This document shows, piece by piece, positions 1 through 64,000 of a stretch of 64,000 bases of DNA; the first letter of the stretch is position 1, and every line of letters begins with the position of its first letter. The notes under the pieces were generated by a model, which made no database searches, had not been told where the DNA came from, and worked only from the letters and a program-made list of their open reading frames with translations. The DNA is from a phage. A program made the position numbers and the translations under genes. Location of the stretch: the NCBI GenBank assembly GCA_032986305.1, contig GCA_032986305.1_3672.1. The stretch is one strand, 5' to 3'.

Positions 1-1
1 G

Positions 2-289
2 TTGCGCCGGATGGCTGACTATTTGGAGAAAGACTACAGCGACTTCCCGCTCCACAAAAACTACAGAGATGATATGACAAAGTTCTTGAGGAGATGCTCT
101 AAAGCTACGATTATTGCACGAGCAGAATCAGATCTCAATCTTGTCATTAATCCGGAGTGCACCAAGCATGAGGCTATTGAGTTCTACATGCAGGAGTTTA
201 TAAAGAAAACTGAGGAGAGAGATTTCTATGGGGATGAAAAAGGTATTCAATCCTTGCGACTCAGTCCTGATCAGGATGAAATACCGTAA
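2..289 (+). CDS. hypothetical protein (no in-window start evident; may be 5' truncated at window edge)
   Basis: Open frame running from window edge; co-directional with neighbours. Confidence 0.3.
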   Translation: MRRMADYLEKDYSDFPLHKNYRDDMTKFLRRCSKATIIARAESDLNLVINPECTKHEAIEFYMQEFIKKTEERDFYGDEKGIQSLRLSPDQDEIP

Positions 290-449
290 CTGGAAAGGTG
301 TTGTTGCAGATCGCTGCGTTACTGAGCCTAATTTATGGTTTGGCTCTACAGAGTATCATAAAGAAGAGCAGTGGTTGATGCGTGCCTTCGATGTAGACAA
401 GGGCGAATATCGTGACTTCGCTTTAAAAGACATTCTTCAGTTTTACTAA
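228..449 (+). CDS. hypothetical protein
   Basis: 73-aa ORF, ATG start, overlaps previous ORF end in another frame. Confidence 0.3.
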   Translation: MGMKKVFNPCDSVLIRMKYRNWKGVVADRCVTEPNLWFGSTEYHKEEQWLMRAFDVDKGEYRDFALKDILQFY

Positions 450-461
450 GGAATCTTAACG

Positions 462-1445
462 ATGATGACAAAGTTAACTCTTGAGCAAATTTTAACACTA
501 AAGCAACAGGGATACACTAATAGACAAATTGCTCGTGAATTTTTAGGCCGTGAGTCACGTGAGAGCTGGATCCGACTACAGCTTAAACGTGCACAAGAGA
601 ATATGTCAGAGATTGTAGGAGAAGCAACGGAGCGCTTCCTTGAAGAGCACAAAGGTGCTAAAGTTTGGGTGTATGATACAGAGACATCCCCAACAAACGG
701 CTGGTTCTTTGGGCACTATAAGACCAACATTCAAACCTGTGGTATTGAAGTTATGCCTTATATGCTAACTTTCGCAGGTAAGTGGTTAGACAGCCCTAGT
801 GTGGTTGACTGCGCTCTTCCAGATTACAAAATGTGGGATGAGGATATTCACAATGATCTCGAATTGATTCAGGATTTGTGGTATTATCTGGATAAATGCG
901 ATGTCGCAGTAGCCCACAATTCAGGTTTTGACTGCGGGTGGGCCAACCAACGATTTGCATTTCACGGGTTGCCTCCAACAAGCCCCTACAAAGATGTTGA
1001 CACCCTTAAAATGATCAAAAAGGCATTCCGTTTGAATGCAAACACTTTGGAGTATGCATGCAAATACTTCCAACTGGCCCGACAGAAACTGATTGATCAC
1101 ACATTTGAAATGTGGATCAAGTGTGTCCATGGCGATCTTGAGGCATTTAAACAGATGCGGGAGTATAATGTTGGTGATATCCTGTCTCTGGAAGGACTGT
1201 ATTTGCTGGCTCGCCCGTTTGCTAAGCAGCACCCAAACATGTCATTGTACTACCAGGACGAGGAGCCAAAGGTTCGTTGCCCACGCTGTGGTGGAGAACA
1301 CTTTCACGAGGAAGAAGCTTTGGCATATACTCAGCTGAGTGCATTTAAAACATACCGCTGCGAAGGTTGTGGATCTGTTGTTCGTGACCGTAACAACATC
1401 CGTACCAGAGAAGAAATGAAAAACACCCTGATTCAGATAATCTAA
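462..1445 (+). CDS. DEDD-family (DnaQ-like) 3'-5' exonuclease with C-terminal zinc ribbon
   Basis: Motifs VYDTETS (Exo I D-x-E) and VAHNSGFDCGW (Exo II HN..FD), C-terminal CPRCG...CEGCG. Confidence 0.55.
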   Translation: MMTKLTLEQILTLKQQGYTNRQIAREFLGRESRESWIRLQLKRAQENMSEIVGEATERFLEEHKGAKVWVYDTETSPTNGWFFGHYKTNIQTCGIEVMPYMLTFAGKWLDSPSVVDCALPDYKMWDEDIHNDLELIQDLWYYLDKCDVAVAHNSGFDCGWANQRFAFHGLPPTSPYKDVDTLKMIKKAFRLNANTLEYACKYFQLARQKLIDHTFEMWIKCVHGDLEAFKQMREYNVGDILSLEGLYLLARPFAKQHPNMSLYYQDEEPKVRCPRCGGEHFHEEEALAYTQLSAFKTYRCEGCGSVVRDRNNIRTREEMKNTLIQII

Positions 1446-1453
1446 CAATTATA

Positions 1454-1481
1454 GGGAGGCTTGCGCCTCCCTTTTCCTTTT
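1454..1481 (+). terminator. rho-independent terminator
   Basis: Perfect stem GGGAGGC/GCCTCCC, loop TTGC, followed by TTTTCCTTTT; directly after stop of exonuclease gene. Confidence 0.6.
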
Positions 1482-1490
1482 GGAGGCACT

Positions 1491-2309
1491 TTGAGCAAGA
1501 AAGAGTCCAACGACAAATATTACACAAACCCTGAGTATGCAGAATATCTTGTTGGTAAAGTAAAAGACAAGTATGGGAATTGTGCATACGTTGAGCCTTC
1601 TGCTGGAAGGGGTTCTTTTTCAAAACTATTTTCAAAGATACTGTCGTACGATCTAGTACCAGATCCTGAATTTGAAGGACCAACACAGTGCATTCAGGCA
1701 AACTTCTTGGAGGTGCATCCCAAGGCAGATGTCTTCATAGGTAACCCACCATTTGGCAAGAATTCATCTTTAGCTTGCAAATTCTTTAACCATTGTGCAT
1801 CATTGCTAGAGCTTGGCGGGGCTATAGCCTTCATATTGCCACGGACATTTGAAAAAATATTTTTTGCAAACAAACTGGACATGTCTATGCACCTTGTCTA
1901 CAGCGAAAGGTGCCCTAAGAACTCGTTTTTACTTAATGGCAAACCTTACGACGTGCCATGTGTTTTCCAAATTTGGGAGAAAAAGGCGTGCAATAGGGAT
2001 CCTGTAGAGATTGGAGAGAATAAGTTATTTTCTTTTAGCACTCCAGATGACTACGACTTCTGTGTAAGACGTGTTGGGTATAATGCTGGAAAAGTATTGG
2101 GGGATGATGACCCAAAATCTGAAGAATCGACATATTTCATAAAATCTTTAGTTGACGGTGTTGACAGAGTGTTTGCCGAATGCTATTCTTCTTTTCAAGA
2201 AGAAGCAGGTAAGACTGCTGGAATGAAGAGTATAGGCAAGAAAGAACTACAATACATTTTGGAGACCCGGTATGATCAAAAGCATAGACTTGACCAAAGA
2301 ACTTACTGA
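1491..2309 (+). CDS. DNA N6-adenine methyltransferase (start uncertain, probably TTG 1491 after GGAGG)
   Basis: AdoMet motif EPSAGRGSF and catalytic motif IV GNPPFG; track ORF begins 1461 inside the terminator hairpin. Confidence 0.6.
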   Translation: MSKKESNDKYYTNPEYAEYLVGKVKDKYGNCAYVEPSAGRGSFSKLFSKILSYDLVPDPEFEGPTQCIQANFLEVHPKADVFIGNPPFGKNSSLACKFFNHCASLLELGGAIAFILPRTFEKIFFANKLDMSMHLVYSERCPKNSFLLNGKPYDVPCVFQIWEKKACNRDPVEIGENKLFSFSTPDDYDFCVRRVGYNAGKVLGDDDPKSEESTYFIKSLVDGVDRVFAECYSSFQEEAGKTAGMKSIGKKELQYILETRYDQKHRLDQRTY

Positions 2310-2730
2310 TGCAAAAGCTTTTGGTGAGACAGCGGTACAAAGAGGCCAGGCGATGGGACTGGCACTACCTTTCGTCTTAAAAGAGCACTTTACAGATTTT
2401 CAACTTATCAAAGGTGATAAGGGAATGCTTATCCTGGAGCATAAGTTGAGTAAGAAACGCTACAAAGTTGTTTTTAATTCTAAAGCCCCAACAAAACTTG
2501 GATTCAGAACTTACAATCTCAACCCATCCTATACTAAGGGTGTTGGAAGGGTAGAACAACAGCATTTCAGTGCTAGAGCTTCTTTAGCCCCTTTGATGCT
2601 AAATTTCTCAGGGGTGGCTTTAGGATACCTTGATAAGAAAAGAGTTCTTCATGTCCGTTTCACAGACTTTGTAACGCTTTTAGCTAACAACGAAGTTGAT
2701 GAAAAGGGACGTGTAAAAACAAACTTCTAA
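2272..2730 (+). CDS. hypothetical protein
   Basis: 152-aa ORF in co-directional operon. Confidence 0.4.
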   Translation: MIKSIDLTKELTDAKAFGETAVQRGQAMGLALPFVLKEHFTDFQLIKGDKGMLILEHKLSKKRYKVVFNSKAPTKLGFRTYNLNPSYTKGVGRVEQQHFSARASLAPLMLNFSGVALGYLDKKRVLHVRFTDFVTLLANNEVDEKGRVKTNF

Positions 2731-2745
2731 TAACGCATAGTATGA

Positions 2746-2949
2746 TTGGAGACCGCAATGACACTAAAGTTAACAATTACAGACAGCTTTTCAGAAAACT
2801 TTATCCCAGAAATGATGGGTAAGATGCGATCATTGCTTGATCAGATTGAGGAAGCTGTTTGGGAAGACGATGCTGTAGTGGCTAACGAGCTAGTAGATAA
2901 GTGTAAAAGTATTATTGATGCAGTTGAAGAATATCACGGAGGTTTTTGA
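2746..2949 (+). CDS. hypothetical protein
   Basis: 67-aa ORF; stop overlaps next start (ATGA). Confidence 0.4.
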   Translation: METAMTLKLTITDSFSENFIPEMMGKMRSLLDQIEEAVWEDDAVVANELVDKCKSIIDAVEEYHGGF

Positions 2950-3563
2950 TGGATATTATTGTTCTTAACGCCCCACCTAGCAGCGGCAAGGATCACATTG
3001 CAGATCTCTTGTTGGAAGCTATTCCTAACTCACACCACCGTGAGGTTAAGGAGATGCTCTTCAGTGTGGCAATTAAGGCAGCTGGTGTAACTCCTCAACT
3101 CTGGAATGCACTTTATGACCGCCACTACAAAGAAGAGCCTTGCCCTTTCTTAATGATAGACGGCAAGCATGTTTCTCCGCGAGAGTGGATGATCCATTGT
3201 AGTGAAAATCTGATTAAACCTATCTTTGGTGAAGATGCTTTCGGTAAGGCCGCAGTCACATCCTTGAAGAAAGATTTCCCTAAAGGTAAAGGGGTTGTTG
3301 TTTACTCCGATGGTGGATTCAAAGAGGAGCTGGCATGCCTTAGTGAGTACGCATACAGCACAGGTGGAGATCTGTTGTTGTTCCGTATTCACCGTGTCGG
3401 ATATGACTGGGGAAATGATTCCAGAACCTATCTAAGCCTGGAAAAGAACGGAATAAAAGGGATTGAGTTCGATGTTGTAAATCCTGAAGGTGCACCTTGG
3501 GAATGTGCATCGGAGATTGTGTGCAAGTATATTGATGCTAAAGAGGCCCAAGAAGAATGTTAA
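2949..3563 (+). CDS. deoxynucleoside monophosphate kinase-like protein
   Basis: N-terminal P-loop-like NAPPSSGKDHIAD resembling phage dNMP kinases (T4 gp1 type); SD GGAGG upstream. Confidence 0.5.
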   Translation: MDIIVLNAPPSSGKDHIADLLLEAIPNSHHREVKEMLFSVAIKAAGVTPQLWNALYDRHYKEEPCPFLMIDGKHVSPREWMIHCSENLIKPIFGEDAFGKAAVTSLKKDFPKGKGVVVYSDGGFKEELACLSEYAYSTGGDLLLFRIHRVGYDWGNDSRTYLSLEKNGIKGIEFDVVNPEGAPWECASEIVCKYIDAKEAQEEC

Positions 3564-4150
3564 TCGGAATTGATGTAGATTTGACACTGGTAGATTCAGG
3601 AACAGCATGGTGGGAGTGGTTGGAGCGTTTGTATGGTCCAGCCAGTAAGACAGTCGTTAAACCTTCTAATGGGCTGATGTATTACGATCTGTCAAAGTAT
3701 TGGCCTGATCGCCCCAAAGAAAACATCATAGGACCTTTTGATTTCTGGAGTGATCCGTTCCTCTACGACTTTCTTAAGCCTGAAGAGGGGGCTATTGAGG
3801 TTATGAAAGATTTGGTGGCTCGCGGTCACAAGCTCGCATTTATCTCGGTATGCAAGAAAGGTCACCTTGCATCTAAATCAAGGTTCTTAAAGCGCTGGAC
3901 CAGTGATTTTATGGATCTGGATGATCACACCCAGGGTCACGGCTTCTACGCCACACATTTCAAAGGTAATGTGGCTGTAGATGTTATAATTGATGACAGG
4001 CATGAATACCTGAACCAATTCGCTTCACGACCTGAAGTTATTAAAATCCTAAAAGACACGCCTTATGAGCAATTCGAAGAGTTAAAGGTCAGTGTTGACT
4101 ATACCGCTAATAGCTGGTATAAAATAGGAAAGTTTTTAGAAGGTATTTGA
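3557..4150 (+). CDS. HAD-superfamily phosphatase, 5'-deoxynucleotidase-like
   Basis: N-terminal HAD motif I IGIDVDLTL (DxDxT); context with nucleotide metabolism genes. Confidence 0.45.
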   Translation: MLIGIDVDLTLVDSGTAWWEWLERLYGPASKTVVKPSNGLMYYDLSKYWPDRPKENIIGPFDFWSDPFLYDFLKPEEGAIEVMKDLVARGHKLAFISVCKKGHLASKSRFLKRWTSDFMDLDDHTQGHGFYATHFKGNVAVDVIIDDRHEYLNQFASRPEVIKILKDTPYEQFEELKVSVDYTANSWYKIGKFLEGI

Positions 4151-4151
4151 A

Positions 4152-4352
4152 ATGGGCAGATGTTCTAAAGGTGGCGATCCTGTAGTCAGATACGGTGACT
4201 GGCTAGAGGTGTATGATCTGGGAGGTAAGCTGGTGTATGCCTCCAGGATCACCCAAGACATGTGCTCCGATATGTTCAACAGATACCTTGCATTTAAGGC
4301 TAACATAAACCCAGACGAAATTTCCAAAATTAAAACAAGGAGAGCTAAATAA
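4152..4352 (+). CDS. hypothetical protein
   Basis: 66-aa ORF, tight packing. Confidence 0.35.
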   Translation: MGRCSKGGDPVVRYGDWLEVYDLGGKLVYASRITQDMCSDMFNRYLAFKANINPDEISKIKTRRAK

Positions 4353-5335
4353 TGCTAAAACTGTGCACTGCAAAGATCATTGCTGACAGCATTTCCGAGA
4401 AAGGTAAGCGTATCACCACTTTTGAGCTAGAGTATCCTCGAATTATTCACTCAGAGCTTATGACACATCGAGTGTTCAGCCGAAACGCCATGTCTTCCCG
4501 TGCAGTGCCTGTAGGCAAGATGCTACAACAGATTGTGGAGAATCCGGCAATGCCAGTTCGCTTCGGTGTAAATAAGCGAGGGATGGAAGATGGTGGGAAG
4601 CACGATCAAAAGATCCGTGTAGAGTACACCGACATGGAGCTAACTCCTGAAGAGTTTTGGAAAGAAGCTGCAAAAAACGCCGCTTGGCATGCAGAGAAGT
4701 TCGCCCTTGCTGGTTACCATAAGCAAGTATGTAACCGCTTAGTGGAGCCGTTTCAGCGCATGAAAACAGTTGTAACAAGCACAGAGTGGAATAATTTCTT
4801 CCATCTCCGTTGTTGGCACGATGCTGACCCTACTATTCAGATGTTGGCTAATTGCATGTGGGAGGCTCTTATGAATAGCACTCCTGAAATCCTTAAACCG
4901 GGTCAATGGCACACTCCATATGTAGAGCACGTTTATTTGGACGGAGAGTTTAACTACGCTGTACGTGACACAGAAGGAAAGCTCTGTATTCTCGATACTA
5001 AAGAAGCTCTGTCTATTAGTGCTAGTTGCTGTGCACAAGTATCTTATCGAAATATTGACAGCACGTTTGAAAAGGCAGATAGTGTGGCTAAAAAATTGAT
5101 TGGTGGGGATCGTATTCATGCAAGCCCTTACGAGCACCAGGCAACACCTATGGATCACGATAACGCAATGGAACGTTTAAACTACTATCTATCTTCATGT
5201 GAAATCACACAAGACAGCTGTGTTTGGCAGGAAGGTGTAACCCATCAAGACCGTGATGGTAAATTCTGGTCTGCCAACTTTTGTGGGTGGGTTCAGCACA
5301 GACAACTGCTTAATAACCACTTTGTGAAAGGTTAA
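4352..5335 (+). CDS. thyX: flavin-dependent thymidylate synthase ThyX
   Basis: ThyX-type signature HR-x7-S-x-R (MTHRVFSRNAMSSRA); SD AAGGAG upstream. Confidence 0.6.
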   Translation: MLKLCTAKIIADSISEKGKRITTFELEYPRIIHSELMTHRVFSRNAMSSRAVPVGKMLQQIVENPAMPVRFGVNKRGMEDGGKHDQKIRVEYTDMELTPEEFWKEAAKNAAWHAEKFALAGYHKQVCNRLVEPFQRMKTVVTSTEWNNFFHLRCWHDADPTIQMLANCMWEALMNSTPEILKPGQWHTPYVEHVYLDGEFNYAVRDTEGKLCILDTKEALSISASCCAQVSYRNIDSTFEKADSVAKKLIGGDRIHASPYEHQATPMDHDNAMERLNYYLSSCEITQDSCVWQEGVTHQDRDGKFWSANFCGWVQHRQLLNNHFVKG

Positions 5336-5364
5336 TCCTATCACAGCGATAGGTAACTTTTGTG

Positions 5365-5393
5365 TTGACTAATAGTATCAGATAGTCTATAAT
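5365..5393 (+). promoter_or_regulatory. sigma70-type promoter (TTGACT-17-TATAAT) followed by 5' UTR hairpin 5397-5417
   Basis: Near-consensus -35/-10 with 17-bp spacer; stem GGCTCAC/GTGAGCC immediately downstream. Confidence 0.55.
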
Positions 5394-5433
5394 AATGGCT
5401 CACTTTGTTGGTGAGCCAGAAATGGAGACAGAT

Positions 5434-5895
5434 ATGAGTAATGTTATGATTCCTAAAAAGACATTTATTTCAGTTACTTTAGATTTCCTAGCTACCGTCC
5501 CTGGGTTTAACGTTCGCACACGAAACGGTCTCCGAGCTGCACTCTTCACCGTAGGGTTTGATTTAAAAAATATTGATGTTCTTCGTGGAAAAAACGTTAG
5601 ATGCAAAAATAAGCCAACCCATTATCGAAAGGCAGATGTATTTGCTGGTGTCATGCGTGCAGACTTTAGATACCCACAAATGTATAACGGTGTAGATATT
5701 TTAGATGTAGATAAAGCACCTGGTGAGGCAATGCTTGTTCAAGATCTTCCGTATGATATCTCTGTAGAGGATCGTGTTAATGTAAGAAAGTATACAAAAC
5801 AATCTGAAAAGGCTGAAGATATTCATATTGTTGATGAACCTTTCAATTTTGAAGATCTGCATCGCCTGGAAAAATTATTCGGTATTGAAAGCTAA
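5434..5895 (+). CDS. hypothetical protein
   Basis: ORF with SD GGAGACA 7 nt upstream of ATG 5434; track start 5395 lies at predicted TSS. Confidence 0.45.
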   Translation: MSNVMIPKKTFISVTLDFLATVPGFNVRTRNGLRAALFTVGFDLKNIDVLRGKNVRCKNKPTHYRKADVFAGVMRADFRYPQMYNGVDILDVDKAPGEAMLVQDLPYDISVEDRVNVRKYTKQSEKAEDIHIVDEPFNFEDLHRLEKLFGIES

Positions 5896-5905
5896 GGTGG
5901 TGAAG

Positions 5906-6136
5906 ATGAGTCATAACTCCAAGTGGAAGGATCTTGGTTTTGCAAGTCGGGCAGAATATGTTGGTTGGCTTTGGTTCAACGGCCTGACAAACGATATTAA
6001 AATGTATGATGATGTTTATTATGATGAGTATACAGGTAAAATTATAAATATCTCTGTAGAAGAGGATACCTTTATTCAGCAAGATACTGATACCTGCCTT
6101 GATAAATACGTTAATGAAGTGGAGGAAGCAAATTGA
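5906..6136 (+). CDS. hypothetical protein
   Basis: SD GGTGGTGAAG before ATG 5906. Confidence 0.4.
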   Translation: MSHNSKWKDLGFASRAEYVGWLWFNGLTNDIKMYDDVYYDEYTGKIINISVEEDTFIQQDTDTCLDKYVNEVEEAN

Positions 6137-8448
6137 TCACCAAGGTAATTAAAAGCAACGGATGTGAAGTGGCATTCGACCCAGAACGTTTAAATAAGGC
6201 AGCTATTTTCGGTGACGACGGTAACGGCAATTGGTCACACATTGCACTGGATGCATACAAACGACTGTATGATGGATGTACAACCAAAGAAGTTAACCAA
6301 GCTATCATAGACTCCTGTGTTAGCCGTAAAGACGAAGCACATTCCCGTATGGCTGGTCGTGTTCTTATTGGTCAGATTTATAAAGAGGCTTTTGGAGGGT
6401 TTACAAAGATCCCTTCCTTACCATCATTTTACAACGACATGGTTGAGAAAGGGTATTGGGAGGATATGGGTTATAGCTTTACCGAGCTAAATACTTTAGA
6501 CGCTGTTATTGACCACAGCAAAGATCTCGGTTACGGCTATGCAGTCCTTAAACAGTTTCGCGACAAATACGGGATCAAGGATACTCTTAAAGACACCCTG
6601 TTTGAATCTCCCCAGATGATGTTTATGGGGATAGCAATGGCTGTCATGAAGAATATGCCGAAAGAACGTCGTATCAACGATGTTGTAAAATTATACACTT
6701 ATCTGTCCGACTTAAAGATCAATGCTCCGACACCGTACTTAAACGGGCTGCGCACAGGTAAGACAGGGTATGCATCTTGTTGTGTAATAAAAGCGGATGA
6801 TACAGCAAAATCTATTGGTGTGGCACGTGAAGTTGCGTACACAATGACGGTTAACCAAGCAGGTATCGGCTACTATTTATCATCAAGATCTGCAGGCGAT
6901 GGTGTTCGTGGTAACACTATTAAACACATGGGTAAGATTCCATATTATCGAGGTATTGATGCTGGGGTTAAGGAGAACAGACAACAATCGCGTGGCGGTT
7001 CTGCAACAGTATCATTCCTTGCACTAGACCCGCAGATTGATGAGCTAATCCGTTTGAGAAACCCTATGACTGTTGCTTCAAAAAGAATCAACACCATGGA
7101 CTACTCTATAGGTATTAATAGGTCGTTTATCAACCGTGTGGCTAAGAATTTAGATTGGATGCTTGTTTCTTATAAGCACGCTCCTCAACTGCATGAAGGT
7201 ATCTTCACCATGTCTATGGAGGAGTTTGATGCAGAGGTTGATCGTATCGCTAAAGATGACAGTATTCCTAAAACATGGATCCGAGCTAGAGATCTTGCTG
7301 TTGAGCTGATCACGCAGCGTACCGAAGTGGGGAGGCTGTACGTATACTGGACAGATGAGATGAATAGACATACACCTTTTAAAGATGTGATCTACTCAAG
7401 TAACCTGTGTGCAGAAATAGCCCTCCCGACAAAAGGCTATTCAGATATGCGTAATATCTTCAAGTACGATGCTGATGATGGCGAGGTTGCATTGTGCTTC
7501 CTGTCATCTCTTGTAGCTGGAAGGGTTACCCCAGAGGAGTATGAGGATGTTGCATACTACACGGTGCTTATGATTGACAATGTTATGGAAATCATGACAT
7601 ATCCGTATGAAAATATGGAGAGCACTGTTAAAAAACGCAGATCCATCGGGGTTGGCCTTACCAATGTTGCACATTTTATTGCCAGCCACAAGGTTACTTA
7701 CGGATCTCCTGAAAGTAAACAGCTTGTTCACGATCTTGCAGAACTTCACAGCTACAGCTTGCATAAGGCAAGTTTACGGTTGGCAAAAGAGCGTGGTGTC
7801 TGCGAGTGGATGCATAAAACAAAATATCCAGAAGGTTGGTTACCAATCGACACCTATAACAAAGAGGTAGATAGCGTGGTGAAAGATCCTTCTCTTAAAC
7901 AGGATTGGGAAGGGTTACGTAAAGAAATCATTGAAAATGGTGGGCTACGTAATAGCGTTCTTGAAGCATATATGCCTAATGAAAGCTCTTCGCTGGCAAC
8001 AAACACCACTAATGGGGTTTATCCTGTCCGTGAGCACATTATCTTTAAAAAATCGCCACAAGGGCAGGTGCTGTTTATCGTTCCTGACTATGATGAGTTG
8101 AAAGAGTATTACACCTCGGCTTGGGACGTTGATACTAACGACATGATCGATATGTATGCTGTGATTCAAAAATTCACAGGTCAGGCAATCAGCGCGGATT
8201 TATACATAGACTACACCAAGTTGAAAGATGGTAAAATTTCAATGAAGGAGCAGCTAGGGTACCTTATCCGTGCCACTAAATTCGGGATGAAGACATGGTA
8301 TTATTTAAACTCTAGGGTTGGTGCTGGTGACTCCTTGGCAGAGGAACTTCATGCCAAGAAACAGGCTGAAGATGAAACCAGAAAGAACTACCCTTTGATT
8401 GCAGATAGTTCAGTTGAAGATCCGTATTGCGAAAGCTGTGCACTATAA
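6133..8448 (+). CDS. nrdA: ribonucleoside-diphosphate reductase large subunit NrdA (class Ia)
   Basis: ATP-cone N-terminus, motifs SNLCAEIALPT, NESSSLATNTTNG, C-terminal CESCAL; 771 aa; TTG start after GGAGGAAG. Confidence 0.9.
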   Translation: MITKVIKSNGCEVAFDPERLNKAAIFGDDGNGNWSHIALDAYKRLYDGCTTKEVNQAIIDSCVSRKDEAHSRMAGRVLIGQIYKEAFGGFTKIPSLPSFYNDMVEKGYWEDMGYSFTELNTLDAVIDHSKDLGYGYAVLKQFRDKYGIKDTLKDTLFESPQMMFMGIAMAVMKNMPKERRINDVVKLYTYLSDLKINAPTPYLNGLRTGKTGYASCCVIKADDTAKSIGVAREVAYTMTVNQAGIGYYLSSRSAGDGVRGNTIKHMGKIPYYRGIDAGVKENRQQSRGGSATVSFLALDPQIDELIRLRNPMTVASKRINTMDYSIGINRSFINRVAKNLDWMLVSYKHAPQLHEGIFTMSMEEFDAEVDRIAKDDSIPKTWIRARDLAVELITQRTEVGRLYVYWTDEMNRHTPFKDVIYSSNLCAEIALPTKGYSDMRNIFKYDADDGEVALCFLSSLVAGRVTPEEYEDVAYYTVLMIDNVMEIMTYPYENMESTVKKRRSIGVGLTNVAHFIASHKVTYGSPESKQLVHDLAELHSYSLHKASLRLAKERGVCEWMHKTKYPEGWLPIDTYNKEVDSVVKDPSLKQDWEGLRKEIIENGGLRNSVLEAYMPNESSSLATNTTNGVYPVREHIIFKKSPQGQVLFIVPDYDELKEYYTSAWDVDTNDMIDMYAVIQKFTGQAISADLYIDYTKLKDGKISMKEQLGYLIRATKFGMKTWYYLNSRVGAGDSLAEELHAKKQAEDETRKNYPLIADSSVEDPYCESCAL

Positions 8449-8454
8449 TTTTAA

Positions 8455-8476
8455 AGGGGCTTCGGCCCCATTTTAG
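8455..8476 (+). terminator. GC hairpin with UUCG tetraloop between nrdA and nrdB (terminator or attenuator)
   Basis: GGGGC-TTCG-GCCCC followed by ATTTTAG. Confidence 0.4.
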
Positions 8477-8486
8477 AGGTAGAATA

Positions 8487-9575
8487 ATGGCTGTATTTAA
8501 TGCTGAGAACACCGCTCATAAAACTGGTGACTATCCGCTGTTTCTGGGACAGCAAATGGGTATGTACGACTCTATCAACAAAAAATATCCACAACTGTTC
8601 GAACTGTACAAAAAACAAAAAGAACAAGACTGGGCAGAGGATGAAGTGGATTTGTCGCAATCTATTTCAGATTTTGTAACATGCTCCAAGTCAACTTATG
8701 ATGTGATGGTGCAGACCTTGATGTGGCAATGGGAGGCTGATAGCGTTGCGGCAAGATCGATCATCTGCCTCTTTTCACCATTCATCACTAATAGTGAGCT
8801 TTTCACTCTATTGATGAAACAGTCAGAGATTGAAGTTCTTCACGCGCTAACTTACTCAGAGATTGTTAGACAATGCCTCCCCAATGCCCGTGAGATTATA
8901 GAAGAGATTCAGGAAAACCAAAACGTTCTGAGCAGATCTGGCGTTATTGTCAAATACATGCAAGAGCTTGAGGTTATTGGTGCAAAATACCGACTGGATC
9001 CTTCTAGTGTTGAAGAAGATATTGTGCGGAAATGCATTCTTAGAGCGCTTTTTGCACTTTTAGCCCTGGAAAGTATTGAGTTTATTGCAAGTTTTGCATG
9101 CACTTTCGCAGTAGCTGAACAGGGTATTTTTGTTCAGGTGGCGCAGCTTGTTCAAAAAATCATGCTTGACGAAATGCTACATTCGAAAGGTGATTTTGCC
9201 ATCATTGATATCCTGCTTAATGATCCGGCATGGGAGAAAAGCTTCCTTGAGATAAAAGGGGAGTTAAAAGAGATTCTTGATGAAGTACGAACCAAAGAGT
9301 ACGGTTGGAGTGACTATATTTTCAGCGAAGGAAGAGCGATTATAGGTCTTAACTCACCATTGCTTAAAGAATGGGTTGACTATAACTGCTCACCGATTTA
9401 TGATTACTACGGCATCGACAAAGACTTTGTGCCGCCAACAAAGGACCCTCTACCGTTTATGCAGGTGTGGATGAAACCTTCATTGCAACAGACGGCGAAC
9501 CAAGAAATGTCGAACACTGACTACCGCGTCAACACAACTGTTAATGACGCTGAAGAAGAAATTTGGGAGTTTTAA
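8487..9575 (+). CDS. nrdB: ribonucleoside-diphosphate reductase small subunit NrdB
   Basis: Typical NrdB N-terminal region (WAEDEVDLSQSISDF) and length; SD GAGG before ATG 8487. Confidence 0.85.
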   Translation: MAVFNAENTAHKTGDYPLFLGQQMGMYDSINKKYPQLFELYKKQKEQDWAEDEVDLSQSISDFVTCSKSTYDVMVQTLMWQWEADSVAARSIICLFSPFITNSELFTLLMKQSEIEVLHALTYSEIVRQCLPNAREIIEEIQENQNVLSRSGVIVKYMQELEVIGAKYRLDPSSVEEDIVRKCILRALFALLALESIEFIASFACTFAVAEQGIFVQVAQLVQKIMLDEMLHSKGDFAIIDILLNDPAWEKSFLEIKGELKEILDEVRTKEYGWSDYIFSEGRAIIGLNSPLLKEWVDYNCSPIYDYYGIDKDFVPPTKDPLPFMQVWMKPSLQQTANQEMSNTDYRVNTTVNDAEEEIWEF

Positions 9576-9578
9576 TAC

Positions 9579-9857
9579 ATGAGCTGTGAAAAATCTTTTT
9601 TCTTTATTATTTACGGTAAAGATAACTGCCCACATTGTGTAAGAGCAAAAGAATTTGCAGTCAGTAAAGGTCTGCCTTTTGTATATAAGACACTTGGCGA
9701 GGGTTACACAAAAGAAGAGCTTATTGAGAAGTGCAGTCCAATCGTACCCAGAACGTTGCCGCAGATCTTCTTAGAAAGCAATCTTGAAAGTGCCCATATA
9801 GGCGGTGCCGACGATTTCATCTCTTTTGTTAAGAATGGTTTTGGAGAGAAAAAGTGA
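9579..9857 (+). CDS. glutaredoxin/NrdH-like redoxin
   Basis: 92 aa with CPHC active-site motif in thioredoxin-fold context, adjacent to RNR genes. Confidence 0.65.
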   Translation: MSCEKSFFFIIYGKDNCPHCVRAKEFAVSKGLPFVYKTLGEGYTKEELIEKCSPIVPRTLPQIFLESNLESAHIGGADDFISFVKNGFGEKK

Positions 9858-10714
9858 AAGTTGTAAAACGGGACGGTAGAGAAGAGGTCTATAACGGAAT
9901 TAAGGTGATCAAGGCGGCAGAGTCCGCCTTACTTGAGTCTGGACATACTGAAGAAGAAGCTTACCGGATCGCCTGCGCGGTTAATGAAGTTGTTGCTAAC
10001 AATCTACCAACCGACCAGTGCACGATCTCTGTAAAAAATATCCATATCCTTGTTGAAGACGCTCTTATGGATATGGGTTTAAAATGTGCAGCCAGAGAAT
10101 ACATCCAGTATAGGCAGACAAGAGATAATAACAGAGAGGCAGGTGGAAAACTGCTTGCAGATATTAGTGGCTTCTTGGATCGCACTTGTGATGAATTTAC
10201 AAAAGAAAACGCAAATAAGCCTACCAATCATGTACACACTCATCGTGACCTGCTTGCAGGCATCCTTAGCAAACACCTTGCATCAACACAGATCCTGCCA
10301 GACCGTGTCTCAGAAGAGCACAATAAAGGCTTCATCCATGTGCATGATCTTGACTACTTGATCAGTCCGTTAACAAACTGTTGTTTGGTAAATTATCCAG
10401 ATATGTTGGAAAACGGATTCAACATTGGTAACGCCCATGTCAGTAAGCCGAAGTCAATAGGGGTTGCAACAACAATCCTTAGCCAAATTTCTAGTGCAGT
10501 AGCTAGTGCTCAGTATGGGGGTCAGACTATGAGCCATATTGATCATTATCTGGCACAGTATGCTGAGGCGACCTATGAGAAGAATCTTAAATTTTGCCAG
10601 GAACACTGGTTGCCAGATGCTGAGACTGTTGCAATGCAAATGACAGATAAAGACGTATTTGACAGCATGCAGACTTTGCTCTATCAAATCAATACGTTAA
10701 CCTCTGTCAACGGT
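9854..10714 (+). CDS. nrdD: anaerobic ribonucleotide reductase NrdD, exon 1
   Basis: ATP-cone start MKVVKRDGREE..., conserved NCCLVNY; frame stops at TAA that begins intron-like sequence. Confidence 0.8.
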
Positions 10715-10962
10715 TAACAAACTGGCCGTTTTAAAACTCTGCTAACCTCAGTATGAGGGGTCAGCTGATCGCTGGCTAACGGGGAACGCTAAGGCGAAAG
10801 CTATGCCAATCCCGTGACTAGCTTCACAAGGAGTGAGGCGGTTGTAACGACTAACCTTTTGGTGTAGGGATTATGGAAGATTCCGAAACGCAGAGGTCTG
10901 ATTAAGAATCACACGGTGTGATTTCAGGCAAGAGATAGTCTGGCCTTGTGGAAACATAAGGG
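10715..10962 (+). mobile_element. group I intron 1 in nrdD (ORF-less; boundaries approximate)
   Basis: Contains CUAACGGGGAAC...CAAUCCCGUG core resembling P3-P7 of T4 td/nrdB/sunY-type introns; flanking frames are NrdD-like. Confidence 0.55.
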
Positions 10963-11271
10963 TGGGGACCGCAAACCCCTTTTATCACATTAAGTTTAGG
11001 TCTGGACACCTCAGTATTTGGTAGAATGATTACCAAAAACTACTTGAAAGTCCACAAAATGGGTCTTGGTGAAGAATGTATCACACCTGTGTTCCCTAAA
11101 GTGCTGTTCTTCCTAGAAGAGGGTGTCAACATGAACCCTGGAGATCCTAACTATGATTTGAAACGTTTAGCTCTGGAATGCTCTGCAGAGCGGATTTATC
11201 CTGACTTTGTTTCTGTTCCACTAAATCGTAAAGTGACAGGCTCGACAGATGGCAAAGTAACGAGCATGGGT
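10963..11271 (+). CDS. nrdD: NrdD exon 2 (inferred)
   Basis: In-frame segment (…GQTPFITL…ITPVFPKVLFFLEEG…YDLKRLALECSAERIYPD…) completing an approx 710-aa NrdD when joined to exons 1 and 3. Confidence 0.55.
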
Positions 11272-12033
11272 AAACTATAACTGCTCATGTAAAATCTATC
11301 TAAACGGGGAAACTCCAGAACGGACAATCCCGTGCTAAACGTAACAGAACTCCTGACCAAGAGGAGTCCTGAAATGAGAAAACAAATTCGTGATTTTGAA
11401 GGTTATGAAATTGACGAGATGGGCAATGTTTATTGCACCCGCTACGAAAATGAAAGAATTATTCATTCGTGGGAAGAGATAAACACAGGTTACCGTCTTG
11501 TTAGGATACGCAAGAACAAAAAGACTGTTTGCCTAAGGGTTCACAGACTTGTTGCTGAAGCGTTCTTACCAAATCCAGACAATTTACCCTATGTTAAGCA
11601 CAAAGGGGACAACAGGAAAGATAACAGTGTATACAACCTTGAGTGGGGAGCTTGCCCAGACAATACGCAAGAAGGATACAACAACAACTGTTATGCTTTT
11701 TACACAAGATGCCACGGTGTGAAAGCCACCAACAAATTAACTGGTGAGGTTTTCCACTTTAAAAGTCTGAGATGTTGTGCTGATGTTTTAGGAGTGGATA
11801 GAAAAAGAATATCTGCTATCCTGAAACGTGGTGCGCCTAATAACTATGATTACGAGTTCTGTTACGAAATGCCTAACGACTAACCGTGATGAATGTAGCG
11901 GTGTAGGGTGTAAGCCGATGACACTCGAAATGGTAGACACACTAAGTGTGAAGATATAGTCTGATCTGCATGGGAACATGCAGCAGCACGTAAAGGTGCG
12001 GGGGTGGACTTGCGAACCACCCTGAACATAATG
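11272..12033 (+). mobile_element. group I intron 2 in nrdD carrying HNH endonuclease ORF
   Basis: 5' part AAUCUAUCUAAACGGGG...CAAUCCCGUGCUAAA and 3' part GAUAUAGUCUGA...GCAUGG...CAUGCAG...AUAAUG strongly resemble T4 td-type group IA2 intron core. Confidence 0.65.
11374..11883 (+). CDS. intron-encoded HNH homing endonuclease
   Basis: HNH_3-type motifs GYRLVRIRK...VHRLVAEAF...HK.G...DN...NLEW; SD AAGAGGAG before ATG. Confidence 0.8.
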   Translation: MRKQIRDFEGYEIDEMGNVYCTRYENERIIHSWEEINTGYRLVRIRKNKKTVCLRVHRLVAEAFLPNPDNLPYVKHKGDNRKDNSVYNLEWGACPDNTQEGYNNNCYAFYTRCHGVKATNKLTGEVFHFKSLRCCADVLGVDRKRISAILKRGAPNNYDYEFCYEMPND

Positions 12034-12996
12034 TGTAGAAGTTTCTTATCGAAATATAGCGACCCTGTAACAGGCGAGGAGAAATACCTTGGCAGATTTA
12101 ACTTAGGCGTTGTTAGCCTTAACCTGCCAATGATTGCGGCAAAAGCCAAGACGGAAGGTGTTGATTTCTTTGCAGTTCTTGACGAATACTTGGATCTTGC
12201 ATACGAGGCTCACCTTGTAAGGGTTAATCGTCTAAAAGGAACAAAGGCAGGGCAGAACCCCATCATGTGGTGTGAAGGCGCTCTTGCTCGCCTGGATCCT
12301 GAAGAGAGTGTTGATAAACTCTTCTATGACGGGTACGCTTCCATCAGTATTGGGTATATTGGTGTGTATGAAACCTGTCAGATTTTGGGTAGAGAGGGTG
12401 ACAAGGCTTTAGCTCTTGGAATCCTTCAGCACATGAGAGATGCTTGTGAGCGATACAAGAAGGAAAGTAGACTAGCGTTTAGCTTGTACGGCACTCCTTC
12501 TGAGAGTCTATGCTATAAAGCTGCAACCTGTCTGGATCGTGAATATCCGGAAGTGTTGAAGCACGAGCATGAATATCTCACCAACAGTTTCCATCAGCCA
12601 GTATGGATAAATAGCTCTCCTTTTGATAAGTGGGAGTATGAGGAAGGTTTTGCTATGATCTCCTCTGGTGGCAACATCGGATACGTAGAAACACCTAACC
12701 TGAAAAACAACCTGGATGCTTTAGAGGCTCTTGTTGACTTCGGGTATAAACATATTATGTACTTCGGTATAAACCAGCCTGTTGACCAATGCTTCAAGTG
12801 CGGTTTCCAGGGAGAATTTAAAGCCTCTCCAAGAGGTTTTATATGCCCTTGTTGTGGAAACCATGAGGAGGGAACGATCAGTGTAATTAGACGTGTGTCT
12901 GGATACCTTTCCAGTCCTAACTCCCGTCCTTACAATAAAGGTAAGCAAGCGGAAGTTATAGAACGGGTTAAGCACTATGGAAGTTGTAGTTGCTGA
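12034..12996 (+). CDS. nrdD: NrdD exon 3 (glycyl radical domain)
   Basis: C-terminal zinc site CFKCG...CPCCG and glycyl-radical motif RRVSGYL. Confidence 0.8.
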   Translation, partial: CRSFLSKYSDPVTGEEKYLGRFNLGVVSLNLPMIAAKAKTEGVDFFAVLDEYLDLAYEAHLVRVNRLKGTKAGQNPIMWCEGALARLDPEESVDKLFYDGYASISIGYIGVYETCQILGREGDKALALGILQHMRDACERYKKESRLAFSLYGTPSESLCYKAATCLDREYPEVLKHEHEYLTNSFHQPVWINSSPFDKWEYEEGFAMISSGGNIGYVETPNLKNNLDALEALVDFGYKHIMYFGINQPVDQCFKCGFQGEFKASPRGFICPCCGNHEEGTISVIRRVSGYLSSPNSRPYNKGKQAEVIERVKHYGSCSC

Positions 12997-13062
12997 TACT
13001 TGACAGAAGCCACAAGGATGTGGCATACTTGGCTAATCTATGAGAACCAAGAGGGATCAAAG

Positions 13063-14019
13063 ATGCCTAGAGGAAAACAACTTACAACTGAAGAATTTAC
13101 AAAAAGAGCTAGAGAAGTACATGGCGATAAATATGACTATTCAAAAACCGTATATAAAACTGCTAAAAGTAAGGTTGTAATTGTATGCCCTGTTCATGGT
13201 GAGTTTACGCAGATCGCTGGACATCATATCCTTGACGGTAGTGGGTGTCCTAAGTGTGGTAGAGTGCCAGTAGGCAATAAGCTTAGAAACGATTCTAGTG
13301 ATATTATCAAAAAATTTGTAAAAATCCACGGTGACACCTATGATTATTCTAAGGTTGAATATGTTAACTATAAAACTCCTGTAAAAATTGTATGCCCTGA
13401 GCACGGAGTGTTCTTGCAATCCCCATCTAACCATTTGAAAGGCCAAGGGTGCCCTGAGTGTAGTAAACTCATTAGCGCAGCAAAAAGGAATAAAGGCCCT
13501 GAATTCATAGAAAGAGCCAAAGAAATCCATGGCGATAAATATGACTACTCTTTTGTAGATTATATGACTTGCGAAGATAAGGTAGAGATAATCTGCAACA
13601 CTTGTGGAAATCACTTCACCCAGACACCTTCTTGCCACCTGTCTGGTCGTGGATGCCCTAAATGTGCCAAAAACGGTTTCTTATCTCACAACTATGGGAA
13701 GCTTTACCTCATGGTTGATAACTTAGAAGCGCCAACACTTATGAAGATTGGTGTGAGCGTCAATGTAGAAGCGAGGAAGGGAAGGATATTAAGAGCATCC
13801 AAGAAGGCTGGTGCAGGTATTTATGATCTCCACATAGTAAAAACATGGGGCGGATCGACTGAAAACATGCTGAGTGTAGAAAAATCTGTGCATGAAGCCT
13901 TCAATAAGTATAAAATAAACTTCTCTAAAGTATTTAGTGGAAGCACTGAATTCTTTCACTACAGACCTGAAGTGTTTAGCATAGTGGAAGCAGTATACAA
14001 AGAGATCTGTGGTAAATGA
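13063..14019 (+). CDS. free-standing homing-endonuclease-like protein (Zn-ribbon repeats plus T5orf172/GIY-YIG-like C-terminal domain)
   Basis: Three repeats of HGDKYDYS...CP.HG.F......H..G.GCP.C, C-terminal KLYLMVD...MKIGVS....R motif. Confidence 0.55.
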   Translation: MPRGKQLTTEEFTKRAREVHGDKYDYSKTVYKTAKSKVVIVCPVHGEFTQIAGHHILDGSGCPKCGRVPVGNKLRNDSSDIIKKFVKIHGDTYDYSKVEYVNYKTPVKIVCPEHGVFLQSPSNHLKGQGCPECSKLISAAKRNKGPEFIERAKEIHGDKYDYSFVDYMTCEDKVEIICNTCGNHFTQTPSCHLSGRGCPKCAKNGFLSHNYGKLYLMVDNLEAPTLMKIGVSVNVEARKGRILRASKKAGAGIYDLHIVKTWGGSTENMLSVEKSVHEAFNKYKINFSKVFSGSTEFFHYRPEVFSIVEAVYKEICGK

Positions 14020-14071
14020 TCGTAGAAAGATACACATGTCTTAAATATGCTATTAACTAAGGAGGTGCAGT

Positions 14072-14188
14072 ATGTCATCGGGTATCTATAAAATCTGCAA
14101 GTGCGGTTGTCATTGTAATCTTCGTTGGTGCAAGGCACTGGACGATTTTATTTGGCATTGCCCTAAATGTGATGCGGAGTATCTATGA
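14072..14188 (+). CDS. small zinc-ribbon protein (38 aa)
   Basis: SD AAGGAGGTG before ATG; CKCGCHC...CPKC; stop overlaps nrdG start (ATGA). Confidence 0.4.
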   Translation: MSSGIYKICKCGCHCNLRWCKALDDFIWHCPKCDAEYL

Positions 14189-14658
14189 ATATTGCCGGAT
14201 ACACAGAAATATCTTACACCGAAGGGCCAGGTATTAGAACTGCCTTATGGGTATCTGGGTGCCCACACGCTTGCCCTGGTTGCTTTAATCAGGCATTTTG
14301 GTCAAAAGATAAGGGGAGAGAGTTTACTGAAGAAGACTTGCAAAAAATCTTGTCAGATTTAGATAACCCGTCTGTGTGCGGTATCTCTCTGCTGGGTGGA
14401 GAACCCTTAGCATACTATAATGAGCCAGATATTATTAGCCTGATGGAGAAAATTAAGGAAAAATTTGGTGACAAGAAAACTATTCTTGTATATACTGGGT
14501 TCACATTTGACCATATCTCTAGTGATGTTCTTAAACTGGCTGATATCATCATTGACGGTAAGTATGTAAAAGATTTACCAACCAAGAAACCGTTCCGAGG
14601 TAGTGATAACCAAAGAATGTTTAAAAAAGTATCAGGCGGTTGGGTTCAGGTAGACTAG
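14185..14658 (+). CDS. nrdG: anaerobic ribonucleotide reductase activating protein NrdG (radical SAM)
   Basis: Radical-SAM cluster motif CPHACPGC near N-terminus, approx 157 aa. Confidence 0.85.
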   Translation: MNIAGYTEISYTEGPGIRTALWVSGCPHACPGCFNQAFWSKDKGREFTEEDLQKILSDLDNPSVCGISLLGGEPLAYYNEPDIISLMEKIKEKFGDKKTILVYTGFTFDHISSDVLKLADIIIDGKYVKDLPTKKPFRGSDNQRMFKKVSGGWVQVD

Positions 14659-14662
14659 TTGT

Positions 14663-14691
14663 TGACAAAGCTTTGTTAAGTTGGTTATAAT
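14663..14691 (+). promoter_or_regulatory. consensus sigma70 promoter TTGACA-17-TATAAT
   Basis: Perfect -35 and -10 hexamers with 17-bp spacer. Confidence 0.55.
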
Positions 14692-14720
14692 TGTCGTAAT
14701 GAAAGCAGAGGAGGTGCCAA

Positions 14721-14834
14721 ATGGCTAAAAAAGCCTTGAAGAAGGCGTACAAGAAAGAGATTGCGCTTGAGCTTAAGAAAAAACACAAGCGTGAAAAGAA
14801 ACATCATGAGGATGAAGAGGGGGTGCAACAGTGA
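14721..14834 (+). CDS. small lysine-rich protein (37 aa)
   Basis: SD GAGGAGGTG before ATG; stop overlaps next GTG start. Confidence 0.4.
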   Translation: MAKKALKKAYKKEIALELKKKHKREKKHHEDEEGVQQ

Positions 14835-15181
14835 CACAAGAACGTATCGATTTGGCTAATAAGTTTGTAGATCTCATTTTGCCACGGTTAGTTACTCAAC
14901 ATGCAGACGCTATTTCTACTAATCTTGATGGCTTACGCCTAATGCTGAATCGCACAGATGACCCTCGTATTCGGGCTGATTTAGAAGCCTCTGCCAACAA
15001 ACTGGAAAAGTTCTTGCAAGTAGATACGCAAGAGGCCTTACACAAGATTATGGTGGAAGGTTTCTCTAAAGAATTTACCATTAAAGAGCTTAAGGAGCTG
15101 ATCCACCAAGAAGAGATGAATATCCGAGTTCAGGCTGTTGCAAGCAGCATGGAAGCGGCTATTGAAAAACTGTTGCAGTAA
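14831..15181 (+). CDS. hypothetical protein
   Basis: GTG start after GAGGGGG. Confidence 0.45.
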   Translation: MTQERIDLANKFVDLILPRLVTQHADAISTNLDGLRLMLNRTDDPRIRADLEASANKLEKFLQVDTQEALHKIMVEGFSKEFTIKELKELIHQEEMNIRVQAVASSMEAAIEKLLQ

Positions 15182-15219
15182 AAGTGCTTGGTACATCTCA
15201 ATCTGAAAGGAGTCCCAAC

Positions 15220-16008
15220 ATGGGTCGAGCTAAAGAAACAAAACGCATGCGTGATGAAGCTAGAGAGGCTCGCAAATCTGATCGCCTGCGTAAGGCTGCT
15301 GAGAAATTTGCTGACGAACGAGAGCACACCGCTCCAGCTCTCCGACCAATGAATAAGAAGCAGCAAAAGTATCTTGATTATCTAGGGTCACGTAAGATTA
15401 TTATTGTAAACGGTGTGTTTGGATCCGGTAAGACATTCATGGCATCTGCATATGCAGGTGATCTTCTGCGTAAGAACGAGATTGATAAGATCATTGTTGC
15501 ACGTCCTTATGTACAGACCGGAAAATCAAGCGGATACAAACCGGGAACGTCAATGCAGAAGCTTTGGCCTTACCTTCGTAGTATGATGGACACTATTTGT
15601 CGTCGTGTTGGCAAAGGTGCTTTTGCCGCAATGCTAGGAGACGGTCAGAACAGCCGTATCGAGATTTGTGAAGTTGAAAGCATTCGTGGTCGTAGTTTCG
15701 ATGAGCGATGCTTTGTCCTGATTGACGAGGCACAGCAAACTAACCCTGAAGAAATGTTGTCAATTATCACAAGGATCTCTGATCAGGCAACCCTTGTAAT
15801 TATGGGCGATAATAGCCAACGTGACATCCCTGGTAAATCTGGCCTTGCATGGGTGACGGATTTCTTTACTCGTCATCCAGATCCTGAGGTTGGAATGATC
15901 AGCTTTGATAGTCCAGACGATGTCGTTCGTTCCGGGTTGGGTCGTCAGATTGCACTCAATCTTATTGAGGATCGTGCAAATCATATTTGGACCCCTGTTT
16001 CCGAGTAA
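15220..16008 (+). CDS. phoH: PhoH-like ATPase
   Basis: Walker A GVFGSGKTF and typical PhoH length/organisation; SD AAAGGAG. Confidence 0.85.
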   Translation: MGRAKETKRMRDEAREARKSDRLRKAAEKFADEREHTAPALRPMNKKQQKYLDYLGSRKIIIVNGVFGSGKTFMASAYAGDLLRKNEIDKIIVARPYVQTGKSSGYKPGTSMQKLWPYLRSMMDTICRRVGKGAFAAMLGDGQNSRIEICEVESIRGRSFDERCFVLIDEAQQTNPEEMLSIITRISDQATLVIMGDNSQRDIPGKSGLAWVTDFFTRHPDPEVGMISFDSPDDVVRSGLGRQIALNLIEDRANHIWTPVSE

Positions 16009-16052
16009 TACAGAAGGGTGGTTATTCCACCCTTAAATATCTAAAACAGTTG

Positions 16053-16081
16053 TTGACAAATAGGCAAGCTTTAGATATTAT
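16053..16081 (+). promoter_or_regulatory. sigma70-type promoter TTGACA-17-TATTAT
   Basis: Consensus -35, 17-bp spacer, near-consensus -10. Confidence 0.5.
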
Positions 16082-16109
16082 TATCGGACAAAACAAGGAG
16101 GAGGACAGT

Positions 16110-16421
16110 ATGGCTACAATACAAGAGAAACTGAATAAAATATACTGCCTGTTTGTCTATAACGGCGAGACAATTTTGGCAAATAAAGGATCCAAGAATG
16201 TGTGGATCAAGGACAGTGGTGGTAATATAATCAACTTAGCGTTGCTACGTGAGCGCCGACACAGATTCTTTATCGAGTCTCGGATTATTGAAAGCAGCAC
16301 CTGCTACAGAACAGGCGATAAAGTAATTGTTGACAATGATACGTGGTATGTGGTAGACTGGCAATCATTGAGTTGTGATGCTTCTGACAATCGTAAGTAT
16401 TCCATAGTGATTGCTAAATAA
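16110..16421 (+). CDS. hypothetical protein
   Basis: SD AAGGAGGAGG before ATG 16110. Confidence 0.45.
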   Translation: MATIQEKLNKIYCLFVYNGETILANKGSKNVWIKDSGGNIINLALLRERRHRFFIESRIIESSTCYRTGDKVIVDNDTWYVVDWQSLSCDASDNRKYSIVIAK

Positions 16422-16481
16422 AGGTAAATGTGAATCAGGTTTAAATAAATAGCTTTCAACTTCCAATATTAAGGATTTCTC

Positions 16482-17531
16482 ATGAATTTAACACCTCGCA
16501 GCACCATGGTACACGGCATGAAAGAAAAACAGAACGGTTTCGAACCTATGAGTAATAAAATGTTTGGTATGCCGGGCGGTATCATGGAAACATACAGCTA
16601 CCCAACACCTGTTGTTGACCACGTTCTTTATATCGACGATTTGGAAGACCTACAGGATCATATGTCTCGTCTGCAGACGATCCGTATGGCTCAGCCGGAA
16701 GAAAGCATTCGGGTAATCATCAATAGCCCTGGGGGTTGCGTGCACATTGCAATGGCTTATCTGCAGGCATTCCGCGAGTCTCAGGCAAGCGTTGTTGCAC
16801 ATGCTGAAGGGATGTGCTGCTCTGCTGGAACAATCCTATGGCTGGGTTGCAAAGAACGCACCGTGGCTCCGGACACAGAGTTTATGTTCCACTACTATCA
16901 AGGCGGCACTTATGGTAACGGTGTGAACATGAATACTCAGGTCAGCTACTGGAAAAAACGTTTCGAACGCCTGATCGAAAAATACTACGGTGGGGTGCTT
17001 ACAGAAGATGAGATCGCATCCATCACAGCTGGTGGCGAAGTGTGGTTGGACGGAGAAGAGCTGGCAGCACGCACTGGAGCTATTATTCTGGATGAAGGCA
17101 ACATACAACGCATCCAGAACGGACAAAAACCGAAAAAGCTTCTGGCAAAAGGTGATGAAGAAGGCGTGTTAGGTGAAGCAGGTCTTCCGGAGATTCACCA
17201 GTGCACATCTTTAGATGAGTTAGTTCATGCTGTTGAATCTGCAAAAGCGGGTGGTTCGAAAGGTGATGTTCACACTGTGTTCCTGAATCTGCAGATGGAG
17301 AGTGGCGAGACCGTCAGAATTGCCCTGGGTGAGATTACTTCAGAAGATCTGCAGAGATTCTCTGTCGTTGAACTTCAGGATATTCTGTCTCAATTGAAGA
17401 CTACTCTGAACGGCGGTGAAGAGGTTAAGGTGAAAGATAAGACTCGCAAGCGTCTGGTGGACAATATTATTAAAACAGCAAAAGAGCTCAATGAAAAAAT
17501 CCTGGGTGCAGGAATTGTCGAAGAAGCTTAA
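16482..17531 (+). CDS. ClpP-family serine protease-like protein with C-terminal extension
   Basis: Motifs IINSPGGCV and GMCCSAGT resembling ClpP INSPGG and active-site serine region. Confidence 0.55.
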   Translation: MNLTPRSTMVHGMKEKQNGFEPMSNKMFGMPGGIMETYSYPTPVVDHVLYIDDLEDLQDHMSRLQTIRMAQPEESIRVIINSPGGCVHIAMAYLQAFRESQASVVAHAEGMCCSAGTILWLGCKERTVAPDTEFMFHYYQGGTYGNGVNMNTQVSYWKKRFERLIEKYYGGVLTEDEIASITAGGEVWLDGEELAARTGAIILDEGNIQRIQNGQKPKKLLAKGDEEGVLGEAGLPEIHQCTSLDELVHAVESAKAGGSKGDVHTVFLNLQMESGETVRIALGEITSEDLQRFSVVELQDILSQLKTTLNGGEEVKVKDKTRKRLVDNIIKTAKELNEKILGAGIVEEA

Positions 17532-17543
17532 ACATTAATTCTA

Positions 17544-17567
17544 AAGCCCTCTTCGGAGGGCTTTTAT
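17544..17567 (+). terminator. rho-independent terminator (UUCG tetraloop)
   Basis: AGCCCTC-TTCG-GAGGGCT followed by TTTATGAT. Confidence 0.55.
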
Positions 17568-17582
17568 GATCTGGAGATTTGC

Positions 17583-18116
17583 ATGACTTGTGCTAGAAAA
17601 CCTGATGAACAACGTAACGCCTACGATGAGTATGTGACACCGGAGTGGTGTGCAGAAGGGCTGTATGACCTTATTCCGTTCCCAGAAGACTGGACCTACT
17701 TAGAGCCTTGCAGGAATAGTGCCTCAGGTGTGTTCTACTCCCGTATGCCGTTAGGATCTGCATGGGGAGAAATCCAAGAAGGTGTTGACTATCTGAATAC
17801 AGAATACAACCATGTTGACTGTATTATCACCAACCCACCATACAGCCTGGCTCGTGAGTTTGTAGACAAGGCGTTGAAAGATGCTGACGTAGTTATTATG
17901 CTTTTGCGTCTTAATTTTCTGGAAAGCAAAACCAGATTCGAATGGTGGCTTGATAATGCACCTACCACTGTGATCACAATATCTAAGCGCCCGTCATTCC
18001 AATCCAATGGTAGAACGGATGGGCAGGCATATGCATATTTTGTATGGGACAAGAAAAACCGTCTAGACTTGCCGCCATTTATGTGGTTGGCACCACCAGA
18101 GGCAGACTTGAAATGA
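17583..18116 (+). CDS. DNA N6-adenine methyltransferase (small, NPPY type)
   Basis: Catalytic motif CIITNPPYS. Confidence 0.55.
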   Translation: MTCARKPDEQRNAYDEYVTPEWCAEGLYDLIPFPEDWTYLEPCRNSASGVFYSRMPLGSAWGEIQEGVDYLNTEYNHVDCIITNPPYSLAREFVDKALKDADVVIMLLRLNFLESKTRFEWWLDNAPTTVITISKRPSFQSNGRTDGQAYAYFVWDKKNRLDLPPFMWLAPPEADLK

Positions 18117-18397
18117 AAATGAGTGCTAAGGACAAGTTGCACCAGTTAGCGCTAAAACGTCCTGTAACGCTCCCTGACGAGCTTAACTCCATTTATGATG
18201 CGATTGTAGGGGAGATACAAAATAAAGCGTTAGCAGGCTTTCTGGGATGCGGATTTTCGATAAATCTACCCTCACATCTCTCAGATTACTTCCCACACAT
18301 TGTTGGGGATTTGAGGGCAGGAGGTCTGCAGGTGGATGTTGTTGGCATCTCTCCGGAGAAAAATAACACAGTTGCCTACTTGACAGTGACCTGGTAG
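18113..18397 (+). CDS. hypothetical protein
   Basis: ATG overlaps upstream stop (ATGA). Confidence 0.4.
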   Translation: MKMSAKDKLHQLALKRPVTLPDELNSIYDAIVGEIQNKALAGFLGCGFSINLPSHLSDYFPHIVGDLRAGGLQVDVVGISPEKNNTVAYLTVTW

Positions 18398-18434
18398 TAG
18401 TGTATTTTGTTTTCAACAAGAGGGGGGGTCATCC

Positions 18435-18674
18435 ATGTATAAGTCATTTTCAATTTACTCAAGACAGGCAAAACACTACACAGAGATTCTGATCACTCAG
18501 AAAAAATCTGTAGAAGGTGAGTGGGAATATCATCATAAAATGTTGCGTCCAGACTGGGTTTTTGATAGACTTATTGCTATGATCCCTCTTGGAGAAGTAT
18601 ACCCTATGACAGGCCATAGGGATGCTTGGGATTTAATTGACTATATAGATTCATTTAAGGAGCCCAGTGTATGA
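18435..18674 (+). CDS. hypothetical protein
   Basis: SD GAGGGGGGG before ATG. Confidence 0.4.
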   Translation: MYKSFSIYSRQAKHYTEILITQKKSVEGEWEYHHKMLRPDWVFDRLIAMIPLGEVYPMTGHRDAWDLIDYIDSFKEPSV

Positions 18675-19069
18675 AGATTGAGATCACTAAAGAAGGTAAG
18701 AAAGTGTCTGGAGACTATGCAACAGTAATTCGAGATTTAATGTTTGAAACCACCAAGTTCGGCACATCTAAAGTTGGTCAAACTGTTAGTGTGCAAGGTA
18801 ATATCGTCTCAGGAGAGAAGATAATCATCGTAATAAAAGGCCAGGACCCTGTAGAAGGGACAGTGGGCCGAGGAGGCTACCTGTGTATCTCTGAAGAGCC
18901 TCGTATGCTAGTTGCTGATAACTCTACAGGTAAAAAGCGGGTATGTAACACGGACGAGGTGATGATTATCTATCCAGTCAACCCAGATGATCCGGCAACA
19001 TGGATTGTGGGAAATGAAATCTTCTCTTTAGAAGAGTTATCCTTCCCAGCTCCGCGCTCTGTTCAGTAA
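18671..19069 (+). CDS. hypothetical protein
   Basis: SD AAGGAG; overlapping stop/start. Confidence 0.4.
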   Translation: MKIEITKEGKKVSGDYATVIRDLMFETTKFGTSKVGQTVSVQGNIVSGEKIIIVIKGQDPVEGTVGRGGYLCISEEPRMLVADNSTGKKRVCNTDEVMIIYPVNPDDPATWIVGNEIFSLEELSFPAPRSVQ

Positions 19070-19108
19070 TAATTTATCTTACCAGGGACGGTAGAAGTAG
19101 GAGGTAGC

Positions 19109-19342
19109 ATGAAAGTTAAATTTCTTACAGATTTAGGGTACCCTTCCTTGGTTGACTGCATTGGTAAAATTGTGGAAGCAAAACGGCTATCTGCAAACGA
19201 TAATGTTGTCATGGTTAAGGGAAAAGATTTATTAGCTGCAGGTGCAGAGTCTGGCAGGATCTCTCCTGACTATACATATTACCTATCTTTAAGTAATCTA
19301 CCAGAACGAGGTGGCAAAGGCCTTGAAGTTGTGGAGGAGTGA
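19109..19342 (+). CDS. small protein, MKVK.../DLLAAGA paralog family
   Basis: SD GTAGGAGG; shares N-terminal MKVK and K.KDL(I/L)AAGA motif with ORFs 22783 and 22997. Confidence 0.45.
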   Translation: MKVKFLTDLGYPSLVDCIGKIVEAKRLSANDNVVMVKGKDLLAAGAESGRISPDYTYYLSLSNLPERGGKGLEVVEE

Positions 19343-19347
19343 CAGGT

Positions 19348-19872
19348 ATGCTTCTTATTAACTGGGAAGACCTCTATGGGGACAAAGACCCTGTTGCGTT
19401 TGTTGATCGTAGATGGAGATATACTGAAGAACAACTGGCTGCAAAAAATTTAACTGCGAAACGCAGAAAGATCATCCAGTGCAAGTATAAATACGCACAG
19501 TTTGCTGCAAAAGTGTCTCCACAAATCGAGAGCTTTGTGCTTAAATTGTATGACGAGTACCTCAAATTCAGATTGGATTTTGTACAGGTATACCGTACAC
19601 AGTTGCGCCCAGATACTAGCATTTGTAGATGGAAGGTTGTTTGTGACGGTAAAGATTTGCCGCTCAGCTTGACAATTGAGCAGCGTTGTGGGTATCATGA
19701 GTGCGGTCTGTATGAGACTTGGGATGTCATTGTAGATCCTGCTAAGTACCTGAACACGGAGGAGCTGGAATATATCAATAAGGTTATTCTAGATATGTTT
19801 TTCAGCTACACCTGTGAAAACTCCAAGAAAGAACGGGATACTTTTCTTGACACCATAAGCAACCATCTGTAG
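19348..19872 (+). CDS. hypothetical protein
   Basis: SD GGAGGAG before ATG 19348. Confidence 0.45.
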   Translation: MLLINWEDLYGDKDPVAFVDRRWRYTEEQLAAKNLTAKRRKIIQCKYKYAQFAAKVSPQIESFVLKLYDEYLKFRLDFVQVYRTQLRPDTSICRWKVVCDGKDLPLSLTIEQRCGYHECGLYETWDVIVDPAKYLNTEELEYINKVILDMFFSYTCENSKKERDTFLDTISNHL

Positions 19873-19902
19873 TATACAATTTAACCTACAAAGGGAGGGC
19901 TA

Positions 19903-20139
19903 ATGAGTATAAATGTTGTGTTAATAGGTTACCTGGTAATATCCGTTATAACAGCGGTATTCTTGACAGGTATATGCATCGTGTCCAGACGAAGGGTGAA
20001 GTTTGATGATTTTATCACCATCATCACTGCTGCACCTTTTTGGCCTGTTGTTATCTTCATAGTGATAATGTGTCTGGTTGATTACTACAAGAATATCCGT
20101 AAGGAGAAAAAGGAGAGTAGAGATGGATACCGCACCTAA
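19903..20139 (+). CDS. small membrane protein
   Basis: Hydrophobic N-terminal half; SD AAGGGAGGG. Confidence 0.4.
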   Translation: MSINVVLIGYLVISVITAVFLTGICIVSRRRVKFDDFITIITAAPFWPVVIFIVIMCLVDYYKNIRKEKKESRDGYRT

Positions 20140-20275
20140 AACTATCTATGCTGTTCTTAAAGAGATTGCGTTCTACGCAGATCTTAGCAAGGCACCTTTA
20201 TGGGAAAAGAGCATGTATTTAAAATGGTGCGTTAATTTAGGGAGACCTTCTAGTGTTTCAAGCCATGTTTATTGA
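20123..20275 (+). CDS. hypothetical small protein
   Basis: SD GAGAGTAGAG before ATG 20123. Confidence 0.25.
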   Translation: MDTAPKTIYAVLKEIAFYADLSKAPLWEKSMYLKWCVNLGRPSSVSSHVY

Positions 20276-20358
20276 GATGCTATCCGGGGTATTGTTACTG
20301 GTAGCCATCTTAGGTGGTGCAGTTCTGATGTATAACTATCTTGAAAAAGGAGACAGCA

Positions 20359-20544
20359 ATGGTAAAAAATAAATCTTTAGAGCAGGCTGAAAACCTTCTC
20401 CACGAGCTGGTAAAGGAGTGGAAAGTTGAATACTCAGATTTTAATGCACGAGAGGGTGAAGATTATTGGCCTACGGAGCGCTCAGAGGGAGAGTGGTATC
20501 AAGATTTTATAGAATGGCTATATCAGACGTGTGATGAGGGGTGA
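20359..20544 (+). CDS. hypothetical small protein
   Basis: SD AAAGGAGA before ATG 20359. Confidence 0.35.
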   Translation: MVKNKSLEQAENLLHELVKEWKVEYSDFNAREGEDYWPTERSEGEWYQDFIEWLYQTCDEG

Positions 20545-20546
20545 CG

Positions 20547-21002
20547 ATGTTTGTTAAATATGTAAAAACGTGCCTCAACAATCTTGGTAGAGAGCATTGG
20601 TACACCTTGCTTGAAAAAGGAGAAATTTTAACAAAATCTGGAAAGATAACTTTGATACCCTTGGACGATAAAGATCCGTCACTACTTATCATAGATGATT
20701 ACGTTACAGGTGTGTCGTACGAGGTCTCTGTGGAGAGGTTAATACGTAGATCTGGAGGTCCTTATGACCGAAGAGAGTATGTTTTCGATTCTGTTACAGA
20801 GAAGGAAGATCCGTCTCTAATGTTTAGGATGGTAATCAGGGATATGAAATCATCTATAAATAGGATCGTAAAGGACATTAAGGAGCCTTTTAGGGTAAAA
20901 GTTAAGAAGTTTTTTGATTCTAAGATTAACATACTTGCCGTTGTGCTAGGCGTAATTCAACTTCTGTTAATTTTGCACTATCTTGAACTGTTGTTTAAGT
21001 AG
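20547..21002 (+). CDS. hypothetical protein with C-terminal transmembrane segment
   Basis: SD GAGGGG before ATG; hydrophobic C-terminus. Confidence 0.4.
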   Translation: MFVKYVKTCLNNLGREHWYTLLEKGEILTKSGKITLIPLDDKDPSLLIIDDYVTGVSYEVSVERLIRRSGGPYDRREYVFDSVTEKEDPSLMFRMVIRDMKSSINRIVKDIKEPFRVKVKKFFDSKINILAVVLGVIQLLLILHYLELLFK

Positions 21003-21062
21003 CGTGCAATAAGGCACAAAGGATGTGCCATAATTAAATAGGTTAAGAAAGAGGTAGAGAGA

Positions 21063-21428
21063 ATGACAAATATTAAATCGATATTAAAATGGGTAGCTGC
21101 TATGGGGCTGGTAACCGTCGTGGCTTTTATAGGGTACTGGGTTTGGGAAACTGAATTAAAAGATATCGGATATACCAGTCTTGAGAGCAAGGCGTGTATT
21201 GGCATAACCGATGCATTCAGGCAAAATGCCATGGATCACGAATGTGTCGATGCAGATATAGATGAGAAACTGTCTAAGGACAAAGATTTTTACCATGGTC
21301 ATGCCTTGCTTGATAGTGGTGACACTGTAGAATTCTGGTCGTGGTTCCGTGAAGATGGAACAATAAAGACAGCAGTAAAGATTTCCAACAAAGAGTTAAT
21401 GCTGTTGCAGCAGAAGGAGGTGCAATGA
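21063..21428 (+). CDS. membrane-anchored protein
   Basis: N-terminal TM helix; SD AAGAGGTAGAGAG. Confidence 0.4.
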   Translation: MTNIKSILKWVAAMGLVTVVAFIGYWVWETELKDIGYTSLESKACIGITDAFRQNAMDHECVDADIDEKLSKDKDFYHGHALLDSGDTVEFWSWFREDGTIKTAVKISNKELMLLQQKEVQ

Positions 21429-21712
21429 TTTGGATATCCTACACTGATGGCACCATGCTGTATACTGCAGGTACTAGGTATGAAGTCCAGGAGGACGATA
21501 AAAAATTTATCGTAAAAACATTTGACAAGGACGACAACCTTTTGTTAGAATTGACTTACAAGGTTGGGGAGGTATCTAGCATCCAATTGGATTGCGGTCA
21601 TAAAGATAACCCGCTCAAGAAACCTGGGGTAGGTAAAGCTTCAGAAGAACGCCTGTCTCGTATTGCAGAAAGCGTTTCTGCACAAAAATCTAAGAAGGGG
21701 ACTAGAAAATGA
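21425..21712 (+). CDS. hypothetical protein
   Basis: SD GAAGGAGGTG; overlapping stop/start. Confidence 0.4.
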   Translation: MIWISYTDGTMLYTAGTRYEVQEDDKKFIVKTFDKDDNLLLELTYKVGEVSSIQLDCGHKDNPLKKPGVGKASEERLSRIAESVSAQKSKKGTRK

Positions 21713-21903
21713 AAAACTTACGTTTTAACACTTATTACTACAACACTTTGAATGATTTGTATTATATTATTCGAAGTAAAAGTCCTGAAACAGTCCTATT
21801 CTGCCGCGAACCTTTCAAAGGAGAGGAAGTAGAGTCTGAGATGAATGTTAGCCATATTACCTCTTTGTTGCTCTCAGGTGCAATGGAAGAAGCAATATTC
21901 TAA
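21709..21903 (+). CDS. hypothetical protein
   Basis: Overlapping stop/start coupling. Confidence 0.35.
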   Translation: MKNLRFNTYYYNTLNDLYYIIRSKSPETVLFCREPFKGEEVESEMNVSHITSLLLSGAMEEAIF

Positions 21904-21920
21904 ACCGGGCGGGAGGGTTT

Positions 21921-22106
21921 ATGAAGCACTATTGCCTGTTTGGTAGGATGGGTGTAGAGTGTGATTGGGTTTTCTTAAAACTTGTCAGCATCCGAGAGTC
22001 AATCCCAGAGGAAGAGCAAGAAAGTGAGCTGATGTCATGGATCAACTATTACGGCAACACTTTCCGGTATGTCAAAATGGAAGGGCTGCCAAGCGAGGAT
22101 GATTGA
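21921..22106 (+). CDS. hypothetical protein
   Basis: SD GGGAGGG before ATG. Confidence 0.35.
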   Translation: MKHYCLFGRMGVECDWVFLKLVSIRESIPEEEQESELMSWINYYGNTFRYVKMEGLPSEDD

Positions 22107-22108
22107 TT

Positions 22109-22198
22109 ATGATTGCATCAATATTAACGTTTATGGGTGGCGTGGCAGTCGGATTCATTATTTGCCTGTTTATAGTGATTATGTCTATGCGAGGCTGA
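22109..22198 (+). CDS. small hydrophobic peptide (29 aa)
   Basis: Single TM-like segment; below ORF-track threshold. Confidence 0.25.
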   Translation: MIASILTFMGGVAVGFIICLFIVIMSMRG

Positions 22199-22201
22199 CT
22201 T

Positions 22202-22486
22202 ATGAAACTGTTCGAGTGGTTTAAAAAGTTTAAATATCGGGCCGTTGCTGTATCGAAATGGACCGTCCGCTGGGTGGACAATGATGGAACACAAATTCCC
22301 GGTGATCAGGATACCGGATACTGGGTTATGATGGAGAACGGATTTGGGAAAAGGAAGTTTAAATGTGTTGGTGCTCCTACTCTTTTAAATGTTAGAAGTG
22401 TGCCAGGGTACAGCACTATGGTTGTTTGGGAGCTATCCGGTGTTCCTCCTGCCAATGTGCAATATCTGCCAAACCCAGAAAAATAA
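22202..22486 (+). CDS. hypothetical protein
   Basis: 94-aa ORF in operon. Confidence 0.4.
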   Translation: MKLFEWFKKFKYRAVAVSKWTVRWVDNDGTQIPGDQDTGYWVMMENGFGKRKFKCVGAPTLLNVRSVPGYSTMVVWELSGVPPANVQYLPNPEK

Positions 22487-22498
22487 AAGGAGAAGATA

Positions 22499-22783
22499 AT
22501 GAGCAATGGTGTTAGCAATAGTGCTGCAGAGTTTAAAGTGATCTGTGAAGGAACTTATTGGATAGTGAAACAGAAAGTGTACCTATTCGGTTTCATACCG
22601 TTTTGGCAGAGATTTTGCTGGGGAGCTAACGAGCTTAAAAGATACGCCACCAAGTCTATGGCACTTATTGGTATAGCTGAATACATTGCTGCCAGAGACA
22701 GAGAGGGGAAAACTTGTTACTACACTGCTGACGAGATTCGTAACAGTGTTTACGTTCCACAGCCGCCCGATGGAGACCGCTGA
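22499..22783 (+). CDS. hypothetical protein
   Basis: SD AAAGGAGAAG. Confidence 0.4.
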   Translation: MSNGVSNSAAEFKVICEGTYWIVKQKVYLFGFIPFWQRFCWGANELKRYATKSMALIGIAEYIAARDREGKTCYYTADEIRNSVYVPQPPDGDR

Positions 22784-23007
22784 TGAAAGTGAAAGTTTTA
22801 GATTCAAACTTCTATATTGGTCAAGAGCCTTTAGTTGGAAAAGTGTTTACCGCTATCCCTAACGAAGATTATCCTGACCTTTTAAAAATAAAAGGGGCAG
22901 ATCTTATTGCCGCTGGCGCGTCTCAGGAATGCTTTGACAGTCAGTGGGCCTACAACTTTGCCCTAGGGGAGGATGTGGAGATAGTGGAGGACGATTATGA
23001 AGGTTAA
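22783..23007 (+). CDS. small protein, MKVK.../DLIAAGA paralog family
   Basis: Paralogous to 19109 and 22997 ORFs. Confidence 0.45.
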   Translation: MKVKVLDSNFYIGQEPLVGKVFTAIPNEDYPDLLKIKGADLIAAGASQECFDSQWAYNFALGEDVEIVEDDYEG

Positions 23008-23251
23008 AATTCTTGACTCTAACGTCTACTTGGGACAATCATTCCTGAAGGGAAAGGTAGTACCTGCTGTATACTTCGAAGGGTTGCCGTGGGATGATCC
23101 TGTGCGGCAAAATCACAGCTATGTAGGCCACAATGTGGTGTTCATTTTGGGATCAGACCTGATCGCGGCTGGTGCTCCGGAATATTATTTCGGAGAGGAC
23201 TCGTATTATGCCTTTGGGGTAGGGTCAGATGCAGATATTTTAGAGCCGTGA
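22997..23251 (+). CDS. small protein, MKVK.../DLIAAGA paralog family
   Basis: Paralogous to 19109 and 22783 ORFs; SD GAGGA. Confidence 0.45.
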   Translation: MKVKILDSNVYLGQSFLKGKVVPAVYFEGLPWDDPVRQNHSYVGHNVVFILGSDLIAAGAPEYYFGEDSYYAFGVGSDADILEP

Positions 23252-23662
23252 TTGGGGACTGTTGTGAAAAATAAACTGTTCAAAGTTACAATGAAAATTC
23301 GCGGAGCTTGGAGCGTAAAGCAAGGGCGTATCCCAGAGTTTGAGAAAGACTTCTACGTAGTCTCCACCTCTAAAGAGGCTGCATGCTGGCAGGCTGGATA
23401 TGCCTATGCAAGAACCTGGTACGAAGGATACCAGACTGGAGGCTATGACGGAGAAATTGTCAGCAAGGGTGTGGAAGAAATTAATGTGTTGACAAGTGAA
23501 AAAGTTTTTGTTATAGTGCATCCTGATTCCAGAGTGAAGCATTACTGGAATGCCAGAACAAAAACTTGGACACCGTTTGCAGATTCTGCTACACCACTTT
23601 TAAACCAAAAAGCTCTTGACTCTGCCCCGAGCTATGGGGTTGTTGAAGAAAAGCTAGACTGA
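23252..23662 (+). CDS. hypothetical protein (paralog of 25472..25867; start uncertain)
   Basis: Shares HP.S...YW...TK.WTP region with ORF 25472. Confidence 0.45.
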   Translation: MGTVVKNKLFKVTMKIRGAWSVKQGRIPEFEKDFYVVSTSKEAACWQAGYAYARTWYEGYQTGGYDGEIVSKGVEEINVLTSEKVFVIVHPDSRVKHYWNARTKTWTPFADSATPLLNQKALDSAPSYGVVEEKLD

Positions 23663-23679
23663 AACAGTGAGGTGCCACT

Positions 23680-23970
23680 ATGATGGATTTAGTTCTGAAT
23701 ATTGATAACGCAGGAGAGGTTAAAGACGATGGTGTAACAAGCATGGACCAACCATGCCCTGCCAAGATTGACTCAAAATGGACATATAAGTTTGACGGAG
23801 AGATCTTTGCAAATGATGAAAAGGTTGTAGATGCTGCAGCCATTTTGAACGCTCTAGGGTACGACCCTGTGAATTCTTTGATCAAGGATCCTGTTGAGTT
23901 TGCAGAGTATGTTCGAAAAATGGCAGATCTTGCTGTAGATATTTTAGATACTATCGACAACAATCTGTAA
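23680..23970 (+). CDS. hypothetical acidic protein
   Basis: SD GTGAGGTG. Confidence 0.4.
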   Translation: MMDLVLNIDNAGEVKDDGVTSMDQPCPAKIDSKWTYKFDGEIFANDEKVVDAAAILNALGYDPVNSLIKDPVEFAEYVRKMADLAVDILDTIDNNL

Positions 23971-23976
23971 AAACTG

Positions 23977-24005
23977 TTGACACAACGCTTCAGCTATAGT
24001 ATTAT
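23977..24005 (+). promoter_or_regulatory. sigma70-type promoter TTGACA-17-TATTAT followed by 5' UTR hairpin (24015-24033)
   Basis: Consensus -35; stem AGAGGG/CCCTCT before SD AAAGGAG. Confidence 0.5.
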
Positions 24006-24052
24006 TGTTTTCAAAGAGGGTTTGGTTCCCTCTTCTTTAAAAGGAGCACGTT

Positions 24053-24370
24053 ATGCAAATTGAAATCACTGGCAACGTAGAAATCACTGAAGGCATGGTG
24101 TCTTTCATTTCCCACAAAATGTCAAAACTGGAGCGTCTACATCCTTCTGTAAATCATGCACGTGTAAGTGTAAAAGTTGAAAATGACCACCAGGAAGTTA
24201 TGGCGTTCATTTTTGACAATTCTGGAAAAGAAGTTATTGCCAAAGCTAAAGGTAGTGATGCTTACGAGGCAACTGACCGTATGGTAGATGTTGCAGCACG
24301 TCAGCTGGCTAAGTGCGGTGGAAAGAAAGGTAAGGGGAAAGGCAAAGTAAAGATTGACTTTGGAGAATGA
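24053..24370 (+). CDS. hypothetical protein
   Basis: SD AAAGGAG; lysine/glycine-rich C-terminus. Confidence 0.45.
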   Translation: MQIEITGNVEITEGMVSFISHKMSKLERLHPSVNHARVSVKVENDHQEVMAFIFDNSGKEVIAKAKGSDAYEATDRMVDVAARQLAKCGGKKGKGKGKVKIDFGE

Positions 24371-24379
24371 GGTGCTATA

Positions 24380-24481
24380 ATGGGAGTGATTAAGAAATTA
24401 GTCCCAAATGTAGAGATTGCATGCTTTGAAATTATGTTTGCAATCGCAGTTGTAGTTAATGTGTTAGGTTACGGCTATTAA
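24380..24481 (+). CDS. small hydrophobic peptide (33 aa)
   Basis: SD GAGGTG; below track threshold. Confidence 0.25.
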   Translation: MGVIKKLVPNVEIACFEIMFAIAVVVNVLGYGY

Positions 24482-24507
24482 TATCAAATAATTGAGGAGA
24501 CCTCTAA

Positions 24508-24777
24508 ATGAAAATTAAATTATTCAAAACTGAGCTGGCAGACAAAAACTGTGGACTGGTTGAAGGCATGATTGTTGAAGCACAACCAGTGGACTATATG
24601 AAGGTGGTTCGTGATGCACTGGGTGAAGGCTTTGATCTGATGGAGCCAGCTCTGCGAGAAGATGTTATCGAGATGGCTAAAAAGCACACACCTGAAGGCT
24701 TGGTGGTGTTTGTTGCACCAGGTAACGGAGAAGAGTTGATTGTAACTCCTGATGTGTATGAGATTGTAGAAGGGTAA
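24508..24777 (+). CDS. small acidic protein
   Basis: SD GAGGAGA. Confidence 0.4.
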   Translation: MKIKLFKTELADKNCGLVEGMIVEAQPVDYMKVVRDALGEGFDLMEPALREDVIEMAKKHTPEGLVVFVAPGNGEELIVTPDVYEIVEG

Positions 24778-24871
24778 TCCTGCTTGGATTAGCATACTCC
24801 CTCAATAAAAAGAAAAGTTTGTAATTATTTGTGGGAAAGGAATCCCCATCTCTTGCCAGAGGTGATACTAT

Positions 24872-25135
24872 ATGATTGTTTATTTTAAAACTTCAGGTGG
24901 ATACCCTGATTCTCAAAGCTTGATCGGAAAAACGTGCACAGCATACTCACCTCTTGATGAGGAGGTAAGCGATATCCTACGAGATATGTATCGGATTGAT
25001 CCCCAAGAAGCTTTTGATCAAAACCTTGTATTTGTCAAGGGCTCAGACATGAAGTCTTTGGGAGCATTTCCTGAAGCAGATGATGATGCCGTTTATTCGT
25101 TCATGACCCCTTTTGAAGCTATGGTTGTTGGGTGA
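24872..25135 (+). CDS. small acidic protein (second copy of duplicated three-gene module)
   Basis: SD GAGGTG; resembles 22783/22997 family (VKGSD...GA). Confidence 0.4.
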   Translation: MIVYFKTSGGYPDSQSLIGKTCTAYSPLDEEVSDILRDMYRIDPQEAFDQNLVFVKGSDMKSLGAFPEADDDAVYSFMTPFEAMVVG

Positions 25136-25139
25136 GAAT

Positions 25140-25472
25140 ATGAAAGTACGATTTATTGGTGAAACAATTCCTGTGCATCTCCGGTCTCCTGAAGATTCTG
25201 CAGATCTTGCATCTCAGAAGGCGAGAGGTTATGATAAGAAAGTAATCTCAACCGATGTAGAACTTGAGGCTACTAGTTTACCTGACCCTGCTGCATTCTT
25301 TAATCATTATGGATACTATTTCAGCAATCTTATGAATATCGGTGAGCTTGTGTTTATTAGTGGTGGAGAAATTGTTAGCAAGCTTGGCGGCGATCCGGAT
25401 ATCTTTCATGAAACCTGTCCTTTTGCATTTGTGGTGGGTTCAGATGTGGAAGTTATTGAGGAGGTGCGGTAA
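25140..25472 (+). CDS. small acidic protein
   Basis: SD GGGTGAG before ATG 25140. Confidence 0.4.
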   Translation: MKVRFIGETIPVHLRSPEDSADLASQKARGYDKKVISTDVELEATSLPDPAAFFNHYGYYFSNLMNIGELVFISGGEIVSKLGGDPDIFHETCPFAFVVGSDVEVIEEVR

Positions 25473-25867
25473 TGGTAAGCCTATACCGTGTTGAGTATAG
25501 CTCAGATACTGTATACAACGTAAGAAGCAAAGATCGCAGCGACAGAGTGCAAGAAATGTATGTTCTTGCCGACAGTCCGTTATCTGCAGCGTTCAAGGCA
25601 GGGGCTCTTGCATCTCGTTGGAAATTTGAAGGCGGATCTTTCTATGAAGAAACCCTTGAAGATTCTGTTGTTATTTCTTCTGTAGAGGTTTCAGATGACT
25701 ACGAAGGGAAAAAGTTCGTAATGCGGCACCCACACAGCAACATTGCGTACTACTGGGATGTTCTGAACAACGAGTGGACCCCAGATCTTCAGAAGGCTAC
25801 TGTGCTAACACCGTTTTTGGCAGATAAGTTTCCACCAGAAGGTAATTTATCCGCACTGTTTCAGTAA
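25472..25867 (+). CDS. hypothetical protein (paralog of 23252..23662)
   Basis: Shared HP.S...YW...EWTP motif; SD GAGGAGGTG. Confidence 0.45.
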   Translation: MVSLYRVEYSSDTVYNVRSKDRSDRVQEMYVLADSPLSAAFKAGALASRWKFEGGSFYEETLEDSVVISSVEVSDDYEGKKFVMRHPHSNIAYYWDVLNNEWTPDLQKATVLTPFLADKFPPEGNLSALFQ

Positions 25868-25946
25868 TTTTCTTGCACACAGGTGTTGACAACGCCAACC
25901 CTGTGTGAAATAATACCTTCATCTTAACAAGACAGGAGACCGATTG

Positions 25947-26204
25947 ATGAAGATTAAATTGAAAAACCTTGAAACGGCAGAGATTCAGGACGGTGTGGAT
26001 TTCCGTTCTAAAGATGGTGACATCTTAGAGGTAAATATTCCAACCTACGAGCTGATCAAAGGTTTTGGCAACGTCCCCGAGGAAGGTATCGCAGACGTTC
26101 TTCTAATGTTAATCGTTAGTGGGACAGTGTTCTTGGGGGAAGGTGAGAACGCTATTGCAATCCCAAGCCATTTTTATGAAGTAGTTGACGAAGAGGTGCT
26201 GTAA
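25947..26204 (+). CDS. small acidic protein
   Basis: Promoter-like TTGACA at 25891 upstream; SD GGAGA. Confidence 0.4.
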   Translation: MKIKLKNLETAEIQDGVDFRSKDGDILEVNIPTYELIKGFGNVPEEGIADVLLMLIVSGTVFLGEGENAIAIPSHFYEVVDEEVL

Positions 26205-26555
26205 ATGAAAGTAGAAATTACTGGTTTTGATGTGAATGTGGTTCCGGAAGATATTTTAGCTAAACTCCCGGAAGGTTTTGGTAACGGTGTTGTGGTGGAT
26301 GCTGTTCCTCCTACCAAAGACATTCTGCTGCAGTATGGTGTAGCAGAGGAAGATGTTGATAAAGTTCTTACAATGATGGCAATCGATCGTGTTGTCGTTG
26401 TTAAGGGTCTCGATAATTTTGAGAGTGATCCCCTGATTATTCGTGGAGATGACTACAAAGTCATCGATAATGAAGGCCAAGAGTTCTATGAGCCTTGTGC
26501 AGAAGATATTCTTAACTTATTACTGGAAGCAGGCACCGAAGAGGAGGACGAATAA
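26205..26555 (+). CDS. small acidic protein
   Basis: Tight packing, SD GAGG. Confidence 0.4.
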   Translation: MKVEITGFDVNVVPEDILAKLPEGFGNGVVVDAVPPTKDILLQYGVAEEDVDKVLTMMAIDRVVVVKGLDNFESDPLIIRGDDYKVIDNEGQEFYEPCAEDILNLLLEAGTEEEDE

Positions 26556-26884
26556 TGAAGATTGACCAGTTACTGAAGGCTCGTGCAGAAAAAGCTTACA
26601 CCATTAAGCTTACCAACCTGGTCCCTACTTGTCATCCGGATGTAGGTTGGCCCGAAGGTTTGGTGGAGGGAACTGTAACAGCTGCATACCTTCCTAACAT
26701 CAAATACCTCATGGAGATCTTAGAGATGGATGAGGAAACTGCAGAACAGTTCCAGTTGGATATGAAACAGAGTGGGACTCTGGTTATTCACGGGTGGTAT
26801 AATACTAAAGATGCAGAAGACCCTCTGGTAACTTCTAATCTGGCATATGAAATCTTAGGGCCTTTGAACCTGGAGGAAGACTAA
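26555..26884 (+). CDS. small acidic protein
   Basis: SD GAGGAGG. Confidence 0.4.
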   Translation: MKIDQLLKARAEKAYTIKLTNLVPTCHPDVGWPEGLVEGTVTAAYLPNIKYLMEILEMDEETAEQFQLDMKQSGTLVIHGWYNTKDAEDPLVTSNLAYEILGPLNLEED

Positions 26885-27171
26885 TGAAAGATCTGGTTAA
26901 GATTAAGATTAAAGATACCAATGGGGAGCTCAGCCATTTTGGAATTAATGATGGTGACGAGCTGATCGCACACCTGCCTACCAAGGAGGTTGTAAGCAAA
27001 GCAGTTGCCGGAGAAGAAGCTGCAATGCAGGCTGCAGGTGTGGATGAAAACTATGTAGCTATGTGCATGTGCCGAGATCAGGTTGTTCTGTATAAAGCGT
27101 ATCGACCAAGCGGAGCCACGGAGTGGCTTGTATTCCGACCCGAAGGGTATGAAATCTTAGAGGCACTATGA
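26884..27171 (+). CDS. hypothetical protein
   Basis: SD GGAGGAAG. Confidence 0.4.
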   Translation: MKDLVKIKIKDTNGELSHFGINDGDELIAHLPTKEVVSKAVAGEEAAMQAAGVDENYVAMCMCRDQVVLYKAYRPSGATEWLVFRPEGYEILEAL

Positions 27172-27260
27172 TAAATCTTGCCAAGGTTGCAACGGCACTG
27201 CTAATTATTTGCTGGTCAGTAACCTTAACACTGTGTCTTGTATTTCAGTGAGGTGCTTGT

Positions 27261-27524
27261 ATGAACATCCTGATGTGGGTTATAGCAGTGGCGTTTGTTG
27301 CATGTTTTTGCTGCTGGGTTGCGGTGAGGATTTCTGTAGCTACCCTTCGGAAGTTAGGGTTCTCAGAATGGGATATTAATATCCTTTCTTTTCGCAATGA
27401 GACAATATCAGCCGCCCTGCTTTGTAAGAAATTCAAGTGGGAACCTTGTGAGGTCATGAACTATCTAAGAACTGGAGATATCCCTGAAAGATTTAAAAAA
27501 GTTCTTGACGGTAAGGATAAATGA
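27261..27524 (+). CDS. membrane-anchored small protein
   Basis: N-terminal TM helix; SD GAGGTG. Confidence 0.4.
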   Translation: MNILMWVIAVAFVACFCCWVAVRISVATLRKLGFSEWDINILSFRNETISAALLCKKFKWEPCEVMNYLRTGDIPERFKKVLDGKDK

Positions 27525-27552
27525 TAGTATAGTGACTAACAAGAGGTGAGGA

Positions 27553-27693
27553 ATGACAGATTTTACTGAAGCTTTAATGATGGCCTTGTCTGTTTTAGCG
27601 CTATCGGTGTGTTTTGGGGCGTTATTCACATCTCTGGTTAAAGTTTTACATACAGTATTATTACCCAAGGAGCGCAGTAATGACGAAGATTGA
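27553..27693 (+). CDS. small hydrophobic peptide (46 aa)
   Basis: SD AGAGGTGAGG; below track threshold. Confidence 0.3.
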   Translation: MTDFTEALMMALSVLALSVCFGALFTSLVKVLHTVLLPKERSNDED

Positions 27694-27931
27694 CTTGAAT
27701 GCTGGCGACCATGTTGTTGTCAAATGCATCGGAGATTATCTTGGATTCACAATCGGCAATACTTACGAGGCGGTAGTGGCGAAGGTTTATCATGATAAAG
27801 TCCTCAGTCTTGTATTTGACTGCGATGATGATGGGGATGACCGATACGTTTGTGAGGTGCTGGCACGAGACGATAGTGAAGACCAGAAATTCCTGGTTAT
27901 TGAACTGAACGGTATTTTTGTAGAACGTTAA
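27680..27931 (+). CDS. hypothetical protein
   Basis: ATG 27680 within operon; acidic. Confidence 0.4.
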   Translation: MTKIDLNAGDHVVVKCIGDYLGFTIGNTYEAVVAKVYHDKVLSLVFDCDDDGDDRYVCEVLARDDSEDQKFLVIELNGIFVER

Positions 27932-27959
27932 TTTAAAACAACATAAGGAGACTCTTACT

Positions 27960-28265
27960 ATGGCTAAATCTAAAGTTGAACTGTTCACCTCTCTTCCTTC
28001 TGACACTGCAGAGCGTGATCGCCTTCGCAAGACAATCGAAGAACTGGTTGAACTCCAACTTCAGATTAAAGATCTGAAAGATGCCATTAAGGATATCATT
28101 CTCGTTGAGAAGCAGGATCATCTGTATTCTCCTAAATTCATCAAATCTCTGGTGGCTACCGAGTTCGATATTCGCTATGAGGCTGAAAAACGTCGAGCTA
28201 AAATCGAAGAAGAGGTTGAGCACATGTCTGAGGCAGACATTCTGTTCAAACGCTCTGTAGAATAA
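27960..28265 (+). CDS. hypothetical protein
   Basis: SD AAGGAGA. Confidence 0.45.
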   Translation: MAKSKVELFTSLPSDTAERDRLRKTIEELVELQLQIKDLKDAIKDIILVEKQDHLYSPKFIKSLVATEFDIRYEAEKRRAKIEEEVEHMSEADILFKRSVE

Positions 28266-28271
28266 TGACAA

Positions 28272-28298
28272 AGAGGGGCTTTGACCCCTCTTTTTACT
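28272..28298 (+). terminator. rho-independent terminator
   Basis: AGAGGGG-ctttga-CCCCTCT followed by TTTTTACT. Confidence 0.6.
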
Positions 28299-28318
28299 AT
28301 CTATGAAGGAGATTTGAG

Positions 28319-28645
28319 ATGGGTATACCGGTCACTGTAAAAGAATTGAATGAACGTGATGCAGGTGGTCTATGGCCTGCACGAAAAATACGCTGCGTCT
28401 ACATGAAAGAGAACCTTGAACATCTTGATCAACAGATCAAGGTCGGTGATATTTTCGAGGTCTTCTATTCCAATCGTCGCAACTGGGAAACCATTCAGCC
28501 TTCTGGTTTTGTTCTTGCCAAACTTGACACTGGAGAAGTGATTATTCCAGGGTTGGATATTGTCTTCGAAATTATCCAGGAGTGGGATCCGGATAAGATT
28601 AGATACGAAGAGTTATTCGGTAAAGGTATTATCAAACCTGTGTGA
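28319..28645 (+). CDS. hypothetical protein
   Basis: SD GAAGGAGA. Confidence 0.45.
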   Translation: MGIPVTVKELNERDAGGLWPARKIRCVYMKENLEHLDQQIKVGDIFEVFYSNRRNWETIQPSGFVLAKLDTGEVIIPGLDIVFEIIQEWDPDKIRYEELFGKGIIKPV

Positions 28646-28653
28646 GGTGGATT

Positions 28654-28953
28654 ATGTCTACAAAGGCGGCTAAATACTCTTACATGCCATCAACCTCTGC
28701 AGAGGTAGACTTTAGTTTTGATGTGTTTCCACTGTTCGAGGTGGTTCTGGCATACCCAACAATACTATCTACCCCTGAATCACTTGTGCCTGTTAAGTTG
28801 CAGAACGCTATGCATTCTATGCATTACAACAATAAATGTAGGCACAGATGGTGTCAGGACGAGGAAAAGGATCTGGACAGTTTGAGAGATTTTGACAATC
28901 ACCTTTTGACACCTTTCAGCTACTCCAACCTTGATAAGCCCTCATGGATATAG
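28654..28953 (+). CDS. hypothetical protein
   Basis: SD GAGGTGG before ATG 28654. Confidence 0.4.
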   Translation: MSTKAAKYSYMPSTSAEVDFSFDVFPLFEVVLAYPTILSTPESLVPVKLQNAMHSMHYNNKCRHRWCQDEEKDLDSLRDFDNHLLTPFSYSNLDKPSWI

Positions 28954-28978
28954 CAAAATATCAAATTTAAGACACCTA

Positions 28979-29009
28979 GGACGCTCTGTGGCGTCCTTTT
29001 CTTTATTTA
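28979..29009 (+). terminator. rho-independent terminator
   Basis: AGGACGC-tctgtg-GCGTCCT followed by TTTTCTTTATTT. Confidence 0.6.
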
Positions 29010-29165
29010 GTGCACGATTGCATACCTTGGACAGATAATCTCATTACAGAGCGTTTAAGAGCTTCCTGCAAACAACTCCATATTTCGAGCGTAGCGAGAA
29101 CGCACGTCCGTTTTGACCAAAATCACCATACGCTCGGATTTTAACCAAACCCTCGCGGCGTTTAT

Positions 29166-29194
29166 GTTGACACATTACCGCTCTCGTGATAGTA
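29166..29194 (+). promoter_or_regulatory. sigma70-type promoter TTGACA-17-TAGTAT
   Basis: Consensus -35 with 17-bp spacer. Confidence 0.45.
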
Positions 29195-29227
29195 TCCACA
29201 CATAGTTTGTAGAATATGGAATACACA

Positions 29228-29320
29228 ATGAAAACATTGTCCGAAGTTTTGGTAGTGATCCTGATGATCATTACGTCCATAGCAGCTGTTGCCGGAATAC
29301 TCACGGGTGGAACATGATCA
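29228..29320 (+). CDS. small hydrophobic peptide (30 aa)
   Basis: Downstream of promoter; TM-like sequence. Confidence 0.3.
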
Positions 29321-29526
29321 ACACACATGTATCTGAAGAGACATCCAAAGGGGTGACCATCTGTCACTTGGCTGAGCCAGTGCAAGAGGAAAACTTCGAT
29401 TCTGAAGATTCTCCATCTTCGCTACAGGTAGATCCTGAGGCTGATGACCTGACGTGGGAGGACATCGTAGATATCTGGTTCTCTATTATGCCTGAGCACG
29501 AAGAGTTCAGGGGTGGTAGACTATGA
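29314..29526 (+). CDS. small acidic protein
   Basis: ATGA overlap with preceding peptide. Confidence 0.35.
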   Translation: MINTHVSEETSKGVTICHLAEPVQEENFDSEDSPSSLQVDPEADDLTWEDIVDIWFSIMPEHEEFRGGRL

Positions 29527-29565
29527 AGCACCGAGCCCACACAGGTTCCTCATGCTAAAGCATGG

Positions 29566-30754
29566 CCTGAAGAGGCAAACGTGCATAATTCCTGTGCATT
29601 GGAACGTATGAAACCCTGTTCACACTCTCATTTCCAGAGGAGATTTCATGAAGATAGAAATATTTGGTGGAGCTGACAACACTCGTGGCCTGATTTACCT
29701 TGAATTCGATGAATCATACCTGCCAGAGGTGTTAAATATAAACTCTGTTGCTGAGGCTTTGGGAGTAAACCCTAAAGAACTCCACTCTTGTGCTGAGATC
29801 GATGGTTGGGAAGAGACCATGAACATTGATTTCAGTGAAGTAGAGGATGAACCGCTGGACTGACACACAATTAGCTGCCCGGCTAAAGTGCTGGAAGCAC
29901 CTATAACACATCTTTCAACTAAATTTCCCACCACCACAATCACTTACCTCCCACACATGACTGTTTGCTTGTTTAGTGAGCAGTCATGCCTTGACATTCT
30001 TGCCTATCCTGATAAAATTAAGTTCTTCTCTTTTCTTTTACCGAGTAATTCGGGTTTTCTGTTCTCTTCGGTTTGAAGAGGTATGGAGATACACCTGAGT
30101 GAACAGGGTGAACAACCGAACCATTGGCTATGGCATTAGCATGGCGAAGCGGACGGGTGACGAAAGAGGGGCCGGAGGACACCAGTCACTGCCATATGAT
30201 ATACGGGTGATAACCTGAAGAGTCTGAATAAGTGTTTAAGTACCAGTCAGAGGAAAAGGTGAATGGTAGCCGAAGGGGGAGGGGGGTTTCTTGTATCTTT
30301 AATTTGTATATTATGTATACACTTGTAAACCAATCTCATCTGAATCTGTTTACTACACAAAGCTGATAGGGACAAATATTACCTATTAAACTTGAATTAT
30401 TTATAGAAAATACCACAACACAACTTAAGTCTTTGATTTTACACACAAATCCTGCAGATATTCACCCTCCATATTTAACATACTTGTAACATATTCCATA
30501 CTCTACCTACCTGATCAATTTACCCACCAACATCCTCCATATTTTCCCTGTCTGTACCACCCCTGCCCCGCCGGGAGTCCCGTCATATCTGGCTTTCCAG
30601 CAAATATCACACCCACAAATATCATTGCCTGAAGAGGATTTCATCTCATAATACATGCCTTGCCTGAAGAGCGCTTCATACACCACGTAAATTTTTTAAT
30701 TGACCCCCTCCCCGCCGCCGGAGAGGTTGGCTTTTCCCACACAGACCTGAAGAG
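29566..30754. repeat. five dispersed copies of 9-mer CCTGAAGAG
   Basis: Exact copies at 29566, 30214, 30628, 30663, 30746 within non-coding DNA. Confidence 0.6.
29648..29863 (+). CDS. small acidic protein
   Basis: SD GAGGAGA; last plus-strand gene before noncoding region. Confidence 0.4.
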   Translation: MKIEIFGGADNTRGLIYLEFDESYLPEVLNINSVAEALGVNPKELHSCAEIDGWEETMNIDFSEVEDEPLD

Positions 30755-31279
30755 TCAGCCAGAAATATCTGAATGGACCCAATTCTGCCCTGTTATGAGC
30801 CGTAGCTACTGGAGTGCTGCCAGGCGGACGAAATGGGAATACTTCTCATTCTTATAACAATTCTCAAATATCAAGGCAGTGAGTCAAATTAATAGGCGAG
30901 GCCGTTCACACAGTGGCACAACATTTGCAACCTATCTTGTGGGGGTGAATGAGAATACCTATCATTGTGAGAATAGTTATCATTACGGGCAATTTAACAT
31001 AATACCCATTATGCGCACCACTGGCGATACATACAGGGATTGATAACATGAGTTACTGTTTACGCATATAACAATTATATTTCTTACTATTTGTGTGGGA
31101 TATAGTTAGCAGCCAATAGATTAGATATTGACCTGTAGACTTCCAACCGTCTAGACGTCTAAACGCCCACACAGCAAGGGTTATACATACACTTCTGAAT
31201 GTAAACAGGGCCGCAAAAATGCTACCATACCAGTTTGTAAATTTTTCATGCAGCACTTGACAAAGAGGAGAAAAACTTG

Positions 31280-31440
31280 TCTGACACTTTAGACACAATA
31301 GTGACATACTATGACACCTTTGACACTTTTGCATACCTGATTGTTTGCATGTCTAATAGTTTACATGGATAACTGTTCACATACTTATCATTTACATGAT
31401 TGACTGTTTACACAAATATGATAAGCCATGACATTCGTTT
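31280..31440. repeat. iteron-like direct repeat arrays (TGACAC(T)TT x3; GTTTRCAY x7 at about 16-bp period)
   Basis: Read directly: tttgcat, gtttgcat, gtttacat, gttcacat, atttacat, gtttacac, gtttgcat in series. Confidence 0.55.
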
Positions 31441-31500
31441 GCATGAAAACAATTAACAAGATAACAATTGACAAGCTAACAGCCAACAAGCTGACAATTA
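31441..31500. repeat. four tandem 15-bp repeats (consensus NTAACAATTRACAAG)
   Basis: aaaacaattaacaag / ataacaattgacaag / ctaacagccaacaag / ctgacaattaacagg. Confidence 0.55.
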
Positions 31501-31517
31501 ACAGGTTAATAATATAT

Positions 31518-31687
31518 GACATAATATAAAAGCAGGGCAACTATTAGCAGATCTATAGTTGCCTTGCTTGTTATGTCATGATTAACTAAATACAAGGCAA
31601 CTATGATCTGATTAATAGTTTGCAGACAAACTATCACGGGGGTGATTGTTACTGCTTTTATATTATGTCGCGACTCCGTCGCGACAT
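31518..31687. repeat. nested inverted repeats (18-bp IR GACATAATATAAAAGCAG, inner palindromes, GTCGCGAC x2)
   Basis: 18-bp perfect inverted repeat at 31518-31535 and 31654-31671; GGCAACTAT-n-ATAGTTGCC; ATAGTTTG-caga-CAAACTAT. Confidence 0.55.
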
Positions 31688-32307
31688 GTCATTCGTTTGC
31701 ATAGTTGCCTTATTGTTACGGATAAAATAATTGTATTGTTAATTATTTCTTATCTTTCTCTTAGTCATCTAATGATTCCAGTCAGTATAGTAATGTACAG
31801 TAAACATTAGACGACTAAATATTTCTCTGATTATAGTAACCTATCGTGACAATTTCGGACTGTTTACGAAAAATGTTGACACCTGGGCAGGTTTATGTTA
31901 TGCAGTTTGTACGAATAATTATTTTATACAGGTATTGACTATTCCGTTATTCTGTGGTTGGAATAAATACTTTGCAGGCTATAGAATGATGTTCGTACGT
32001 GAATTCTGAGATCTGTCGGCTATAGTTACACCCGATTTTTCACGTAGGACACGCTTTTTGGTTTGTGTAAGTGTATGACTTATAAGGGTTTTTAATTGTT
32101 GACAGTATGCTGAAAATGTGCATCAGGTTAAATTTTGTGCAATAGCTGCATTACGTGCGTTTTTGGAAGGAAAAACGTGTAAAAATGACCCTGCTACCAC
32201 AAGATGAAAGATTATGCAATAGTTATTTTATATGTATATTTGTACAGTGTGCGGGATTAATGGCTCGTCAATTATTCCACTTGCCAGGTAGGGCCGTTTA
32301 TGGTAGG

Positions 32308-32344
32308 AAAAGAGCAAACAAAAAGAAAGGGGCCTAAGCCCCTT
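32308..32344 (-). terminator. rho-independent terminator (minus strand; potentially bidirectional)
   Basis: AAGGGGC-ctaa-GCCCCTT with U-run on minus strand, immediately downstream of minus gene stop at 32356. Confidence 0.55.
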
Positions 32345-32355
32345 GATAATGTTTA

Positions 32356-32703
32356 TTATTTGTTTCTCATCCAGCTTTCCCAAGCTGCCTGATAATCTGC
32401 CTCACTGCGGCGGATCTCTTCTTGCTCTTCAAGCCGGATCTCTTCTTCCAGGTACCCCAGGATATCAGCCTTTTTGGTCTGGCGTAACATCCAATCATCT
32501 TTTTTACGAGTAAAGATCTTGTACGCTTTCTCGCAAACCTCCTTTTTACTACCTTTTTGGACTTCAATAACTTTGTAGGCCATGTACTGAACTAGTTTGA
32601 GCTGATCAAGGCGTTTCATGATGTTTTCCTCTTTATGGGGTTCTGGTTTGGTGGGCCTTTTGGCCCGTGTCATTATCTTATTACTTACGGCGGCAAAATT
32701 CAA
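32356..32703 (-). CDS. hypothetical protein
   Basis: 115-aa ORF followed by terminator. Confidence 0.45.
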   Translation of the reverse strand: MNFAAVSNKIMTRAKRPTKPEPHKEENIMKRLDQLKLVQYMAYKVIEVQKGSKKEVCEKAYKIFTRKKDDWMLRQTKKADILGYLEEEIRLEEQEEIRRSEADYQAAWESWMRNK

Positions 32704-32953
32704 GTGTTTTTAATTGATAATCTTCTTCAGCCTGAAGTACAACCGCTTCAATCATTTCGTTGGCATTGTTGAAGCCATACCCTTGAGCGAACTCATCCGC
32801 GCCACCTTTGTGATCATGTTCTGCGTTCATCGCTTCCACAAAATGGAATTCAAGATTATTGAGGTAAGGGCTTGATGTTCCGTCCTCTTTTTCGATGAGA
32901 TCCCAGATAGCATTAAAACGTGATTCAACTTTTTGATTAATCCAGCTTGACAT
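32681..32953 (-). CDS. hypothetical acidic protein
   Basis: Own promoter (TTGACA-17-TAACAT at 33008-33036) and 5' UTR hairpin. Confidence 0.45.
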   Translation of the reverse strand: MSSWINQKVESRFNAIWDLIEKEDGTSSPYLNNLEFHFVEAMNAEHDHKGGADEFAQGYGFNNANEMIEAVVLQAEEDYQLKTLEFCRRK

Positions 32954-33062
32954 AATGTTTTCCTCTCTTCTGGTTGTTGTGTGGGCACTTTTGCCCCTTC
33001 AAGATAAATGTTACCTAACCACCTGGCAGATGTCAACTGTTTTTATAGTTTTTATATAACGG

Positions 33063-33100
33063 GCACCCCCGGTGATTGTCTCCCCCCCGTCGCCAGGTGC
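33063..33100 (-). repeat. conserved GC-rich element (GGGAGACAATCACCGGG-GTGCCCGTTAT), copy 3
   Basis: Reverse-complement match to elements at 41484-41520 and 41625-41660; here just upstream of a minus-strand promoter. Confidence 0.5.
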
Positions 33101-33156
33101 CACCCGTGAGATAAGTATAACAAAAAACAGGACCATTGCAAGCCCTGTTTATTATC

Positions 33157-33291
33157 TTAAAACCAGTTGCCAACCGTTTCCAATAGATCACTGACTATCA
33201 GGACAATACTGATCAGCACATACCTAACCATAAAGGGAAAGATCGCCAACATTGCCGCCACGATCCCTATGGTGATAATTATCTTTCTCAT
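33157..33291 (-). CDS. small membrane peptide (44 aa)
   Basis: Hydrophobic; followed by hairpin plus U-run terminator (33117-33150). Confidence 0.3.
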   Translation of the reverse strand: MRKIIITIGIVAAMLAIFPFMVRYVLISIVLIVSDLLETVGNWF

Positions 33292-33381
33292 GTTTTTGTA
33301 TTCTCTTTCTGTTGCGTTCAAGGCGGTCACCGCCGCCTGCTTATGCTTTGTTAGTTAATGGGGCGTACGGTATAGATTAAA

Positions 33382-33597
33382 CTATGCTGTACGCTCAACT
33401 ATAACAACGGCTTGAGGGATCTCACCTTCCACCACTATCAAGGCTTTTTTCTGCGTGATAGATATCTTTACCCGCTTCAGCGTGGCGGTAAAATCTTTCA
33501 TTTCGTCACGTGGTGTTTTAGTGCAATACCAGATCTCAGGCTTACCTATTTGCAAGCCGCGTAAAAATTCCGTTTTGCCTGTTTTGTTCGTGATCAT
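33382..33597 (-). CDS. hypothetical protein
   Basis: SD GGTG before ATG 33597. Confidence 0.4.
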   Translation of the reverse strand: MITNKTGKTEFLRGLQIGKPEIWYCTKTPRDEMKDFTATLKRVKISITQKKALIVVEGEIPQAVVIVERTA

Positions 33598-33607
33598 TTG
33601 TTTCACC

Positions 33608-33712
33608 TTACCCGATACCGTGGGGAGATAGGATCATGTTAGCCATAGTTGCAACCACTCCAACCGATAATGCCATGCCAACTACTACAACCGTGAAAAT
33701 TTTTTCTAACAT
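33608..33712 (-). CDS. small membrane peptide (34 aa)
   Basis: SD GAGGGTGG; hydrophobic. Confidence 0.3.
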   Translation of the reverse strand: MLEKIFTVVVVGMALSVGVVATMANMILSPHGIG

Positions 33713-33784
33713 GATTCCACCCTCATTAATGGGCGTTGCCTTATTGCCCCGCCCTATGTCGTACACTTTTCTTCTGATCCTCTG

Positions 33785-34048
33785 TTAGCATACGATAGCG
33801 ATCACGCCGCCACAAATAAAAGGTAAATCAAAACGGTCTACCTTGCAAGCTATTTTTAAACGAAAGGCAACATAAAAGAAAAGTTGCAAACAATCGATCA
33901 TTGTGTTAGCTGTTGAAACACTGCCAGCATTAAACACCACCCCGCCCACGGCGTTAAACGTTGCGTTACTCACGAAAGCGAAAAGGCAAGCGATCACGGT
34001 GGCGATCATGATGTTGCGTTTTGTCAATCTGTAAATGATGTTTTTCAT
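33785..34048 (-). CDS. small membrane protein
   Basis: Two predicted TM segments. Confidence 0.4.
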   Translation of the reverse strand: MKNIIYRLTKRNIMIATVIACLFAFVSNATFNAVGGVVFNAGSVSTANTMIDCLQLFFYVAFRLKIACKVDRFDLPFICGGVIAIVC

Positions 34049-34118
34049 TCTGTCATGTTGGCGGCATCGCTGCCGCCTTATGTATTATGCTTTGTAAGAT
34101 GGCTGTTGTCAAACTATT

Positions 34119-34298
34119 TTAACGATAATCATCGTACGCTTTATTAACCTGGCGGATATAACATTCAAAAGCCAGATCAATGGATTTATATTCACGGGTA
34201 TATTCACCATAGGAAACTACATACATTTCTATAGCTTCCTCATATGCGAGGAGAATAGAATCCAAGCCTACGATCTCAGTCTTTGCAATAATAGCCAT
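34119..34298 (-). CDS. hypothetical protein (59 aa)
   Basis: SD GAGGATAAAA; own promoter TTGACA-16-TAATAT and 5' UTR hairpin GGGGC-aacaa-GCCCC. Confidence 0.35.
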   Translation of the reverse strand: MAIIAKTEIVGLDSILLAYEEAIEMYVVSYGEYTREYKSIDLAFECYIRQVNKAYDDYR

Positions 34299-34373
34299 GA
34301 TTTTTTATCCTCTTTGTGGTTGGTGGGGCTTGTTGCCCCCTTGATTTATATATTACAGTCTTATATGGTCATG

Positions 34374-34607
34374 TCAACTATTTTCAAAAAATTTTTCTGC
34401 TGTGATATTCTTCCCGGTAGGGTTCGCTACTTTCAAAATTTTATCATGCACTGGACGCCCAAAAGAATAAGCGCCGTACACAGTAAACCAATAATCGCCG
34501 TCAGGTTGTACTATTACTGCCGCATATGGTACGCCTTTTTCGTTTTTGCTGACAGAATAGATCACGTTGCCATTAATAGCCTCGGCGCGTTTAATTTGTT
34601 CCATCAT
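34374..34607 (-). CDS. hypothetical protein
   Basis: 77-aa ORF. Confidence 0.4.
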   Translation of the reverse strand: MMEQIKRAEAINGNVIYSVSKNEKGVPYAAVIVQPDGDYWFTVYGAYSFGRPVHDKILKVANPTGKNITAEKFFENS

Positions 34608-34662
34608 GATGATTTGCCTCTCTTTATTTTCATAATTGGGGGCCTTTTCGGCCCCGCCAGGT

Positions 34663-34947
34663 TTATTTATTGATAGCGTGCAGCGGGAAAGGTACGCCAG
34701 GTTGATAGATAACTTTTACAACCTCATCAGGGCAAAAGAAGTTGCAGAACTCACCGCAATAGGCCTCATCCTCTTTCAACTCTTCATCAACATACTCAAA
34801 AAAGTAGTCGATGCTTGGATAATCTTGCCCTGGGTTATAGTCAACCATTGTCAGGACTAGTTCAAGATCGTTGCGTAGGATATGCATACCCGCTTTTAAG
34901 TATTTTGCTTCCATTTCTACTACATCGCCAACGGTAACAATAGCCAT
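34663..34947 (-). CDS. hypothetical acidic protein
   Basis: SD GGAG; 94 aa. Confidence 0.45.
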   Translation of the reverse strand: MAIVTVGDVVEMEAKYLKAGMHILRNDLELVLTMVDYNPGQDYPSIDYFFEYVDEELKEDEAYCGEFCNFFCPDEVVKVIYQPGVPFPLHAINK

Positions 34948-35172
34948 GATTTTAACTCCTATCTATCCGGTTAATGATTGGGGGCCGCCCCCCTGACACG
35001 TCCTATTATCCATATTGTAGGGCTTGATGCAAGTACTTCTTTAAAAATTTTTTAAGCGCCTTGGGGGCCGCTGTAGCGCCAAAATAATAAAGGCCATGCA
35101 ACCGCATAGCCTTTATGTGATTATATCGCTGCAGGCCCTGCCATGGGCCTTATTTTGCATCATTTGCTGGAA

Positions 35173-35493
35173 TTATTCAGAGAAAACATCGTTCACAATA
35201 GCGATCACAATGCCGCCCACCTTGTCACGGTCAACAATGCACAAATCACCATAGATCATGTGGTAGTCTGGATGATCTTTCACGGAATAGTCAATGAGTG
35301 TTTTCTTATCGTCCAGCTTCGTAACTTCCATTCTCATAACGATATGAGAATCATCAAAGGCATTATTGCGAAAAGTCATAGCCTGACCGCCAGGGCACCC
35401 GGTGATCTCCACTTCCACACCGTCTACGATCTGACCATCAAAGAAATAAAGATTATTGGCGGGTATAAACATGATCATTACTCCTTTTTGCAC
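35173..35493 (-). CDS. hypothetical protein
   Basis: SD AAAGGAG; preceded by palindromic element. Confidence 0.45.
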   Translation of the reverse strand: MQKGVMIMFIPANNLYFFDGQIVDGVEVEITGCPGGQAMTFRNNAFDDSHIVMRMEVTKLDDKKTLIDYSVKDHPDYHMIYGDLCIVDRDKVGGIVIAIVNDVFSE

Positions 35494-35514
35494 TGATTAT
35501 TTTAACAGGGTTTA

Positions 35515-35567
35515 AATTTACTTTATTGATGGCCTTGGAGTCAAGGCCATCTAAAAATAAATTTTAC
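35515..35567. repeat. about 50-bp repeated intergenic element with 24-bp perfect palindrome GATGGCCTTGGAGTCAAGGCCATC (copy 1)
   Basis: Near-identical copies at 39235-39287 and 39827-39876. Confidence 0.6.
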
Positions 35568-35764
35568 AGGCCTACAATCTCTTTGATTCGTTTTACTGCT
35601 GCCTCAGCGCCTTGAGGGTAGAAATTATGATAACCAATCACGCGGGTAATACTGATCGCCGCTTGGTGGTCCTCGTAGTCGCCTTTGAATATTTCTTGAC
35701 CATCAACCAGCACAGCAATTTTTTCTTCTTTTTTGAAGTTAATAACGCGGATATTGTTGCTCAT
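35564..35764 (-). CDS. hypothetical protein
   Basis: SD AAAGGAGAAA. Confidence 0.4.
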   Translation of the reverse strand: MSNNIRVINFKKEEKIAVLVDGQEIFKGDYEDHQAAISITRVIGYHNFYPQGAEAAVKRIKEIVGL

Positions 35765-35859
35765 TTTGTTTCTCCTTTGGAACTTTGTCTGTGTGGTGGG
35801 GAGTGTCTCCCCGTTGATTGTTATTATCCATATTCAGGACCGGATTGCAACACCCCGGA

Positions 35860-35905
35860 AGAAAAATTTTTTTGAAAAAAGTTAGGCCCCCAGGGATCGG
35901 GGGCC
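35860..35905 (-). terminator. rho-independent terminator (minus strand)
   Basis: GGCCCCC-agggatc-GGGGGCC; U-rich on minus strand. Confidence 0.5.
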
Positions 35906-35909
35906 GTTA

Positions 35910-36029
35910 TCAGGTGCGTACAGCGATAAAATACATCCCTACGCCTAACAATATTTCAAGGGCGATAATCTCCAGCCATACCATAACACGGCGCGCCTTA
36001 TCGGTGCGGGGCTTATCCTTGGGTGTCAT
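35910..36029 (-). CDS. small membrane peptide (39 aa)
   Basis: Hydrophobic C-terminal half; followed by terminator. Confidence 0.3.
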   Translation of the reverse strand: MTPKDKPRTDKARRVMVWLEIIALEILLGVGMYFIAVRT

Positions 36030-36049
36030 CGTCTCCCCCTTTCCTCCTG

Positions 36050-36271
36050 TTAGTAGTGACGTGGTTTACAATGGTCCCCAGGAGTACTATCGCCACGCAC
36101 ATTACGAGAAAAATTATTTCTTCCGTTGTTCGGTCCATTGTTATAAAACCTCTCAAGATCAGGTCTAAAAGTAAATCTTTCGTTATTGAATCCGTCACGC
36201 CAGGCGGCTGGCTTCAAATCTTCACTAAATGGATTAATTAACGTGGCATTATTTAAACGGTTGGCCCACAT
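36050..36271 (-). CDS. hypothetical Asn-rich protein
   Basis: SD GAGAGG before ATG 36271. Confidence 0.3.
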   Translation of the reverse strand: MWANRLNNATLINPFSEDLKPAAWRDGFNNERFTFRPDLERFYNNGPNNGRNNFSRNVRGDSTPGDHCKPRHY

Positions 36272-36620
36272 ATTTTCTATTCCTCTCAAATAGGCGATCC
36301 GCCTCAGTTAAACATATCTCATGGGCGTGATCTCTGGTTTTAGCTTCATCGAAAACCTGTTGTGCAAGGCTGCAACGTAGGGAGACTGGAAGATCACTAT
36401 AATAGGCGTTGACAAACGTTTGAGCGTCGTACAGGTCTGAAAATACTTTACCCTTTCTATTATTTCCCTTGTCAACAATTGCAAGGATAACCAATACAAT
36501 AGTTGCAACCACCCCCAGGAAAATAGATATAATAAACCATAAAAAGGCGGATCTCCCCATCTTGCCAGCGATCCAGGCGTTAAACAAGGCAACCAATATA
36601 GCCAAAATAATAAATTCCAT
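36249..36620 (-). CDS. membrane protein
   Basis: SD AAGAGG before ATG 36620; two TM helices. Confidence 0.4.
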   Translation of the reverse strand: MEFIILAILVALFNAWIAGKMGRSAFLWFIISIFLGVVATIVLVILAIVDKGNNRKGKVFSDLYDAQTFVNAYYSDLPVSLRCSLAQQVFDEAKTRDHAHEICLTEADRLFERNRKYVGQPFK

Positions 36621-36684
36621 TCTATGTACCTCTTTTACAGTTCTGATTAACAATAAGGCGGCAAATATGCCGCCTGTTACCTGA

Positions 36685-37065
36685 TTAAAAATTATCGCCG
36701 TAAATCTTTCCGCTTTCTACCCATACCACCACGCGAGGCATACTATCCCACACGTCTTGTTTTAGATTGAGCGCGTGCAATTCTTCGGTGGTGCTCATAC
36801 CGGGCACGGGCTGATTGTATACTGCAAAACGACCGCCTGCATAATCATAGGCCAGGGTTAAATCACACTGGATCATCTTTTTGATCATGGCATTAAGCAT
36901 GGCGTTAGCCGCATATTGATCACGTTTTAAAGGCAACTCTTTGATTAGTTTGCGATAGTTTTCGATATGGTCGCACACTGTTTCACGAGGAAGATCTTTC
37001 ATATCCTCGCGAAAGGTAACCAGGTTAAACATAACGGTGTCAATGGCCTTGGTAGTGTTTTTCAT
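36685..37065 (-). CDS. hypothetical protein
   Basis: SD GAGAGGA before ATG 37065. Confidence 0.45.
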   Translation of the reverse strand: MKNTTKAIDTVMFNLVTFREDMKDLPRETVCDHIENYRKLIKELPLKRDQYAANAMLNAMIKKMIQCDLTLAYDYAGGRFAVYNQPVPGMSTTEELHALNLKQDVWDSMPRVVVWVESGKIYGDNF

Positions 37066-37154
37066 AATGTTATCCTCTCTGTTTTGTGTTGGGCAAGTCA
37101 TCTCGCCCCTTGAGTTTTAATATAGCAGGTTTTTAGATTATTGCAACACTTTAT

Positions 37155-37778
37155 TTATGAAAAACTCATCTCCCCATATTCATCCACATCAAACCGCCAA
37201 TCATTGGCTTCAATAAGGCCGATCAGGTTTTCGGTAGTAAACTGTTCAAGATAGGCCCCCTCCAGGTCTACGTAAACCTTGCGGGATAGCTCCCGTACCG
37301 TCTCGGTGATCAGCTCTTCCAGCTCTTCAACTTTATCCTCTTGCTTGGTGGTCAGGTCTAGCCAATTAGTATCGATGCACCCTCCTATTGTGTTTTCGTG
37401 GTGATAATGGCTAAACGGGATACGTTCAACACTAGCTGATAACTCGCCATCGTGCATTGTGCCGAACAAGTGACGAATTGATCGGAACTTGGTCAGGGCC
37501 TTGACTTTACGCAAGAATTTTTCTAAATCCACGTTTTCAGCACTGATTGACGCGCCATCGCCTTGACACCAAAAGCCGGACCAACGTACTTCGGTATCTT
37601 CAAGGCCGTACTCTGGAAAGACATATTCTTTATAGTGTTCAATTACGCTTTCTGCAAAAAAATTATCCCCGCTGTGTTCTTCTCTTTCGCGTACCATTTC
37701 AATGGCTTTTTCTTTTTGTTCGTCGGTCAGCACATCGAAAGATAAATTGTAACCTGTGGTAATGTTAACGGTGGTCAT
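37155..37778 (-). CDS. hypothetical acidic protein
   Basis: 207 aa, strongly acidic; SD AGGAGAAAAT. Confidence 0.45.
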   Translation of the reverse strand: MTTVNITTGYNLSFDVLTDEQKEKAIEMVREREEHSGDNFFAESVIEHYKEYVFPEYGLEDTEVRWSGFWCQGDGASISAENVDLEKFLRKVKALTKFRSIRHLFGTMHDGELSASVERIPFSHYHHENTIGGCIDTNWLDLTTKQEDKVEELEELITETVRELSRKVYVDLEGAYLEQFTTENLIGLIEANDWRFDVDEYGEMSFS

Positions 37779-37799
37779 GATATTTTCTCCTGTTTTCTT

Positions 37800-37864
37800 T
37801 GTTAGTGGCGGGAAGTTTTCCCGCCTGTGTGTTTAATTATACTTATTGAGATTTACTTGTCAAC
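37800..37864 (-). promoter_or_regulatory. promoter (TTGACA-16-TATAAT) plus 5' UTR hairpin GGCGGGAA/TTCCCGCC cassette
   Basis: Minus-strand consensus hexamers at 37858-37863 and 37836-37841; palindrome 37807-37825. Confidence 0.55.
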
Positions 37865-38113
37865 ACTATTTTTTAAATTATTGTGGCGCAAAATGTTTAA
37901 AATCTCTTCAACGTCATCAACACGGCGGCAATTTTTAAACGCTACCAATTGCCCCATGATTTTAATCACTGGGCGGCCTTGCCAGTGCCCTTGGAGAAAG
38001 CGCGCCTTGACTTTATCGGTGGAACTATCACGCCACCAAATAGCCTTGTTGTTGCAGTAGTAAAAATTATTCAGGATAACATCAACTTTATCAAAATTTT
38101 TTAATTTACGCAT
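37853..38113 (-). CDS. hypothetical protein
   Basis: SD AAGGAG. Confidence 0.45.
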   Translation of the reverse strand: MRKLKNFDKVDVILNNFYYCNNKAIWWRDSSTDKVKARFLQGHWQGRPVIKIMGQLVAFKNCRRVDDVEEILNILRHNNLKNSVDK

Positions 38114-38292
38114 GGCGTTTACTCCTTCCTCTCTTTGATGTGGTTAGTATAGCTAACCTGTTGACGATGTCAATGATATTTTTAACGCCATAAAACGGCC
38201 CTGGGCGATGTTTTCAGGTTAAAGGGGGCGATTGCATAGGTGGGGGCCTTTTTGGCGCTTACAGGGCCAACCAGGGGCGCTATTCGTATGAT

Positions 38293-38323
38293 AGAAATAA
38301 AAAGCCCCGCACAATGGCGGGGC
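38293..38323 (-). terminator. rho-independent terminator (minus strand)
   Basis: GCCCCGC-acaatg-GCGGGGC then U-run on minus strand. Confidence 0.55.
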
Positions 38324-38331
38324 GTTGGTTG

Positions 38332-38529
38332 TTATTTGTCTTTATGGCGGTATCGTTCTGCCTGTCGTTCACGTTCCAAAAGTAGGCCGGGCAATTTACG
38401 ATCATAATGATTACGCCAGATCTTCCCAAACCTTTTTGGCTTATTCAGTTTATTGTTACGCTGGCGGCGTTCTGGCAGCTCTTCGGAATCATGAGGGCGC
38501 TTTACAATTTTCTCGAAATTAATTTTCAT
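38332..38529 (-). CDS. small basic protein
   Basis: Arg/Lys-rich 65 aa; terminator immediately downstream. Confidence 0.4.
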   Translation of the reverse strand: MKINFEKIVKRPHDSEELPERRQRNNKLNKPKRFGKIWRNHYDRKLPGLLLERERQAERYRHKDK

Positions 38530-38873
38530 ATATTCCCCCCCTTGCTAACTTCAATATTGGCCTGAATAGCTCGGATACGGCGCTTTATAACTTCCTGATC
38601 TGTGTGGTCGTATCCCCAAAAGTCTACAATTTTTGCGCCCCCCGCCTCCAGGCGGTATAGTGTTTCCTGCATTTTGTAAGCCGGGATCGGGCGCGGTGTT
38701 ACTTGGTCACCTTCTTTATTTTTATACTTTATAATATAATCTTCGTTATCGTTGAATGCCCAAAATGGATATTCTGCAAGGGCGGTACTTCCTCTTTCCT
38801 TTTTATCCTGGATCTTATTTACAATTAAAGCCGTAGCAATAGCGCCAATAATAAAACTAGCCCCGCTAATCAT
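38526..38873 (-). CDS. membrane-anchored protein
   Basis: N-terminal TM helix. Confidence 0.45.
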   Translation of the reverse strand: MISGASFIIGAIATALIVNKIQDKKERGSTALAEYPFWAFNDNEDYIIKYKNKEGDQVTPRPIPAYKMQETLYRLEAGGAKIVDFWGYDHTDQEVIKRRIRAIQANIEVSKGGNI

Positions 38874-38949
38874 GTGTACTTTCTCCTTTCATGGTGTTAA
38901 TAAATTATCTTTATAGATGGCCCTGCAACCAGGACCACCGAAAAAATAA

Positions 38950-39195
38950 CTATTTCACAATGCCTACAAAACAGATCCCGCCTTCACCTATGTAAGCAAT
39001 ATCGGTAACTTTATAATTTGTCAAGATCTGTTTATTTAGTTCATTAATAAAATCGGTCATTGCGTTGGTGTAGTTGTCTTCCATATCTAAGGCATAATCC
39101 CAGGCGTAAACCTTTTTACGTCCGAAGCCTTTTACCATGATACGGGCGCTTTTGGTGTTGGTGGGCGCATAATATTTTGTGATTAGTGCTGCCAT
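38950..39195 (-). CDS. hypothetical protein
   Basis: SD GAGGAG. Confidence 0.45.
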   Translation of the reverse strand: MAALITKYYAPTNTKSARIMVKGFGRKKVYAWDYALDMEDNYTNAMTDFINELNKQILTNYKVTDIAYIGEGGICFVGIVK

Positions 39196-39234
39196 GGTTT
39201 TAACTCCTCATTAGTTCAGTGTTAACAGTGTAAA

Positions 39235-39287
39235 GTTTACTTTATTGATGGCCCTGGAGTCAAGGCCATCTAAAAATAAATTTTACT
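39235..39287. repeat. repeated palindromic intergenic element (copy 2)
   Basis: gatggccctggagtcaaggccatc with one mismatch in stem. Confidence 0.6.
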
Positions 39288-39594
39288 CGTTTTCTTCCAG
39301 CTCTGTCTGCAATTCCTGGTATTCTTCATCGTCCTCAATATCCAGGCTGTCGATGTAGTCGCTAAATCCGCAGCGGTAAGCGATAGGATCTAACTCCTTG
39401 AGGATACGCGACGGAAGAAAAGAAATGTTTCCGATCATAATTTCGCCGTAGATCTCGTCTAGCCATTCGTCATAGTTTTCGTCGTACTTGTCCTCGTCGA
39501 TTTCAAAGTTATCGATCTTGTTCTCAAGGTCTGCGATCTGTTTTTTCAGCGCGGCGATCTGCATAGCTTTTTCTGCGGCGGTCATAGTAGTCAT
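39283..39594 (-). CDS. hypothetical acidic protein
   Basis: SD AAAAGGAGAAA; Asp/Glu-rich. Confidence 0.45.
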   Translation of the reverse strand: MTTMTAAEKAMQIAALKKQIADLENKIDNFEIDEDKYDENYDEWLDEIYGEIMIGNISFLPSRILKELDPIAYRCGFSDYIDSLDIEDDEEYQELQTELEENE

Positions 39595-39675
39595 GGTGTT
39601 TTCTCCTTTTGTGTGTTCTGGGAAGTTTTCCCGTTTACGTGTTTAAGTATACCGATTTGGGTTAGCTTGTCAATT
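39595..39675 (-). promoter_or_regulatory. promoter (TTGACA-16-TATACT) plus 5' UTR hairpin cassette
   Basis: Same architecture as 37800-37864. Confidence 0.5.
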
Positions 39676-39793
39676 AAAAATTTAAGAAAAATTTTGCAAA
39701 ACTGTTGGCGCTACTCATTAACATTTGCGCCAGGATGTAACCGACAACGCAAACGATAATAGTTACCTTTGTGTATTGGCGTGTAGTGCTCAT
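39674..39793 (-). CDS. small membrane peptide (39 aa)
   Basis: SD GGGGG; hydrophobic. Confidence 0.3.
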   Translation of the reverse strand: MSTTRQYTKVTIIVCVVGYILAQMLMSSANSFAKFFLNF

Positions 39794-39826
39794 CTTAAAG
39801 CCCCCTTTTCGCTTAGTTGAGACTAG

Positions 39827-39876
39827 TTTACTTTATTGATGGCCCTGGAGTCAAGGCCATCTAAAAATAAACTTAA
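39827..39876. repeat. repeated palindromic intergenic element (copy 3)
   Basis: Identical core to copy 2. Confidence 0.6.
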
Positions 39877-40277
39877 TAAGTTTTCAGTACTTTACCGTCC
39901 AACCTGTCAAGCTGGATCTCAATAGCTGCAGAAAACCTATTGTACACCACGTCGCCCATAGAATCCAACCAATCTATGACGTTATATACCTGCTCTTTAT
40001 TCTTACAGGTCCGGATCCGTTTCATGATGTAAGCCGGATCAATATTGGTACTCTCGTTGGTGTTCCCCTGTACCTGGTTTGCCGTATTAGTTACATCTTT
40101 AATGGCCTTTACCACCACCTGGAATGGCTTTAAGGTGCCTTTTGCGTTCATCTCACGCGCTTTTGCGGCGCGGTTGTTATATGTTACACAACGGCGGCAA
40201 ATATTGATCAAATGCATGTCAATAATTTTTTCATCGTTTGCCAACTCGTTCATGATGCGGCGTACGTTCTTATTCAT
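39873..40277 (-). CDS. hypothetical protein
   Basis: 134 aa; own promoter/hairpin cassette at 40278-40352. Confidence 0.45.
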   Translation of the reverse strand: MNKNVRRIMNELANDEKIIDMHLINICRRCVTYNNRAAKAREMNAKGTLKPFQVVVKAIKDVTNTANQVQGNTNESTNIDPAYIMKRIRTCKNKEQVYNVIDWLDSMGDVVYNRFSAAIEIQLDRLDGKVLKTY

Positions 40278-40352
40278 GGTCTTTTTCCTTTATGTTGGCG
40301 GGAAACATTCCCGCCTTTTGTGCCCAGTTTACTTGAATTTTGCAGCGTGTCA
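40278..40352 (-). promoter_or_regulatory. promoter (TTGACA-16-TAAACT) plus 5' UTR hairpin GGCGGGAA/TTCCCGCC
   Basis: Palindrome 40296-40314, SD AAGGAAAAAG. Confidence 0.5.
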
Positions 40353-40359
40353 ACAATTT

Positions 40360-40758
40360 TTATTCATGGGCGCATGTTACAATGTGCTTTTTATAGCCCA
40401 GGCGGTCAGCAAGTGCCGACAAAAACTCTTCTTCGTAGATCCAGCCGTCGGCAGTGATCCCCATAGTATTTAATGCGCTCTCAAGTGCTGCGTTGGCCTT
40501 ATCATAACCGTGACCGCTCGCCTTGCCGCCAGTATAGCCGTACTTATTGTTCTTGTTGTCGTGTATCCAAAAAACGCAGTAGTAAGTGTTCCCGCTGGCG
40601 GCGGCATAGTACCGGATCTCCGCTACTTCGTGCAAATTATTATCATCGTCCAGGCCAACCAGATTATAAGCCTTGTAAAATCCACGATCACGGCGGCAAT
40701 TTTTAACATCAGAAAAAGAGAAGTCGGCATTGTCAAAATTAAAGGTTGTGGTTTTCAT
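40360..40758 (-). CDS. hypothetical protein
   Basis: SD GAGAGGATAAA. Confidence 0.45.
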   Translation of the reverse strand: MKTTTFNFDNADFSFSDVKNCRRDRGFYKAYNLVGLDDDNNLHEVAEIRYYAAASGNTYYCVFWIHDNKNNKYGYTGGKASGHGYDKANAALESALNTMGITADGWIYEEEFLSALADRLGYKKHIVTCAHE

Positions 40759-40822
40759 GATTTTATCCTCTCAGTGTCTTTTTTGATTTCAGTATATTTT
40801 GTGTCAGGCCATATGTCAATAC

Positions 40823-41020
40823 TTATTTTTTATTAAACCAGTGGTTGATCTGGCCTTTTGTCAGGGCGCAACGATTAAGTTGGTGCCGTGTATAGCTCTG
40901 ACCGCGACGGAATTTATAAAGGCCTTGCCCGTTGTTGATGGTTACATCCACCCGGCAAACCATTTGATCGGTGACCACCTGGCGAGTGTTGCGACGTACT
41001 TTGATTCCGTAGGCGTTCAT
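40823..41020 (-). CDS. small basic protein
   Basis: SD AGAGAGGATAAAAAAT. Confidence 0.4.
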   Translation of the reverse strand: MNAYGIKVRRNTRQVVTDQMVCRVDVTINNGQGLYKFRRGQSYTRHQLNRCALTKGQINHWFNKK

Positions 41021-41105
41021 GATTTTTTATCCTCTCTGTTAATTGGTGTGGTGTTGTTCACCTTGCGAGGATAAGAATAACAATAACTGTACGAGCTGTC
41101 AACCA

Positions 41106-41282
41106 TCAGTTAAAATTATTTTTTGGGTAGAATTCTCCAGCCGCCGCCCCTGCCAGGTTAACCATCATTTTTTCGTACTCTTCTTTATGTTCCAACGCTC
41201 CCGCCATAGCCTTTTCAACCAGGGCGATAGCCTCAGCGTCATTAATAGCTACATTTTCCAGGGGGATCATGTTACCTTTCAT
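41106..41282 (-). CDS. hypothetical protein (58 aa)
   Basis: SD AGGAGG before ATG 41282; below track threshold. Confidence 0.4.
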   Translation of the reverse strand: MKGNMIPLENVAINDAEAIALVEKAMAGALEHKEEYEKMMVNLAGAAAGEFYPKNNFN

Positions 41283-41440
41283 TTTTGTACCTCCTCTTCA
41301 ATTGTTACCTATCCTATAGCATAGGCCCACCAGGTTTGCAAGCCTTCATTCTCTCCTACCTGGTCAGTTAGGTCCTACCAGGCTGGCCCCGCCAGGTTGC
41401 AGCGGTTAGCGCATCAGGTTAGAAAATTTTTTTGAAAAGT

Positions 41441-41580
41441 GTTGACAGCGGCCCAGCCAGGTGGCACAATATACCTATCGAAAGGACGGCAGGCACCGGT
41501 GACGGGGGAGACAACCACCGGGGATGGGCGCTGCATAAAATGAGAACGGTTATCATTATCCTTTAAAAATTTATGCAAAA
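41441..41580 (+). ncRNA. candidate small RNA unit 1 (promoter TTGACA-17-CACAAT plus structured GC-rich transcript)
   Basis: No ORF; contains conserved element GGGAGACAACCACCGGGG and GAGAACGGTTATCATT. Confidence 0.35.
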
Positions 41581-41589
41581 ATCCTTGCT

Positions 41590-41720
41590 TTCTTTGTCCT
41601 GTGTGATACTATAATAACAAGCCGGGGCAACAGGGGCCGGGAGACAATCACCGGGCCTGCCCGTTATTCTGCAAACGAGAATGATTATCATTCAAAATTC
41701 TAAATGAGAACTCCTCGCAT
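41590..41720 (+). ncRNA. candidate small RNA unit 2 (promoter TTGCTT-16-TACTAT plus structured transcript)
   Basis: Paralogous to unit 1: GGGAGACAATCACCGGG ... GAGAATGATTATCATTC (AU hairpin). Confidence 0.35.
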
Positions 41721-41814
41721 TTAATAAATTTAATTAGCATGCTAATTACCCTCCGTAACAATTTCCTATAAAACAGTATCCCATAAAATATTCCCATACA
41801 GAAATTTTAAAAAT

Positions 41815-41990
41815 CCATTTCTGAAAACGAAAAATCGATTTCGTCCCCAAAAATTTCAGGTCGAGATCCGGAACGATTTCTAGAAAATCCGATTTAGAAA
41901 ACGAAAAACAGATCGAGTACTGAGAAATTTATCGAGAAAAATTTTCAGAAAATTCAATCTTTGAAACGAAAAACAGATCGAGTACCTGGA
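41815..41990. repeat. tandem direct repeats (about 66-73 bp period) containing GAAAACGAAAAACAGATCGAGTAC
   Basis: Three copies at about 41824, 41897, 41963. Confidence 0.55.
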
Positions 41991-42298
41991 AAGCTGCACT
42001 GCAACTTCAAGATAGTGGTTAGATTATTACCATAGAAGGTCAAGGGTAAGTGGAGGAAGTTCTAGTAGAAGGATGTGAGCATGTGTGGGAAATCTGTAAT
42101 GGTGGCCTGAAATATGGTGCAAACGATAGGATGAGTGATTCAGCTTGTCGCGCCTACTCTGAAAAAATCCATTTTAGTTTTCGATCCATTTTCTGATTTT
42201 CTAAGGATTTTAAAATATCCGGCCCGGTGAAATATCAAAAGGAGGAAATCCATTTTAGAAATCCCCCTTATACTTGATATGCCAGGAATTTTCAAGTA

Positions 42299-42628
42299 TC
42301 AGCTGTCTTTGTTTTTAGGTTTGTACATGCGCAGAGGTATGGTCTTTGTAACATTCCATTTCCTCAACCCTTCCCAGCTCCAGTTGTGGGCGTGATACCC
42401 GGTTATGCATGCACTGCTGGCGTGATCATAAGCATAAGAGAACGCTATGTGCACCAGGTGGGGCCAGTCCTTCCACGGCTGTGGACCGTAAGCCTTTCTC
42501 CAACACCGACACAAACTAATTGTCTCAAGAATAGGGAGAATAACAATTCCATATACCACCACCAGAATGGTCAGTGCAATGATTGTCAGGAACACATACC
42601 CTGCAGTTGAAATGATGATCTCTGTCAT
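42299..42628 (-). CDS. membrane protein
   Basis: N-terminal TM helices. Confidence 0.4.
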   Translation of the reverse strand: MTEIIISTAGYVFLTIIALTILVVVYGIVILPILETISLCRCWRKAYGPQPWKDWPHLVHIAFSYAYDHASSACITGYHAHNWSWEGLRKWNVTKTIPLRMYKPKNKDS

Positions 42629-42828
42629 TTGTCGTCCCCTTTCTTACGAATATAGATGTGAGAGCCTGCCTGTATATAAATTTCTCGACCATCCTCTGCA
42701 AAGATATGAAATACACGATCACCTTCGTACTCGATACGAGATATCTTCATAATGGTCTTTCCACCTGGGGTACGGATCTCGTCCCCCACAGCGATGTTCC
42801 ATGCAGATTTAAGCTTAAACATCTGCAC
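42625..42828 (-). CDS. hypothetical protein
   Basis: 67 aa, coupled overlaps. Confidence 0.4.
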   Translation of the reverse strand: MQMFKLKSAWNIAVGDEIRTPGGKTIMKISRIEYEGDRVFHIFAEDGREIYIQAGSHIYIRKKGDDK

Positions 42829-43060
42829 CCTCCTTTGGGAACTTGAACTCTGGCATAGCCATATACGCTACAACAGGGTTGTGATCAAAGTAGAACTGAC
42901 CGTTAATTATCCCGGTTTTGTCCACATAGTTACCAGATCCTGCAAGAACAACCTCACAAGCTCCGAAATCTACATTGCCATCCTCATCAGCCATGGCTAC
43001 GATATACTTTCCAAGAGGCATGTTTTTAACGCCGTCTACAAATGTCCACCCTTTGCTCAT
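42815..43060 (-). CDS. hypothetical protein
   Basis: 81 aa. Confidence 0.4.
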   Translation of the reverse strand: MSKGWTFVDGVKNMPLGKYIVAMADEDGNVDFGACEVVLAGSGNYVDKTGIINGQFYFDHNPVVAYMAMPEFKFPKEGADV

Positions 43061-43080
43061 ACTTTATCTCCTGCGCTTTC

Positions 43081-43413
43081 TTAAGGTAACCAGTAAACAA
43101 TCTCGCCTTTCAGCTTCATGTCGTTTCCAACATAAATTTCCCAGCCATCCATCTTAGCAACTGTAGGCCCAAAGTCATCCGCACCCCTTACCTCTTTCCA
43201 GGCTCCGTAGTCAGGTTGCCAGATATAGAATCCACCTTCTTTGTCCCATGCTCCGTACACTACGTTTAACAGGTTTCCCATTGCAACAATGGTGGGCCGT
43301 GGGAATAATACATCTACAGATGCGCCACAATTTCGAGTATCTTTTAAGTTGCAATCCCAAAAGATGTCTGCCAGTGTGGCGGCAATAGCTTTACGTCTTT
43401 CCAATGTTACCAT
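43081..43413 (-). CDS. hypothetical protein
   Basis: 110 aa. Confidence 0.45.
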   Translation of the reverse strand: MVTLERRKAIAATLADIFWDCNLKDTRNCGASVDVLFPRPTIVAMGNLLNVVYGAWDKEGGFYIWQPDYGAWKEVRGADDFGPTVAKMDGWEIYVGNDMKLKGEIVYWLP

Positions 43414-43423
43414 GGCACGATAC

Positions 43424-43615
43424 TCACTTGTTGTTAATAAGTTCTAAAACTTTCTGTCTTACTTTGTCAAGGTCTGTTGATTCAAAAACTGTGCGATATC
43501 CCCAACTTTGCCCATAAGAGTGACTGCAATCCCCGTAGCACCATTGCTCAATTTGATAGTATTCAAGGAATGGGTGCTGCCTGACTATGATACCGTCTCG
43601 ATTAAAAATTACCAT
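43424..43615 (-). CDS. hypothetical protein
   Basis: 63 aa. Confidence 0.4.
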   Translation of the reverse strand: MVIFNRDGIIVRQHPFLEYYQIEQWCYGDCSHSYGQSWGYRTVFESTDLDKVRQKVLELINNK

Positions 43616-43678
43616 AATATATCCCTCTCTGCTAGTTTATGTTTGTACTATACCCCGCAGTTTTCAGATGTCAACCTC

Positions 43679-43873
43679 TTACAGATTGCTCCAGTACAAT
43701 CGGCATTTACATTTTGGGCAATGAGGTTCTTTTATGTAATAACCGTCAGTCTTTGGAACACTTTTTGGTGCAGTTTTAAGATTGTACCTGGTAAAACATC
43801 GGAAGCAGGTTACCTCTCCCACCTGTTGATCGTTGATCCACTCACCAGAGTAAAGCTCTTTCTTGTTTCTCAT
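43679..43873 (-). CDS. small zinc-ribbon protein
   Basis: SD GGGAGAG before ATG 43873; CxxC...CxxC. Confidence 0.4.
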   Translation of the reverse strand: MRNKKELYSGEWINDQQVGEVTCFRCFTRYNLKTAPKSVPKTDGYYIKEPHCPKCKCRLYWSNL

Positions 43874-43899
43874 AATTCTCTCCCAAATCCTCTGCAATC

Positions 43900-44070
43900 T
43901 TATACCAAAATCTCCAGCCAGAAAGCACACGGGAACACCTTGAGGATTGAATCTTTACTTGGCTCGGAAGTTCTTTTTCCGTATGGTAGGTAGAAATACC
44001 CCCCTGCAGATTCGAATATAGCTCCTTCGGTTGTATCTACCACAGCAAGAATTAAGATTTTAGTCTCCAC
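43900..44070 (-). CDS. hypothetical small protein (56 aa)
   Basis: GTG start after AGAGAGGAGAG; below track threshold. Confidence 0.25.
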   Translation of the reverse strand: METKILILAVVDTTEGAIFESAGGYFYLPYGKRTSEPSKDSILKVFPCAFWLEILV

Positions 44071-44124
44071 AGTGCTCTCCTCTCTTAGTTGTTGTGGAAA
44101 CTATATCACCTCAGAAGATGGTCG

Positions 44125-44589
44125 TCAACACTTTTTGTACTCTACTACAACCACATCAATATCTGTGGTTGCAAGATTAATTACATCTTCTACATGTTCC
44201 CACTTTAGACCGCCAATACCGCATCCAATTTTAGGAATGTAGAACGGCAATGACACACCTTTGAATACCTCGTTGACTCGCTCAAAACCTTTCATTATTG
44301 AGAAGTATTCAGCATTGGGCCCTGGGTAGAACTGGGTATACAGGTTGATTCCATATACGACCCTGTTCTTGGCAAAATGCTCCCAACAAGAAAACATACC
44401 CAGCTTGTCCAGATTACCATAGGCAGTCTCTTTGTCGGCTGCCAGTGCTTGAGGGAACTCACGGGCAATATCTTTCGCTATGCCTGCACCCATTGTATGA
44501 AAGCAGTTACAACCGTGGATCAGGTGACCAGCACCGCTCTTAAAAAGGGAGATTAAATCTCCCGCTACAGTATCAATAATCGCGGTATG
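44125..44589 (-). CDS. TARG1/OARD1-like macro domain protein (N-terminus extends upstream of first ATG; no canonical start codon)
   Basis: Motif GDL...GHLIHGCNCFHTMGAGIA resembles OARD1 GDLF...AHCISEDCRMGAGIA; open frame 44493-44589 lacks ATG/GTG/TTG. Confidence 0.5.
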   Translation of the reverse strand, partial: HTAIIDTVAGDLISLFKSGAGHLIHGCNCFHTMGAGIAKDIAREFPQALAADKETAYGNLDKLGMFSCWEHFAKNRVVYGINLYTQFYPGPNAEYFSIMKGFERVNEVFKGVSLPFYIPKIGCGIGGLKWEHVEDVINLATTDIDVVVVEYKKC

Positions 44590-44998
44590 TCAGCTCCTCT
44601 TCCGCAATTTCAAAAAACTCATCCCAACCTTGTGGCATATTTGAGTTGCCGAAGTGGCTTTCATAGTAAAGGTTCTCACCACTTGGGAGATAGAAATCTG
44701 TTACCTCGTAGAATCCACAATCGTCGCACTCGCCTTCTTCAAACTTGGCCTCAACCTTAATACCTAGGAAGGTGAAAAGTTTATGGATATCTTCAGTTTC
44801 GAACTCCCAGCAGATATTGTTTTCCGCATCGGTGTAGAACTGGATCAGCAGACCATTATCCAGTTTACCAAAATATTCTGTGAAGTAACTACCTTCCCAG
44901 AAATCTTTATGACAAATAATATCCATGCGCTTGCCCATGATAAAGGTGTGGGCGTTTTGGGCATCGTCACGAATCAGTTTTGGCATTTCATAGATCAT
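44573..44998 (-). CDS. hypothetical protein
   Basis: 141 aa; 3' end overlaps macro-domain frame. Confidence 0.45.
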   Translation of the reverse strand: MIYEMPKLIRDDAQNAHTFIMGKRMDIICHKDFWEGSYFTEYFGKLDNGLLIQFYTDAENNICWEFETEDIHKLFTFLGIKVEAKFEEGECDDCGFYEVTDFYLPSGENLYYESHFGNSNMPQGWDEFFEIAEEELTYRDY

Positions 44999-45066
44999 CT
45001 TAGTTCTCCGGGTTCAACAGGTGGTGGTGCTACAGGAAGATCATAAAACATAGCTATCACAGTCTC

Positions 45067-45264
45067 TTACACAGGAATTGCTTCAAACAGGCCGTTATCT
45101 ATACCGTCCTTCAGATAGAGATTATATTCTATGTCGGTATCTGTATAAAGGGCAGCATCCAGCATTCTATCTGTGAGTCCATCCATTGGGTGGAGAAACC
45201 ACCACCCACGCCAGTCAAAGTAACAGCCTGGTGCATCTTCTCTTACACGGATTCGATAAATCAT
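45067..45264 (-). CDS. hypothetical protein
   Basis: 65 aa. Confidence 0.4.
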   Translation of the reverse strand: MIYRIRVREDAPGCYFDWRGWWFLHPMDGLTDRMLDAALYTDTDIEYNLYLKDGIDNGLFEAIPV

Positions 45265-45360
45265 GGGCAGTGGCCTCCTGTTAGTTATACATCCCAGTTT
45301 TCTTCGTTCATCACGTCCTCCCGTTCTATGAAGTTATAATTGCACACCTTTCCACCTGTG

Positions 45361-45777
45361 TCAACAGAAAACTTCAACAAACTCTTCCACAGTTTTAATG
45401 TCGTGGGAAAAAGGTTTACGGCTATAACGGGCAATAGCACTATCAACCACCGCCCGGTACTCCAAATCTTCAGAATATTTCATGAAGCATTGCAGCGTCT
45501 CTGGGCAGATAGCTAAATAGCTCCACCACCCTTCTTCAGATTGGTAGTCGAATCCCATACTTTCCAACCATGAAGCATATACTCCTGCACCCTCAAGCCA
45601 GTGAGTATTTTCATCCAGAAACTTGTTAATAGACATGTGAGCTTCTAAGCATTTATCCAGCTCTTTTCCGTTAACCAGCCACGCACTGACCGTGGCGCAT
45701 CCAAGGTCTACAGATTGAGTTGACAGGTTGTATTGGTCATAGTTCTCAGGTTTAACAATGATATCTTCTAATGTCAT
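45361..45777 (-). CDS. hypothetical protein
   Basis: SD AAGGAGA. Confidence 0.45.
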   Translation of the reverse strand: MTLEDIIVKPENYDQYNLSTQSVDLGCATVSAWLVNGKELDKCLEAHMSINKFLDENTHWLEGAGVYASWLESMGFDYQSEEGWWSYLAICPETLQCFMKYSEDLEYRAVVDSAIARYSRKPFSHDIKTVEEFVEVFC

Positions 45778-45792
45778 TTTTCAGATCTCCTT

Positions 45793-45824
45793 ATACAAAA
45801 ATGCCCCACCCTTTCGGGCAGGGC
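45793..45824 (-). terminator. rho-independent terminator (9-bp stem, GAAA loop), duplicated at 56862-56895
   Basis: GCCCTGCCC-GAAA-GGGTGGGGC then UUUUUGU on minus strand. Confidence 0.55.
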
Positions 45825-45839
45825 TATGTTAACTAATTG

Positions 45840-47066
45840 TTAAAAAGGGATGTCATCATCAAAGGAGTACTGTGCTGGATTCTGATCCATCGGGTCATCT
45901 TCCCCATCATTTACAGGAGGAGCGTCTACAGTGTTTTGCTGTGGAGCTGCTTCCTGTTTGGCAGCCTTAGGTTCTTGATGGTCAGTTGACCCAGCACCGT
46001 TCTTGATCCAATCGTACAACGGCTCAGCCAGATTAGTCAAGACATCTTTTGCTTCTGCAGTAATTGCCGCTGCAAAATCATCAACTTTCGTTTTCTTGTC
46101 AATACGGCGACAAGCGTTCAACACCGCATTACCGACACTGGCACCTACTTCATCTTCAGTTCGGTTGGTGGCTTGAGCATACTCTTTCTTAAGCTCAATG
46201 GTGACTACGTGCAGTGTTTTAGCCACGCCCAGTGGGTCGTCTACCTTAAACCCGCGATCCAGGATGATCTGCAACGCATTGATGCTATGCCCCGTTTCCA
46301 CACCGATAGGGTCGTAAGAGGATTTACGCTTGCCACCAGAGCCTTGAGTGCCGTTCTCTGCCTTAGGAGGATAGGCCTTGAAACCACTGATAATGTTTCC
46401 GGTGTCTTTGTCAACAATGGCTGCAACACGACCACCTACCACCAGGTCTTTAAGCTGCTCATCAGTTACAACCATAGCACCTTCGCCAATCTTGTGGTCA
46501 TTAACAGTAACCACGTTGCCAACAATCTGAGTCACATCACCATAGATGCGTAAAACGTCCTGATTGGCATTCTGCTGAGGTTTCTGCTTCTGGCCTTGTG
46601 ATTGTGCACCTTGTTGCTGTTTTTGCTGCTGAGTCGCTGCTGGAGCCTCTCCTGCACCCAGCTTGACCATCTTAGCCAGTGAGCCTTTGTAATAGGTCTT
46701 ACCGTTATGCTCGTTTGCCTTCAAAGGAATATTTACGATCCATCCCGGCGTTACGGTTTCCCACTTGTCATCAATTTTAACAGAGACAGAGTCTTGATGA
46801 CCAGGTTTAAGCAGCTTATCACCCATGCTGATCCAAACTTCTTCACCACCTTGAAGCAGGTTATCAGAGGAATCCAGTTCAGAAATCAGTAAAGAGATGG
46901 TGTGGCTGGATTCAATTTTCTTACCTTGCCACACAGTGGTTTTAATACCTGTTGTAGGATCAGCACCTTTGATAGGCTTGATGCTGACACGTTTAATCAT
47001 GCCGTGAGCCAGTAAAACAGTTTCACGCGGATTCATCGGGTTAGCGAATTGTTGAATAACGCTCAT
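45840..47066 (-). CDS. putative ssDNA-binding protein with C-terminal acidic tail ending DDDIPF
   Basis: C-terminus ...SFDDDIPF is the E. coli SSB tail motif; Q-rich linker. Confidence 0.45.
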   Translation of the reverse strand: MSVIQQFANPMNPRETVLLAHGMIKRVSIKPIKGADPTTGIKTTVWQGKKIESSHTISLLISELDSSDNLLQGGEEVWISMGDKLLKPGHQDSVSVKIDDKWETVTPGWIVNIPLKANEHNGKTYYKGSLAKMVKLGAGEAPAATQQQKQQQGAQSQGQKQKPQQNANQDVLRIYGDVTQIVGNVVTVNDHKIGEGAMVVTDEQLKDLVVGGRVAAIVDKDTGNIISGFKAYPPKAENGTQGSGGKRKSSYDPIGVETGHSINALQIILDRGFKVDDPLGVAKTLHVVTIELKKEYAQATNRTEDEVGASVGNAVLNACRRIDKKTKVDDFAAAITAEAKDVLTNLAEPLYDWIKNGAGSTDHQEPKAAKQEAAPQQNTVDAPPVNDGEDDPMDQNPAQYSFDDDIPF

Positions 47067-47431
47067 TATTTGTCTCCTTGTTCTTCGTTAGTGTTTGCCG
47101 TGTGTGCAAACCCTGCTTGAATTAATTTGTCCTGAACTTGAGCCAACAGCCCCATTGCAAAACTTGTGGTCCCAGAGAGGGCCATCAGCATATCTCGTTG
47201 TTGAGCTACCCAACCTAAGGCATAGTCCAAACGACGATATTTTTCTTCTTCACGCAGAGCTTGAAATAATTGTTCAGCCTCTGGTTGTTGTGTGAGCTCC
47301 TGAAGTCTTCCCATGAAAGAAGAAAGCACTAGTAGAAGAGACACTTGATCTTTACTTAACCCTAAGAAAAATTCTTGAGGTTGTTCTTGCTCGTTCATCG
47401 CAACCGACGCTTGATCGTTCATTTGTTCCAT
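47066..47431 (-). CDS. hypothetical protein
   Basis: 121 aa, coupled to downstream gene. Confidence 0.4.
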   Translation of the reverse strand: MEQMNDQASVAMNEQEQPQEFFLGLSKDQVSLLLVLSSFMGRLQELTQQPEAEQLFQALREEEKYRRLDYALGWVAQQRDMLMALSGTTSFAMGLLAQVQDKLIQAGFAHTANTNEEQGDK

Positions 47432-47514
47432 TATGGAATCTCCGATTTTATTTGAACAACATAGAAGGAGACACTATTTTAGCATCCCCTTCTGCAAATT
47501 ACAATAGGTATTTG

Positions 47515-47760
47515 TTAGCCAATCACTTCGAAAGTTCCCCAATTCCCGTCCAGCAGGCAGGTGATCGGATCCCCATCGTCGTCAAAGATTTCAAAGTTTT
47601 CAGCATCCAGGATGTGGCCCTCGAACACAATACTTTCGTCGCCACCACCAGAAATAACAGCGTATTCCTTACCTTCAGTCAAGTTTTGACACCCTTTGCC
47701 ACCAAAACCTACTTCAACACAACGTACTTTCTGTCCTGCGCGAGCAACTACTTCAGTCAT
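47515..47760 (-). CDS. hypothetical protein
   Basis: 81 aa. Confidence 0.4.
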   Translation of the reverse strand: MTEVVARAGQKVRCVEVGFGGKGCQNLTEGKEYAVISGGGDESIVFEGHILDAENFEIFDDDGDPITCLLDGNWGTFEVIG

Positions 47761-47777
47761 CTTAAGGTCTCCTGATA

Positions 47778-48098
47778 TTAATCGTCAAGTTCAAAATAGA
47801 TTTTAACAGCTTCATCAAAGATTGGAATCCCAATGTTGTTGATAAGCTGCCAAACTACCATATCTTTACCTGGATCTGGGAGAATGTCAACCTTTCTCCA
47901 TGCGCTGTATATCCAGTTCGGACCACCTTCTGCACTAACTGGCAGATTTTCACCAGCCTCCTGCAGATACTTATACAGCAAAAGATATTCTGGATACTCT
48001 AGAACACTGTCCTCTGTAGTATATAGCAGTTCACGGTATACTTTTAAGAACCCTGCTGGGGTAATGTTTTCAGTCTTCATTTGCCGCTTCTCCTGCAT
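47778..48098 (-). CDS. hypothetical protein
   Basis: 106 aa. Confidence 0.4.
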   Translation of the reverse strand: MQEKRQMKTENITPAGFLKVYRELLYTTEDSVLEYPEYLLLYKYLQEAGENLPVSAEGGPNWIYSAWRKVDILPDPGKDMVVWQLINNIGIPIFDEAVKIYFELDD

Positions 48099-48462
48099 TC
48101 ATCAGGTCTGCCATAGCGTCACCTACGAAGAGAACAACCACATCGTTGACAGCGTCAGCATCATCTTTATTGACGTTGCTGAATTTAGGACACACCGCAA
48201 TGATCATATAGACACCGTTACCAACCTGAACTGTCCGTGTGGTGCACATCATGGCGGTATTTGTGCCTTCTTTGAAGGCGAAGCCTTGAAGACGCTCCTC
48301 TAAAGTGTTACCGGTAGATTTCAGAAGCGCCAGCTCGTCCAAGGCATAGATGATATCTCCGGAAGTTAGTGTTGCCTTGCCATCAGACACCATAATAACT
48401 CCATCAGCACCGTCAAGCTTAGAGGCTTCAAAGATATCAATATCCCAAATATTTTTCATCAC
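48070..48462 (-). CDS. hypothetical protein
   Basis: 130 aa. Confidence 0.4.
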   Translation of the reverse strand: MMKNIWDIDIFEASKLDGADGVIMVSDGKATLTSGDIIYALDELALLKSTGNTLEERLQGFAFKEGTNTAMMCTTRTVQVGNGVYMIIAVCPKFSNVNKDDADAVNDVVVLFVGDAMADLMNAGEAANED

Positions 48463-48779
48463 GCTTCCTCGTCGTCTAAAGAGTTGAAGATTTCACCGAA
48501 GTATTCTAAGACTTCTAGCTCCCGTGTGGTGCAGAAAACACAGTCACCGTTGTCATCCTCGATAACGGCCTCTTTACCCAGCACATCTACTTCAAGTTTA
48601 TCGTTCAACAGGACAGCCCCTGTGTAAACTTTGTCGGCTGTGCAGTCCCGAAAAGCAGAGTCTTTCTCCAGATAGTCTGGCTTAACCTTGGCTTTAATTC
48701 GTTGGTATTGTTTGGTCATTGCTGTGGTCCCCTTTCGTTTTGATAGGGCCATTATATTAGGCCCCATCACTGTTGTCAA
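48459..48779 (-). CDS. hypothetical protein (tandem paralog of 48783..49037)
   Basis: Shared motifs DCT...Y and DDNGDCVFCT / DDEGDSVWCT. Confidence 0.4.
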   Translation of the reverse strand: MTTVMGPNIMALSKRKGTTAMTKQYQRIKAKVKPDYLEKDSAFRDCTADKVYTGAVLLNDKLEVDVLGKEAVIEDDNGDCVFCTTRELEVLEYFGEIFNSLDDEEA

Positions 48780-48782
48780 GTA

Positions 48783-49037
48783 TTAATGTTCAGGTTTTAC
48801 AAAAACTACTTCATTAACAGTGCACCAGACAGAGTCTCCTTCATCATCTTTAAAGGTAAGGCACTGTGCTGAGTTTTCCAGCTCATCAATCTCTTCTTGT
48901 GATAAAGGGGCCCCTTCTTCCAAAAGGGCTTTTACCAAAGGGTTCTCACAAAACTCTGCTTCATAAATAGTGCCAAGTGTGCAATCTTTAAAAGCTCGGT
49001 CGTTTGCAACGCATTCTGGTTTCAACATGATTTTCAT
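48783..49037 (-). CDS. hypothetical protein (tandem paralog)
   Basis: See 48459..48779. Confidence 0.4.
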   Translation of the reverse strand: MKIMLKPECVANDRAFKDCTLGTIYEAEFCENPLVKALLEEGAPLSQEEIDELENSAQCLTFKDDEGDSVWCTVNEVVFVKPEH

Positions 49038-49113
49038 CTTGGAGGTCTCCTTAATTATTTAACAATCAATACTCTGTTTGTGGGGAGTATCTTACATCTA
49101 ACCTTACTTCTTG

Positions 49114-49512
49114 TCAACGACTATTTTCAATCATCCACCAAGGATCAAGGTAGGTTTGTTGACTTTTTGCCCACTGGCAAACATCTTCGTACATCTGAAC
49201 TTCGTTTTCAGTCAGTTCACGAATAGGCTCATCTATACCCTCATTTTTGTGGTAATCCCAGTCGGCATCGATCTCCCACAACCACGACTTGTTGTCACCA
49301 CGCTTACGCACACAGAAGTCACCGGGACGGCCTGCCAATGCATTTAAGAACTCGTTCTCCGCTCGCTCCTGAAGAATACTAAGGAGCAAAACGTTGGAGC
49401 ATGACCGTAAAATATGCTTCAGCTCACAATCATCAATCTCAACTTCAATACGTTGTTTGACTGTGTGGGTACCTTTTACTAACATCCTACCTCCTCTAAA
49501 CGAACTCTGCAA
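49114..49512 (-). CDS. hypothetical protein
   Basis: 132 aa. Confidence 0.4.
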   Translation of the reverse strand: MQSSFRGGRMLVKGTHTVKQRIEVEIDDCELKHILRSCSNVLLLSILQERAENEFLNALAGRPGDFCVRKRGDNKSWLWEIDADWDYHKNEGIDEPIRELTENEVQMYEDVCQWAKSQQTYLDPWWMIENSR

Positions 49513-49690
49513 GAGTTGTGTTGTTCACTGCACCGCAGTAAATGGAGTATCCCAGCCCATTAGAGTGCAGAAACCACGGCGTGCCGAAATTATCTTTCAC
49601 GTAGACATCGCCGTTGTTTGTAAAGGGCCAATATTCTTCACCAAGGGTAAAATACCTATTCATATCTTCAGCAAGATACTTTACTTTCAT
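49496..49690 (-). CDS. hypothetical protein
   Basis: 64 aa. Confidence 0.35.
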   Translation of the reverse strand: MKVKYLAEDMNRYFTLGEEYWPFTNNGDVYVKDNFGTPWFLHSNGLGYSIYCGAVNNTTLAEFV

Positions 49691-49914
49691 AGGTCCTCTT
49701 CAACAACTACAAACTTGGCAAGCAAAGTGGTTCCGTAGATATGATACTCACCGTTTGCCAGGTGAGAGATATACCAGGCAACCCCTTCCTCGTCTTTAAT
49801 CATTTTGTTTGCACGAGCTTTATCGTAATAAACCTCGTAGGTCTTTCCTTCTTTAAAGAAGGACAGGTCTGTCATCTTTTCTTCTACAAAAGTAGCTTTA
49901 ACCAAAGTTGTCAT
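49687..49914 (-). CDS. hypothetical protein
   Basis: 75 aa. Confidence 0.4.
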   Translation of the reverse strand: MTTLVKATFVEEKMTDLSFFKEGKTYEVYYDKARANKMIKDEEGVAWYISHLANGEYHIYGTTLLAKFVVVEEDL

Positions 49915-50285
49915 TGATCGGTCTCCTTCTTGTTAAGTCTGAATACTGCAATAATAGCATTCCCAAGGTGCAGTGTCAAATCATTTCCAAGATACCACAA
50001 CATTCCACGGTCATCTTTAATGAAAGGGTAACAATCTGGTGCCTTCCAGACATTGTACACTTTCCCAACCTGAAAGAAATCAGGCCCTGTTGGGATTTTG
50101 GTGCCAGGCCACACTTGAGATACCTGAACACACTCCACCTGCATAATAACAGGAATGGTCATGGATGTAAATGTTTTTGTTGGCTCTACTACCATAAAAG
50201 TCTCCTCTTTGCTCAACAACACTTCCATGTGTTGATAGTTTACATTAGTGACAATCACCCCAGTTACGACCACACAAGTATTCAC
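49911..50285 (-). CDS. hypothetical protein
   Basis: 124 aa. Confidence 0.4.
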   Translation of the reverse strand: MNTCVVVTGVIVTNVNYQHMEVLLSKEETFMVVEPTKTFTSMTIPVIMQVECVQVSQVWPGTKIPTGPDFFQVGKVYNVWKAPDCYPFIKDDRGMLWYLGNDLTLHLGNAIIAVFRLNKKETDQ

Positions 50286-50601
50286 CTGTGATCTGGAACG
50301 GGACTCCCATCATTTTAGAAGCTTGCCAGAAGCAATGCACCACCATTTCACCCACAGGGCTCCAGATAAGTTCAAGCTTTCCGTCATCGTTCAGGATAGG
50401 ATCGTACACCGTGTTTCCGTCTCTGTCAACCACCTCGTTTCCGTTTTCATCCTTGCGTGCCTTTTTGTACTTATGACCGTCGAACACATGAAGTTTGGCT
50501 TCCTGCTCTGCCTTAAATGCTTCCAGTTCTTCAATTGTGTCGAAGGTGTACACAGTCTTATACTTAGGTGTGTCAGGGACCTGAAGTTGGTACTCATCCA
50601 A
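50245..50601 (-). CDS. hypothetical protein
   Basis: 118 aa. Confidence 0.4.
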   Translation of the reverse strand: MDEYQLQVPDTPKYKTVYTFDTIEELEAFKAEQEAKLHVFDGHKYKKARKDENGNEVVDRDGNTVYDPILNDDGKLELIWSPVGEMVVHCFWQASKMMGVPFQITGEYLCGRNWGDCH

Positions 50602-50868
50602 TAGTTCAGGTAGGTCGTTAAGCTACCCCGCACCATTACGTGCATAGCCATACGTTTTCACGTAGGATCGGACCATCTCATATTCCTATGATAAGCAACC
50701 ACAGGAATCCTCCCATTTCGACCGCACTTGCTGGTCTACTTCCTTTCGGAATGGCCTCTGAGCGTTCGCTCTTTTGAGCGCTTCGTTGCGGATTACCTTG
50801 CCATAAGGTTTAGGCTTCCCGCAGTTAAAGAGGTTATTCGACATAGATTACTCTATGAAGCCACAATG

Positions 50869-53298
50869 TTATTTATGGTAATAAATAATACGACGAACAC
50901 CTTCATCGTACCACCCACGCTTCACCATTTGGTGGTGCATGAGTATCCCAACTAAGTCACACAGCGATGCACCACCATTCTGTTGGTATGCATTAAGTAA
51001 AGAGTGTTTAGATCGGGTCCAGATGGCATGACCATCAAAAGAGTAGATAAACTTCTTACCCGTTGCTTCCCAGAATTTCTCCAGATCCTCTTTACGCCCC
51101 TTAAGACCAGGGTTGGCATCCCAAAGTGCATCGATTACCCTTTGTCCCAACTCTGGAGAGATGTCCAGCATATCTGCAACTTTATCTTTTTGTGCCCCGT
51201 ACATAACCCCATACGTGATAGGTTTACCGTCGTTACGGGACACCTCTCTGCCTGCTACTTTTGTATATGCCTCAGCATTGTTTTGGTGTGCGTCTCCGTT
51301 ACTTACAACATCGTAATACAGGCCGTTGTCGAACTCAAAGGCACCCCAAGCCCCGATAAGCTGCTCTAAGTTGGACCCGTCGATACCGATCTCAAAGTAT
51401 CCTGGAGGAACACCCCACAAGCTACGCATCTCTTTACCCATAACCACTTTAGGAGAGGGTTTAGGCATGTTTGCACAAATACTGTGTTTCTGTCTGGAAG
51501 TGTTTGTTAATCCAGAGCTTTTAGCAGGAAGCTTATGGTCAATCTTCAAGCGTGGGTGATTAAGAAGACCAGTATCAACCTTATCCTCCTTGATCGGATC
51601 AAGGACCGATCTGCGGTTTCGCAATGATAACCACAAGACGATATCTTTAGCCATCTCTCCGTTCAATTTTTCAAGATTCGGACATAGGTGTCCAAACGTA
51701 TCTTTCAGTTGCGGAGAAGTAATAAGTGCCCTAGCTTTTCTACGTATTTTCCTGAATACTTCCTTTTTAATCCTTTCGGAGTTAGGAAAGCTTCGGAACT
51801 TGTGCACAGTTGTCTGGAACTTAGCATCAGTTTTGTTCCAGAAGTTGATAATTAGGTCACAATACTCTGACTCCAAAAGCTCGTCCATATATGCATATAC
51901 TCGTGCATCAACATCTGCATCAGGTAAAGCTTTCTTCTTGCTGTCTTTAGTTACATCCTTAGTTCTCCACATTGTCGGAAGCCAGCCAGCACTGATCAGG
52001 TATCGCTTAATGTCGTCCTGGTTGCTGATTTTCATAGGTATCTTGCAGTCCGGCATTCGCTTCTGCTGTAGATCACTTATTGCCTGATCCATCAACTCTT
52101 TAGGTAAAGGGTGTGGTGTGGAAGTGCCCTTAATATAGCCTCTCAAGAAATCAGCCATCTTATCGGGGTCTTTGCATCCCATCTCTTCACACCATTTTAT
52201 CCCCATCTTGCTGACATCTCCTGTAGAGGTAAATGCTCTCTTAGGCGGGGCTTTGAACTCTAAAGCGCTCATGTCTACAGGATATCCAAGCTTATCTTTT
52301 AACCATTTCCAACCATTATTAGAGATTGTCCCGTCTTGGTTAAACGGCTTTTCAGGGAACTTGGGCCGCTGAGACATTGACAGCTCTTTTAAAGGCAGTT
52401 GTGGTTCAACACGATCAGCGATTTCTTTCATCCACGCATCGCAACGGTCACGTAAAGCAATAGCTCCATCTATGTCGAAATATACGCCCTGACGGGCCTG
52501 CAGCTCCATCAGGAAGTGCTGCAGCATACCTCGGCGCAATGCGTTCTTCCAGGTGATCTTCTTGAACCCTTTTGGCTTCTCTTTGGCAGGATCGTACATA
52601 AAGTTCTGCATGTCAGATTTGCCGTAGAATACACCTTTTGATTCCGCTACCAGCTCTTTCCAGAGCAACTCCTGGATGATAACGTCCTCGAATACACGAT
52701 CCACATACTTCCACAACGGAAGATCGCGCCAGTCATCAATTTGAACTTTCTGGTTACCAAGGGCGTAGCCCCATGCCATAAGGCCGTGAGGACCAACAGG
52801 CTGCATTTTCTTAGTAACCGGGTTGAATACAGCGTCCGGACAACCTTTTGGTAAAGGGCGATCAGGCCACAAGATTCGGCTCATCGCCAACGTATCAAAC
52901 AGGTTAACCTGGTGGTCGTTGATAGTCCCCATACATTTAGGATCACGGAACATATCAAAATGAATACCGGATAATCTCTCCATCAGCATAAAGTCATAAC
53001 TATAGCAGTTATGGCAGTTCAAAGCTGTTGGTGACCAGTCGGAATTGCCTGTAAGCCAACCTTCCAACTCCGAAAAATCTGCTATGCGAACTTCAAAATC
53101 TTTATAAAGAGCTTTCTTTGCCAGAATAAAGTTCTTAGCCTTCTCTATATCCTCCTCGGAGTAGTGTGTGCGGTCATTTAGAGGGAGGAACAGCATAAAA
53201 CGGTTCTTATTCAGCTCTTTAAACAGGCCGCAGTGATAATAAAGATCTGGGTCTTCCAAAAGCCCGGAGGCCTCAAAATCGAAGCTATACATGCTCAT
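50869..53298 (-). CDS. family A DNA polymerase (T7 gp5-like) with 3'-5' exonuclease domain
   Basis: Exo I FDFEASGL; motif A GIDGSNLEQL (cf. T7 DASGLELR); motif B RNDGKPITYGVMYG; SD AAGGAG. Confidence 0.75.
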   Translation of the reverse strand: MSMYSFDFEASGLLEDPDLYYHCGLFKELNKNRFMLFLPLNDRTHYSEEDIEKAKNFILAKKALYKDFEVRIADFSELEGWLTGNSDWSPTALNCHNCYSYDFMLMERLSGIHFDMFRDPKCMGTINDHQVNLFDTLAMSRILWPDRPLPKGCPDAVFNPVTKKMQPVGPHGLMAWGYALGNQKVQIDDWRDLPLWKYVDRVFEDVIIQELLWKELVAESKGVFYGKSDMQNFMYDPAKEKPKGFKKITWKNALRRGMLQHFLMELQARQGVYFDIDGAIALRDRCDAWMKEIADRVEPQLPLKELSMSQRPKFPEKPFNQDGTISNNGWKWLKDKLGYPVDMSALEFKAPPKRAFTSTGDVSKMGIKWCEEMGCKDPDKMADFLRGYIKGTSTPHPLPKELMDQAISDLQQKRMPDCKIPMKISNQDDIKRYLISAGWLPTMWRTKDVTKDSKKKALPDADVDARVYAYMDELLESEYCDLIINFWNKTDAKFQTTVHKFRSFPNSERIKKEVFRKIRRKARALITSPQLKDTFGHLCPNLEKLNGEMAKDIVLWLSLRNRRSVLDPIKEDKVDTGLLNHPRLKIDHKLPAKSSGLTNTSRQKHSICANMPKPSPKVVMGKEMRSLWGVPPGYFEIGIDGSNLEQLIGAWGAFEFDNGLYYDVVSNGDAHQNNAEAYTKVAGREVSRNDGKPITYGVMYGAQKDKVADMLDISPELGQRVIDALWDANPGLKGRKEDLEKFWEATGKKFIYSFDGHAIWTRSKHSLLNAYQQNGGASLCDLVGILMHHQMVKRGWYDEGVRRIIYYHK

Positions 53299-53356
53299 AA
53301 AGTGTTCTCCTTAAAGGGGAGGCGGTTGTACTACCCCTCCCACTCTTGGTTAAACA

Positions 53357-55435
53357 TTAAAAAGGCGTTTCATCATCCTCAAAACCAGGGACAGGGTCAG
53401 AGGACGGATCATCGTACTGGAGGTCTTCCTGCGTGTCAACAGGCTTAACAGTAGGAGTTACAACCTTATCAGCCACAACCTTGCCCATAGGTGTTTCTAC
53501 AACTGCATGCTCCTGATCCTCAAACATAGCCTGAGGTCTCCAAACAACCTCCCCACCTTCTCCATCTGTAAACATTTGCATTTCTTTGTCCCAGTACCAA
53601 TTACTGGCATCATGGAACTTACCTGTATGTGGGTCCATAACCAAAGTGTCTGCAATACCCAATGTTTTTGCTGGGCGGTTTTTAAGACCTACTAAACGGA
53701 CACGCCCACGAGAACGATCCACCATTTCTTCGGCCTCAACACCTATGACTACCCAACTCAACTGTTCAAGCCCAGCCGATCCTCGCAAATTCTCTTTTCG
53801 CACAGGATACCAGAAAGGTAATGGGTTACCATCCTTGTCCTTAGGAGGCACAATCTCTGTACGTTTGAGGTGAGCGATCACCAAGATAAACACGTTAAAC
53901 TGCTTACAAAACGCAGCCAGCTGAGTCATAGCCATGTCCAGTTCTTTTCGCTCATCTTTAACATTAAGCCCTGAAATTACCATAGACAGGTGATCCAGCA
54001 CAATATAGCGACAATGATACAGGCAGACCATTTGCTTAAGCTTGGTAATCAACTCGTCCACTGGAATAGACCCGAAATGTTTGAACACTTTGATTTTTCC
54101 AGCTTTTGCCCATGATTGGTGAATCTCTGCGTGTTCTTGATCAGTTAAAAACTGGCTAGGATCTTCAACAAACTCTTTAACATCAAACCCTAGCTGGTTT
54201 GCATACAAGGAGTTAATTGCTTCCTCTGGGTCCTCCTCAAGATGGATCATGCATAGACGATCATCCTCTTCATAGTCATCGGCCTTCGGGCATGTCGGGT
54301 CCATCAAGTATCTTGCAATACAATGTTCCAGTTTTTTAGCTACAGTTGTTTTACCGCCCCCTGATGGCCCTGTAAGCATTACGAGTGTCCCTTTGTGCAA
54401 GCCTTTTAGCATTTTTTGCAGTTTTGGAAACTCTGCGCTGATATCTACCCCGTTGGAAGTCTTTTTCCGCAAAGATTCGATAGAGAAGTCTTCTAAATCC
54501 GACACAGCATCCGGCACATACTTAACAGGATGCCGGAACATGTTTACAATATCTTCCAGCTTTTTAGCCTTCAGCATGTCACGGATATCTTTTACACCAT
54601 CAGGGTCGTTTACCTCGCCAGGATATTCCACGTGGTAAACGTTGTCAGCCATCAAAAATGCTGCGATATTATGTGTGGCTTCAACACCTTTGATAACGTG
54701 TTTTTGCTTCTCTACCTCGTTAGCTGCATCGTTGTCCATTGCAAGGACCACTGTTCCGTAGCTACGGATAAATTTCTCATTGTTTGCAAAAGTGTCTACT
54801 GCGTTTGCACATCCACAGTTAATTCCAACAAAAGGCAGGCAGGGTTTTCCTGCCAGATCACCCCCGTTGATAACTGCATCGATCCCGTCCTGAACCTCTT
54901 TAGCCCACTGTTTCACCTTTGCCGGGGCTTTAGCGTTGGTGAGAATCCCTTTTACTTGTATCTGATATGCAGCCTGCCATGCTGCAATAACATCACCTTC
55001 CCCCTCACAAACGTTAATCTGCTTACGGTTGTTGGAAGATGCACACAGCTTTTGACCAAACATCTGGGAGTTAGCCTTTACGATGCCTACTACAGACCAG
55101 TGTCCTTTTTGCTCTTTCGGCTTAGACCAATCACGCTTTTTGAAACCGGACAGATTCCCGTATCGGTCGTAATATGGGAAATATGTTGCAGTAACTGTCA
55201 CACCGTCTTCTTGGGATAATGCTGATCGCACACCAAAATATTGTGCAGCCATCAGACCGATATTCTGTTGTGGAACAGGGACAATTTTAGTATTTTCTAA
55301 AACAGTCTCTACAGTTTCAACCTCTTTTTCATCACGATAGTCTCGTTTCATACTGCCCCCACTTTTGTATCTTGTTGCAACCGGGTTAGGTTCTCCATAG
55401 CGGCTATATGCAGAGGATATAAACTTATTCCCCAT
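53357..55435 (-). CDS. primase-helicase (TOPRIM primase plus DnaB-like helicase, T7 gp4-like)
   Basis: TOPRIM CEGEGD and AMDNDAAN; Walker A LTGPSGGGKTT; C-terminus ...FEDDETPF; SD GAGGAG before ATG 55435. Confidence 0.8.
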   Translation of the reverse strand: MGNKFISSAYSRYGEPNPVATRYKSGGSMKRDYRDEKEVETVETVLENTKIVPVPQQNIGLMAAQYFGVRSALSQEDGVTVTATYFPYYDRYGNLSGFKKRDWSKPKEQKGHWSVVGIVKANSQMFGQKLCASSNNRKQINVCEGEGDVIAAWQAAYQIQVKGILTNAKAPAKVKQWAKEVQDGIDAVINGGDLAGKPCLPFVGINCGCANAVDTFANNEKFIRSYGTVVLAMDNDAANEVEKQKHVIKGVEATHNIAAFLMADNVYHVEYPGEVNDPDGVKDIRDMLKAKKLEDIVNMFRHPVKYVPDAVSDLEDFSIESLRKKTSNGVDISAEFPKLQKMLKGLHKGTLVMLTGPSGGGKTTVAKKLEHCIARYLMDPTCPKADDYEEDDRLCMIHLEEDPEEAINSLYANQLGFDVKEFVEDPSQFLTDQEHAEIHQSWAKAGKIKVFKHFGSIPVDELITKLKQMVCLYHCRYIVLDHLSMVISGLNVKDERKELDMAMTQLAAFCKQFNVFILVIAHLKRTEIVPPKDKDGNPLPFWYPVRKENLRGSAGLEQLSWVVIGVEAEEMVDRSRGRVRLVGLKNRPAKTLGIADTLVMDPHTGKFHDASNWYWDKEMQMFTDGEGGEVVWRPQAMFEDQEHAVVETPMGKVVADKVVTPTVKPVDTQEDLQYDDPSSDPVPGFEDDETPF

Positions 55436-56096
55436 CTTTAAACTCCTCAATCTCTTTCATCACTCTATCTCTTACAGCTTTTGCTTCTTCTAAAGTATTG
55501 TAAGTGCCATAGCTCTTTCTCTTTTTGCCGCTTTGCACTCTAACTCTCCACCTTCCAGAGCTCGGCACATAGAACACCCCTGTTACACCGCTAGTGTTTC
55601 TAACATCCAAATCTTGCGGGACGAATTTTCCCTTCTCCCATAACTTTCTGCATGCAATTGCATCTTCTTTTGTCTTAAAACACCCTAAGTATATGTCTCC
55701 AACAGATGCAATCCATCTTTTTATACCTCTAGGGTAGCGTACACCTCGACACCCTGAGGTATTGTTAATGCTCAGTTTGTCACTGTAGATCATGTCTCGT
55801 GCATTATCGCCCTGTGTACCTAGGACTAAGTTCTCTACCCTATCATCGCCTGCTATGTCGTTCTTGTGCCGCACAACAAGTCCTTCTGGTATCTCCCCGT
55901 AATGCATCTCCCAAACTATTCTATGCCTACGAACACTCCCAACACCTGACACATATATCACTCTATAGCCATTTTTATCTGTACCTGTGGCCTCCTCACC
56001 TGCGTAATGTATAACCCTGCCCCTTCCGGCTTTTGCAGTGTACGCCCAGAACAGTTTGCCGTCACTGTAGGTGAAATACTTGCTCCAGTCAACCAT
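55425..56096 (-). CDS. HNH homing endonuclease with two AP2 DNA-binding domains (free-standing)
   Basis: HNH_3 motif HRIVWEMHYGEIP...RHKN...DDRVENL; AP2-like SGCRGVRY... and SGVTGVFY... repeats. Confidence 0.75.
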   Translation of the reverse strand: MVDWSKYFTYSDGKLFWAYTAKAGRGRVIHYAGEEATGTDKNGYRVIYVSGVGSVRRHRIVWEMHYGEIPEGLVVRHKNDIAGDDRVENLVLGTQGDNARDMIYSDKLSINNTSGCRGVRYPRGIKRWIASVGDIYLGCFKTKEDAIACRKLWEKGKFVPQDLDVRNTSGVTGVFYVPSSGRWRVRVQSGKKRKSYGTYNTLEEAKAVRDRVMKEIEEFKDGE

Positions 56097-56850
56097 TGGC
56101 CCTTCTCCTTACTACAGGCTCGTTTGCTAAGAATACAGCTTTTGCCCAACCACGTGGTGTGAGGCTTCGAATCATCTTTGTTCTTGCACTCTTTCCACCC
56201 AGCTTGGCGTGTTGCATGGAATACCCGCTAACCGCGTCAACTATTTGCGGGACAGGTTTTGTGGCCGGGATTATAAATCCATTACCTATCCAGCCGCAAG
56301 TTATTTTTGGATAGGCATCGCGTGGAGCTATAAATTCAGGAAACCAAGGGTTTACATCATCCTCCGGTAAATACCCGCCATAGTCAGAAGGATGAAAACG
56401 GTAATCAGGTTTGCGCCACAGTGTGGACATAACACCCACAGGATTTTCTACATGCCACGGGCAATCGTAAATCTCTCCCAGCTCTTCAGCAACCCGAGCA
56501 TCCTTTACAGCATTAATTTGGATCATAGGGTCCTTATCCAGCTTTTTCTTAAAATGTGCAGCACCTGATACCGCTAAATGCGTGCACGGAGGAAATGCAA
56601 GAATAAAGTCTGGAGCTGGGTACATGCAAAAAGTTTCCTGAGGGAACCATGGGTCAATCCAATAATCCACATAGTGAATGTTGGGATGATCGGTTATCAC
56701 CTCTGCATAACTGCCGTGGTCAGCACCTTCTGCGTTAAAGCACAGGCACAGATATCCAGCTTTTGCCCAGTCAATGACTGCACCGCCAGATCCGTCAAAT
56801 AGACTCCACACAACACCTTTGTGGTAGTGTTCTTTATAGATAAATTTCAA
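56089..56850 (-). CDS. putative DNA methyltransferase (cytosine-5-like motifs); start probably TTG 56850
   Basis: Motif I-like SLFDGSGG, FPPC, ENPVG in correct order; track start at 56880 lies inside terminator hairpin. Confidence 0.4.
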   Translation of the reverse strand: MKFIYKEHYHKGVVWSLFDGSGGAVIDWAKAGYLCLCFNAEGADHGSYAEVITDHPNIHYVDYWIDPWFPQETFCMYPAPDFILAFPPCTHLAVSGAAHFKKKLDKDPMIQINAVKDARVAEELGEIYDCPWHVENPVGVMSTLWRKPDYRFHPSDYGGYLPEDDVNPWFPEFIAPRDAYPKITCGWIGNGFIIPATKPVPQIVDAVSGYSMQHAKLGGKSARTKMIRSLTPRGWAKAVFLANEPVVRRRANG

Positions 56851-56861
56851 TTTGCTGTCTC

Positions 56862-56895
56862 CTAATGCAAAAAGCCCCACCCTTTCGGGCAGGGC
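56862..56895 (-). terminator. rho-independent terminator (second copy of 22-bp hairpin)
   Basis: Identical GCCCCACCCTTTCGGGCAGGGC to 45803-45824. Confidence 0.55.
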
Positions 56896-56901
56896 CTAGT
56901 G

Positions 56902-57384
56902 TTAAACCCGGATACCTATTGTATACTCGGTGGATACCAATGTCAAATCTAAATTTAAAATTTCTTGCATCTCATAGTATGCGTCCAGGGTGAGATACAT
57001 TTCCCCATCCTTTTCTACATACTTGTCCAAGTGCTTGAGGCATTTCGGATAACTATCAAGTGCAGCTTTCAGGCACTCAAACTCTGTGCTGTTGATGAAT
57101 CCTTCCATCTTGGCTACCCGTTCTGGGGTAACGATAGCACTGTAGTGAGATTTAGCTTCCTGAATGCAATGGGTCCAAGCATCAACTTTCTCTTCGAAAA
57201 GTCCGAAGAATTTCTTTTTGGTGAGCTTCAGATTCTTTAAGTGCTTAAGCACTCGGTTGCCGATCACAGCCACATCACGAAACTTAAGGATCACTTTGTC
57301 GATATCCTCGCGGCCTATTTTCACAAAGCAAGCCTCACACATTTCAGGAGCTGCGTAACCTACTTTCCACATAAAATCTGACAT
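56902..57384 (-). CDS. hypothetical protein
   Basis: 160 aa. Confidence 0.45.
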   Translation of the reverse strand: MSDFMWKVGYAAPEMCEACFVKIGREDIDKVILKFRDVAVIGNRVLKHLKNLKLTKKKFFGLFEEKVDAWTHCIQEAKSHYSAIVTPERVAKMEGFINSTEFECLKAALDSYPKCLKHLDKYVEKDGEMYLTLDAYYEMQEILNLDLTLVSTEYTIGIRV

Positions 57385-57396
57385 AACACTATCTCC

Positions 57397-57795
57397 TTAT
57401 TCTTCCTGAAAAGCAACGATATCATATGAACTTGCAGACGATCCTGGTGAAGAATGACTCCAGTCTAGGTCATCAGAGTAGTCAGCGTACTGTGCACCAC
57501 TACGTAGTTTATATTTTACCCACTTACCTGGTGCAGGGTTTTCACCACCTTCCCATACTTCCCAGCCTTCTGGCAGGCCGTCCTGGGGATAGTCCTCCAC
57601 CTCACTAATAATCTTAGGGTTTGGCACCAAGATCCCTGCAGGCTCTTCCTTCCGGATAAGTGTCCACACAACGTAGGTGTCTGAGCAGGCGCATGATAGC
57701 AAAGTATATCCCCTATTCAGAACTTCTGCAAGCTCTTTTTCAGCATCTTCCAATTTGGTTAAGTGGTATTGGATAACCTTCACACCTGTAATCAT
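57397..57795 (-). CDS. hypothetical protein
   Basis: 132 aa. Confidence 0.4.
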   Translation of the reverse strand: MITGVKVIQYHLTKLEDAEKELAEVLNRGYTLLSCACSDTYVVWTLIRKEEPAGILVPNPKIISEVEDYPQDGLPEGWEVWEGGENPAPGKWVKYKLRSGAQYADYSDDLDWSHSSPGSSASSYDIVAFQEE

Positions 57796-58097
57796 CAGAA
57801 ACCTCCCACTTCTTCAGCAAATGCAGCTGCTGTCGTCGCTGCATCCAGATAGGACTCTAGTTCACGGGCTGCACGTTTGTAAATTGAGTGGCGAATATCG
57901 TTTGGCAGTTGGTGGAAGTCAACCTCTTCACCGTTGCGGTAAACATGCACATCAGTGATCTGTCTAAATCCGTAATAGTCAACATCAGAATCACGGCACT
58001 CCGGGTCTGGCAACTGGACAACTGCCTGAGCTTCTACAGTGAACATATCGTCAAGTTCGAAATCGATTTCAAAAGTGTATGGTTTATAACGTTTCAT
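57795..58097 (-). CDS. hypothetical protein
   Basis: 100 aa. Confidence 0.4.
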   Translation of the reverse strand: MKRYKPYTFEIDFELDDMFTVEAQAVVQLPDPECRDSDVDYYGFRQITDVHVYRNGEEVDFHQLPNDIRHSIYKRAARELESYLDAATTAAAFAEEVGGF

Positions 58098-58157
58098 CGT
58101 TTAGGGCTTCCTTAGTTTTTGTGGGGAGGAGTGCCTCCCCTTTAGACTCACATCTTA

Positions 58158-58499
58158 CTACTGAAGGTCTTCAGAGTCAAGCTCAAAAAGAATCAAACTG
58201 TGCATGCCTGCAGAGAGATCAACACACCCTGCAACAATAAGGGTCTGATAGTAAGGTTCAGCACCCTCGATGTCTTCGTTAAAATCTACAACAAGGTAGT
58301 CACCTTTGTTAAAGGTGTATTTGTCCGATGTAAACGCAAAACCTGCCCAGTCCCCTACTGCAGGATCTTTATCAGTCACCTTTGTCAGCAGTAGATCTTT
58401 TTCACGAGATCTTTTAGTAAAATCGTGAATCACAACATCCTTCTCTTCCGGAGTTGGATTGCCACACACGTAGTTAACTATATTTCTCCACAAACTCAT
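58158..58499 (-). CDS. hypothetical protein
   Basis: 113 aa. Confidence 0.4.
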   Translation of the reverse strand: MSLWRNIVNYVCGNPTPEEKDVVIHDFTKRSREKDLLLTKVTDKDPAVGDWAGFAFTSDKYTFNKGDYLVVDFNEDIEGAEPYYQTLIVAGCVDLSAGMHSLILFELDSEDLQ

Positions 58500-59866
58500 A
58501 CGTCCCCCTCTTCTGCTCTGGTTTCAAAATCTTTCCTGACAATCTTGTCTAAGTCAGGGAATGTTGTATTGTAAAACTCTACGACTCGCGGGTCAACAAT
58601 AATGTCAACTTCTCTTAGTGGACGCAACAAGTTTATTCCTTGTATTGTCTTAACTCGACTCAAAGCAACATACGTCATCCCAGGAGAGAAAGCTCCGTTC
58701 TTTCCAAGGTCCAGGTTGTAACAATCTAGCGTAAGTCCTTGACTTTTATGAGATGTTACGGCGTACCCAGATTTCAGAGGGAGTTGCTTGTATGATCCAA
58801 TCACTACCCTCTCTATAAACTTCTCCATCTTCCTTTCTGCAATGTTGTATCTTTGAGATGGCTTATACTCGTTATTCTCCCACAACCTTTGCTCTATGTC
58901 AACCTGTGTTCCATCTTCAAGCTCCACCACCACCGCCTTGTTCTTAAATTTAACAATCGTGGCACGTGTTCCGTTAACATAATAAGGTACTTTGTGCGTC
59001 GGGTCAACATCGTTGGCGGTTATCATAACCTTCATGCCAATTTTCAACTTCATCTCCTGCTCAACTGGCAGGGTGGAGGGAAACTTACCTTTCATTTCCC
59101 CAGTGTATACCTTCTCTGGGGCGTTGATGGCATCATAGAACCTTCTGTTCACTTCCTCTGCTTGTTTATTGGTGGCGCAAATTGTGAGAGCGTCTGTTGG
59201 TACACCACCTTTGTAACAGCGAGCATTAAGTTCTGCTACAACCTCTTTTATGCGACGACCCTCACGAACACAGTTGAGCATTGTGGCAAATCGAATAGAC
59301 TCCTGTCGGAACTGATCTACTAGGGCTATGTTGTGGAGGTCAAGCTCTTTCCAAGATTCGGTATAGCAACACAGGTCCGTAGGGTAGAAGTTGAAGTAGG
59401 CTTCCTTCTCCATAGAAGAGACAACAGGAGGTGCCTGGTAAAAGTCGCCAAACAATATGACCTGTATGCCTCCGAAAGGTTTGTCATTTTTTCGAAGGAA
59501 GCGAAGTTTCCTATCCATCTCTATAAACTTATCAGCACGGATCATAGAGATTTCATCGATAATTAGGATGGTAAATGCCTTGCTTTTCAAAGGCTTTGCT
59601 GTTTTTGCCCTTATTGCGGTCCAGTCTGACTCCATGCTCACACCTGCTGCAAGATCGAAGGTTCGGTGTGCTGTTGCTCCATTAACGTTTAAAGCGGCTA
59701 CCCCTGTCGGGGCAACCGTTATGCAAGAGTCTCCATACATTGACTGGATCATGTTGATGAGGTACGTCTTCCCACAACCTGCGGGTCCTGAAACGAAGAC
59801 ATTCTCACCGCTCATGATTGCAACGAGGGCAGCATCTGTGCCTACATCATACTGCCCTTTTTCCAT
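58496..59866 (-). CDS. Dda/Pif1/RecD-family SF1 DNA helicase
   Basis: Walker A VSGPAGCGKTY, Walker B IIDEISMI, C-terminal motif YAVTSHKSQGLTLD. Confidence 0.8.
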   Translation of the reverse strand: MEKGQYDVGTDAALVAIMSGENVFVSGPAGCGKTYLINMIQSMYGDSCITVAPTGVAALNVNGATAHRTFDLAAGVSMESDWTAIRAKTAKPLKSKAFTILIIDEISMIRADKFIEMDRKLRFLRKNDKPFGGIQVILFGDFYQAPPVVSSMEKEAYFNFYPTDLCCYTESWKELDLHNIALVDQFRQESIRFATMLNCVREGRRIKEVVAELNARCYKGGVPTDALTICATNKQAEEVNRRFYDAINAPEKVYTGEMKGKFPSTLPVEQEMKLKIGMKVMITANDVDPTHKVPYYVNGTRATIVKFKNKAVVVELEDGTQVDIEQRLWENNEYKPSQRYNIAERKMEKFIERVVIGSYKQLPLKSGYAVTSHKSQGLTLDCYNLDLGKNGAFSPGMTYVALSRVKTIQGINLLRPLREVDIIVDPRVVEFYNTTFPDLDKIVRKDFETRAEEGDV

Positions 59867-61071
59867 TACGCCTCCTCGTAAAGAATGTCGATAGTGTTAC
59901 CGTCTCGGTCAACAACGTATTCAATCGGGTCTCCGTCCTTGCGTGCTTCCGGAGCTACCACAATCTCATAGCGGCATGCACGGCACTTAGCGCTATTGTG
60001 TTGGTATGGCACACTAACCACATCTGCAGGGTCAACCATGACAGTCATTACAGTGCCGTAGCTCTTTGCATACTCCTTGCTGGCGCAATGTAAGCCATAG
60101 GAGCACGCAGCTTCAGGATCATCCTCTACAAAGTTGCGAGGCATGGATACAAAAGCACCCTGGTACTGTGGAACTTTACCACTGTGCCAATCAACCCACT
60201 TGCTGCCGTTAAACTGAACCCCTTTGTAGCAAATGATTCGACCATCTTCTGCAATCTGGATATCGTTGGCCTGCATAAAATCGTAGAGCATGTTTACAGA
60301 TTTTGCAGAAGGATTGCGCAGCAGGCGAACGAGGAATTTCACATAGCGGTCATCCAGTGTTCCGTCTGCATAATCTTTCTCAATTTTCTTTGCAATGGTG
60401 GATCGCATCTCTACACCGTAGTAGTAGAGCTTACCATCTTTCATGATCAGGTTGTCTGCAAGTGTGGTGAACTCATTCTTGCGTTCCAGCCAGACAAGGA
60501 TTTCACCAATTGCCTCATCATATTCCTGAACAGAGATATGGTCGAAGACTTTCTGGTAAACTTCCTCACTTTCGCTGCGGCGAATCTCAAAAATGCCTTC
60601 GTTGCAGGTGATCTGGAGGAGTTCCCCGCAAATAACTACCAAAGGCTCGATGCTTCGAGTCTGTTGCTGAGACACACTGCTCACCACTTCCAGCACCGGA
60701 TCTTTGACTTCTACTAAAGGTTCTTCTGACTTGATTGCTACCCCAGTGAACCCCACACCGTGAACAACACACAGTGGGTATACCACGCCCCAACGTTTAA
60801 CGGAACCTTCGCCTAAGTCTAAGATCATGGCGTACTTACCATTATCTTCCAATCCATAGCGGAATAAACGGGCCTCTTCGCGGGTTTCAAAATCCTCACG
60901 GGTGTAGCAGACGCTGTCACGGTCAGGATCGAACAACTCTGGGGCACCCACTGCCAGTGTCCAGGTTGTGTCACCTTTCTCAATAGCACATGTGAAACCC
61001 TTCTTCTCAAGTTCTGCACGGCGGTCTCGTGCTTCTTTACGAGTTTTGAAATGTTCGTAGATGAAAATCAT
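59866..61071 (-). CDS. hypothetical protein with N-terminal tandem repeat
   Basis: Two approx 45-aa repeats (F.TR.EAR..R..LE..G) at N-terminus; 401 aa. Confidence 0.45.
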   Translation of the reverse strand: MIFIYEHFKTRKEARDRRAELEKKGFTCAIEKGDTTWTLAVGAPELFDPDRDSVCYTREDFETREEARLFRYGLEDNGKYAMILDLGEGSVKRWGVVYPLCVVHGVGFTGVAIKSEEPLVEVKDPVLEVVSSVSQQQTRSIEPLVVICGELLQITCNEGIFEIRRSESEEVYQKVFDHISVQEYDEAIGEILVWLERKNEFTTLADNLIMKDGKLYYYGVEMRSTIAKKIEKDYADGTLDDRYVKFLVRLLRNPSAKSVNMLYDFMQANDIQIAEDGRIICYKGVQFNGSKWVDWHSGKVPQYQGAFVSMPRNFVEDDPEAACSYGLHCASKEYAKSYGTVMTVMVDPADVVSVPYQHNSAKCRACRYEIVVAPEARKDGDPIEYVVDRDGNTIDILYEEA

Positions 61072-61081
61072 AGCTGTCTCC

Positions 61082-63064
61082 TTATTTGGTGTTATTCTTT
61101 GTGTCGATCAGTTCACGGTATTCAATCATAGCAGGAGTGTCCCAATATTTCAAGCCCACATGCTTCAAAAGTGGATATTTCTTTTCCAATCTTGCAATAT
61201 AGGCCTTCCCGCACTTGACTCGGTTGGCGATTAAGATTTTGGCACGATGATTTAGCTCACTGTGCTTCCACGCGGTATTACCTTCCCACTTGTGGAAATG
61301 TGGCCGATAATTTCCAAAATCTTGCATGGGGATAATTTTCCCTAATTGTCTATACAGGCTGTCATATGAAGTTTCATTTGCTGCGCGAGTCAGTAAGAAT
61401 TTCCAGGCGTCCTCTTTCAACAAATGTTCCACATTTTTCTCTGTAACATACTGGCAATCAGGATCAGTCCAAAGCAGACGGGATTCTGATACCAGATACA
61501 AGTCCTCCCCTTCAGGAATCTGGAGTGCCGCACGCACACGGTCATAATTTTGCTGGTAGATGTTACTCAGCTGTCCCAGCCAACAACTTCCACGTTGGAT
61601 ATCACCCTCATAAGGAATGCAGTGCTTAATCTTCTTGAACTCTGCCTTAGTAATACGCTCACGACGGAAGTAACCATCCTTCTCAAGTTTTTTAACCCAA
61701 TAACCTGGCTCATAACGAGTTTTGGTTTCACCTTTCTTCGCAGGTCGGCGTGGAAGCTCTGATAACAATTTGACTGTATCTGCAAAGAACGGATGGTGTG
61801 CCACCTCTTTAAACTCTTTCACCAGATCCATGTTCCGGCAATAGAAAACGTTGCGTCCGGTGATCTCGCTTAAGTAGTTACACTTATTTCGGTTATATTT
61901 GCCGTCTCCGTCGTTAAATACTAAGTAGACCCCCCGTAAGAACTCCGACTTTCCGTAGCAGGCGTAACCTATGCGGCCTTTATTTAAGCCTCCAGCGAAG
62001 ATCTCACAATCTCCCAAACTTCCTAGTCCTGTCTCTTCCCATCGATCCCACATAAAATTCTTACCGAAGATGTGCCCAAACACTCCACTGTTCTTCATCA
62101 TCTCACGTGCTTCTGAGGATGTTTTTGCTGTCTCCAATTCCGCAACAACTTCTGCCCCACGAAGACGGATACCCTCTTTGACAAAAGCCTCTAGGCGATC
62201 CTGGAATCCACCGTCGTCATGGCCCTCTATGGTCCATTCACGCCCAGGGTTAATATTGCAATCCCCAATAGGAATTTCCACGCAGATCGCAGGGTAATCG
62301 GTCAATGTCTCCAGGAACTTAGAGCGGTAAGGTTGGTGACCCATCACAACACGGCTCTCATCAGAACTGGTATAACCTTTCAGGATGGTCATTTTCCAGC
62401 CATCCTTCTCGTAATGATACTGTGCCTCAACCTTGTCACCTTCTAACATCTTACTGGTCATGGGATCGGTGACGGTGAACGGAAACTTCGCATAGCGTAG
62501 GCATGATGCAATAGCAGTGCGATATTTCAGAACATGCTCTTTCTCAACATGGAACTGAACTTTTACCCCGTTGTGCTCTTCAGTCTTCCGCTCGCGGATC
62601 TTGGTAACGTTTGGGATACCCTGATCCAAGAACAACAGATATGTGCTTTCAACACCGTTGTGCACACTGATCACATCGAAAGTGTCCACCATGCTGAACG
62701 GGGCCTTTGAACCTACACCTTTATTACCTACCAGAGCGTTGCTGTTGCGCTTGGTTGACTCCCCGAGGTTCATGAAAGTGTTGCGGACCATCTCTTCTGA
62801 CATGCCTAATCCAACGTCCTGCACAAAGAAGTATGGTTCAAGGTCTGTAGGGGAGTGAATAATGATCGGTACATCACCCCGTCCAGACTCAACATGGGAG
62901 TCCACAGCATTGAAGATTGGTTCACGGCAGCTTGCCAGCACCTTATCTTCGTAAATCCCTTTAATGATCAGCCCAAAAGTCTCTTTGTTCAGAGAAATTG
63001 AGCCCCGGGTAACCTCCATATTCCCGGTTAGTACTGCTTTAGTTTCATTACTGTTTACGATCAT
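61082..63064 (-). CDS. GHKL-superfamily ATPase domain protein
   Basis: Bergerat-fold motifs in order: E-PIF-NAVD (N box), DVGLG (G1), GNKGVG (G2). Confidence 0.5.
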   Translation of the reverse strand: MIVNSNETKAVLTGNMEVTRGSISLNKETFGLIIKGIYEDKVLASCREPIFNAVDSHVESGRGDVPIIIHSPTDLEPYFFVQDVGLGMSEEMVRNTFMNLGESTKRNSNALVGNKGVGSKAPFSMVDTFDVISVHNGVESTYLLFLDQGIPNVTKIRERKTEEHNGVKVQFHVEKEHVLKYRTAIASCLRYAKFPFTVTDPMTSKMLEGDKVEAQYHYEKDGWKMTILKGYTSSDESRVVMGHQPYRSKFLETLTDYPAICVEIPIGDCNINPGREWTIEGHDDGGFQDRLEAFVKEGIRLRGAEVVAELETAKTSSEAREMMKNSGVFGHIFGKNFMWDRWEETGLGSLGDCEIFAGGLNKGRIGYACYGKSEFLRGVYLVFNDGDGKYNRNKCNYLSEITGRNVFYCRNMDLVKEFKEVAHHPFFADTVKLLSELPRRPAKKGETKTRYEPGYWVKKLEKDGYFRRERITKAEFKKIKHCIPYEGDIQRGSCWLGQLSNIYQQNYDRVRAALQIPEGEDLYLVSESRLLWTDPDCQYVTEKNVEHLLKEDAWKFLLTRAANETSYDSLYRQLGKIIPMQDFGNYRPHFHKWEGNTAWKHSELNHRAKILIANRVKCGKAYIARLEKKYPLLKHVGLKYWDTPAMIEYRELIDTKNNTK

Positions 63065-63561
63065 TTATTGCGCTCCTTGTAGTAGATATGACTCCCGAAT
63101 TGAGCTGTCCTCTGCATCTTTTTTGCCCATTTCGGTCGTACTTTGGTTGTATGGTAGTGTGTTGCTCCACCTGTTATGTCCATAGCCATGTATGCAACAT
63201 GGTTGTTATTATAGACCTTTAGAAGCATCTTTGCAAGACTTTTAGCGTGATCCCATGAATCTTTTTCTGTCACCTTAAAAGTTTTGCCGTGGTTTGTCCA
63301 CGAAAACTGGTTAGGTTGGTAGACAATCTTTCTTATAGTGTCTGGGTATTTGGGGTGAGCTTTCCTGTTTAGTGTGGCAAACCCGGATGCCAGCATACCC
63401 ATCGTGCCATCCCCTCTAGCCTCCCTGTAGATATTGCATGCCAGAATGTTTTCCTTAGTATCTGAGGGCTTGCAAGTATGATATACTTTTTGTTTTGGTG
63501 CTGCAACAACAGGCAGCGATAAAAATGCGCTCAAAATAATAGCAAAGATCTTAATTTTCAC
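63061..63561 (-). CDS. secreted cell-wall hydrolase (SleB/Hydrolase_2-like)
   Basis: N-terminal signal peptide; motif NIYREARGDG...QFSWT; GTG start after GGAG. Confidence 0.55.
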   Translation of the reverse strand: MKIKIFAIILSAFLSLPVVAAPKQKVYHTCKPSDTKENILACNIYREARGDGTMGMLASGFATLNRKAHPKYPDTIRKIVYQPNQFSWTNHGKTFKVTEKDSWDHAKSLAKMLLKVYNNNHVAYMAMDITGGATHYHTTKVRPKWAKKMQRTAQFGSHIYYKERNK

Positions 63562-63569
63562 AATAACTC

Positions 63570-63598
63570 CAAATAGAAAATCCCCGCCGAAGCGGGGG
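63570..63598 (-). terminator. rho-independent terminator (minus strand)
   Basis: CCCCGC-cgaa-GCGGGG with U-run on minus strand. Confidence 0.5.
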
Positions 63599-63610
63599 AG
63601 GTATTAGAAA

Positions 63611-63991
63611 TTAATCGTAGTGTGCCAAAATCTCTCCATCGTTGCAAGTTCCCTCTACAAAGTTATGAAGATTCATGCACTCATCTTGATAGAAGAATTT
63701 ACCGCTTTTCAGCCGTAAGCCAAACAACTCCGCATCTCCACGATGGCAAGCTTCTACAAGTTCATAGATTTCATACGGCAACTCTCCGTCGTCATGGAAG
63801 AACCCAGCTTTATCGTTGACATAGATGAAGAAATAATCACTGCTGTCGCAAGCGTCTAGTATTTTAAACCAGATTTCATCTACATCTTTTTCTCGGATAT
63901 CGATCACGCAAGTGGAGCTGCATTCGTACTCCTTCTCTGGCTCCTCGGTCAATACCACCAGGTAGTTTCCCCGCTTACCTACTTTAGCCAT
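63611..63991 (-). CDS. hypothetical protein
   Basis: 126 aa, ATG at 63991. Confidence 0.4.
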   Translation of the reverse strand: MAKVGKRGNYLVVLTEEPEKEYECSSTCVIDIREKDVDEIWFKILDACDSSDYFFIYVNDKAGFFHDDGELPYEIYELVEACHRGDAELFGLRLKSGKFFYQDECMNLHNFVEGTCNDGEILAHYD

Positions 63992-64000
63992 ACGACCTCC

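Follow-up and report, generated by a model that had tools for sequence, protein, structure and literature searches.

The stretch at positions 29864-32355 of the phage DNA analyzed here (the window, 64,000 nucleotides in full) raises the question of what a large phage keeps in a region that is rich in repeats and free of genes, with gene blocks converging on it from both sides. The source phage is a Vequintavirus, i.e., an rV5-like E. coli myophage in the size class of a 137-kb myovirus. A sequence search found the gene-free region with 87-94% identity in about 120 records, and in the rV5 paper it appears as a box in grey, marked "non-coding". In our assessment, the region is probably a concatemer junction, formed by a genome of which both ends carry the same short direct terminal repeat (DTR). 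Inside this DTR lies a dif-type site for the host Xer recombinases, the likeliest use of which is cyclization.

A conserved locus under no codon-level selection

The first-pass annotation had seen no credible open reading frame (ORF) in 29864-32355, and this is borne out, as no ORF there is under codon-level selection. In an alignment of 18 Vequintavirus genomes, the variable columns of 29900-32449 lack 3-base periodicity (all p>0.05), whereas the flanking genes show strong periodicity in the same kind of test (p≤0.0015). ORFs annotated by others inside the stretch are mutually inconsistent between records. Hidden small genes were considered and rejected: ORFs shared with relatives are confined to near-invariant DNA and show no codon periodicity. 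A scan of the whole window returned no tRNA or tmRNA, and no Rfam family was matched in the region at gathering score, with nothing meaningful at E≤10. GATC (Dam) sites are depleted in the region and not clustered. The repeats occur in relatives too, and the view of a conserved, truly non-coding and cis-acting locus is supported.

Three elements of the region are absent from the first-pass annotation, i.e., the dif site at 30992-31019, the genome termini and a near-invariant core of 337 nt at 29964-30300. Of the neighboring genes, the one for a 94-aa protein at 34666-34947 is genus-restricted, and a conserved 101-aa protein (27960-28262) was discarded as synteny anchor for the equivalent locus, as both PVP-SE1 and 4MG encode its homologue at a different place.

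The predicted genome ends

The segments that define the proposed junction are as follows (coordinates, strand, description):
29864..30822, no strand: unique non-coding segment adjoining the right genome end; 94.5% mean identity over 17 relatives, no codon periodicity
30823..31281, no strand: DTR, 459 bp, mapped by homology to relatives with known ends
31254..31281, plus strand: right-terminal conserved sequence CACTTGACA-N10-GAAAA-N-TTGTC, cut after the last base; alignable with PVP-SE1 and with the sequence that closes the DTR on the right in KPP-1 and Hena1
31721..32355, no strand: distal part of the unique non-coding segment adjoining the left genome end; 89.5% mean identity, no codon periodicity

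According to the proposed arrangement, the virion DNA would be linear, with a left end starting at 30823, a right end stopping at 31281 and the same 459 bp at both ends. The DNA at 29864-30822 would then be untranslated DNA beside the right end and that at 31282-32355 untranslated DNA beside the left end, and the single DTR copy in the window represents the junction form. Transcription of both neighboring gene blocks is directed towards these ends. For the source phage, the coordinates 30823 and 31281 are predicted by homology to mapped relatives.

The relatives with mapped ends agree on the boundaries. Terminal redundancies of 458 bp were reported for EdH4 and HdK5 from abrupt ends of PacBio reads (Korf 2019, PMC6563267). 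In the HdK5 record the first 459 nt equal the last 459 nt, and the two boundaries map to 30823 and 31281 of the window. The record of YN3, which comes from another laboratory, has the same left boundary as HdK5, and it is at this mapped boundary that the segment 29864-30822 stops; YN3 and several other records break at the equivalent of 31281. For KPP-1, a 514-bp DTR was described based on twofold coverage and PhageTerm, with packaging classified by PhageTerm as T7-type, and for Hena1 a 519-bp DTR is annotated (1-519 and 148324-148842). The DTR boundaries of both phages align base for base with those of the window. The left boundary carries the motif G(A/G)CGGAC and the right boundary CTTGACA-N10-GAAAA/T-N-TGT(T/C), with the cut after the last position, and these boundary motifs can be aligned across four genera. 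PVP-SE1 and Av-05 have an equivalent convergent gap of 1.9-2.3 kb, which in PVP-SE1 holds conserved islands colinear with the window and in Av-05 a dif site and a matching left-boundary motif. Two papers describe Vequintavirus genomes as circularly permuted or headful-packaged, in each case by PhageTerm, and these reports are in conflict with fixed ends.

A dif-type site inside the predicted terminal repeat

Two features lie next to each other within the DTR:
30950..30984, plus strand: tandem repeat with an 18-bp unit in 1.9 copies, immediately to the left of dif; the naswa and Alma records list it as repeat_region
30992..31019, minus strand: dif-type Xer site GGTGCGCATAA-TGGGTA-TTATGTTAAAT (XerC arm, center, XerD arm), found by match to E. 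coli dif

Of its 28 positions, the site shares 26 with E. coli dif; the XerC arm and the XerD arm match completely (11/11 each) and the two mismatches fall into the 6-nt center, which reads TGGGTA in the phage and TGTATA in the host. None of 100 shuffles gave a comparable match. The 28-mer used as reference proved to be the site that E. coli and relatives carry on the chromosome, and exact copies of it are present in at least 120 genomes, mostly of Enterobacterales, with E. coli, Klebsiella, Erwinia and Enterobacter among them. Within 29900-31300 only dif resembles E. coli genomes. Judged by its sequence, the phage site is a true dif-type Xer site, to which XerC and XerD would be expected to bind.

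Across relatives the pattern of selection is that the arms are kept and the center varies. The arms are invariant in 18 Vequintavirus relatives, in which the sole polymorphic base is central, and a 38-nt island around dif is at least 99% identical in 118 phage records. The site was found in six genera of the Vequintavirinae, always with an XerD arm of 11/11 and with zero to two changes in the XerC arm. The center is never of the host type in these genera: the source phage departs from it at two of the six positions and the remaining five genera at two or three. Wherever the ends have been mapped, i.e., in three genera (HdK5-type phages, Hena1, KPP-1), dif is located within the DTR.

As dif lies inside the DTR, each virion DNA would have two directly repeated dif sites, one per end. 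Recombination between these end copies by host XerCD would yield a unit-length circle and a 459-bp linear by-product. This cyclization would be performed by pre-existing XerCD without the need for a phage protein, and it would remove the ends from RecBCD. Cyclization of the injected genome thus appears to be the likeliest use of the site, and the non-host center TGGGTA would favor recombination of phage site with phage site over integration at the host dif. More tentatively, the arrangement may extend to the Vequintavirinae as a whole (rV5, PVP-SE1, CR3-like, Mydo-like, Hena1 and Av-05), with one dif per terminal repeat and XerCD circularizing the genome before phage gene expression, which would be the first case of Xer-mediated cyclization, rather than integration, in a lytic phage. 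In the literature, no paper was found that ties Xer or dif to these phages or to the terminal repeats of virulent phages, and the search for a transcriptome of the group likewise gave no result.

A possible, though doubtful, alternative is that the site acts later than on incoming DNA, namely in resolving multimers of circular intermediates, as cer and psi do, or in excising circles from concatemers. The dif sequence evidence serves this explanation equally well, and the non-host center follows the logic of plasmid sites, which avoid recombination with the chromosome. However, a resolution site would be free to sit anywhere in non-coding DNA, yet it is found within the DTR of about 0.5 kb in 3/3 mapped genera, an argument that is weakened by shared ancestry. 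Furthermore, resolving concatemers would be of little benefit to a phage that uses them as its packaging substrate.

Normally, XerCD recombines at dif only after being activated by septal FtsK. A Pfam scan of the window ORFs found no phage-encoded Xer activator among the families listed. The label 'DNA translocase FtsK', given in some records to an 87-aa gene (32356-32619) beside the region, is treated as spurious, as there is no match to FtsK-gamma or to any other Pfam family. Three KOPS-like GGGNAGGG motifs are present within 30276-30713, one pointing towards dif and two away from it; the pattern is inconsistent between genera, and steering of FtsK towards dif by KOPS is not borne out by a consistent polarity. 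A preprint on genetic screens included 27 rV5-like phages and names none of xerC, xerD and ftsK in its main text, and Xer is therefore probably non-essential in the laboratory. In the record of phage I29, a tandem duplication of 543 bp brings the number of dif copies to two. Unless this duplication arose as an artefact of assembly, efficient Xer recombination would be expected to remove it.

The segment left of the DTR

The segment beside the predicted right end contains these features:
29964..30300, plus strand: near-invariant 337-nt core; 5.3% of columns variable in the Vequintavirus alignment, the adjacent gene having 19% and the DTR 18%
29991..30018, plus strand: predicted sigma-70-like promoter TTGACA-16-TAAAAT with TG extension; 11/12 consensus positions
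30041..30063, plus strand: short hairpin with T-run, terminator-like, about 20 nt past the predicted transcription start; invariant in relatives
30214..30754, plus strand: four of the five CCTGAAGAG copies, exact matches; the fifth at 29566
30275..30286, plus strand: G5AG6 run containing the KOPS-like GGGGAGGG, read from the sequence
30557..30577, no strand: C-rich island CCACCCCTGCCCCGCCGGGAG, cross-genus, colinear with PVP-SE1 (L021) 24725-24745

The promoter-like site scores highest within 29000-33000 and is directed towards the right terminus; the 100 nt around it (29964-30063) are 99.6% identical across relatives, and PVP-SE1 has TTGACG-17-TACTAT at a similar place, as read from its sequence. 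The first-pass annotation was right in counting five exact copies of CCTGAAGAG, all on the plus strand (29566, 30214, 30628, 30663, 30746). In the whole window the motif occurs 8 times versus 0.47 expected; the copies are kept in relatives with the exception of a one-base change in the 30663 copy of FV3, and in PVP-SE1 six YCTRAAGWG copies occupy the homologous place, at a distance of 160-550 nt to the left of the DTR predicted for that phage. The G-poor character of 30400-30700 also held (10.3% G versus 21.7% in the window). The C-rich island carries a KOPS-like motif on the minus strand and has a related second copy at 30703-30726.

There is perhaps one chance in a few that part of the region, and above all the core behind the sigma-70-like promoter site, specifies a non-coding RNA, which might act in regulation, as a decoy or, comparably to phiOR of T7, as a primer or processing transcript. 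Such a gene would account for a promoter-like site with 11/12 consensus positions followed by hairpin and T-run, for variation of about 5% of columns, below that of neighboring genes, for a G-rich segment terminating in G5AG6-TTT and for five same-strand copies of CCTGAAGAG, which suit a strand-specific signal. Against it stands that the core has no Rfam match, even at E≤10, and no blastn match outside the genus or in E. coli, so that it is not conserved beyond the genus. Neither of its strands folds with a better energy than shuffled sequence (30022-30300, z -0.86 and -0.06 for the two strands; 30022-30780, z +0.17), and its variation is too small for covariation analysis. With z-scores near shuffled sequence, a large structured RNA was dropped. 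A hammerhead was likewise rejected: CUGANGA is found within CCTGAAGAG, yet the Rfam scan at E≤10 gave no ribozyme family.

The arrays and inverted repeat right of the DTR

Beyond the predicted right cut, the following elements were identified:
31282..31326, plus strand: WGACAY array, five copies, about 10-bp phasing, starting at the first base past the right cut
31327..31444, plus strand: (G/A/T)TTYRCAY array, seven copies, about 16-bp period, from a repeat search
31427-31444 and 31685-31702, plus strand: 18-nt direct repeats CATG(A/T)CATTCGTTTGCAT, bounding a natural deletion in FV3
31449..31513, plus strand: 15-bp tandem repeat, four copies, AACAA-type, not genus-conserved
31518..31669, no strand: perfect 18-nt inverted repeat, arms 31518-31535 and 31652-31669, 100% complementary
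31664..31688, plus strand: hairpin of two GTCGCGAC octamers, from fold prediction
32327-32344: terminal hairpin AAGGGGCCTAAGCCCCTT, which fits a terminator for the minus-strand gene stopping at 32356

Nearly all repeats listed in the first-pass annotation are present at the places given there, while some counts and coordinates had to be corrected. The TGACAC(T)TT repeats exist, not as three copies but as five of WGACAY (31282, 31291, 31302, 31312, 31321). The 16-bp period of the GTTTRCAY repeats stands; of the seven copies claimed, only four are exact in 31328-31444, and seven are reached when degenerate copies such as GTTCACAT and ATTTACAT are included. The four 15-bp tandem repeats are real and lie at 31449-31513. 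The second arm of the 18-bp inverted repeat, a genuine feature, starts at 31652 instead of 31654, and the duplicated octamer GTCGCGAC was found as described, with copies at 31667 and 31678 that together form one hairpin.

TGACAY comes first after the right cut in 19/19 relatives examined, with 2-6 copies in the 18 of which the full array was extracted, and the GTTTRCAY-type array has 1-7 strict matches per relative and more with degenerate copies. The 15-bp tandem repeat is replaced by other sequence in most relatives. In FV3 part of the repeat block is deleted and the sequence joins the two copies of the 18-nt direct repeat. The inverted repeat, which encloses GGCAACTAT-N10-ATAGTTGCC (31536-31563) and an imperfect second copy (31596-31623), is identical in 18/19 relatives examined, and other genera have an equivalent perfect inverted repeat, the arms of which are homologous but changed together. 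Together, the boundary sequences and the arrays (TGACAY, then GTTYRCAY) would most likely be recognition and cutting signals, for terminase as well as for duplication of the repeat, comparable to those at the T7/T3 junction; for the genus-specific arrays it is their position that suggests this role.

The first-pass annotation had proposed a candidate replication origin, in which the phased repeats at 31282-31513 would bind an initiator and open AT-rich DNA. We regard this as unlikely, and such an origin could coexist with the terminal-repeat function. The GC content is lowest here (34.8% over 31001-32000, 33% over 31282-31760), the repeats are phased at 10 and 16 bp beside the AT-rich stretch, and all relatives retain the types of repeat motif. 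In T7, secondary origins are located at promoters beside both genome ends, which lends the idea some further plausibility. The switch in cumulative GC skew is also located here, but it coincides with the change in transcription direction, as noted by the rV5 authors. As a specific reading, the iteron-type origin was not supported: the region contains one DnaA box and no DnaA-box cluster, with a count in the window below chance, and no Rep or initiator is among the 25 of 41 matched Pfam families listed for the 115 ORFs of the 64-kb window. The arrays vary widely in copy number and sequence, are partly deleted in FV3 and are genus-specific: PVP-SE1, KPP-1 and Hena1 lack them and retain the DTR, the dif site and the inverted repeat.

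Comparison with known systems

The proposed concatemer junction resembles that of T7 and T3 in having a short DTR, which measures 459 bp here and 160 bp in T7, untranslated DNA on both sides and arrays of short motifs in or beside the repeat. T7 has 11 exact copies of CCTAAAG in its first 340 nt, in and just after the DTR; in the window, the DTR is preceded on its left by copies of the CCTGAAGAG/CCTAAAGAG type, and TGACAY copies run from the cut onward. Promoters near the ends are another common trait, being predicted in the present case. In contrast, T7 is a 40-kb podovirus and not a 137-kb myovirus, its genes beside the ends run inwards whereas the flanking genes here run towards the ends, it has no dif site, and the arrays differ in sequence and phasing.

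For the dif site, the closest parallel in arrangement is phage P1, which, as is said to have been shown by Sternberg and co-workers in the 1980s, cyclizes its terminally redundant DNA by Cre-lox. In both phages a recombination site lies within the terminal redundancy, and recombination between the end copies would circularize the DNA without homologous recombination. P1, however, uses its own recombinase, and due to headful packaging lox is in the redundancy of only some virions, while the mechanism proposed here would use host XerCD, present before phage expression, and a site at both ends of every virion. With chromosomal dif and the plasmid sites cer and psi, the phage site shares the architecture of an 11-nt XerC arm, a 6-nt center and an 11-nt XerD arm as well as the better conservation of the XerD arm, and its center differs from that of the chromosome, as in plasmid sites. 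It differs from all of these in being carried by a virulent phage within a terminal repeat. Iteron origins (lambda ori, P1 oriR, iteron plasmids) likewise have phased direct repeats beside AT-rich DNA, but neither an adjacent initiator gene nor a DnaA-box cluster is found here, and the repeat cores of 6-8 nt contrast with iterons of 17-22 bp and form variable, genus-specific arrays.

The IMEX elements (CTX-phi, VGJ-phi, TLC-phi and gokushovirus prophages) carry a dif-like site by which they exploit host Xer (PMC6744903; PMC7062461). They are small and integrate at the host dif, unlike the source phage, which is large and virulent, has a non-host center and was not found integrated. Among perfect-arm sites in IMG/VR, 36 of 50 have the host center TGTATA, and most of these lie on small contigs, whereas the matches on contigs longer than 100 kb, six in number, all have other centers. 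That the phage carries an IMEX-like module for dif-based integration into the host chromosome, with a hidden lysogenic or carrier state, is suggested by the similar sites of TLC and of filamentous or gokushovirus prophages, but is largely refuted and highly improbable given that the region is unmatched in 5,426 complete E. coli genomes at megablast level, that a sensitive search of E. coli matched the 46-nt dif locus only, and that the center is of a non-host type in all six genera, as opposed to the 36 host-type sites in IMG/VR, most of them on small contigs.

Implications for rV5-like phages

The rV5-like phages are among the commonest coliphage isolates and are used in therapy and biocontrol cocktails, and their genomes are routinely deposited with arbitrary starts or called circularly permuted. 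Placing real ends in the "non-coding" box would give a correct genome map and candidate packaging signals. If the dif site works, a virulent phage would depend on, or profit from, a housekeeping recombinase of its host at the first step after DNA entry. This would bear on the way in which terminally repeated genomes evade RecBCD and come to serve as templates for replication, on host range, the dif arms being common to Enterobacterales, and on phage engineering, as the host could excise dif-flanked cassettes.

Coding status and conservation of the region

About 120 phage records match the 2.5-kb gene-free region (29864-32355) at 87-94% identity, all of them Vequintavirus, i.e., rV5-like E. coli myophages, and blastn with the region returned no match beyond this genus. 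In the rV5 genome paper it is a grey box labelled "non-coding", and rV5 coordinates 104013-106618 are described as ORF-free, with convergent transcription units on either side and a GC-skew switch, the function being left blank (PMC3606486). Nineteen MG0656xx records (e.g., MG065644.1, MG065690.1) are named "Campylobacter phage" with Campylobacter jejuni given as host; they share about 90% identity with E. coli Vequintavirus in the region, several are longer than usual at 140-143 kb, and the host labels look doubtful.

In an alignment of the window with 17 relatives, 3-base periodicity of the variable columns is strong across the flanking genes (p<=0.0015) and absent throughout 29900-32449, which bears out the first-pass annotation that the region holds no credible ORF. 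Small ORFs kept in all relatives are confined to near-invariant DNA, and scans in line with the tRNA/sRNA check suggested at first pass gave no tRNAs and no Rfam match in the region. To the left of the last plus-strand gene, about 700 nt (28954-29647) also lack codon periodicity, are annotated inconsistently among relatives and carry the first CCTGAAGAG copy (29566), so that the untranslated DNA at this end could reach further left and enclose the 71-aa gene at 29648-29863, which has codon periodicity, as an island.

Most of the repeats reported at first pass were recovered as described: five exact CCTGAAGAG copies, all on the plus strand, a G-poor stretch at 30400-30700 (G = 10%), four copies of a 15-bp tandem repeat, and a duplicated octamer, GTCGCGAC, whose two copies together form one hairpin. 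Three others are real and differ in detail. The TGACAC(T)TT repeat, counted as three, comprises five WGACAY copies about 10 bp apart starting at 31282; the 16-bp-period array is better written (G/A/T)TTYRCAY, as only four copies match GTTTRCAY exactly; and the 18-nt inverted repeat is perfect, its first arm beginning at 31518 and its second at 31652 rather than 31654. These array motif types were found in every aligned relative, with 2-6 TGACAY copies and 1-7 strict GTTYRCAY matches each, plus degenerate copies of the latter.

Conservation is uneven. A 337-nt core (29964-30300) has 5% variable columns versus 19% in the adjoining gene and is conserved above any neighbouring gene. It contains a sigma-70-like promoter-like site pointing to the right end (11 of 12 consensus positions), a hairpin plus T-run and the run G5AG6-TTT; the core matched no RNA family, gave no fold signal and had no homologue beyond the genus. 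The array block (31282-31517) varies in 95% of columns, with frequent indels, and conservation returns in the inverted-repeat block. GATC is over-represented in the whole window (337 sites against 231 expected; 0 of 100 shuffles as high) and sparse in the region (4 sites in 2.5 kb), where two of the four sites fall within the spacers of the GGCAACTAT palindromes.

Position of the genome ends

Two positions inside the region recur as the start or stop of several records, which come from different laboratories. For phages EdH4 and HdK5, sequenced by PacBio, contigs were linearised at the abrupt ends of most reads and short terminal redundancies of 458 bp were reported (Korf et al., 2019; PMC6563267). 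The HdK5 record has the same 459 nt at its beginning and at its end; it starts at the equivalent of window 30823 and ends at 31281, and the YN3 record shares this left boundary and stops, by match coordinates, at the right one. In other genera of the Vequintavirinae, Klebsiella phage KPP-1 (Mydovirus) has a 514-bp direct terminal repeat (DTR) of the T7-type class, supported by twofold coverage and PhageTerm (PMC9862379), and the record of Erwinia phage Hena1 (Henunavirus) annotates 519-bp DTRs. In a cross-genus alignment these three independently determined boundary pairs (HdK5, KPP-1, Hena1) fall at homologous positions, the left DTR end beginning G(A/G)CGGAC and the right end reading CTTGACA-N10-GAAAA/T-N-TGT(T/C) up to the boundary. 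From the HdK5 and YN3 record ends and the homologous KPP-1 and Hena1 boundaries, the DTR of this phage is therefore placed, by homology to mapped relatives, at 30823-31281, and the window is the junction form with a single repeat copy.

Features of the region
29864-30822: untranslated right-end DNA
30823-31281: DTR, placed by homology
30992-31019, minus strand: dif site, sole match to the dif 28-mer (2 mismatches; matched in 0 of 100 shuffles)
31282-32355: untranslated left-end DNA

Two papers with PhageTerm evidence describe Vequintavirus genomes as circularly permuted or headful, in conflict with fixed ends. The long-read end mapping weighs more in our judgement, since two other genera agree with it.

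A host-type dif site within the terminal repeat

Convergent gaps equivalent to the region, 1.9-2.3 kb long, also occur in PVP-SE1 (Seunavirus) and Av-05 (Avunavirus). The Av-05 gap contains a dif site and a left-boundary motif matching that of the window, and the PVP-SE1 gap shares colinear conserved islands with it, the strongest of which reads ATTTAACATAATACCCATTATGCGCACC, the reverse complement of E. coli dif, the chromosomal XerC/XerD recombination site, with both 11-nt arms identical to E. coli and two changes in the 6-nt centre. The site is present in six genera and lies within the DTR in all three genera with mapped ends.

Arms and centre of the dif site in six genera (phage, genus; XerC arm; centre; XerD arm)
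Window, Vequintavirus; GGTGCGCATAA; TGGGTA; TTATGTTAAAT
Av-05, Avunavirus; GGTGCGCATAA; CGTGTA; TTATGTTAAAT
Hena1, Henunavirus; GGTGCGCATAA; GGTGTA; TTATGTTAAAT
PVP-SE1, Seunavirus; GGTGCGTATAA; CGTGTA; TTATGTTAAAT
KPP-1, Mydovirus; AGTGCGTATAA; CGTGTT; TTATGTTAAAT
PBES 02, Certrevirus; AGTGCGTATAA; GGTGTA; TTATGTTAAAT

The surrounding 38-nt island is at least 99% identical across 118 phage records, and among the 18 aligned genomes only one of the 28 dif bases varies, in the centre (TGGGTA in 16, TAGGTA in 2). Constant arms with a free, never host-type centre are what selection for XerC/XerD binding would predict. Exact copies of the reference 28-mer were found in at least 120 genomes, most of them from Enterobacterales, with E. 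coli, Klebsiella, Erwinia and Enterobacter among them. When 29900-31300 was searched sensitively against 5,426 E. coli genomes, dif was the only matching element; the match inspected is a canonical dif, with immediate flanks that also resemble those of the phage, and no integrated copy of the region was found in any complete E. coli genome searched. In E. coli Combat2C1 (NZ_CP019243.1, 345243-348288) the host dif copy adjoins small genes annotated as hypothetical and one encoding a protein with a secretin N-terminal domain, and is probably the junction of a filamentous-phage-type IMEX (integrative element exploiting Xer) integrated at dif.

Among IMG/VR perfect-arm sites, 36 of 50 have the host centre TGTATA, mostly on small contigs as expected of IMEX; on contigs above 100 kb, six of six matches have other centres. 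Two other large viral contigs, L032 (IMG/VR, 154,976 bp; GACATA) and L040 (261,806 bp; TGTGTA), carry perfect-arm sites with non-host centres. The L032 site lies 276 nt into the fetched locus, similar to Hena1, so the placing of dif within or close to terminal repeats may not be confined to the Vequintavirinae.

Inverted repeat and a natural deletion

Five genera share a perfect long-range inverted repeat, 155-400 nt in from the left end, with arms of 18-22 nt spaced 116-204 nt apart. The arms are homologous across genera and have changed together (GACATAATATAAAAGCAG, GACACTATAACACGAGAG, AGCGACACAATAACACGGGAG, GACACAATAACGCAGTAG, AGCCACCTATAAACGCTGATAG), which suggests paired binding sites or a cruciform or hairpin. 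The FV3 record lacks 31445-31702, exactly between two 18-nt direct repeats, and keeps the DTR, dif, TGACAY and GTTYRCAY; if it is correct, the phage can do without the 15-bp array, the inverted repeat, the GGCAACTAT palindromes and the GTCGCGAC hairpin.

Other genes and annotations

A group I intron (Rfam, 64.7 bits, E 4e-14) at 50649-50884 on the minus strand separates an 809-aa ORF (50872-53298), which carries a DNA polymerase A domain, from a downstream 86-aa ORF (50394-50651), so that the DNA polymerase gene appears interrupted close to the 3' end; in the rV5 paper, introns are mentioned for the terminase gene only (PMC3606486). The anaerobic ribonucleotide reductase gene nrdD (10067-12993, plus strand) is split into N-terminal (10067-10714) and C-terminal (12031-12993) parts around an HNH/NUMOD endonuclease ORF (11374-11880), with no Rfam intron match at gathering score. 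The 101-aa protein at 27960-28262 (plus strand) has at least 99% amino-acid identity in 115 phage records and is 42-60% conserved in other Vequintavirinae genera, in a different genomic context; some records label it transcriptional regulator or dsDNA-binding protein, and its sole Pfam signal is a sub-threshold GapR-like match (E 0.04). The label "FtsK" on an 87-aa gene is unsupported.

Proposed role in genome cyclisation

The anatomy, the DTR coordinates (by homology) and the dif sequence with its pattern of conservation are shown by the comparisons above. As the likeliest mechanism we propose that the boundary sequences and abutting arrays would act as signals for terminase cutting and DTR duplication, that host XerCD would bind the dif copy of each terminal repeat, and that recombination of the two directly repeated end copies would yield a unit-length circle and a 459-bp by-product. 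For the first step T7 offers a precedent, with 11 exact CCTAAAG copies in its first 340 nt, within and just past the DTR, followed by promoters; the CCTGAAGAG copies to the left of the DTR resemble this motif, as do six YCTRAAGWG copies in the homologous position of PVP-SE1, a likeness that need not reflect homology.

Several points count against the mechanism. Recombination at dif normally needs FtsK; no phage activator of Xer was found, and the polarity of KOPS-like (FtsK-orienting) motifs is not consistent. Neither xerC nor xerD is named in the main text of a preprint whose genetic screens include 27 rV5-like phages. In the record of phage I29 (ON286975.1, locus 638-4597) the equivalent of 30497-31039 (543 bp) is duplicated in tandem, which leaves two dif copies in direct orientation at a distance of about 590 bp. 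Either the terminal repeat was misassembled, or the duplication hints that phage dif copies are not readily recombined by Xer.

A close rival is that dif serves as a resolution site like cer and psi, the plasmid multimer-resolution sites. The first-pass idea that the region is a replication origin finds no support, though an origin close to the ends, as in T7, is possible. The region does bear superficial marks of one, namely AT-rich DNA, phased repeats and a skew switch. It lacks a DnaA-box cluster and an adjacent initiator gene, and its arrays vary, are restricted to the genus and can in part be dispensed with.

Two of these features were in print before, the non-coding box since 2013 and the 458-bp terminal redundancy since 2019. 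New, as far as we found, are the link between the two, the conservation of boundary sequences and inverted repeat across genera and, foremost, a host-type dif site within the terminal repeat of a virulent phage subfamily; in the literature searched, no paper connects these phages, or virulent-phage terminal repeats, with Xer or dif. Both elements have precedents in kind, since Xer sites are known from mobile elements and recombinase sites from terminal redundancies; P1 cyclises by Cre-lox where lox falls in its terminal redundancy. Through XerCD acting on the terminal dif copies, cyclisation would need only proteins present at DNA entry and the ends would be hidden from RecBCD, and the non-host centre would block recombination with the chromosome.

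What the first reader, a model, noticed from the sequence alone, without database searches (positions are those of the whole stretch)
32954..40352. Recurrent promoter, 5' UTR GC hairpin, strong SD cassette in front of individual small genes
At least five minus-strand genes (starts 32953, 34298, 37778, 39594, 40277) and two plus-strand genes (5434, 24053) are each preceded by a near-consensus TTGACA-16/17-TAnAnT promoter, then a short GC-rich hairpin of variable sequence 5-10 nt after the -10 (for example GGCGGGAA..TTCCCGCC), then an AAGGAG-like SD. The variable hairpin sequence argues for an RNA-level role such as a 5'-terminal stabilising stem-loop rather than a common protein site.
Basis: partly seen in the sequence, partly recalled or inferred. 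Interest (0 to 1): 0.5.

Follow-up and report, generated by a model that had tools for sequence, protein, structure and literature searches.

The report
Promoter–hairpin cassettes before phage early genes
In this rV5-like E. coli phage, many small early genes of unknown function each carry a ready-made expression cassette: a strong host-type promoter, a GC hairpin at the predicted start of the mRNA, an unstructured leader and a ribosome site. The cassettes resemble the "PeSL" modules of T4-like phages, and close relatives have gained and lost genes at them.

Summary
The window is a Vequintavirus (rV5-like) genome.

**What is there**
- Eleven minus-strand cassettes, ten of them in 32.6–40.4 kb, share one layout. 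An A/T-rich upstream tract and a sigma-70 promoter are followed by a GC hairpin starting 6–13 nt (mode 10) after the -10. Then come an A/C-rich, T-poor leader, an SD and an ATG.
- This is far above chance: 5 of 30 strong promoters have such a hairpin, against 0.3 expected.
- A second cassette type occurs as three exact 45-nt repeats whose hairpin encloses the -35.

**Comparative evidence**
- The -35 hexamers are invariant across 14 genomes, and the hairpins persist while loops vary or invert.
- Different hairpins occupy the same slot in different phages.
- Gene gains, losses and replacements between relatives break at the cassettes. Phage magaca retains only one of a pair of repeats and lacks the two genes between them.
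- A Seunavirus has the same layout with different stems.

**Interpretation**
- These are PeSL-like modular cassettes, previously described only in T4-like phages.
- The hairpin most likely forms at the 5' end of its own mRNA and slows 5'-end-dependent decay. This step is inferred, because no transcription start sites have been mapped.
- It is not a sense-strand intrinsic terminator, since it lacks a U-tract.

Verdict: a new member of a known kind, of moderate-to-low interest.

The parts
40275..40353 (-). Family A cassette c40315: -35 TTGACA 40353-40348, -10 TAAACT 40331-40326, hairpin GGCGGGAATGTTTCCCGCC 40315-40297, A/C-rich leader, ATG 40277 (134-aa PHROG 13245 protein of unknown function)
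   Evidence: MFE -14.6, z -3.8
39592..39673 (-). Family A cassette c39627, a degenerate paralogue of c37825: TTGACA-16-TATACT, weak hairpin GGGAAAACTTCCC 39632-39620, ATG 39594
   Evidence: 72% identity to c37825 over 93 nt; -5.5 kcal/mol, z -1.0
37776..37863 (-). Family A cassette c37825: consensus TTGACA-16-TATAAT, hairpin GGCGGGAAAACTTCCCGCC 37825-37807, ATG 37778 (207 aa)
   Evidence: z -5.7
37063..37146 (-). Family A cassette c37108: TTGCAA-16-(TGc)TATATT, hairpin GGGCGAGATGACTTGCCC 37108-37091 with one sense-strand G.U pair, ATG 37065 (126-aa protein, annotated as a membrane protein in relatives)
   Evidence: z -4.1; orthologues carry different stems and an exactly inverted loop
35762..35850 (-). 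Family A cassette c35812: TTGCAA-16-GATAAT, hairpin GGGGAGACACTCCCC 35812-35798, ATG 35764
   Evidence: z -2.5
34945..35032 (-). Family A cassette c34993: TTGCAT-16-GATAAT (8/12), hairpin GGGGGGCGGCCCCC 34993-34980, ATG 34947
   Evidence: several different hairpins at this slot in relatives; z only -0.5
34296..34377 (-). Family A cassette c34339: TTGACA-16-TAATAT, hairpin GGGGCAACAAGCCCC 34339-34325, ATG 34298
   Evidence: z -2.4; hairpin lost in phage Gotham
34046..34112 (-). Family A cassette c34077: TTGACA-17-CATAAT, hairpin GGCGGCAGCGATGCCGCC 34077-34060 starting 6 nt after the -10, ATG 34048. This is a mosaic junction: homology to relatives ends in the 5' arm
   Evidence: z -4.8
32951..33036 (-). 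Family A cassette c32996: TTGACA-17-TAACAT, hairpin GGGCAAAAGTGCCC 32996-32983, ATG 32953
   Evidence: z -2.3; phage C5 carries the c37108-type hairpin here
32617..32703 (-). Family A cassette c32666: TTGAAT-17-TAAGAT (8/12), hairpin GGGCCAAAAGGCCC 32666-32653, ATG 32619
   Evidence: z -2.7; relatives have an extra gene inserted in the leader, flanked by a repeated leader
58095..58180 (-). Family A cassette c58140, outside the flagged range: TTGACT-17-TAAGAT, hairpin GGGGAGGCACTCCTCCCC 58140-58123, ATG 58097
   Evidence: z -3.6
39827..39871 (-). Family B cassette, copy 1: exact 45-nt repeat whose 10-bp hairpin GATGGCCTTGACTCCAGGGCCATC encloses the TTGACT hexamer (read as a -35 in the other two copies; no -10 was scored for this copy)
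39236..39280 (-). Family B cassette, copy 2: the same 45-nt repeat. With copy 1 it flanks two genes that are absent from phage magaca, which keeps a single copy
35517..35561 (-). Family B cassette, copy 3: the same 45-nt repeat with a perfect 10-bp stem
23977..24055 (+). Plus-strand example: TTGACA-17-TATTAT, hairpin AAGAGGGTTTGGTTCCCTCTT 24014-24034 starting 8 nt after the -10, but with a T-rich tail (terminator-like), ATG 24053
5365..5436 (+). Plus-strand example: TTGACT-17-TATAAT, hairpin 5396-5418 starting only 2-3 nt after the -10, so the expected start site lies inside the stem; ATG 5434
33321..33338 (-). Intergenic GC hairpin AGGCGGCGGTGACCGCCT with an A/C-rich tail and no recognisable promoter (best score 6/12). 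It is conserved in relatives with a near-inverted loop
34639..34655 (-). Intergenic GC hairpin GGGGCCGAAAAGGCCCC with no recognisable promoter (best score 7/12)

Best explanation
**What it is.** The region is a block of presumed early genes of unknown function in a Vequintavirus (rV5-like myophage). It is built from single-gene modules, and each module carries a compact expression cassette. The cassette runs: A/T-rich UP-like tract, near-consensus sigma-70 promoter, GC-rich hairpin about 10 nt after the -10, unstructured A/C-rich T-poor leader, SD, ATG.

**How it most likely works (inferred).**
- Host RNA polymerase starts 2-5 nt upstream of the hairpin, so the stem-loop forms at the extreme 5' end of the mRNA.
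- There it hinders access of RppH and the RNase E 5' sensor and prolongs the life of the early transcript.
- The SD stays free for translation.
- The same hairpin could cap 5' ends produced when read-through transcripts are cut in the AU-rich promoter sequence just upstream.

**What the comparisons indicate.** The cassettes are repeated homology patches at which relatives have gained, lost and swapped genes of unknown function. In that respect they are the Vequintavirinae counterpart of the PeSL (promoter-early stem-loop) cassettes of T4-like phages.
For: **Identity.** The window is 88-96% identical over the flagged region to many Vequintavirus genomes.

**Architecture and chance.**
- There are 11 cassettes with the same order of parts.
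- Enrichment is strong: 5 of 30 strong promoters against 0.32 expected. Promoter scores at hairpins are far above background.

**The promoters are real.** The -35 hexamers show zero diversity and the -10 shows 0.044. Spacers show 0.104 and loops 0.204, over 9 cassettes in 12-14 genomes each.

**Geometry.**
- Distinct variants place the hairpin 9-12 nt after the -10 in 37 of 38 cases, and exactly 10 nt in 20 of them.
- The distance from hairpin to ATG varies from 11 to 33 nt.
- A C-A-A start-site-like motif directly precedes many hairpins, in Seunavirus as well.

**Folding.** Predicted 5' UTRs form one 5' hairpin and leave the SD open.

**Not a sense-strand terminator.** There are 0-1 T in the 8 nt after the stem in 35 of 38 variants. 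True T-tailed terminators (38323, 35905, 32344, 44563, 63597) sit in the same minus-strand gene block, three of them inside the early region. The identical hairpin sequence GGCGGGAAnnnTTCCCGCC is usually followed by a T-run in unrelated viral contigs.

**The structure is maintained.**
- Four unrelated hairpins occupy the c34077 slot in different phages.
- Stems are extended on both arms in c37108.
- Loops are inverted while the stems are kept.

**The layout is conserved across genera.** A Seunavirus has it with GCCGGG(G)A stems.

**Module shuffling.**
- Magaca keeps one of two 45-nt direct repeats and lacks the two genes between them.
- Insertions are flanked by 13-28 nt of repeated leader.
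- A replacement junction lies in a hairpin arm.

**Established knowledge.**
- 5'-terminal stem-loops stabilise E. coli mRNAs. This is from my own knowledge of Emory, Bouvet and Belasco 1992, which is listed in the references of PMC3997798.
- PeSL features are described in PMC2839356 and PMC4122927.
Against: - No start site, half-life or 3'-end data exist for any rV5-like phage in the literature I could search.
- If transcription starts at the usual 7th-8th nt after the -10, 3-5 nt remain unpaired. That is at the edge of what 5' hairpins tolerate. RNase E readily steps over an orthogonal stem-loop once bound to a 5' end (PMC9943677).
- Two hairpins are weak (c39627, c34993). One orthologue has lost its hairpin (c34339 in Gotham) and others are weakened, so the element is dispensable.
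- Family B hairpins and the promoter-less hairpins at 33338 and 34655 lie upstream of, or without, a start site. They need another explanation.
- Per-site diversity of stems (0.101) is no lower than that of promoter spacers.
- Complementary changes in DNA palindromes can arise by template switching without selection.
- The excess of sense-strand G.U pairs (17 vs 6 over 50 variants) shrinks to about 5 vs 3 independent events. It does not settle which strand folds.
Confidence: 0.5

Rival explanations
1. The hairpins act on transcripts coming from upstream, as proposed for PeSLs. They would attenuate or terminate read-through, or act as 3'-to-5' exonuclease barriers that stabilise the upstream gene's mRNA. 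On this view their place next to the promoter is incidental to tight packing.
For: - The stem-loop of one PeSL reduced reporter expression as strongly as rrnB T1 (PMC2839356).
- Upstream stop codons overlap or abut the promoters, so read-through RNA does contain the hairpins.
- Family B hairpins and the promoter-less hairpins at 33338 and 34655 cannot be 5'-terminal in primary transcripts, yet they are conserved.
- The annotators of phage EdH4 called several of these hairpins terminators.
Against: - There is no U-tract: 0-1 T in 8 nt in 35 of 38 variants. Genuine T-tailed terminators are used in the same region.
- Elsewhere the same hairpin sequence is usually followed by a T-run.
- The position is fixed relative to the -10. 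It is not fixed relative to the upstream stop (27-45 nt away) or the ATG.
- A terminator placed after the start site would also stop the cassette's own transcript.
Confidence: 0.22
2. The hairpins are DNA-level elements. They would be palindromes that serve as recombination or template-switch hot spots, or as binding sites for a structure-specific protein, with no role as RNA.
For: - Mosaic junctions fall in or next to the hairpins.
- Loops are inverted in three cassettes: exactly in c37108 (GACGT/ACGTC), near-exactly in c40315 and c33338.
- Complementary insertions occur on both arms in c37108.
- A hairpin was transplanted between cassettes in phage C5.
- PeSL crossover points were mapped in or near the stem-loop (PMC2839356).
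Against: - Arms of 5-8 bp are too short for ready cruciform extrusion (my own knowledge).
- The stems are too diverse for one sequence-specific protein.
- Several junctions lie in the leader/SD or the UP tract and not in the hairpin.
- Recombination can be a by-product of any repeated sequence, and it does not explain the fixed offset from the -10.
Confidence: 0.12
3. They terminate antisense (plus-strand) transcription. This would protect the early genes and their promoters from convergent transcription entering from the plus-strand block at 1-29 kb.
For: - The consensus scan calls five of them plus-strand terminator-like: 37807-37825, 40297-40315, 34060-34077, 34325-34339 and 35794-35816.
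- The A-rich stretch between the -10 and the hairpin reads as a T-rich tail on the other strand.
- The rV5 paper expected a bidirectional terminator at this convergence point and did not find one (PMC3606486).
Against: - Only c40315 has a run of T directly after the stem. The others have interrupted tails such as TGTGTGTTTA or CTTGATTTAT.
- Wobble pairs favour the sense strand where they differ.
- The A-rich initial transcribed region is equally present at hairpin-less promoters.
Confidence: 0.08
4. The hairpins have no function. They would be relics of terminators, or hitch-hikers copied along with the cassette when modules duplicate and recombine.
For: - Some cassettes are clear paralogues (c37825 and c39627).
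- Hairpins decay or are lost in some phages.
- About half of the promoters in the region work without one.
Against: - Unrelated stems sit at the same offset in different cassettes and in a different genus.
- Hairpins are replaced by other hairpins and not by random sequence.
- The T-poor tails differ from those of terminators.
Confidence: 0.08

Closest known systems
PeSL (promoter-early stem-loop) cassettes of T4-like phages RB49/phi1, T4/PST and KVP40/nt-1 (Arbiol et al. 2010, PMC2839356; Comeau et al. 2014, PMC4122927)
   Same: - An intergenic cassette of about 100 bp with an AT-rich tract, a near-consensus sigma-70 promoter, a GC-rich stem-loop and an SD.
- Many copies, concentrated in a region of small genes of unknown function.
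- Copies lie at indel and replacement boundaries between close relatives.
- Genes are deleted by recombination between flanking copies (magaca).
- One subclass has the stem-loop overlapping the -35, as in family B here.
   Different: - The phage lineage is different (Vequintavirinae, not T4-like).
- The dominant position here is downstream of the -10 at a fixed offset of about 10 nt, inside the predicted transcript. In RB49/phi1 the common positions are between the -35 and -10 or over the -10.
- The tails here lack a U-tract, so the terminator role claimed for PeSLs is doubtful.
- Mini-circles and reporter activity were not tested.
5'-terminal stabilising stem-loops of E. coli mRNAs (ompA, papA; Emory, Bouvet and Belasco 1992; Bricker and Belasco 1999; cited from my own knowledge and listed in the references of PMC3997798). 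Also the 5' stem-loop of phage T7 gene 10 mRNA (my own knowledge).
   Same: - A stable hairpin of arbitrary sequence within a few nt of the predicted 5' end.
- It is followed by an unstructured leader and a strong SD.
   Different: - The start site is only predicted here, leaving 2-5 unpaired nt.
- No half-life data exist.
- Here it is a repeated, modular feature of many genes rather than a property of one mRNA.
Intrinsic (Rho-independent) terminators
   Same: A GC-rich stem of 5-8 bp with a 3-5 nt loop. The very same sequence is usually followed by a T-run, terminator-like, in other viruses.
   Different: There is no U-tract on the sense strand, and the hairpin lies after a promoter instead of after a gene end.
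Morons of lambdoid phages (Hendrix et al. 2000, as discussed in PMC2839356)
   Same: Single accessory genes carrying their own transcription signals, added to and removed from a phage genome.
   Different: Morons are promoter-gene-terminator units inserted by illegitimate recombination. Here the shared signals themselves supply the homology for exchange.

Membership tests
PeSL cassettes | Near-consensus sigma-70 early promoter with an AT-rich upstream tract | tested here: met
   -35 hexamers invariant across 14 genomes
PeSL cassettes | Stable GC-rich stem-loop within the same intergenic cassette | tested here: met
   (-8.6 to -15.9 kcal/mol for 10 of 11)
PeSL cassettes | Many copies clustered in a plastic region of genes of unknown function | tested here: met
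   10 family A and 3 family B copies in 32.6-40.4 kb. Downstream genes all belong to PHROG families of unknown function. The region is mosaic among relatives.
PeSL cassettes | Copies mark indel or replacement boundaries; recombination between flanking copies removes genes | tested here: met
   Magaca keeps one of two 45-nt repeats and lacks the two genes between them.
PeSL cassettes | Stem-loop acts as an efficient transcription terminator or attenuator | not testable with these tools
   The sequence argues against intrinsic termination: 0-1 T in the 8-nt tail in 35 of 38 variants.
PeSL cassettes | Formation of circular excision products (mini-circles) | not testable with these tools
   Requires inverse PCR on infected cells or virions.
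5'-terminal stabilising stem-loop | Hairpin at the extreme 5' end of the transcript, with no more than a few unpaired nt | tested here: inconclusive
   0-7 (mostly 4) unpaired nt if transcription starts at the 7th nt after the -10, or 2-3 if it starts at the A of the recurrent C-A-A motif. The start site is not mapped.
5'-terminal stabilising stem-loop | Effect depends on structure, not sequence | tested here: met
   Stems and loops differ between copies and orthologues while a hairpin persists at the same offset.
5'-terminal stabilising stem-loop | Lengthens mRNA half-life by blocking 5'-end-dependent decay | not testable with these tools
   Needs a rifampicin chase of wild-type, stem-disrupted and compensatory mutants.
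Intrinsic terminator | U-tract directly 3' of the GC hairpin | tested here: not met
   Not met on the sense strand. The antisense strand is only partly T-rich.
Lambda-type nut site (boxA/boxB) | Conserved boxB loop recognised by an N-like protein, plus boxA | tested here: not met
   Loops differ (AAC, TGT, ACA, AACAA, AAAG, AAAA, GCGA, ATGA) and invert between orthologues. No shared linear motif appears in the cassette alignment.
Known RNA families (Rfam) | Match to a curated covariance model | tested here: not met
   No Rfam hit at any cassette at E <= 1 in 29-64 kb.

The most novel reading that the evidence does not exclude
The hairpins at about +3 could be a self-marking device. rV5-type phages encode a probable Srd homologue (gp11 in rV5, PMC3606486). 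In T4, Srd stimulates RNase E against host mRNA while phage mRNA is stabilised (Qi et al. 2015 and Ueno and Yonesaki 2004, as cited in PMC4980113). A base-paired 5' end plus a U-poor leader would then exempt the phage's own early transcripts from the decay it provokes. The same cassettes would double as portable homology arms that let any newly acquired gene plug into this protected expression format.
Probability: 0.12. Interest if true: 0.6.

Novelty: new member of a known kind. Interest (0 to 1): 0.35.

Why it matters
- It extends PeSL-type promoter/stem-loop cassettes, so far described only in T4-like phages, to a second, unrelated group of large lytic myoviruses (two genera of Vequintavirinae). 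Modular regulatory cassettes may therefore be a general route by which such phages gain, lose and exchange accessory genes of unknown function.
- It corrects database annotation. These hairpins are labelled as terminators in at least one record, and were not reported among the promoters and terminators listed for rV5.
- The cassettes are compact, strong, host-polymerase-driven expression units of about 90 bp that could be reused in synthetic biology or phage engineering.
- If the 5'-hairpin function holds, they give a natural, multi-copy test bed for how 5'-end structure sets mRNA life during infection.
- None of this overturns current understanding.

Tried and rejected
- **Rfam (E <= 1) over 29-64 kb.** Nothing at the cassettes; the only hit was a group I intron elsewhere.
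- **nut/boxB antitermination.** Rejected because the loops are not conserved and there is no shared linear motif.
- **RNase III sites.** Rejected because stems of 5-10 bp are too short (my own knowledge of the substrate requirement).
- **A single operator for a repressor.** Rejected because the stems are too diverse.
- **Scan of viral contigs for GGCGGGAAnnnTTCCCGCC.** Found 115 loci, most of them followed by a T-run (terminator-like). Only a few large Vequintavirinae-like contigs showed the promoter context.
- **Scan for promoter plus GGCGGG.** Found 121 matches, of which only 3 form a hairpin.
- **phi92.** Its first 50 kb, the only part fetched, has tightly packed genes and ordinary A/T-flanked terminators, not this layout. 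It is now classified in another subfamily.
- **L072 (153-kb contig with a cassette).** No match among GenBank phages.
- **G.U asymmetry, to decide which strand folds.** Inconclusive once non-independent variants are discounted.
- **Per-site conservation of stems.** Not lower than that of promoter spacers.
- **Literature search for start-site or RNA-seq data on rV5-like phages.** Found none.
- **rV5 supplement.** It lists promoters only to 7 nt past the -10, and a search of it for GGCGGGAA/TTCCCGCC found nothing.

Full report
**What the window is.** A 9-kb query around the finding matches 250 phage records, mostly Escherichia phages of the genus Vequintavirus (rV5-like). The ten that cover at least 80% of it are 88-95% identical, the best being HMD-6 at 94.6%. 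GC skew and the ORF layout put plus-strand genes at 1-29 kb and minus-strand genes at 30-64 kb. The flagged stretch is a run of small minus-strand genes. Nine products that I scanned each match a different PHROG family of unknown function over their full length, so they are real but uncharacterised phage genes. In annotated relatives this block lies next to the genome terminus.

**Checking the observation.** Each has TTGACA, a 16-17-nt spacer and TAnAnT, then a GC hairpin, then an SD and an ATG. A systematic scan for promoters and perfect GC hairpins added six more copies. There are eleven "family A" cassettes in all, with hairpins at:
- 58140-58123
- 40315-40297
- 39632-39620
- 37825-37807
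- 37108-37091
- 35812-35798
- 34993-34980
- 34339-34325
- 34077-34060
- 32996-32983
- 32666-32653

Ten of the eleven lie within 32.6-40.4 kb.

The two plus-strand cases fit less well. At 5365 the stem begins 2-3 nt after the -10. At 23977 the stem is followed by a T-rich tail and looks like an ordinary terminator.

**Is it more than chance?**
- On the minus strand, 5 of 30 promoters scoring at least 10/12 have a perfect GC hairpin starting 3-14 nt after the -10. Random placement gives 0.32 on average and never more than 3 in 2000 trials.
- Seen from the hairpins, 5 of the 42 listed in the minus-strand gene block have a promoter scoring at least 10/12 at that offset, where the background probability is 0.012. 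Eight have one scoring at least 9/12, where the background is 0.038.
- I took the 7th nt after the -10 as the start. The predicted 5' UTRs then fold into one 5'-proximal hairpin with the SD unpaired. MFE is -8.6 to -15.9 kcal/mol and z is -2.3 to -5.7 in nine of eleven.
- c39627 (z -1.0) and c34993 (z -0.5) are weak.
- Of four nearby promoters taken as hairpin-less, the leaders of three (40819, 38173, 43674) do not fold at all and the 41102 leader forms only a weak 4-bp hairpin (-4.5 kcal/mol).

**Two classes of hairpin in the same region.** Every promoter-proximal hairpin is followed by an A/C-rich, T-poor tail: at least 15 A+C in 20 nt and 0-1 T in the first 8, except c34993, whose tail has 12 and 3. 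The terminator-like hairpins at 38323, 35905, 32344, 44563 and 63597 have 5-7 T in 8. Over all distinct variants in 14 Vequintavirus genomes, 35 of 38 promoter-proximal hairpins have 0-1 T in the tail. In the same set, 37 of 38 start 9-12 nt after the -10, and 20 start at exactly 10.

The exact hairpin GGCGGGAAnnnTTCCCGCC occurs in 115 unrelated viral contigs, where it is usually followed by a run of T, like a terminator. The promoter-proximal, A/C-tailed form appeared only in a handful, three of them contigs of 137-153 kb. One of those is phage 4MG, a Seunavirus. So the hairpins here are not sense-strand intrinsic terminators. A/C-rich leaders are also found at hairpin-less promoters, so that trait belongs to the leaders in general.

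**Comparison with relatives.** I fetched the homologous region from 13 Vequintavirus genomes. Mean pairwise difference per site, over nine cassettes, is:

| Part | Difference per site |
|---|---|
| -35 hexamer | 0.000 |
| -10 hexamer | 0.044 |
| Start of the coding sequence | 0.041 |
| Spacer | 0.104 |
| Stem | 0.101 |
| Tail | 0.146 |
| Loop | 0.204 |

The promoters are clearly under selection. The stems are not more conserved per site than neutral-looking spacer. A hairpin of at least about -4 kcal/mol nevertheless persists at the same offset in nearly every orthologue, while its sequence changes:
- The c34077 slot holds four unrelated hairpins in different phages.
- c37108 shows A-U to G.U changes and complementary extensions of both arms.
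- c34993 shows several different stems.
- Phage C5 carries the c37108-type hairpin inside the c32996 cassette.
- Loops are exactly or nearly inverted in c37108 (GACGT vs ACGTC), c40315 and c33338.

Exceptions exist. The c34339 hairpin is deleted in Gotham and weakened in rV5_ev168. Inverted loops and paired arm changes can arise by template switching in DNA palindromes, so they are not clean proof of selection on RNA. Sense-strand G.U pairs outnumber antisense ones by 17 to 6 over 50 variants. That is only about 5 versus 3 independent events, so the test of which strand folds is inconclusive.

**The same layout in another genus.** A Seunavirus (LNA4) has at least seven copies. Each has a sigma-70-like promoter (six with a recognisable -35), 6-12 nt often ending in C-A-A, a hairpin with GCCGGG(G)A-type stems, an A/C-rich tail and an AAGGTAA SD. 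Similar stems followed by T-runs, terminator-like, lie nearby. phi92, now placed in a different subfamily, does not show the layout in the 50 kb I fetched.

**A second cassette type, and gene shuffling.** Three exact 45-nt direct repeats lie at 39827-39871, 39236-39280 and 35517-35561: TTTATTTTTAGATGGCCTTGACTCCARGGCCATCAATAAAGTAAA. Each contains a 10-bp hairpin that encloses the hexamer TTGACT. In the 39236 and 35517 copies this reads as the -35 of a TTGACT-18-TAAAYT promoter. Where the window has the first two copies flanking a small ORF, cassette c39627 and the 103-aa gene, phage magaca has a single copy and neither gene. That is the pattern expected from recombination between flanking direct repeats.

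Other differences between relatives also break at the cassettes:
- Homology ends in the 5' arm of the c34077 hairpin, with a different gene downstream.
- Extra genes sit in the c32666 and c33338 leaders, flanked by 13-28 nt of repeated leader and SD.
- A 219-bp deletion ends just upstream of the -35 at 43674.

Because the intergenic DNA here is almost entirely cassette, enrichment of junctions at cassettes is expected. The repeated sequence at the junctions is the informative part.

**What is known.** Arbiol et al. (PMC2839356) and Comeau et al. (PMC4122927) described PeSLs in T4-like phages. These are intergenic cassettes of about 100 bp with an AT-rich tract, a sigma-70 early promoter, a GC stem-loop and an SD. 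They are clustered in plastic regions of genes of unknown function and mediate gain and loss of those genes by recombination. Five subclasses differ in the position of the stem-loop, and the authors regard the stem-loop as a terminator or attenuator.

The present cassettes meet the features I could test. They differ in phage lineage, in the dominant and tightly fixed position downstream of the -10, and in lacking a U-tract.

The rV5 genome paper lists 33 promoters and 20 terminators. Its promoter table stops 7 nt after the -10, and a search of its supplement for GGCGGGAA/TTCCCGCC found nothing. The EdH4 record labels some of these hairpins as terminators. I found no description of this layout in Vequintavirinae.

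**How it most likely works.** Shown by the analysis:
- the promoters are conserved;
- the hairpin is anchored to the promoter and not to the ATG;
- it is structurally maintained but free in sequence;
- it lacks a terminator tail;
- the cassettes are recombination points.

Inferred:
- RNA polymerase starts 2-5 nt before the stem. A C-A-A motif at positions 7-9 after the -10 fits the usual pyrimidine/purine start rule (my own knowledge).
- The hairpin therefore caps the 5' end of the mRNA and slows decay that depends on RppH and the RNase E 5' sensor, as for ompA and papA. This rests on my own knowledge of Emory et al. 1992 and Bricker and Belasco 1999, both listed in PMC3997798.

Caveats:
- With 3-5 free nt the protection would be marginal.
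- RNase E can step over an orthogonal stem-loop (PMC9943677).
- Family B and the promoter-less hairpins need another role, such as a 3' barrier for upstream RNA or a cap for processed 5' ends.

I put the 5'-cap reading at about 0.5. The upstream-acting attenuator or barrier reading is about 0.2. DNA-only roles, antisense termination and no function are about 0.1 each.

**Verdict.** This is a new member of a known kind, of moderate-to-low interest.

Noticed in passing
window 50649-50884 (-), next to ORF 50869-53298 (-): There is a full-length Rfam group I intron (RF00028, 64.7 bits, E 2e-14). It sits at the 3' end of an 809-aa ORF with a weak, sub-threshold family A DNA polymerase match (27.9 bits against a cut-off of 34.3). 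The polymerase gene therefore appears to be split by a self-splicing intron. The downstream exon was not identified.
   Followed up: partly
hairpins at window 37108-37091, 40315-40297 and 33338-33321, compared with loci L125/L129, L004 and L001: Between orthologues the loop is reverse-complemented while the stem is kept. The inversion is exact for GACGT/ACGTC and near-exact for the other two. This is the signature of template switching or inversion at DNA palindromes.
   Followed up: partly
loci L125, L126, L127, L129 (GenBank MG065677, MG065659, MG065647, MG065662): Records named 'Campylobacter phage' (UNVERIFIED, host C. jejuni) are 90-96% identical to this E. coli Vequintavirus region and are classified as Vequintavirinae. 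The host labels look doubtful.
   Followed up: no
window about 45845; loci L004 17354-17977 and L006 17391-18014: JES2013 and rV5_ev168 carry a 638-bp insertion, relative to the window, at the position of a gene annotated as endonuclease VII. It is another presence/absence difference in the early block.
   Followed up: no
locus L002 (EdH4, MK327930), e.g. 3871-3885 and 10218-10236: Promoter-proximal hairpins that lack a T-tail are annotated there as 'putative transcriptional terminator'. This is probably a mis-annotation by a hairpin-energy-based predictor.
   Followed up: partly
window 33125-33150 (-) and 35133-35150 (-): These are further intergenic hairpins in other positions relative to promoter boxes. 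One has TTGCAA in its loop with a T-rich tail. The other lies just upstream of a TATAAT. Both sit next to indel junctions in relatives.
   Followed up: partly
window 56946-56870 (-): A strong promoter (TTGACA-17-TACAAT) is followed 21 nt later by a 10-bp GC hairpin with a TTTTT tail, and then by an SD and a TTG start. It looks like a promoter-proximal terminator or attenuator, unlike the family A cassettes.
   Followed up: no

Follow-up and report, generated by a model that had tools for sequence, protein, structure and literature searches.

A repeated intergenic palindrome in the early operons of an rV5-like Escherichia coli phage is the DNA copy of a 57-nt RNA hairpin

In the early region of an rV5-like phage of Escherichia coli, a palindromic element of about 50 bp recurs between minus-strand genes. 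The question raised by this locus is whether the repeat acts as DNA, for instance as an operator overlapping a promoter and bound by a dimeric regulator, or as RNA, for instance as a terminator hairpin lacking a strong U-tract; both readings were offered in an earlier note on the sequence. The stretch of DNA analysed here, referred to as the window, is 64 kb long and comes from a Vequintavirus (rV5/FV3-like). The repeat encodes a 57-nt, ~20-bp RNA hairpin located after four stop codons in the early operons of this phage.

Three near-identical copies of a 45-nt element are located at 35517-35561, 39236-39280 and 39827-39871 (E1, E2 and E3, respectively), and a diverged fourth copy (Edeg) occupies 38905-38949 in the same 45-nt frame. 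All four had been noticed in the earlier note, at 35515, 39235, 39827 and near 38905, and the starts of E1-E3 agree to within 2 nt. The 24-nt core is found without mismatch at 35528-35551 and with one mismatch each at 39247-39270 and 39838-39861; 0 matches are expected in 100 shuffles, and none of the repeat copies is expected by chance. A repeat search recovered the three copies together with the diverged one (38903-38963, 62% identical), and a covariance model of the family picked out the same four on the sense strand of the 64-kb window, and no others, at 68.8-81.8 bits; the match ranked fifth scored 13.4 bits (E 4.5). The placement that it described, between a gene stop and the next SD, holds for every copy: the elements begin 0-2 nt past a minus-strand stop codon and finish 14-30 nt ahead of the next SD/ATG. 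The 3+1 copies all lie within 4.4 kb of the early region (Table 1), and E2 is 100% identical to its counterpart in phage FV3.

Table 1. Positions in the window of the hairpin elements, the promoter-like hexamers they contain, and the surrounding predicted signals
Feature	Position	Strand	Details
Promoter-like TTGACA-16-TAAACT	40326..40353	-	10/12, promoter scan; would start the ORF194 operon
E3, 57-nt hairpin element	39821..39877	-	Covariance model 81.8 bits; flanks: ORF194 homologue 39873-40277 / 39-aa ORF193 homologue 39674-39793
-35-like TTGACT of E3	39849..39854	-	Scan 9/12, spacer 18; spans end of inner 5' arm and loop
-10-like TAAACT of E3	39825..39830	-	3' strand of lower stem
P192, internal promoter-like site	39646-39673	-	11/12; annotated as promoter in rV5
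E2, 57-nt hairpin element	39230..39286	-	Covariance model 77.8 bits; flanks: ORF192 homologue 39283-39594 / ORF191 homologue 38950-39195
-35-like hexamer of E2	39258-39263	-	
-10-like TAAACT of E2	39234-39239	-	
Edeg, diverged fourth copy	38899..38955	-	68.8 bits; full hairpin, without TTGAC; flanks: ORF191 homologue / ORF190 homologue 38526-38873
Canonical intrinsic terminator	38304..38323	-	GCCCCGCC...GCGGGGC + UUUUUAUUU, terminator scan; closes the ORF194-ORF189 operon
Terminator of unit upstream of ORF179	35885-35905		Terminator scan
E1, 57-nt hairpin element	35511..35567	-	Covariance model 78.4 bits; flanks: ORF179 homologue 35564-35764 / ORF177/178 homologue 35173-35472
-35-like hexamer of E1	35539-35544	-	
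-10-like TAAATT of E1	35515-35520	-	
Terminator-like hairpin + U-tract, canonical	35087..35116	-	Terminator scan; closes the ORF179-E1-ORF178 unit

On the minus-strand RNA, a loop of 4 nt caps a GC-rich upper stem of 10 bp, which an internal loop of 2x3 nt separates from the lower stem; the latter comprises at least 10 A-U pairs (11-13 bp in E1 and E2), and the total helix is ~20-23 bp long. Folding of the minus strand yields one common two-stem hairpin for the four window copies (MFE -22.4 to -25.0 kcal/mol, z -6.1 to -7.7), while folding of the plus strand is weaker (-8.1 to -19.8 kcal/mol, z -1.9 to -5.0). The individual minus-strand values are -25.0 kcal/mol for E3 (z -7.65; -16.8 on the plus strand), -23.6 for E2 (z -6.12), -23.9 for E1 (z -7.69) and -22.4 for Edeg, against -8.1 for Edeg on the plus strand; the upper stem by itself gives -16.3 to -16.6 kcal/mol. 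The 2x3 size of the internal loop is unchanged in 51/51 distinct copies of alignment A1, its sequence being UA/NAU in canonical copies and UC/UAU in Edeg; one relative outside this alignment has 4 nt on the 3' side, and in one divergent genome insertions are confined to the loop and the internal loop. A U·G wobble in the lower stem is kept in 55/56 distinct copies. The family consensus core, GATGGCCCTG/CAAGGCCATC on the plus strand, is read by two window copies and by nearly all copies in relatives, and contains one C·A mismatch that corresponds to a G·U wobble on the transcribed strand. The perfect 24-bp palindrome reported earlier is confined to the copy at 35528 (E1), the only one with a perfect inner palindrome, the two other window copies carrying one C·A mismatch each. 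Overall, the half-sites of the dyad differ at one position in the family consensus and at two in Edeg, always in a manner that is G·U-compatible on the sense RNA.

It is highly likely that this sense-strand RNA structure is under selection. Minus-strand pairing is kept in 98.2% of cells over 51 distinct copies, a level reached in 0/500 shuffles, although many of the sequences are close relatives and such shuffle statistics overstate their independence; slid controls give 35-56% and the plus strand 87.0%. Within the diverged (Edeg) family, the corresponding figures are 98.6% on the minus and 78.2% on the plus strand, and the same pairing result is obtained with 104 model-aligned copies, 56 of them distinct. 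The inner stem hardly varies, so the evidence for covariation comes from the lower stem and from comparing canonical with diverged copies. Four lower-stem pairs have changed on both sides (covariation score 0.173, versus at most 0.051 when slid). Pairs 9-49 and 10-48, which are U-A/A-U in canonical copies, are flipped to A-U/U-A in Edeg. Pair 7-51, unpaired in 9/51 distinct copies, is U-A, U·G or C-G among Edeg orthologues, and pair 6-52 is G-C in most E3 copies and A-U in the E3 of rV5_ev147. Through pair 6-52 (GC 23, AU 14, GU 8, other 6), the fifth base of the -10-like hexamer covaries with the base after the upstream stop codon. In the inner arm of Edeg, the three differences from the canonical sequence are all pair-preserving transitions. 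Outside the loop, 5-9% of columns are variable in the three canonical 45-nt elements. The downstream leader has 28-47% and the upstream flank 21-59%, with 21-24% for E1 and E3 and, for E2, a value of 59% that a 30-nt indel inflates; the contrast is weaker for Edeg (19%, versus 34% upstream and 25% downstream). Gene conversion among copies could add to this apparent conservation.

Judged from predicted signals, the four copies are intercistronic, within two early operons that have ordinary terminators at their ends. From the promoter-like site ahead of ORF194, the order would be ORF194-E3-ORF193-(P192)-ORF192-E2-ORF191-Edeg-ORF190-ORF189, and the terminator scan found no other minus-strand terminator-like site from 40353 to 38323, nor any between 35885 and 35116. 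The element itself was considered as an intrinsic terminator and rejected: it has no 3' U-tract, its tail reads AAUAAAGUAAA, and it is absent among the 20 terminator-like sites of the scan. With intrinsic terminators it shares a GC-rich hairpin a few nucleotides past a stop codon; unlike them, it has its U-rich run on the 5' side, where it pairs with the AAUAAAGUAAA tail, and it is located inside operons rather than at their ends. Of the terminator hairpin without a strong U-tract suggested previously, the hairpin is thus retained, on the sense strand and bigger than first seen (57 nt, ~20 bp, two stems), and the canonical terminator is not.

To the best explanation taken as a whole, a sense-strand RNA element that includes a processing and stability mechanism, we assign slightly less than an even chance. 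Read-through mRNA would fold into the ~20-bp hairpin just past the stop codon of an early gene, and the hairpin would be a signal for processing and stability read by a double-strand-specific factor, with the host RNase III as the best candidate, after the early-mRNA sites of phage T7. If the cut fell in or near the internal loop, the upstream cistron would retain the GC hairpin, which would protect its 3' end, and the downstream cistron would be freed. In addition, the TTGAC-N18-TAAAYT embedded in the three canonical copies, though not in the fourth, may provide weak internal promoters. RNase III cleavage is what we infer from the anatomy of the hairpin, and the identification of this enzyme as the reader is accordingly tentative. 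No transcript-end or cleavage data for Vequintavirus were found in the literature searched. RNase III accommodates ~22 bp, in agreement with the ~20-23-bp helix, and prefers sites that are intergenic within a transcript; its WSSW preference between paired cleavage sites (PMC6212723) is not evident in the GGCC-centred upper stem.

The resemblance to the T7 RNase III signals (R0.3, R0.5, R1, R1.1, R1.3) lies in position and layout. Both kinds of signal are intercistronic in early polycistronic transcripts, at or adjoining the upstream stop, and in both cases one consensus is repeated several times in the early region. Both form a two-stem hairpin of ~20 bp in which, as in RNase III sites of the single-cut type, an asymmetric internal loop or bulge lies between a lower stem and a 9-12-bp GC-containing upper stem; the T7 R0.5, R1.1 and R1.3 intergenic sites, folded for comparison, display the same layout and start at the upstream stop codon. 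In the present element, by contrast, the lower stem is almost purely A-U, the internal loop is smaller (2x3), and -35/-10-like hexamers are embedded in the hairpin; in T7, the intergenic regions with RNase III sites, or their immediate neighbourhood, harbour the annotated promoters (E. coli B and C, phi1.1A/B, phi1.3). No sequence similarity to the T7 intergenic RNase III sites was found, and no Rfam family reaches its threshold for the element.

The evidence from pairing, strand asymmetry and folding would be shared by a sense-strand hairpin that is passive or has another reader and does not involve RNase III, whether it blocks 3'-5' exonucleases, causes pausing or attenuation, terminates transcription in a non-canonical way or is bound by a phage RNA-binding protein. 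Stabilisers of 3' ends typically have a GC-rich stem such as the 10-bp upper stem, and the conserved U·G wobble and internal-loop size could be features recognised by a protein. However, a passive exonuclease block or an attenuator would work without a lower stem that adds at least 10 A-U pairs below the internal loop, yet compensatory substitutions maintain that stem, which would count in favour of processing. Intrinsic termination is opposed by the missing U-tract, and an RNA-binding protein lacks a candidate, the flanking ORFs having no significant Pfam domain. Taken together, these options appear unlikely. A reading at the DNA level starts from the hexamers. The minus-strand TTGACT about 18 bp from TAAAYT, pointed out in the earlier note, is present as TTGACT-N18-TAAA(T/C)T, 25-40 nt upstream of SD+ATG. 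TTGAC is kept in 40/40 distinct canonical copies, the sixth base being free, although the two loop bases after the fixed AC vary (loops ACTC, ACTT, ACAC, ACGC and ACCC). TAAAYT is found in 39/40, as are A2 and T6 of the -10. The invariant AC of the loop fits a -35 constraint better than any known RNA rule, so that a DNA-level function may coexist or compete with the RNA one. In the promoter reading, the main function would be that of an internal sigma-70 promoter, with the T-rich tract as a distal UP-like element, re-initiating transcription for the downstream ORFan, and the hairpin would attenuate upstream read-through in the manner of PeSLs, the promoter-early stem-loops of T4-type phages, which pair a stem-loop and an early promoter at the same intergenic position (Arbiol et al. 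2010, PMC2839356; Comeau et al. 2014, PMC4122927). Against this, the match is 9/12, a threshold at which the region gives 28 sites versus 20.5 by chance, and has an 18-nt spacer and no TG extension. The phage's own 10-12/12 early promoters have an A-tract directly before TTGACA and spacers of 16-17 nt, unlike the canonical copies, in which a GC-rich GATGGCC and no A-tract immediately precedes the -35. Edeg has lost the -35 and, having no TTGAC, cannot act as a TTGAC-N18-TAAAYT promoter, yet its structure is equally conserved; one relative has a 20-nt spacer with an intact hairpin, and the -10 of the ECML-10 E2 reads TAAACG. Compensatory changes and strand asymmetry would also be left unexplained. 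A promoter as the main function is hence improbable; weak internal promoter activity of the three canonical copies is possible, if rather doubtful.

In the operator proposal, a dimeric regulator from the phage or the host would bind the 24-bp dyad and thereby block the overlapping promoter. It draws on a 10+10-bp dyad centred on the -35/spacer, on three such sites within the 4.4-kb early region, and on inner arms nearly invariant in base identity, as a protein site would also give. Against it, the imperfections of the dyad always give G·U on the sense RNA, complementarity is conserved over 57 bp while base identity changes in the lower stem, and the putative promoter to be controlled is weak. 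Nor does any of the seven flanking ORFs have a DNA-binding domain: none has a Pfam match at threshold, DNA-binding or other (the ORF192 homologue has a sub-threshold GvpG match, 18.6 bits versus a 30.6 cut-off), and all belong to PHROGs of unknown function. We regard an operator for a dimeric regulator as extremely unlikely. The distribution of the element bears on another possibility, that it has no regulatory role and represents recombination linkers or selfish repeats that gene conversion homogenises, or hairpins of one DNA strand with a part in replication or recombination. The same 3+1 copies are found in ~120 sequenced relatives and nowhere else, and the element is absent from 5,426 complete E. 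coli genomes. In ECP32, magaca, phiWec189 and one IMG/VR contig, a single hybrid E2/E3 element remains and the intervening stretch is missing (541 bp, 39284-39824 in the window, where the E2 and E3 starts are 591 bp apart); this deletion has occurred in at least four genomes, on different flank alleles. KKE7M, a Justusliebigvirus (phi92-like) of another subfamily, carries the segment corresponding to 39236-39674 at 91% identity, the two limits of the homology coinciding precisely with the edge of the element and with the P192 -35. The loop alleles seem to have been shuffled between copies, and G·T pairs are tolerated in single-stranded DNA hairpins. However, gene conversion cannot explain Edeg, which is too diverged for conversion and has its whole structure kept by compensatory changes. 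The fixed placement 0-2 nt after stops, on the coding strand and in four gene contexts with unrelated PHROGs, also speaks against the absence of a role, and a cruciform would depend on the plus-strand arm as well, where pairing is much poorer. The absence of any regulatory role is therefore very improbable. That the repeats are a substrate for recombination is, by itself, very likely; under the RNA-element explanation that we favour, near-identical direct repeats would recombine as a by-product, giving the E2-E3 deletion and the edge of the transferred cassette.

REP/BIME-type intercistronic hairpins of E. coli are mRNA 3' stabilisers and recombination hotspots. Like them, the present element is a repeated intercistronic palindrome that could protect upstream mRNA from 3' exonucleases; it differs in being phage-specific and in having an extended AU lower stem. 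With PeSLs it shares the order of stop codon, AT-rich tract with a stable stem-loop, sigma-70-like hexamers, SD and ATG. Each is a composite intergenic cassette that has been conserved amid small early ORFans of a plastic region. In both, the DNA between neighbouring direct repeats is deleted by way of them, and the repeats delimit cassettes that have been exchanged. Here, however, the carrier is a Vequintavirus and not a T4-like phage, and each genome has 3+1 copies where T4-type phages have dozens. The -35 lies within the stem-loop, whereas in PeSLs the stem-loop precedes the promoter; the match to a promoter is weak (and absent in Edeg) where that of PeSLs comes near the consensus, and the 57-nt two-stem hairpin shows covariation and has no terminator-type U-tract. 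As a probable mRNA processing or stability signal, the repeat is of an ordinary kind and had carried no annotation in this phage.

Three canonical copies of the element (E1, E2 and E3) and one diverged copy (Edeg) lie in minus-strand sense between consecutive genes, which are numbered here after their rV5 homologues. Each copy starts 0-2 nt past a minus-strand stop codon and ends 14-30 nt ahead of the next Shine-Dalgarno sequence and start codon, and the core and 45-nt matches confirm the three copies that the earlier note had placed between a gene stop and the next Shine-Dalgarno. An independent repeat search found E1, E2 and E3 again and also recovered Edeg, bearing out the degenerate fourth copy suspected near 38905. 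The 24-nt core GATGGCCTTGGAGTCAAGGCCATC, with 0 occurrences expected in shuffled sequence, is exact at 35528-35551 and has one mismatch each at 39247-39270 and 39838-39861; the perfect palindrome ascribed to the repeat holds for the 35528 copy only, while in the other two a C breaks one plus-strand pair.

Positions of the elements and of the terminators and promoter-like sites in the window
Feature	Position	Strand	Setting or source
E1, 45-nt element	35517-35561	minus-strand sense	between ORF179 and ORF178 (rV5 numbering)
E2, 45-nt element	39236-39280	minus-strand sense	between ORF192 and ORF191 (rV5 numbering)
E3, 45-nt element	39827-39871	minus-strand sense	between ORF194 and ORF193 (rV5 numbering)
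Edeg, 62% identical	38903-38963	minus-strand sense	between ORF191 and ORF190 (rV5 numbering); independent repeat search
Ordinary hairpin and U-tract terminator	38304-38323		terminator scan
Ordinary hairpin and U-tract terminator	35885-35905		terminator scan
Ordinary hairpin and U-tract terminator	35087-35116		terminator scan
Promoter-like site with hairpin	37798-37863	minus	
Promoter-like site with hairpin	39608-39673	minus	
Promoter-like site with hairpin	40297-40353	minus	
Promoter-like site with hairpin	34060-34112	minus	
Promoter-like site with hairpin	34325-34377	minus	
Promoter-like site with hairpin	~32990-33036	minus	

The element is real, confined to one lineage and unannotated until now. 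Identity of the region to rV5-like phages (genus Vequintavirus) is 92-96%, and phage FV3 is 100% identical across E2 and its flanks. A 71-nt query around E2 matched 121 phage records, all at least 90% identical and nearly always in three places per record; it found nothing in 5,426 complete E. coli genomes. When IMG/VR and a metagenome collection were scanned for the exact core pattern, only a few rV5-like contigs were added and no new lineage. The flank-only pattern TTTACTTTATT-N24-TAAAAATAAA, with which copies carrying other stems were sought in IMG/VR, gave mostly chance matches in giant-virus bins of high AT content, and no more than two rV5-like contigs. Among distant loci reached through ORF192 and ORF191 homologues, the sole diverged locus (L041, 54% identity) is without the element. 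Within the 64-kb window, a search with a family covariance model returned the four sense-strand copies and no others. The rV5 GenBank record has no annotation at the element sites, although the sigma-70 promoters P186, P192, P195A/B and P205 and terminators are annotated nearby, and the element sequence is absent from the promoter and terminator table of the rV5 paper. Regarding host labels, MG065662, MG065672, MG065674, MG065646 and about 18 further records are unannotated entries named 'Campylobacter phage' that are 92-96% identical to E. coli rV5-like phages across the region; the one opened, A147 (MG065644), is flagged UNVERIFIED, and the host assignment looks doubtful.

The minus-strand sequence of the element is UUUAUUUUUA-GAUGGCCUUG-ACNY-CAGGGCCAUC-AAUAAAGUAAA, and in all four copies 57 nt fold into one common structure. 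Its lower stem, at least 10 pairs that are mostly A-U, takes in the bases right after the stop codon and the "-10-like" hexamer; it is followed by a 2x3-nt internal loop, a GC-rich upper stem of 10 bp and a terminal loop of 4 nt. The sense-strand folds range from -22.4 to -25.0 kcal/mol (z -6.1 to -7.7), and those of the complementary strand are weaker (-8.1 to -19.8 kcal/mol, z -1.9 to -5.0). No other long hairpin of this size class was found in a scan across the window, and an Rfam scan of 33-43 kb gave sub-threshold chance matches only, with no Rfam family.

This structure was examined in the region gathered from about 30 relatives, in which 51 distinct copies were aligned. Standard pairs occupy 98.2% of cells, pair 7-51 (numbered in the 57-nt hairpin) being unpaired in 9 of the 51 copies; none of 500 shuffles reached this value, a statistic that overstates independence since the sequences are closely related, and with the partner slid by 1-3 columns pairing falls to 35-56%. 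Changes on both sides occur at four lower-stem pairs, with a covariation score of 0.173 against at most 0.051 in the slid structures, the upper stem being too conserved for covariation. Both results were repeated with 104 model-aligned matches (56 distinct). On the opposite strand only 87.0% of cells are paired, because 12% of the pairs are G·U; these include a lower-stem U·G, present in 51/51 copies of the first set (the larger set added one copy with U-A instead), as well as the U·G responsible for the imperfect DNA palindrome. The Edeg family behaves likewise, with 98.6% of cells paired on the sense strand and 78.2% on the opposite one.

Individual pairs show the same pattern. Pairs 9-49 and 10-48 are U-A/A-U in the canonical copies and A-U/U-A in Edeg, and pair 9-49 is found as A-U, G·U and G-C; pair 7-51 of Edeg is U-A, U·G or C-G across phages, and unpaired as C·A in two haplotypes. 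The nucleotide that follows the stop codon pairs with the fifth base of "TAAAYT", as G-C in most E3 copies and as A-U in rV5_ev147, in E1 and in KKE7M (a phi92-like phage). All three differences in the inner arms of Edeg are pair-preserving transitions, and one divergent genome has two 1-nt insertions, one in the hairpin loop and one in the internal loop. When orthologues were aligned with MAFFT and the two free loop bases left out, variable columns made up only 5-9% of the three canonical 45-nt elements, against 21-24% of the coding flank upstream of E1 and E3 (59% for E2, inflated by a 30-nt indel) and 28-47% of the downstream leader; the contrast is weaker for Edeg, with 19% in the element, 34% upstream and 25% in the leader. 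Altogether, these comparisons argue strongly that the sense-strand structure is under selection.

The map of promoter-like sites and terminators places all four copies, as read from the sequence, in intercistronic positions within operons. A first unit would run from TTGACA-16-TAAACT at 40353 through ORF194, E3, ORF193, the internal promoter-like site P192, ORF192, E2, ORF191, Edeg, ORF190 and ORF189 to the terminator at 38323, and a second, past the terminator at 35905, through ORF179, E1 and ORF178 to the terminator at 35116. The earlier note had offered two functions for the palindrome. As a terminator hairpin lacking a strong U-tract, the element is not canonical: its U-run sits 5' of the hairpin and pairs with the 3' tail AAUAAAGUAAA, and the terminator scan does not call it. 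As an operator bound by a symmetric dimeric regulator, it is disfavoured, because the family consensus dyad is asymmetric precisely as needed for G·U in RNA, the lower stem conserves complementarity rather than base identity, and no Pfam match reached threshold for the seven flanking ORFs, which are ORFans unrelated to one another. Since these ORFs fall in seven different PHROGs, all of unknown function, gene duplication was also rejected as the origin of the repeat. A type III toxin-antitoxin repeat was rejected too, the copies being dispersed and not tandem; nor is the element known to resemble the ToxI repeat.

The minus-strand TTGACT-N18-TAAA(C/T)T reported in the earlier note is indeed present, and a promoter-centred role would account for one feature of the element: TTGAC is invariant in 40 distinct canonical copies, beside two following loop bases that occur in five combinations. 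A -35 constraint predicts such unequal conservation inside a 4-nt loop, for which we know of no explanation by an RNA rule; A2 and T6 of the -10-like hexamer are kept in 39/40 canonical copies. However, the promoter-like match is 9/12, a level at which the region gives 28 sites versus 20.5 expected by chance, its spacer is 18 nt, and GC-rich bases lie directly upstream of the -35, where the phage's own 10-12/12 early promoters all have an A-tract together with 16-17-nt spacers. Moreover, Edeg has CTGG(T/C)N where the canonical copies read TTGACN, the spacer is 20 nt long in one genome, and TAAACG occurs in one copy. Promoter activity in E1, E2 and E3, weak at best, is conceivable but doubtful, and a role centred on it is unlikely. 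Among the strong (10-12/12) minus-strand early promoter-like sites, most have a GC-rich hairpin without U-tract 6-12 nt past the -10 (e.g., GGCGGGAAAACTTCCCGCC), and two of these form repeat family D4; the hairpins would lie at the 5' end of the primary transcript and may be 5' stabilising stem-loops.

Because its 5' half precedes any start from the embedded hexamers, the hairpin can form only in read-through transcripts from the upstream gene. Three features are kept by selection: about 20-23 bp of helix in total, the size of the internal loop and a weak lower stem of A-U pairs. Since a passive exonuclease barrier or a pause hairpin would need no lower stem, these features point to a reader of double-stranded length. 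E. coli RNase III takes about 22 bp and favours intergenic cuts inside transcripts (PMC6212723). T7 early-mRNA sites, folded for comparison, also begin their lower stem at the upstream stop codon and carry an asymmetric internal loop or bulge below an upper stem of 9-12 bp, although the element has no sequence similarity to them. Because these preferences of RNase III and the layout of the T7 sites agree, we propose, tentatively, that RNase III reads the hairpin and that the element serves as a T7-like processing and stabilising site. With a cut near the internal loop, the upstream cistron would keep the GC hairpin as a cap, and the downstream cistron would be set free. RNA-level roles other than this one are unlikely. 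A literature search for RNA-end data found none published for any Vequintavirus.

The copies also serve as recombination points. ECP32, magaca, phiWec189 and one IMG/VR contig carry a single hybrid element, flanked on the left as E2 is and on the right as E3 is, and are without window 39284-39824 (ORF192 and ORF193); because the hybrids sit on different flank alleles, the deletion is suggested to have arisen more than once. KKE7M (PQ356295), a Justusliebigvirus of another subfamily, contains window 39236-39674 at 91% identity, exactly P192, ORF192 and E2, and homology stops at the element edge. Two further early-gene segments are common to both phages, KKE7M 4585-4772 and 5962-6295 corresponding to window 34117-34304 and 36699-37032 (91% and 76% identity); together with the ORF192 cassette, they suggest that Vequintavirinae and Stephanstirmvirinae have exchanged ORFan cassettes repeatedly. 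An apparent replacement of the gene downstream of E3 in one contig (L040) was dropped, homology being continuous at 84%.

Other variation was seen nearby. Many relatives (rV5_ev147, slur16, isim, magaca, ECP32) have an extra 351-nt gene (VOG7213) between the ORF176 and ORF177/178 homologues; window 34947-35173 is without it, and the gap holds only the terminator hairpin at 35087-35116. The leader of about 30 nt from E1 to the start codon of the ORF177/178 homologue (35472-35510, and orthologous positions in L002, L016, L017, L019, L021 and L022) exists in two unrelated versions, …atcagtgcaaaaaggagtaatgatcATG and …ccacgcagttaacaaggagtgatagacATG, among close relatives, both flanks being conserved. 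A 27-nt repeat at 45798-45824 and 56869-56895, which on the minus strand reads GCCCTGCCCGAAAGGGTGGGGC and then a run of T, resembles a canonical terminator present in duplicate. About 1.1 kb without convincing ORF (~41300-42400) holds dispersed repeats (family D2 at 41792-41992, and motifs such as GGATTTT..AAAAT and TCGATCTGTTTTTCGTTT); the genome map of the rV5 paper shows a 'non-coding' box, and the stretch may be an origin or a non-coding RNA region.

The kind of element is familiar, an intercistronic structured RNA of a phage early operon that recombines as PeSLs do. In T4-type phages, PeSLs (promoter-early stem-loops) are cassettes of a stem-loop and an early promoter that delete and exchange ORFans (PMC2839356, PMC4122927). 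The element resembles them in its deletion and cassette exchange, yet membership is not claimed, because the phage is not T4-like and carries few copies, the promoter is weak, and the -35 lies inside the stem-loop, which in a PeSL precedes the promoter. It is a long shot that the 57 bp are dually coding, as an RNase III-type hairpin in read-through RNA and an internal promoter in DNA, and also act as a portable linker moving ORFan cassettes from Vequintavirinae to Stephanstirmvirinae. If so, transcripts from the internal promoter would themselves be without the hairpin, and upstream transcription and local initiation would be mechanistically coupled, processing site and promoter being fused in one hairpin.

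The finding is modest, a small RNA structure of a familiar kind in one lineage. The rV5-like phages have wide use in typing of E. coli O157 and in collections for phage therapy, yet, to our knowledge, what is known of their early gene regulation comes from predicted promoters and terminators alone. The element offers a testable handle on post-transcriptional control in their early ORFan operons, the question being whether these phages use host RNase III as T7 does, and it extends the concept of regulatory-cassette-mediated shuffling, as described for PeSLs, past T4-type phages, with a documented deletion and an inter-subfamily transfer both ending at the element.
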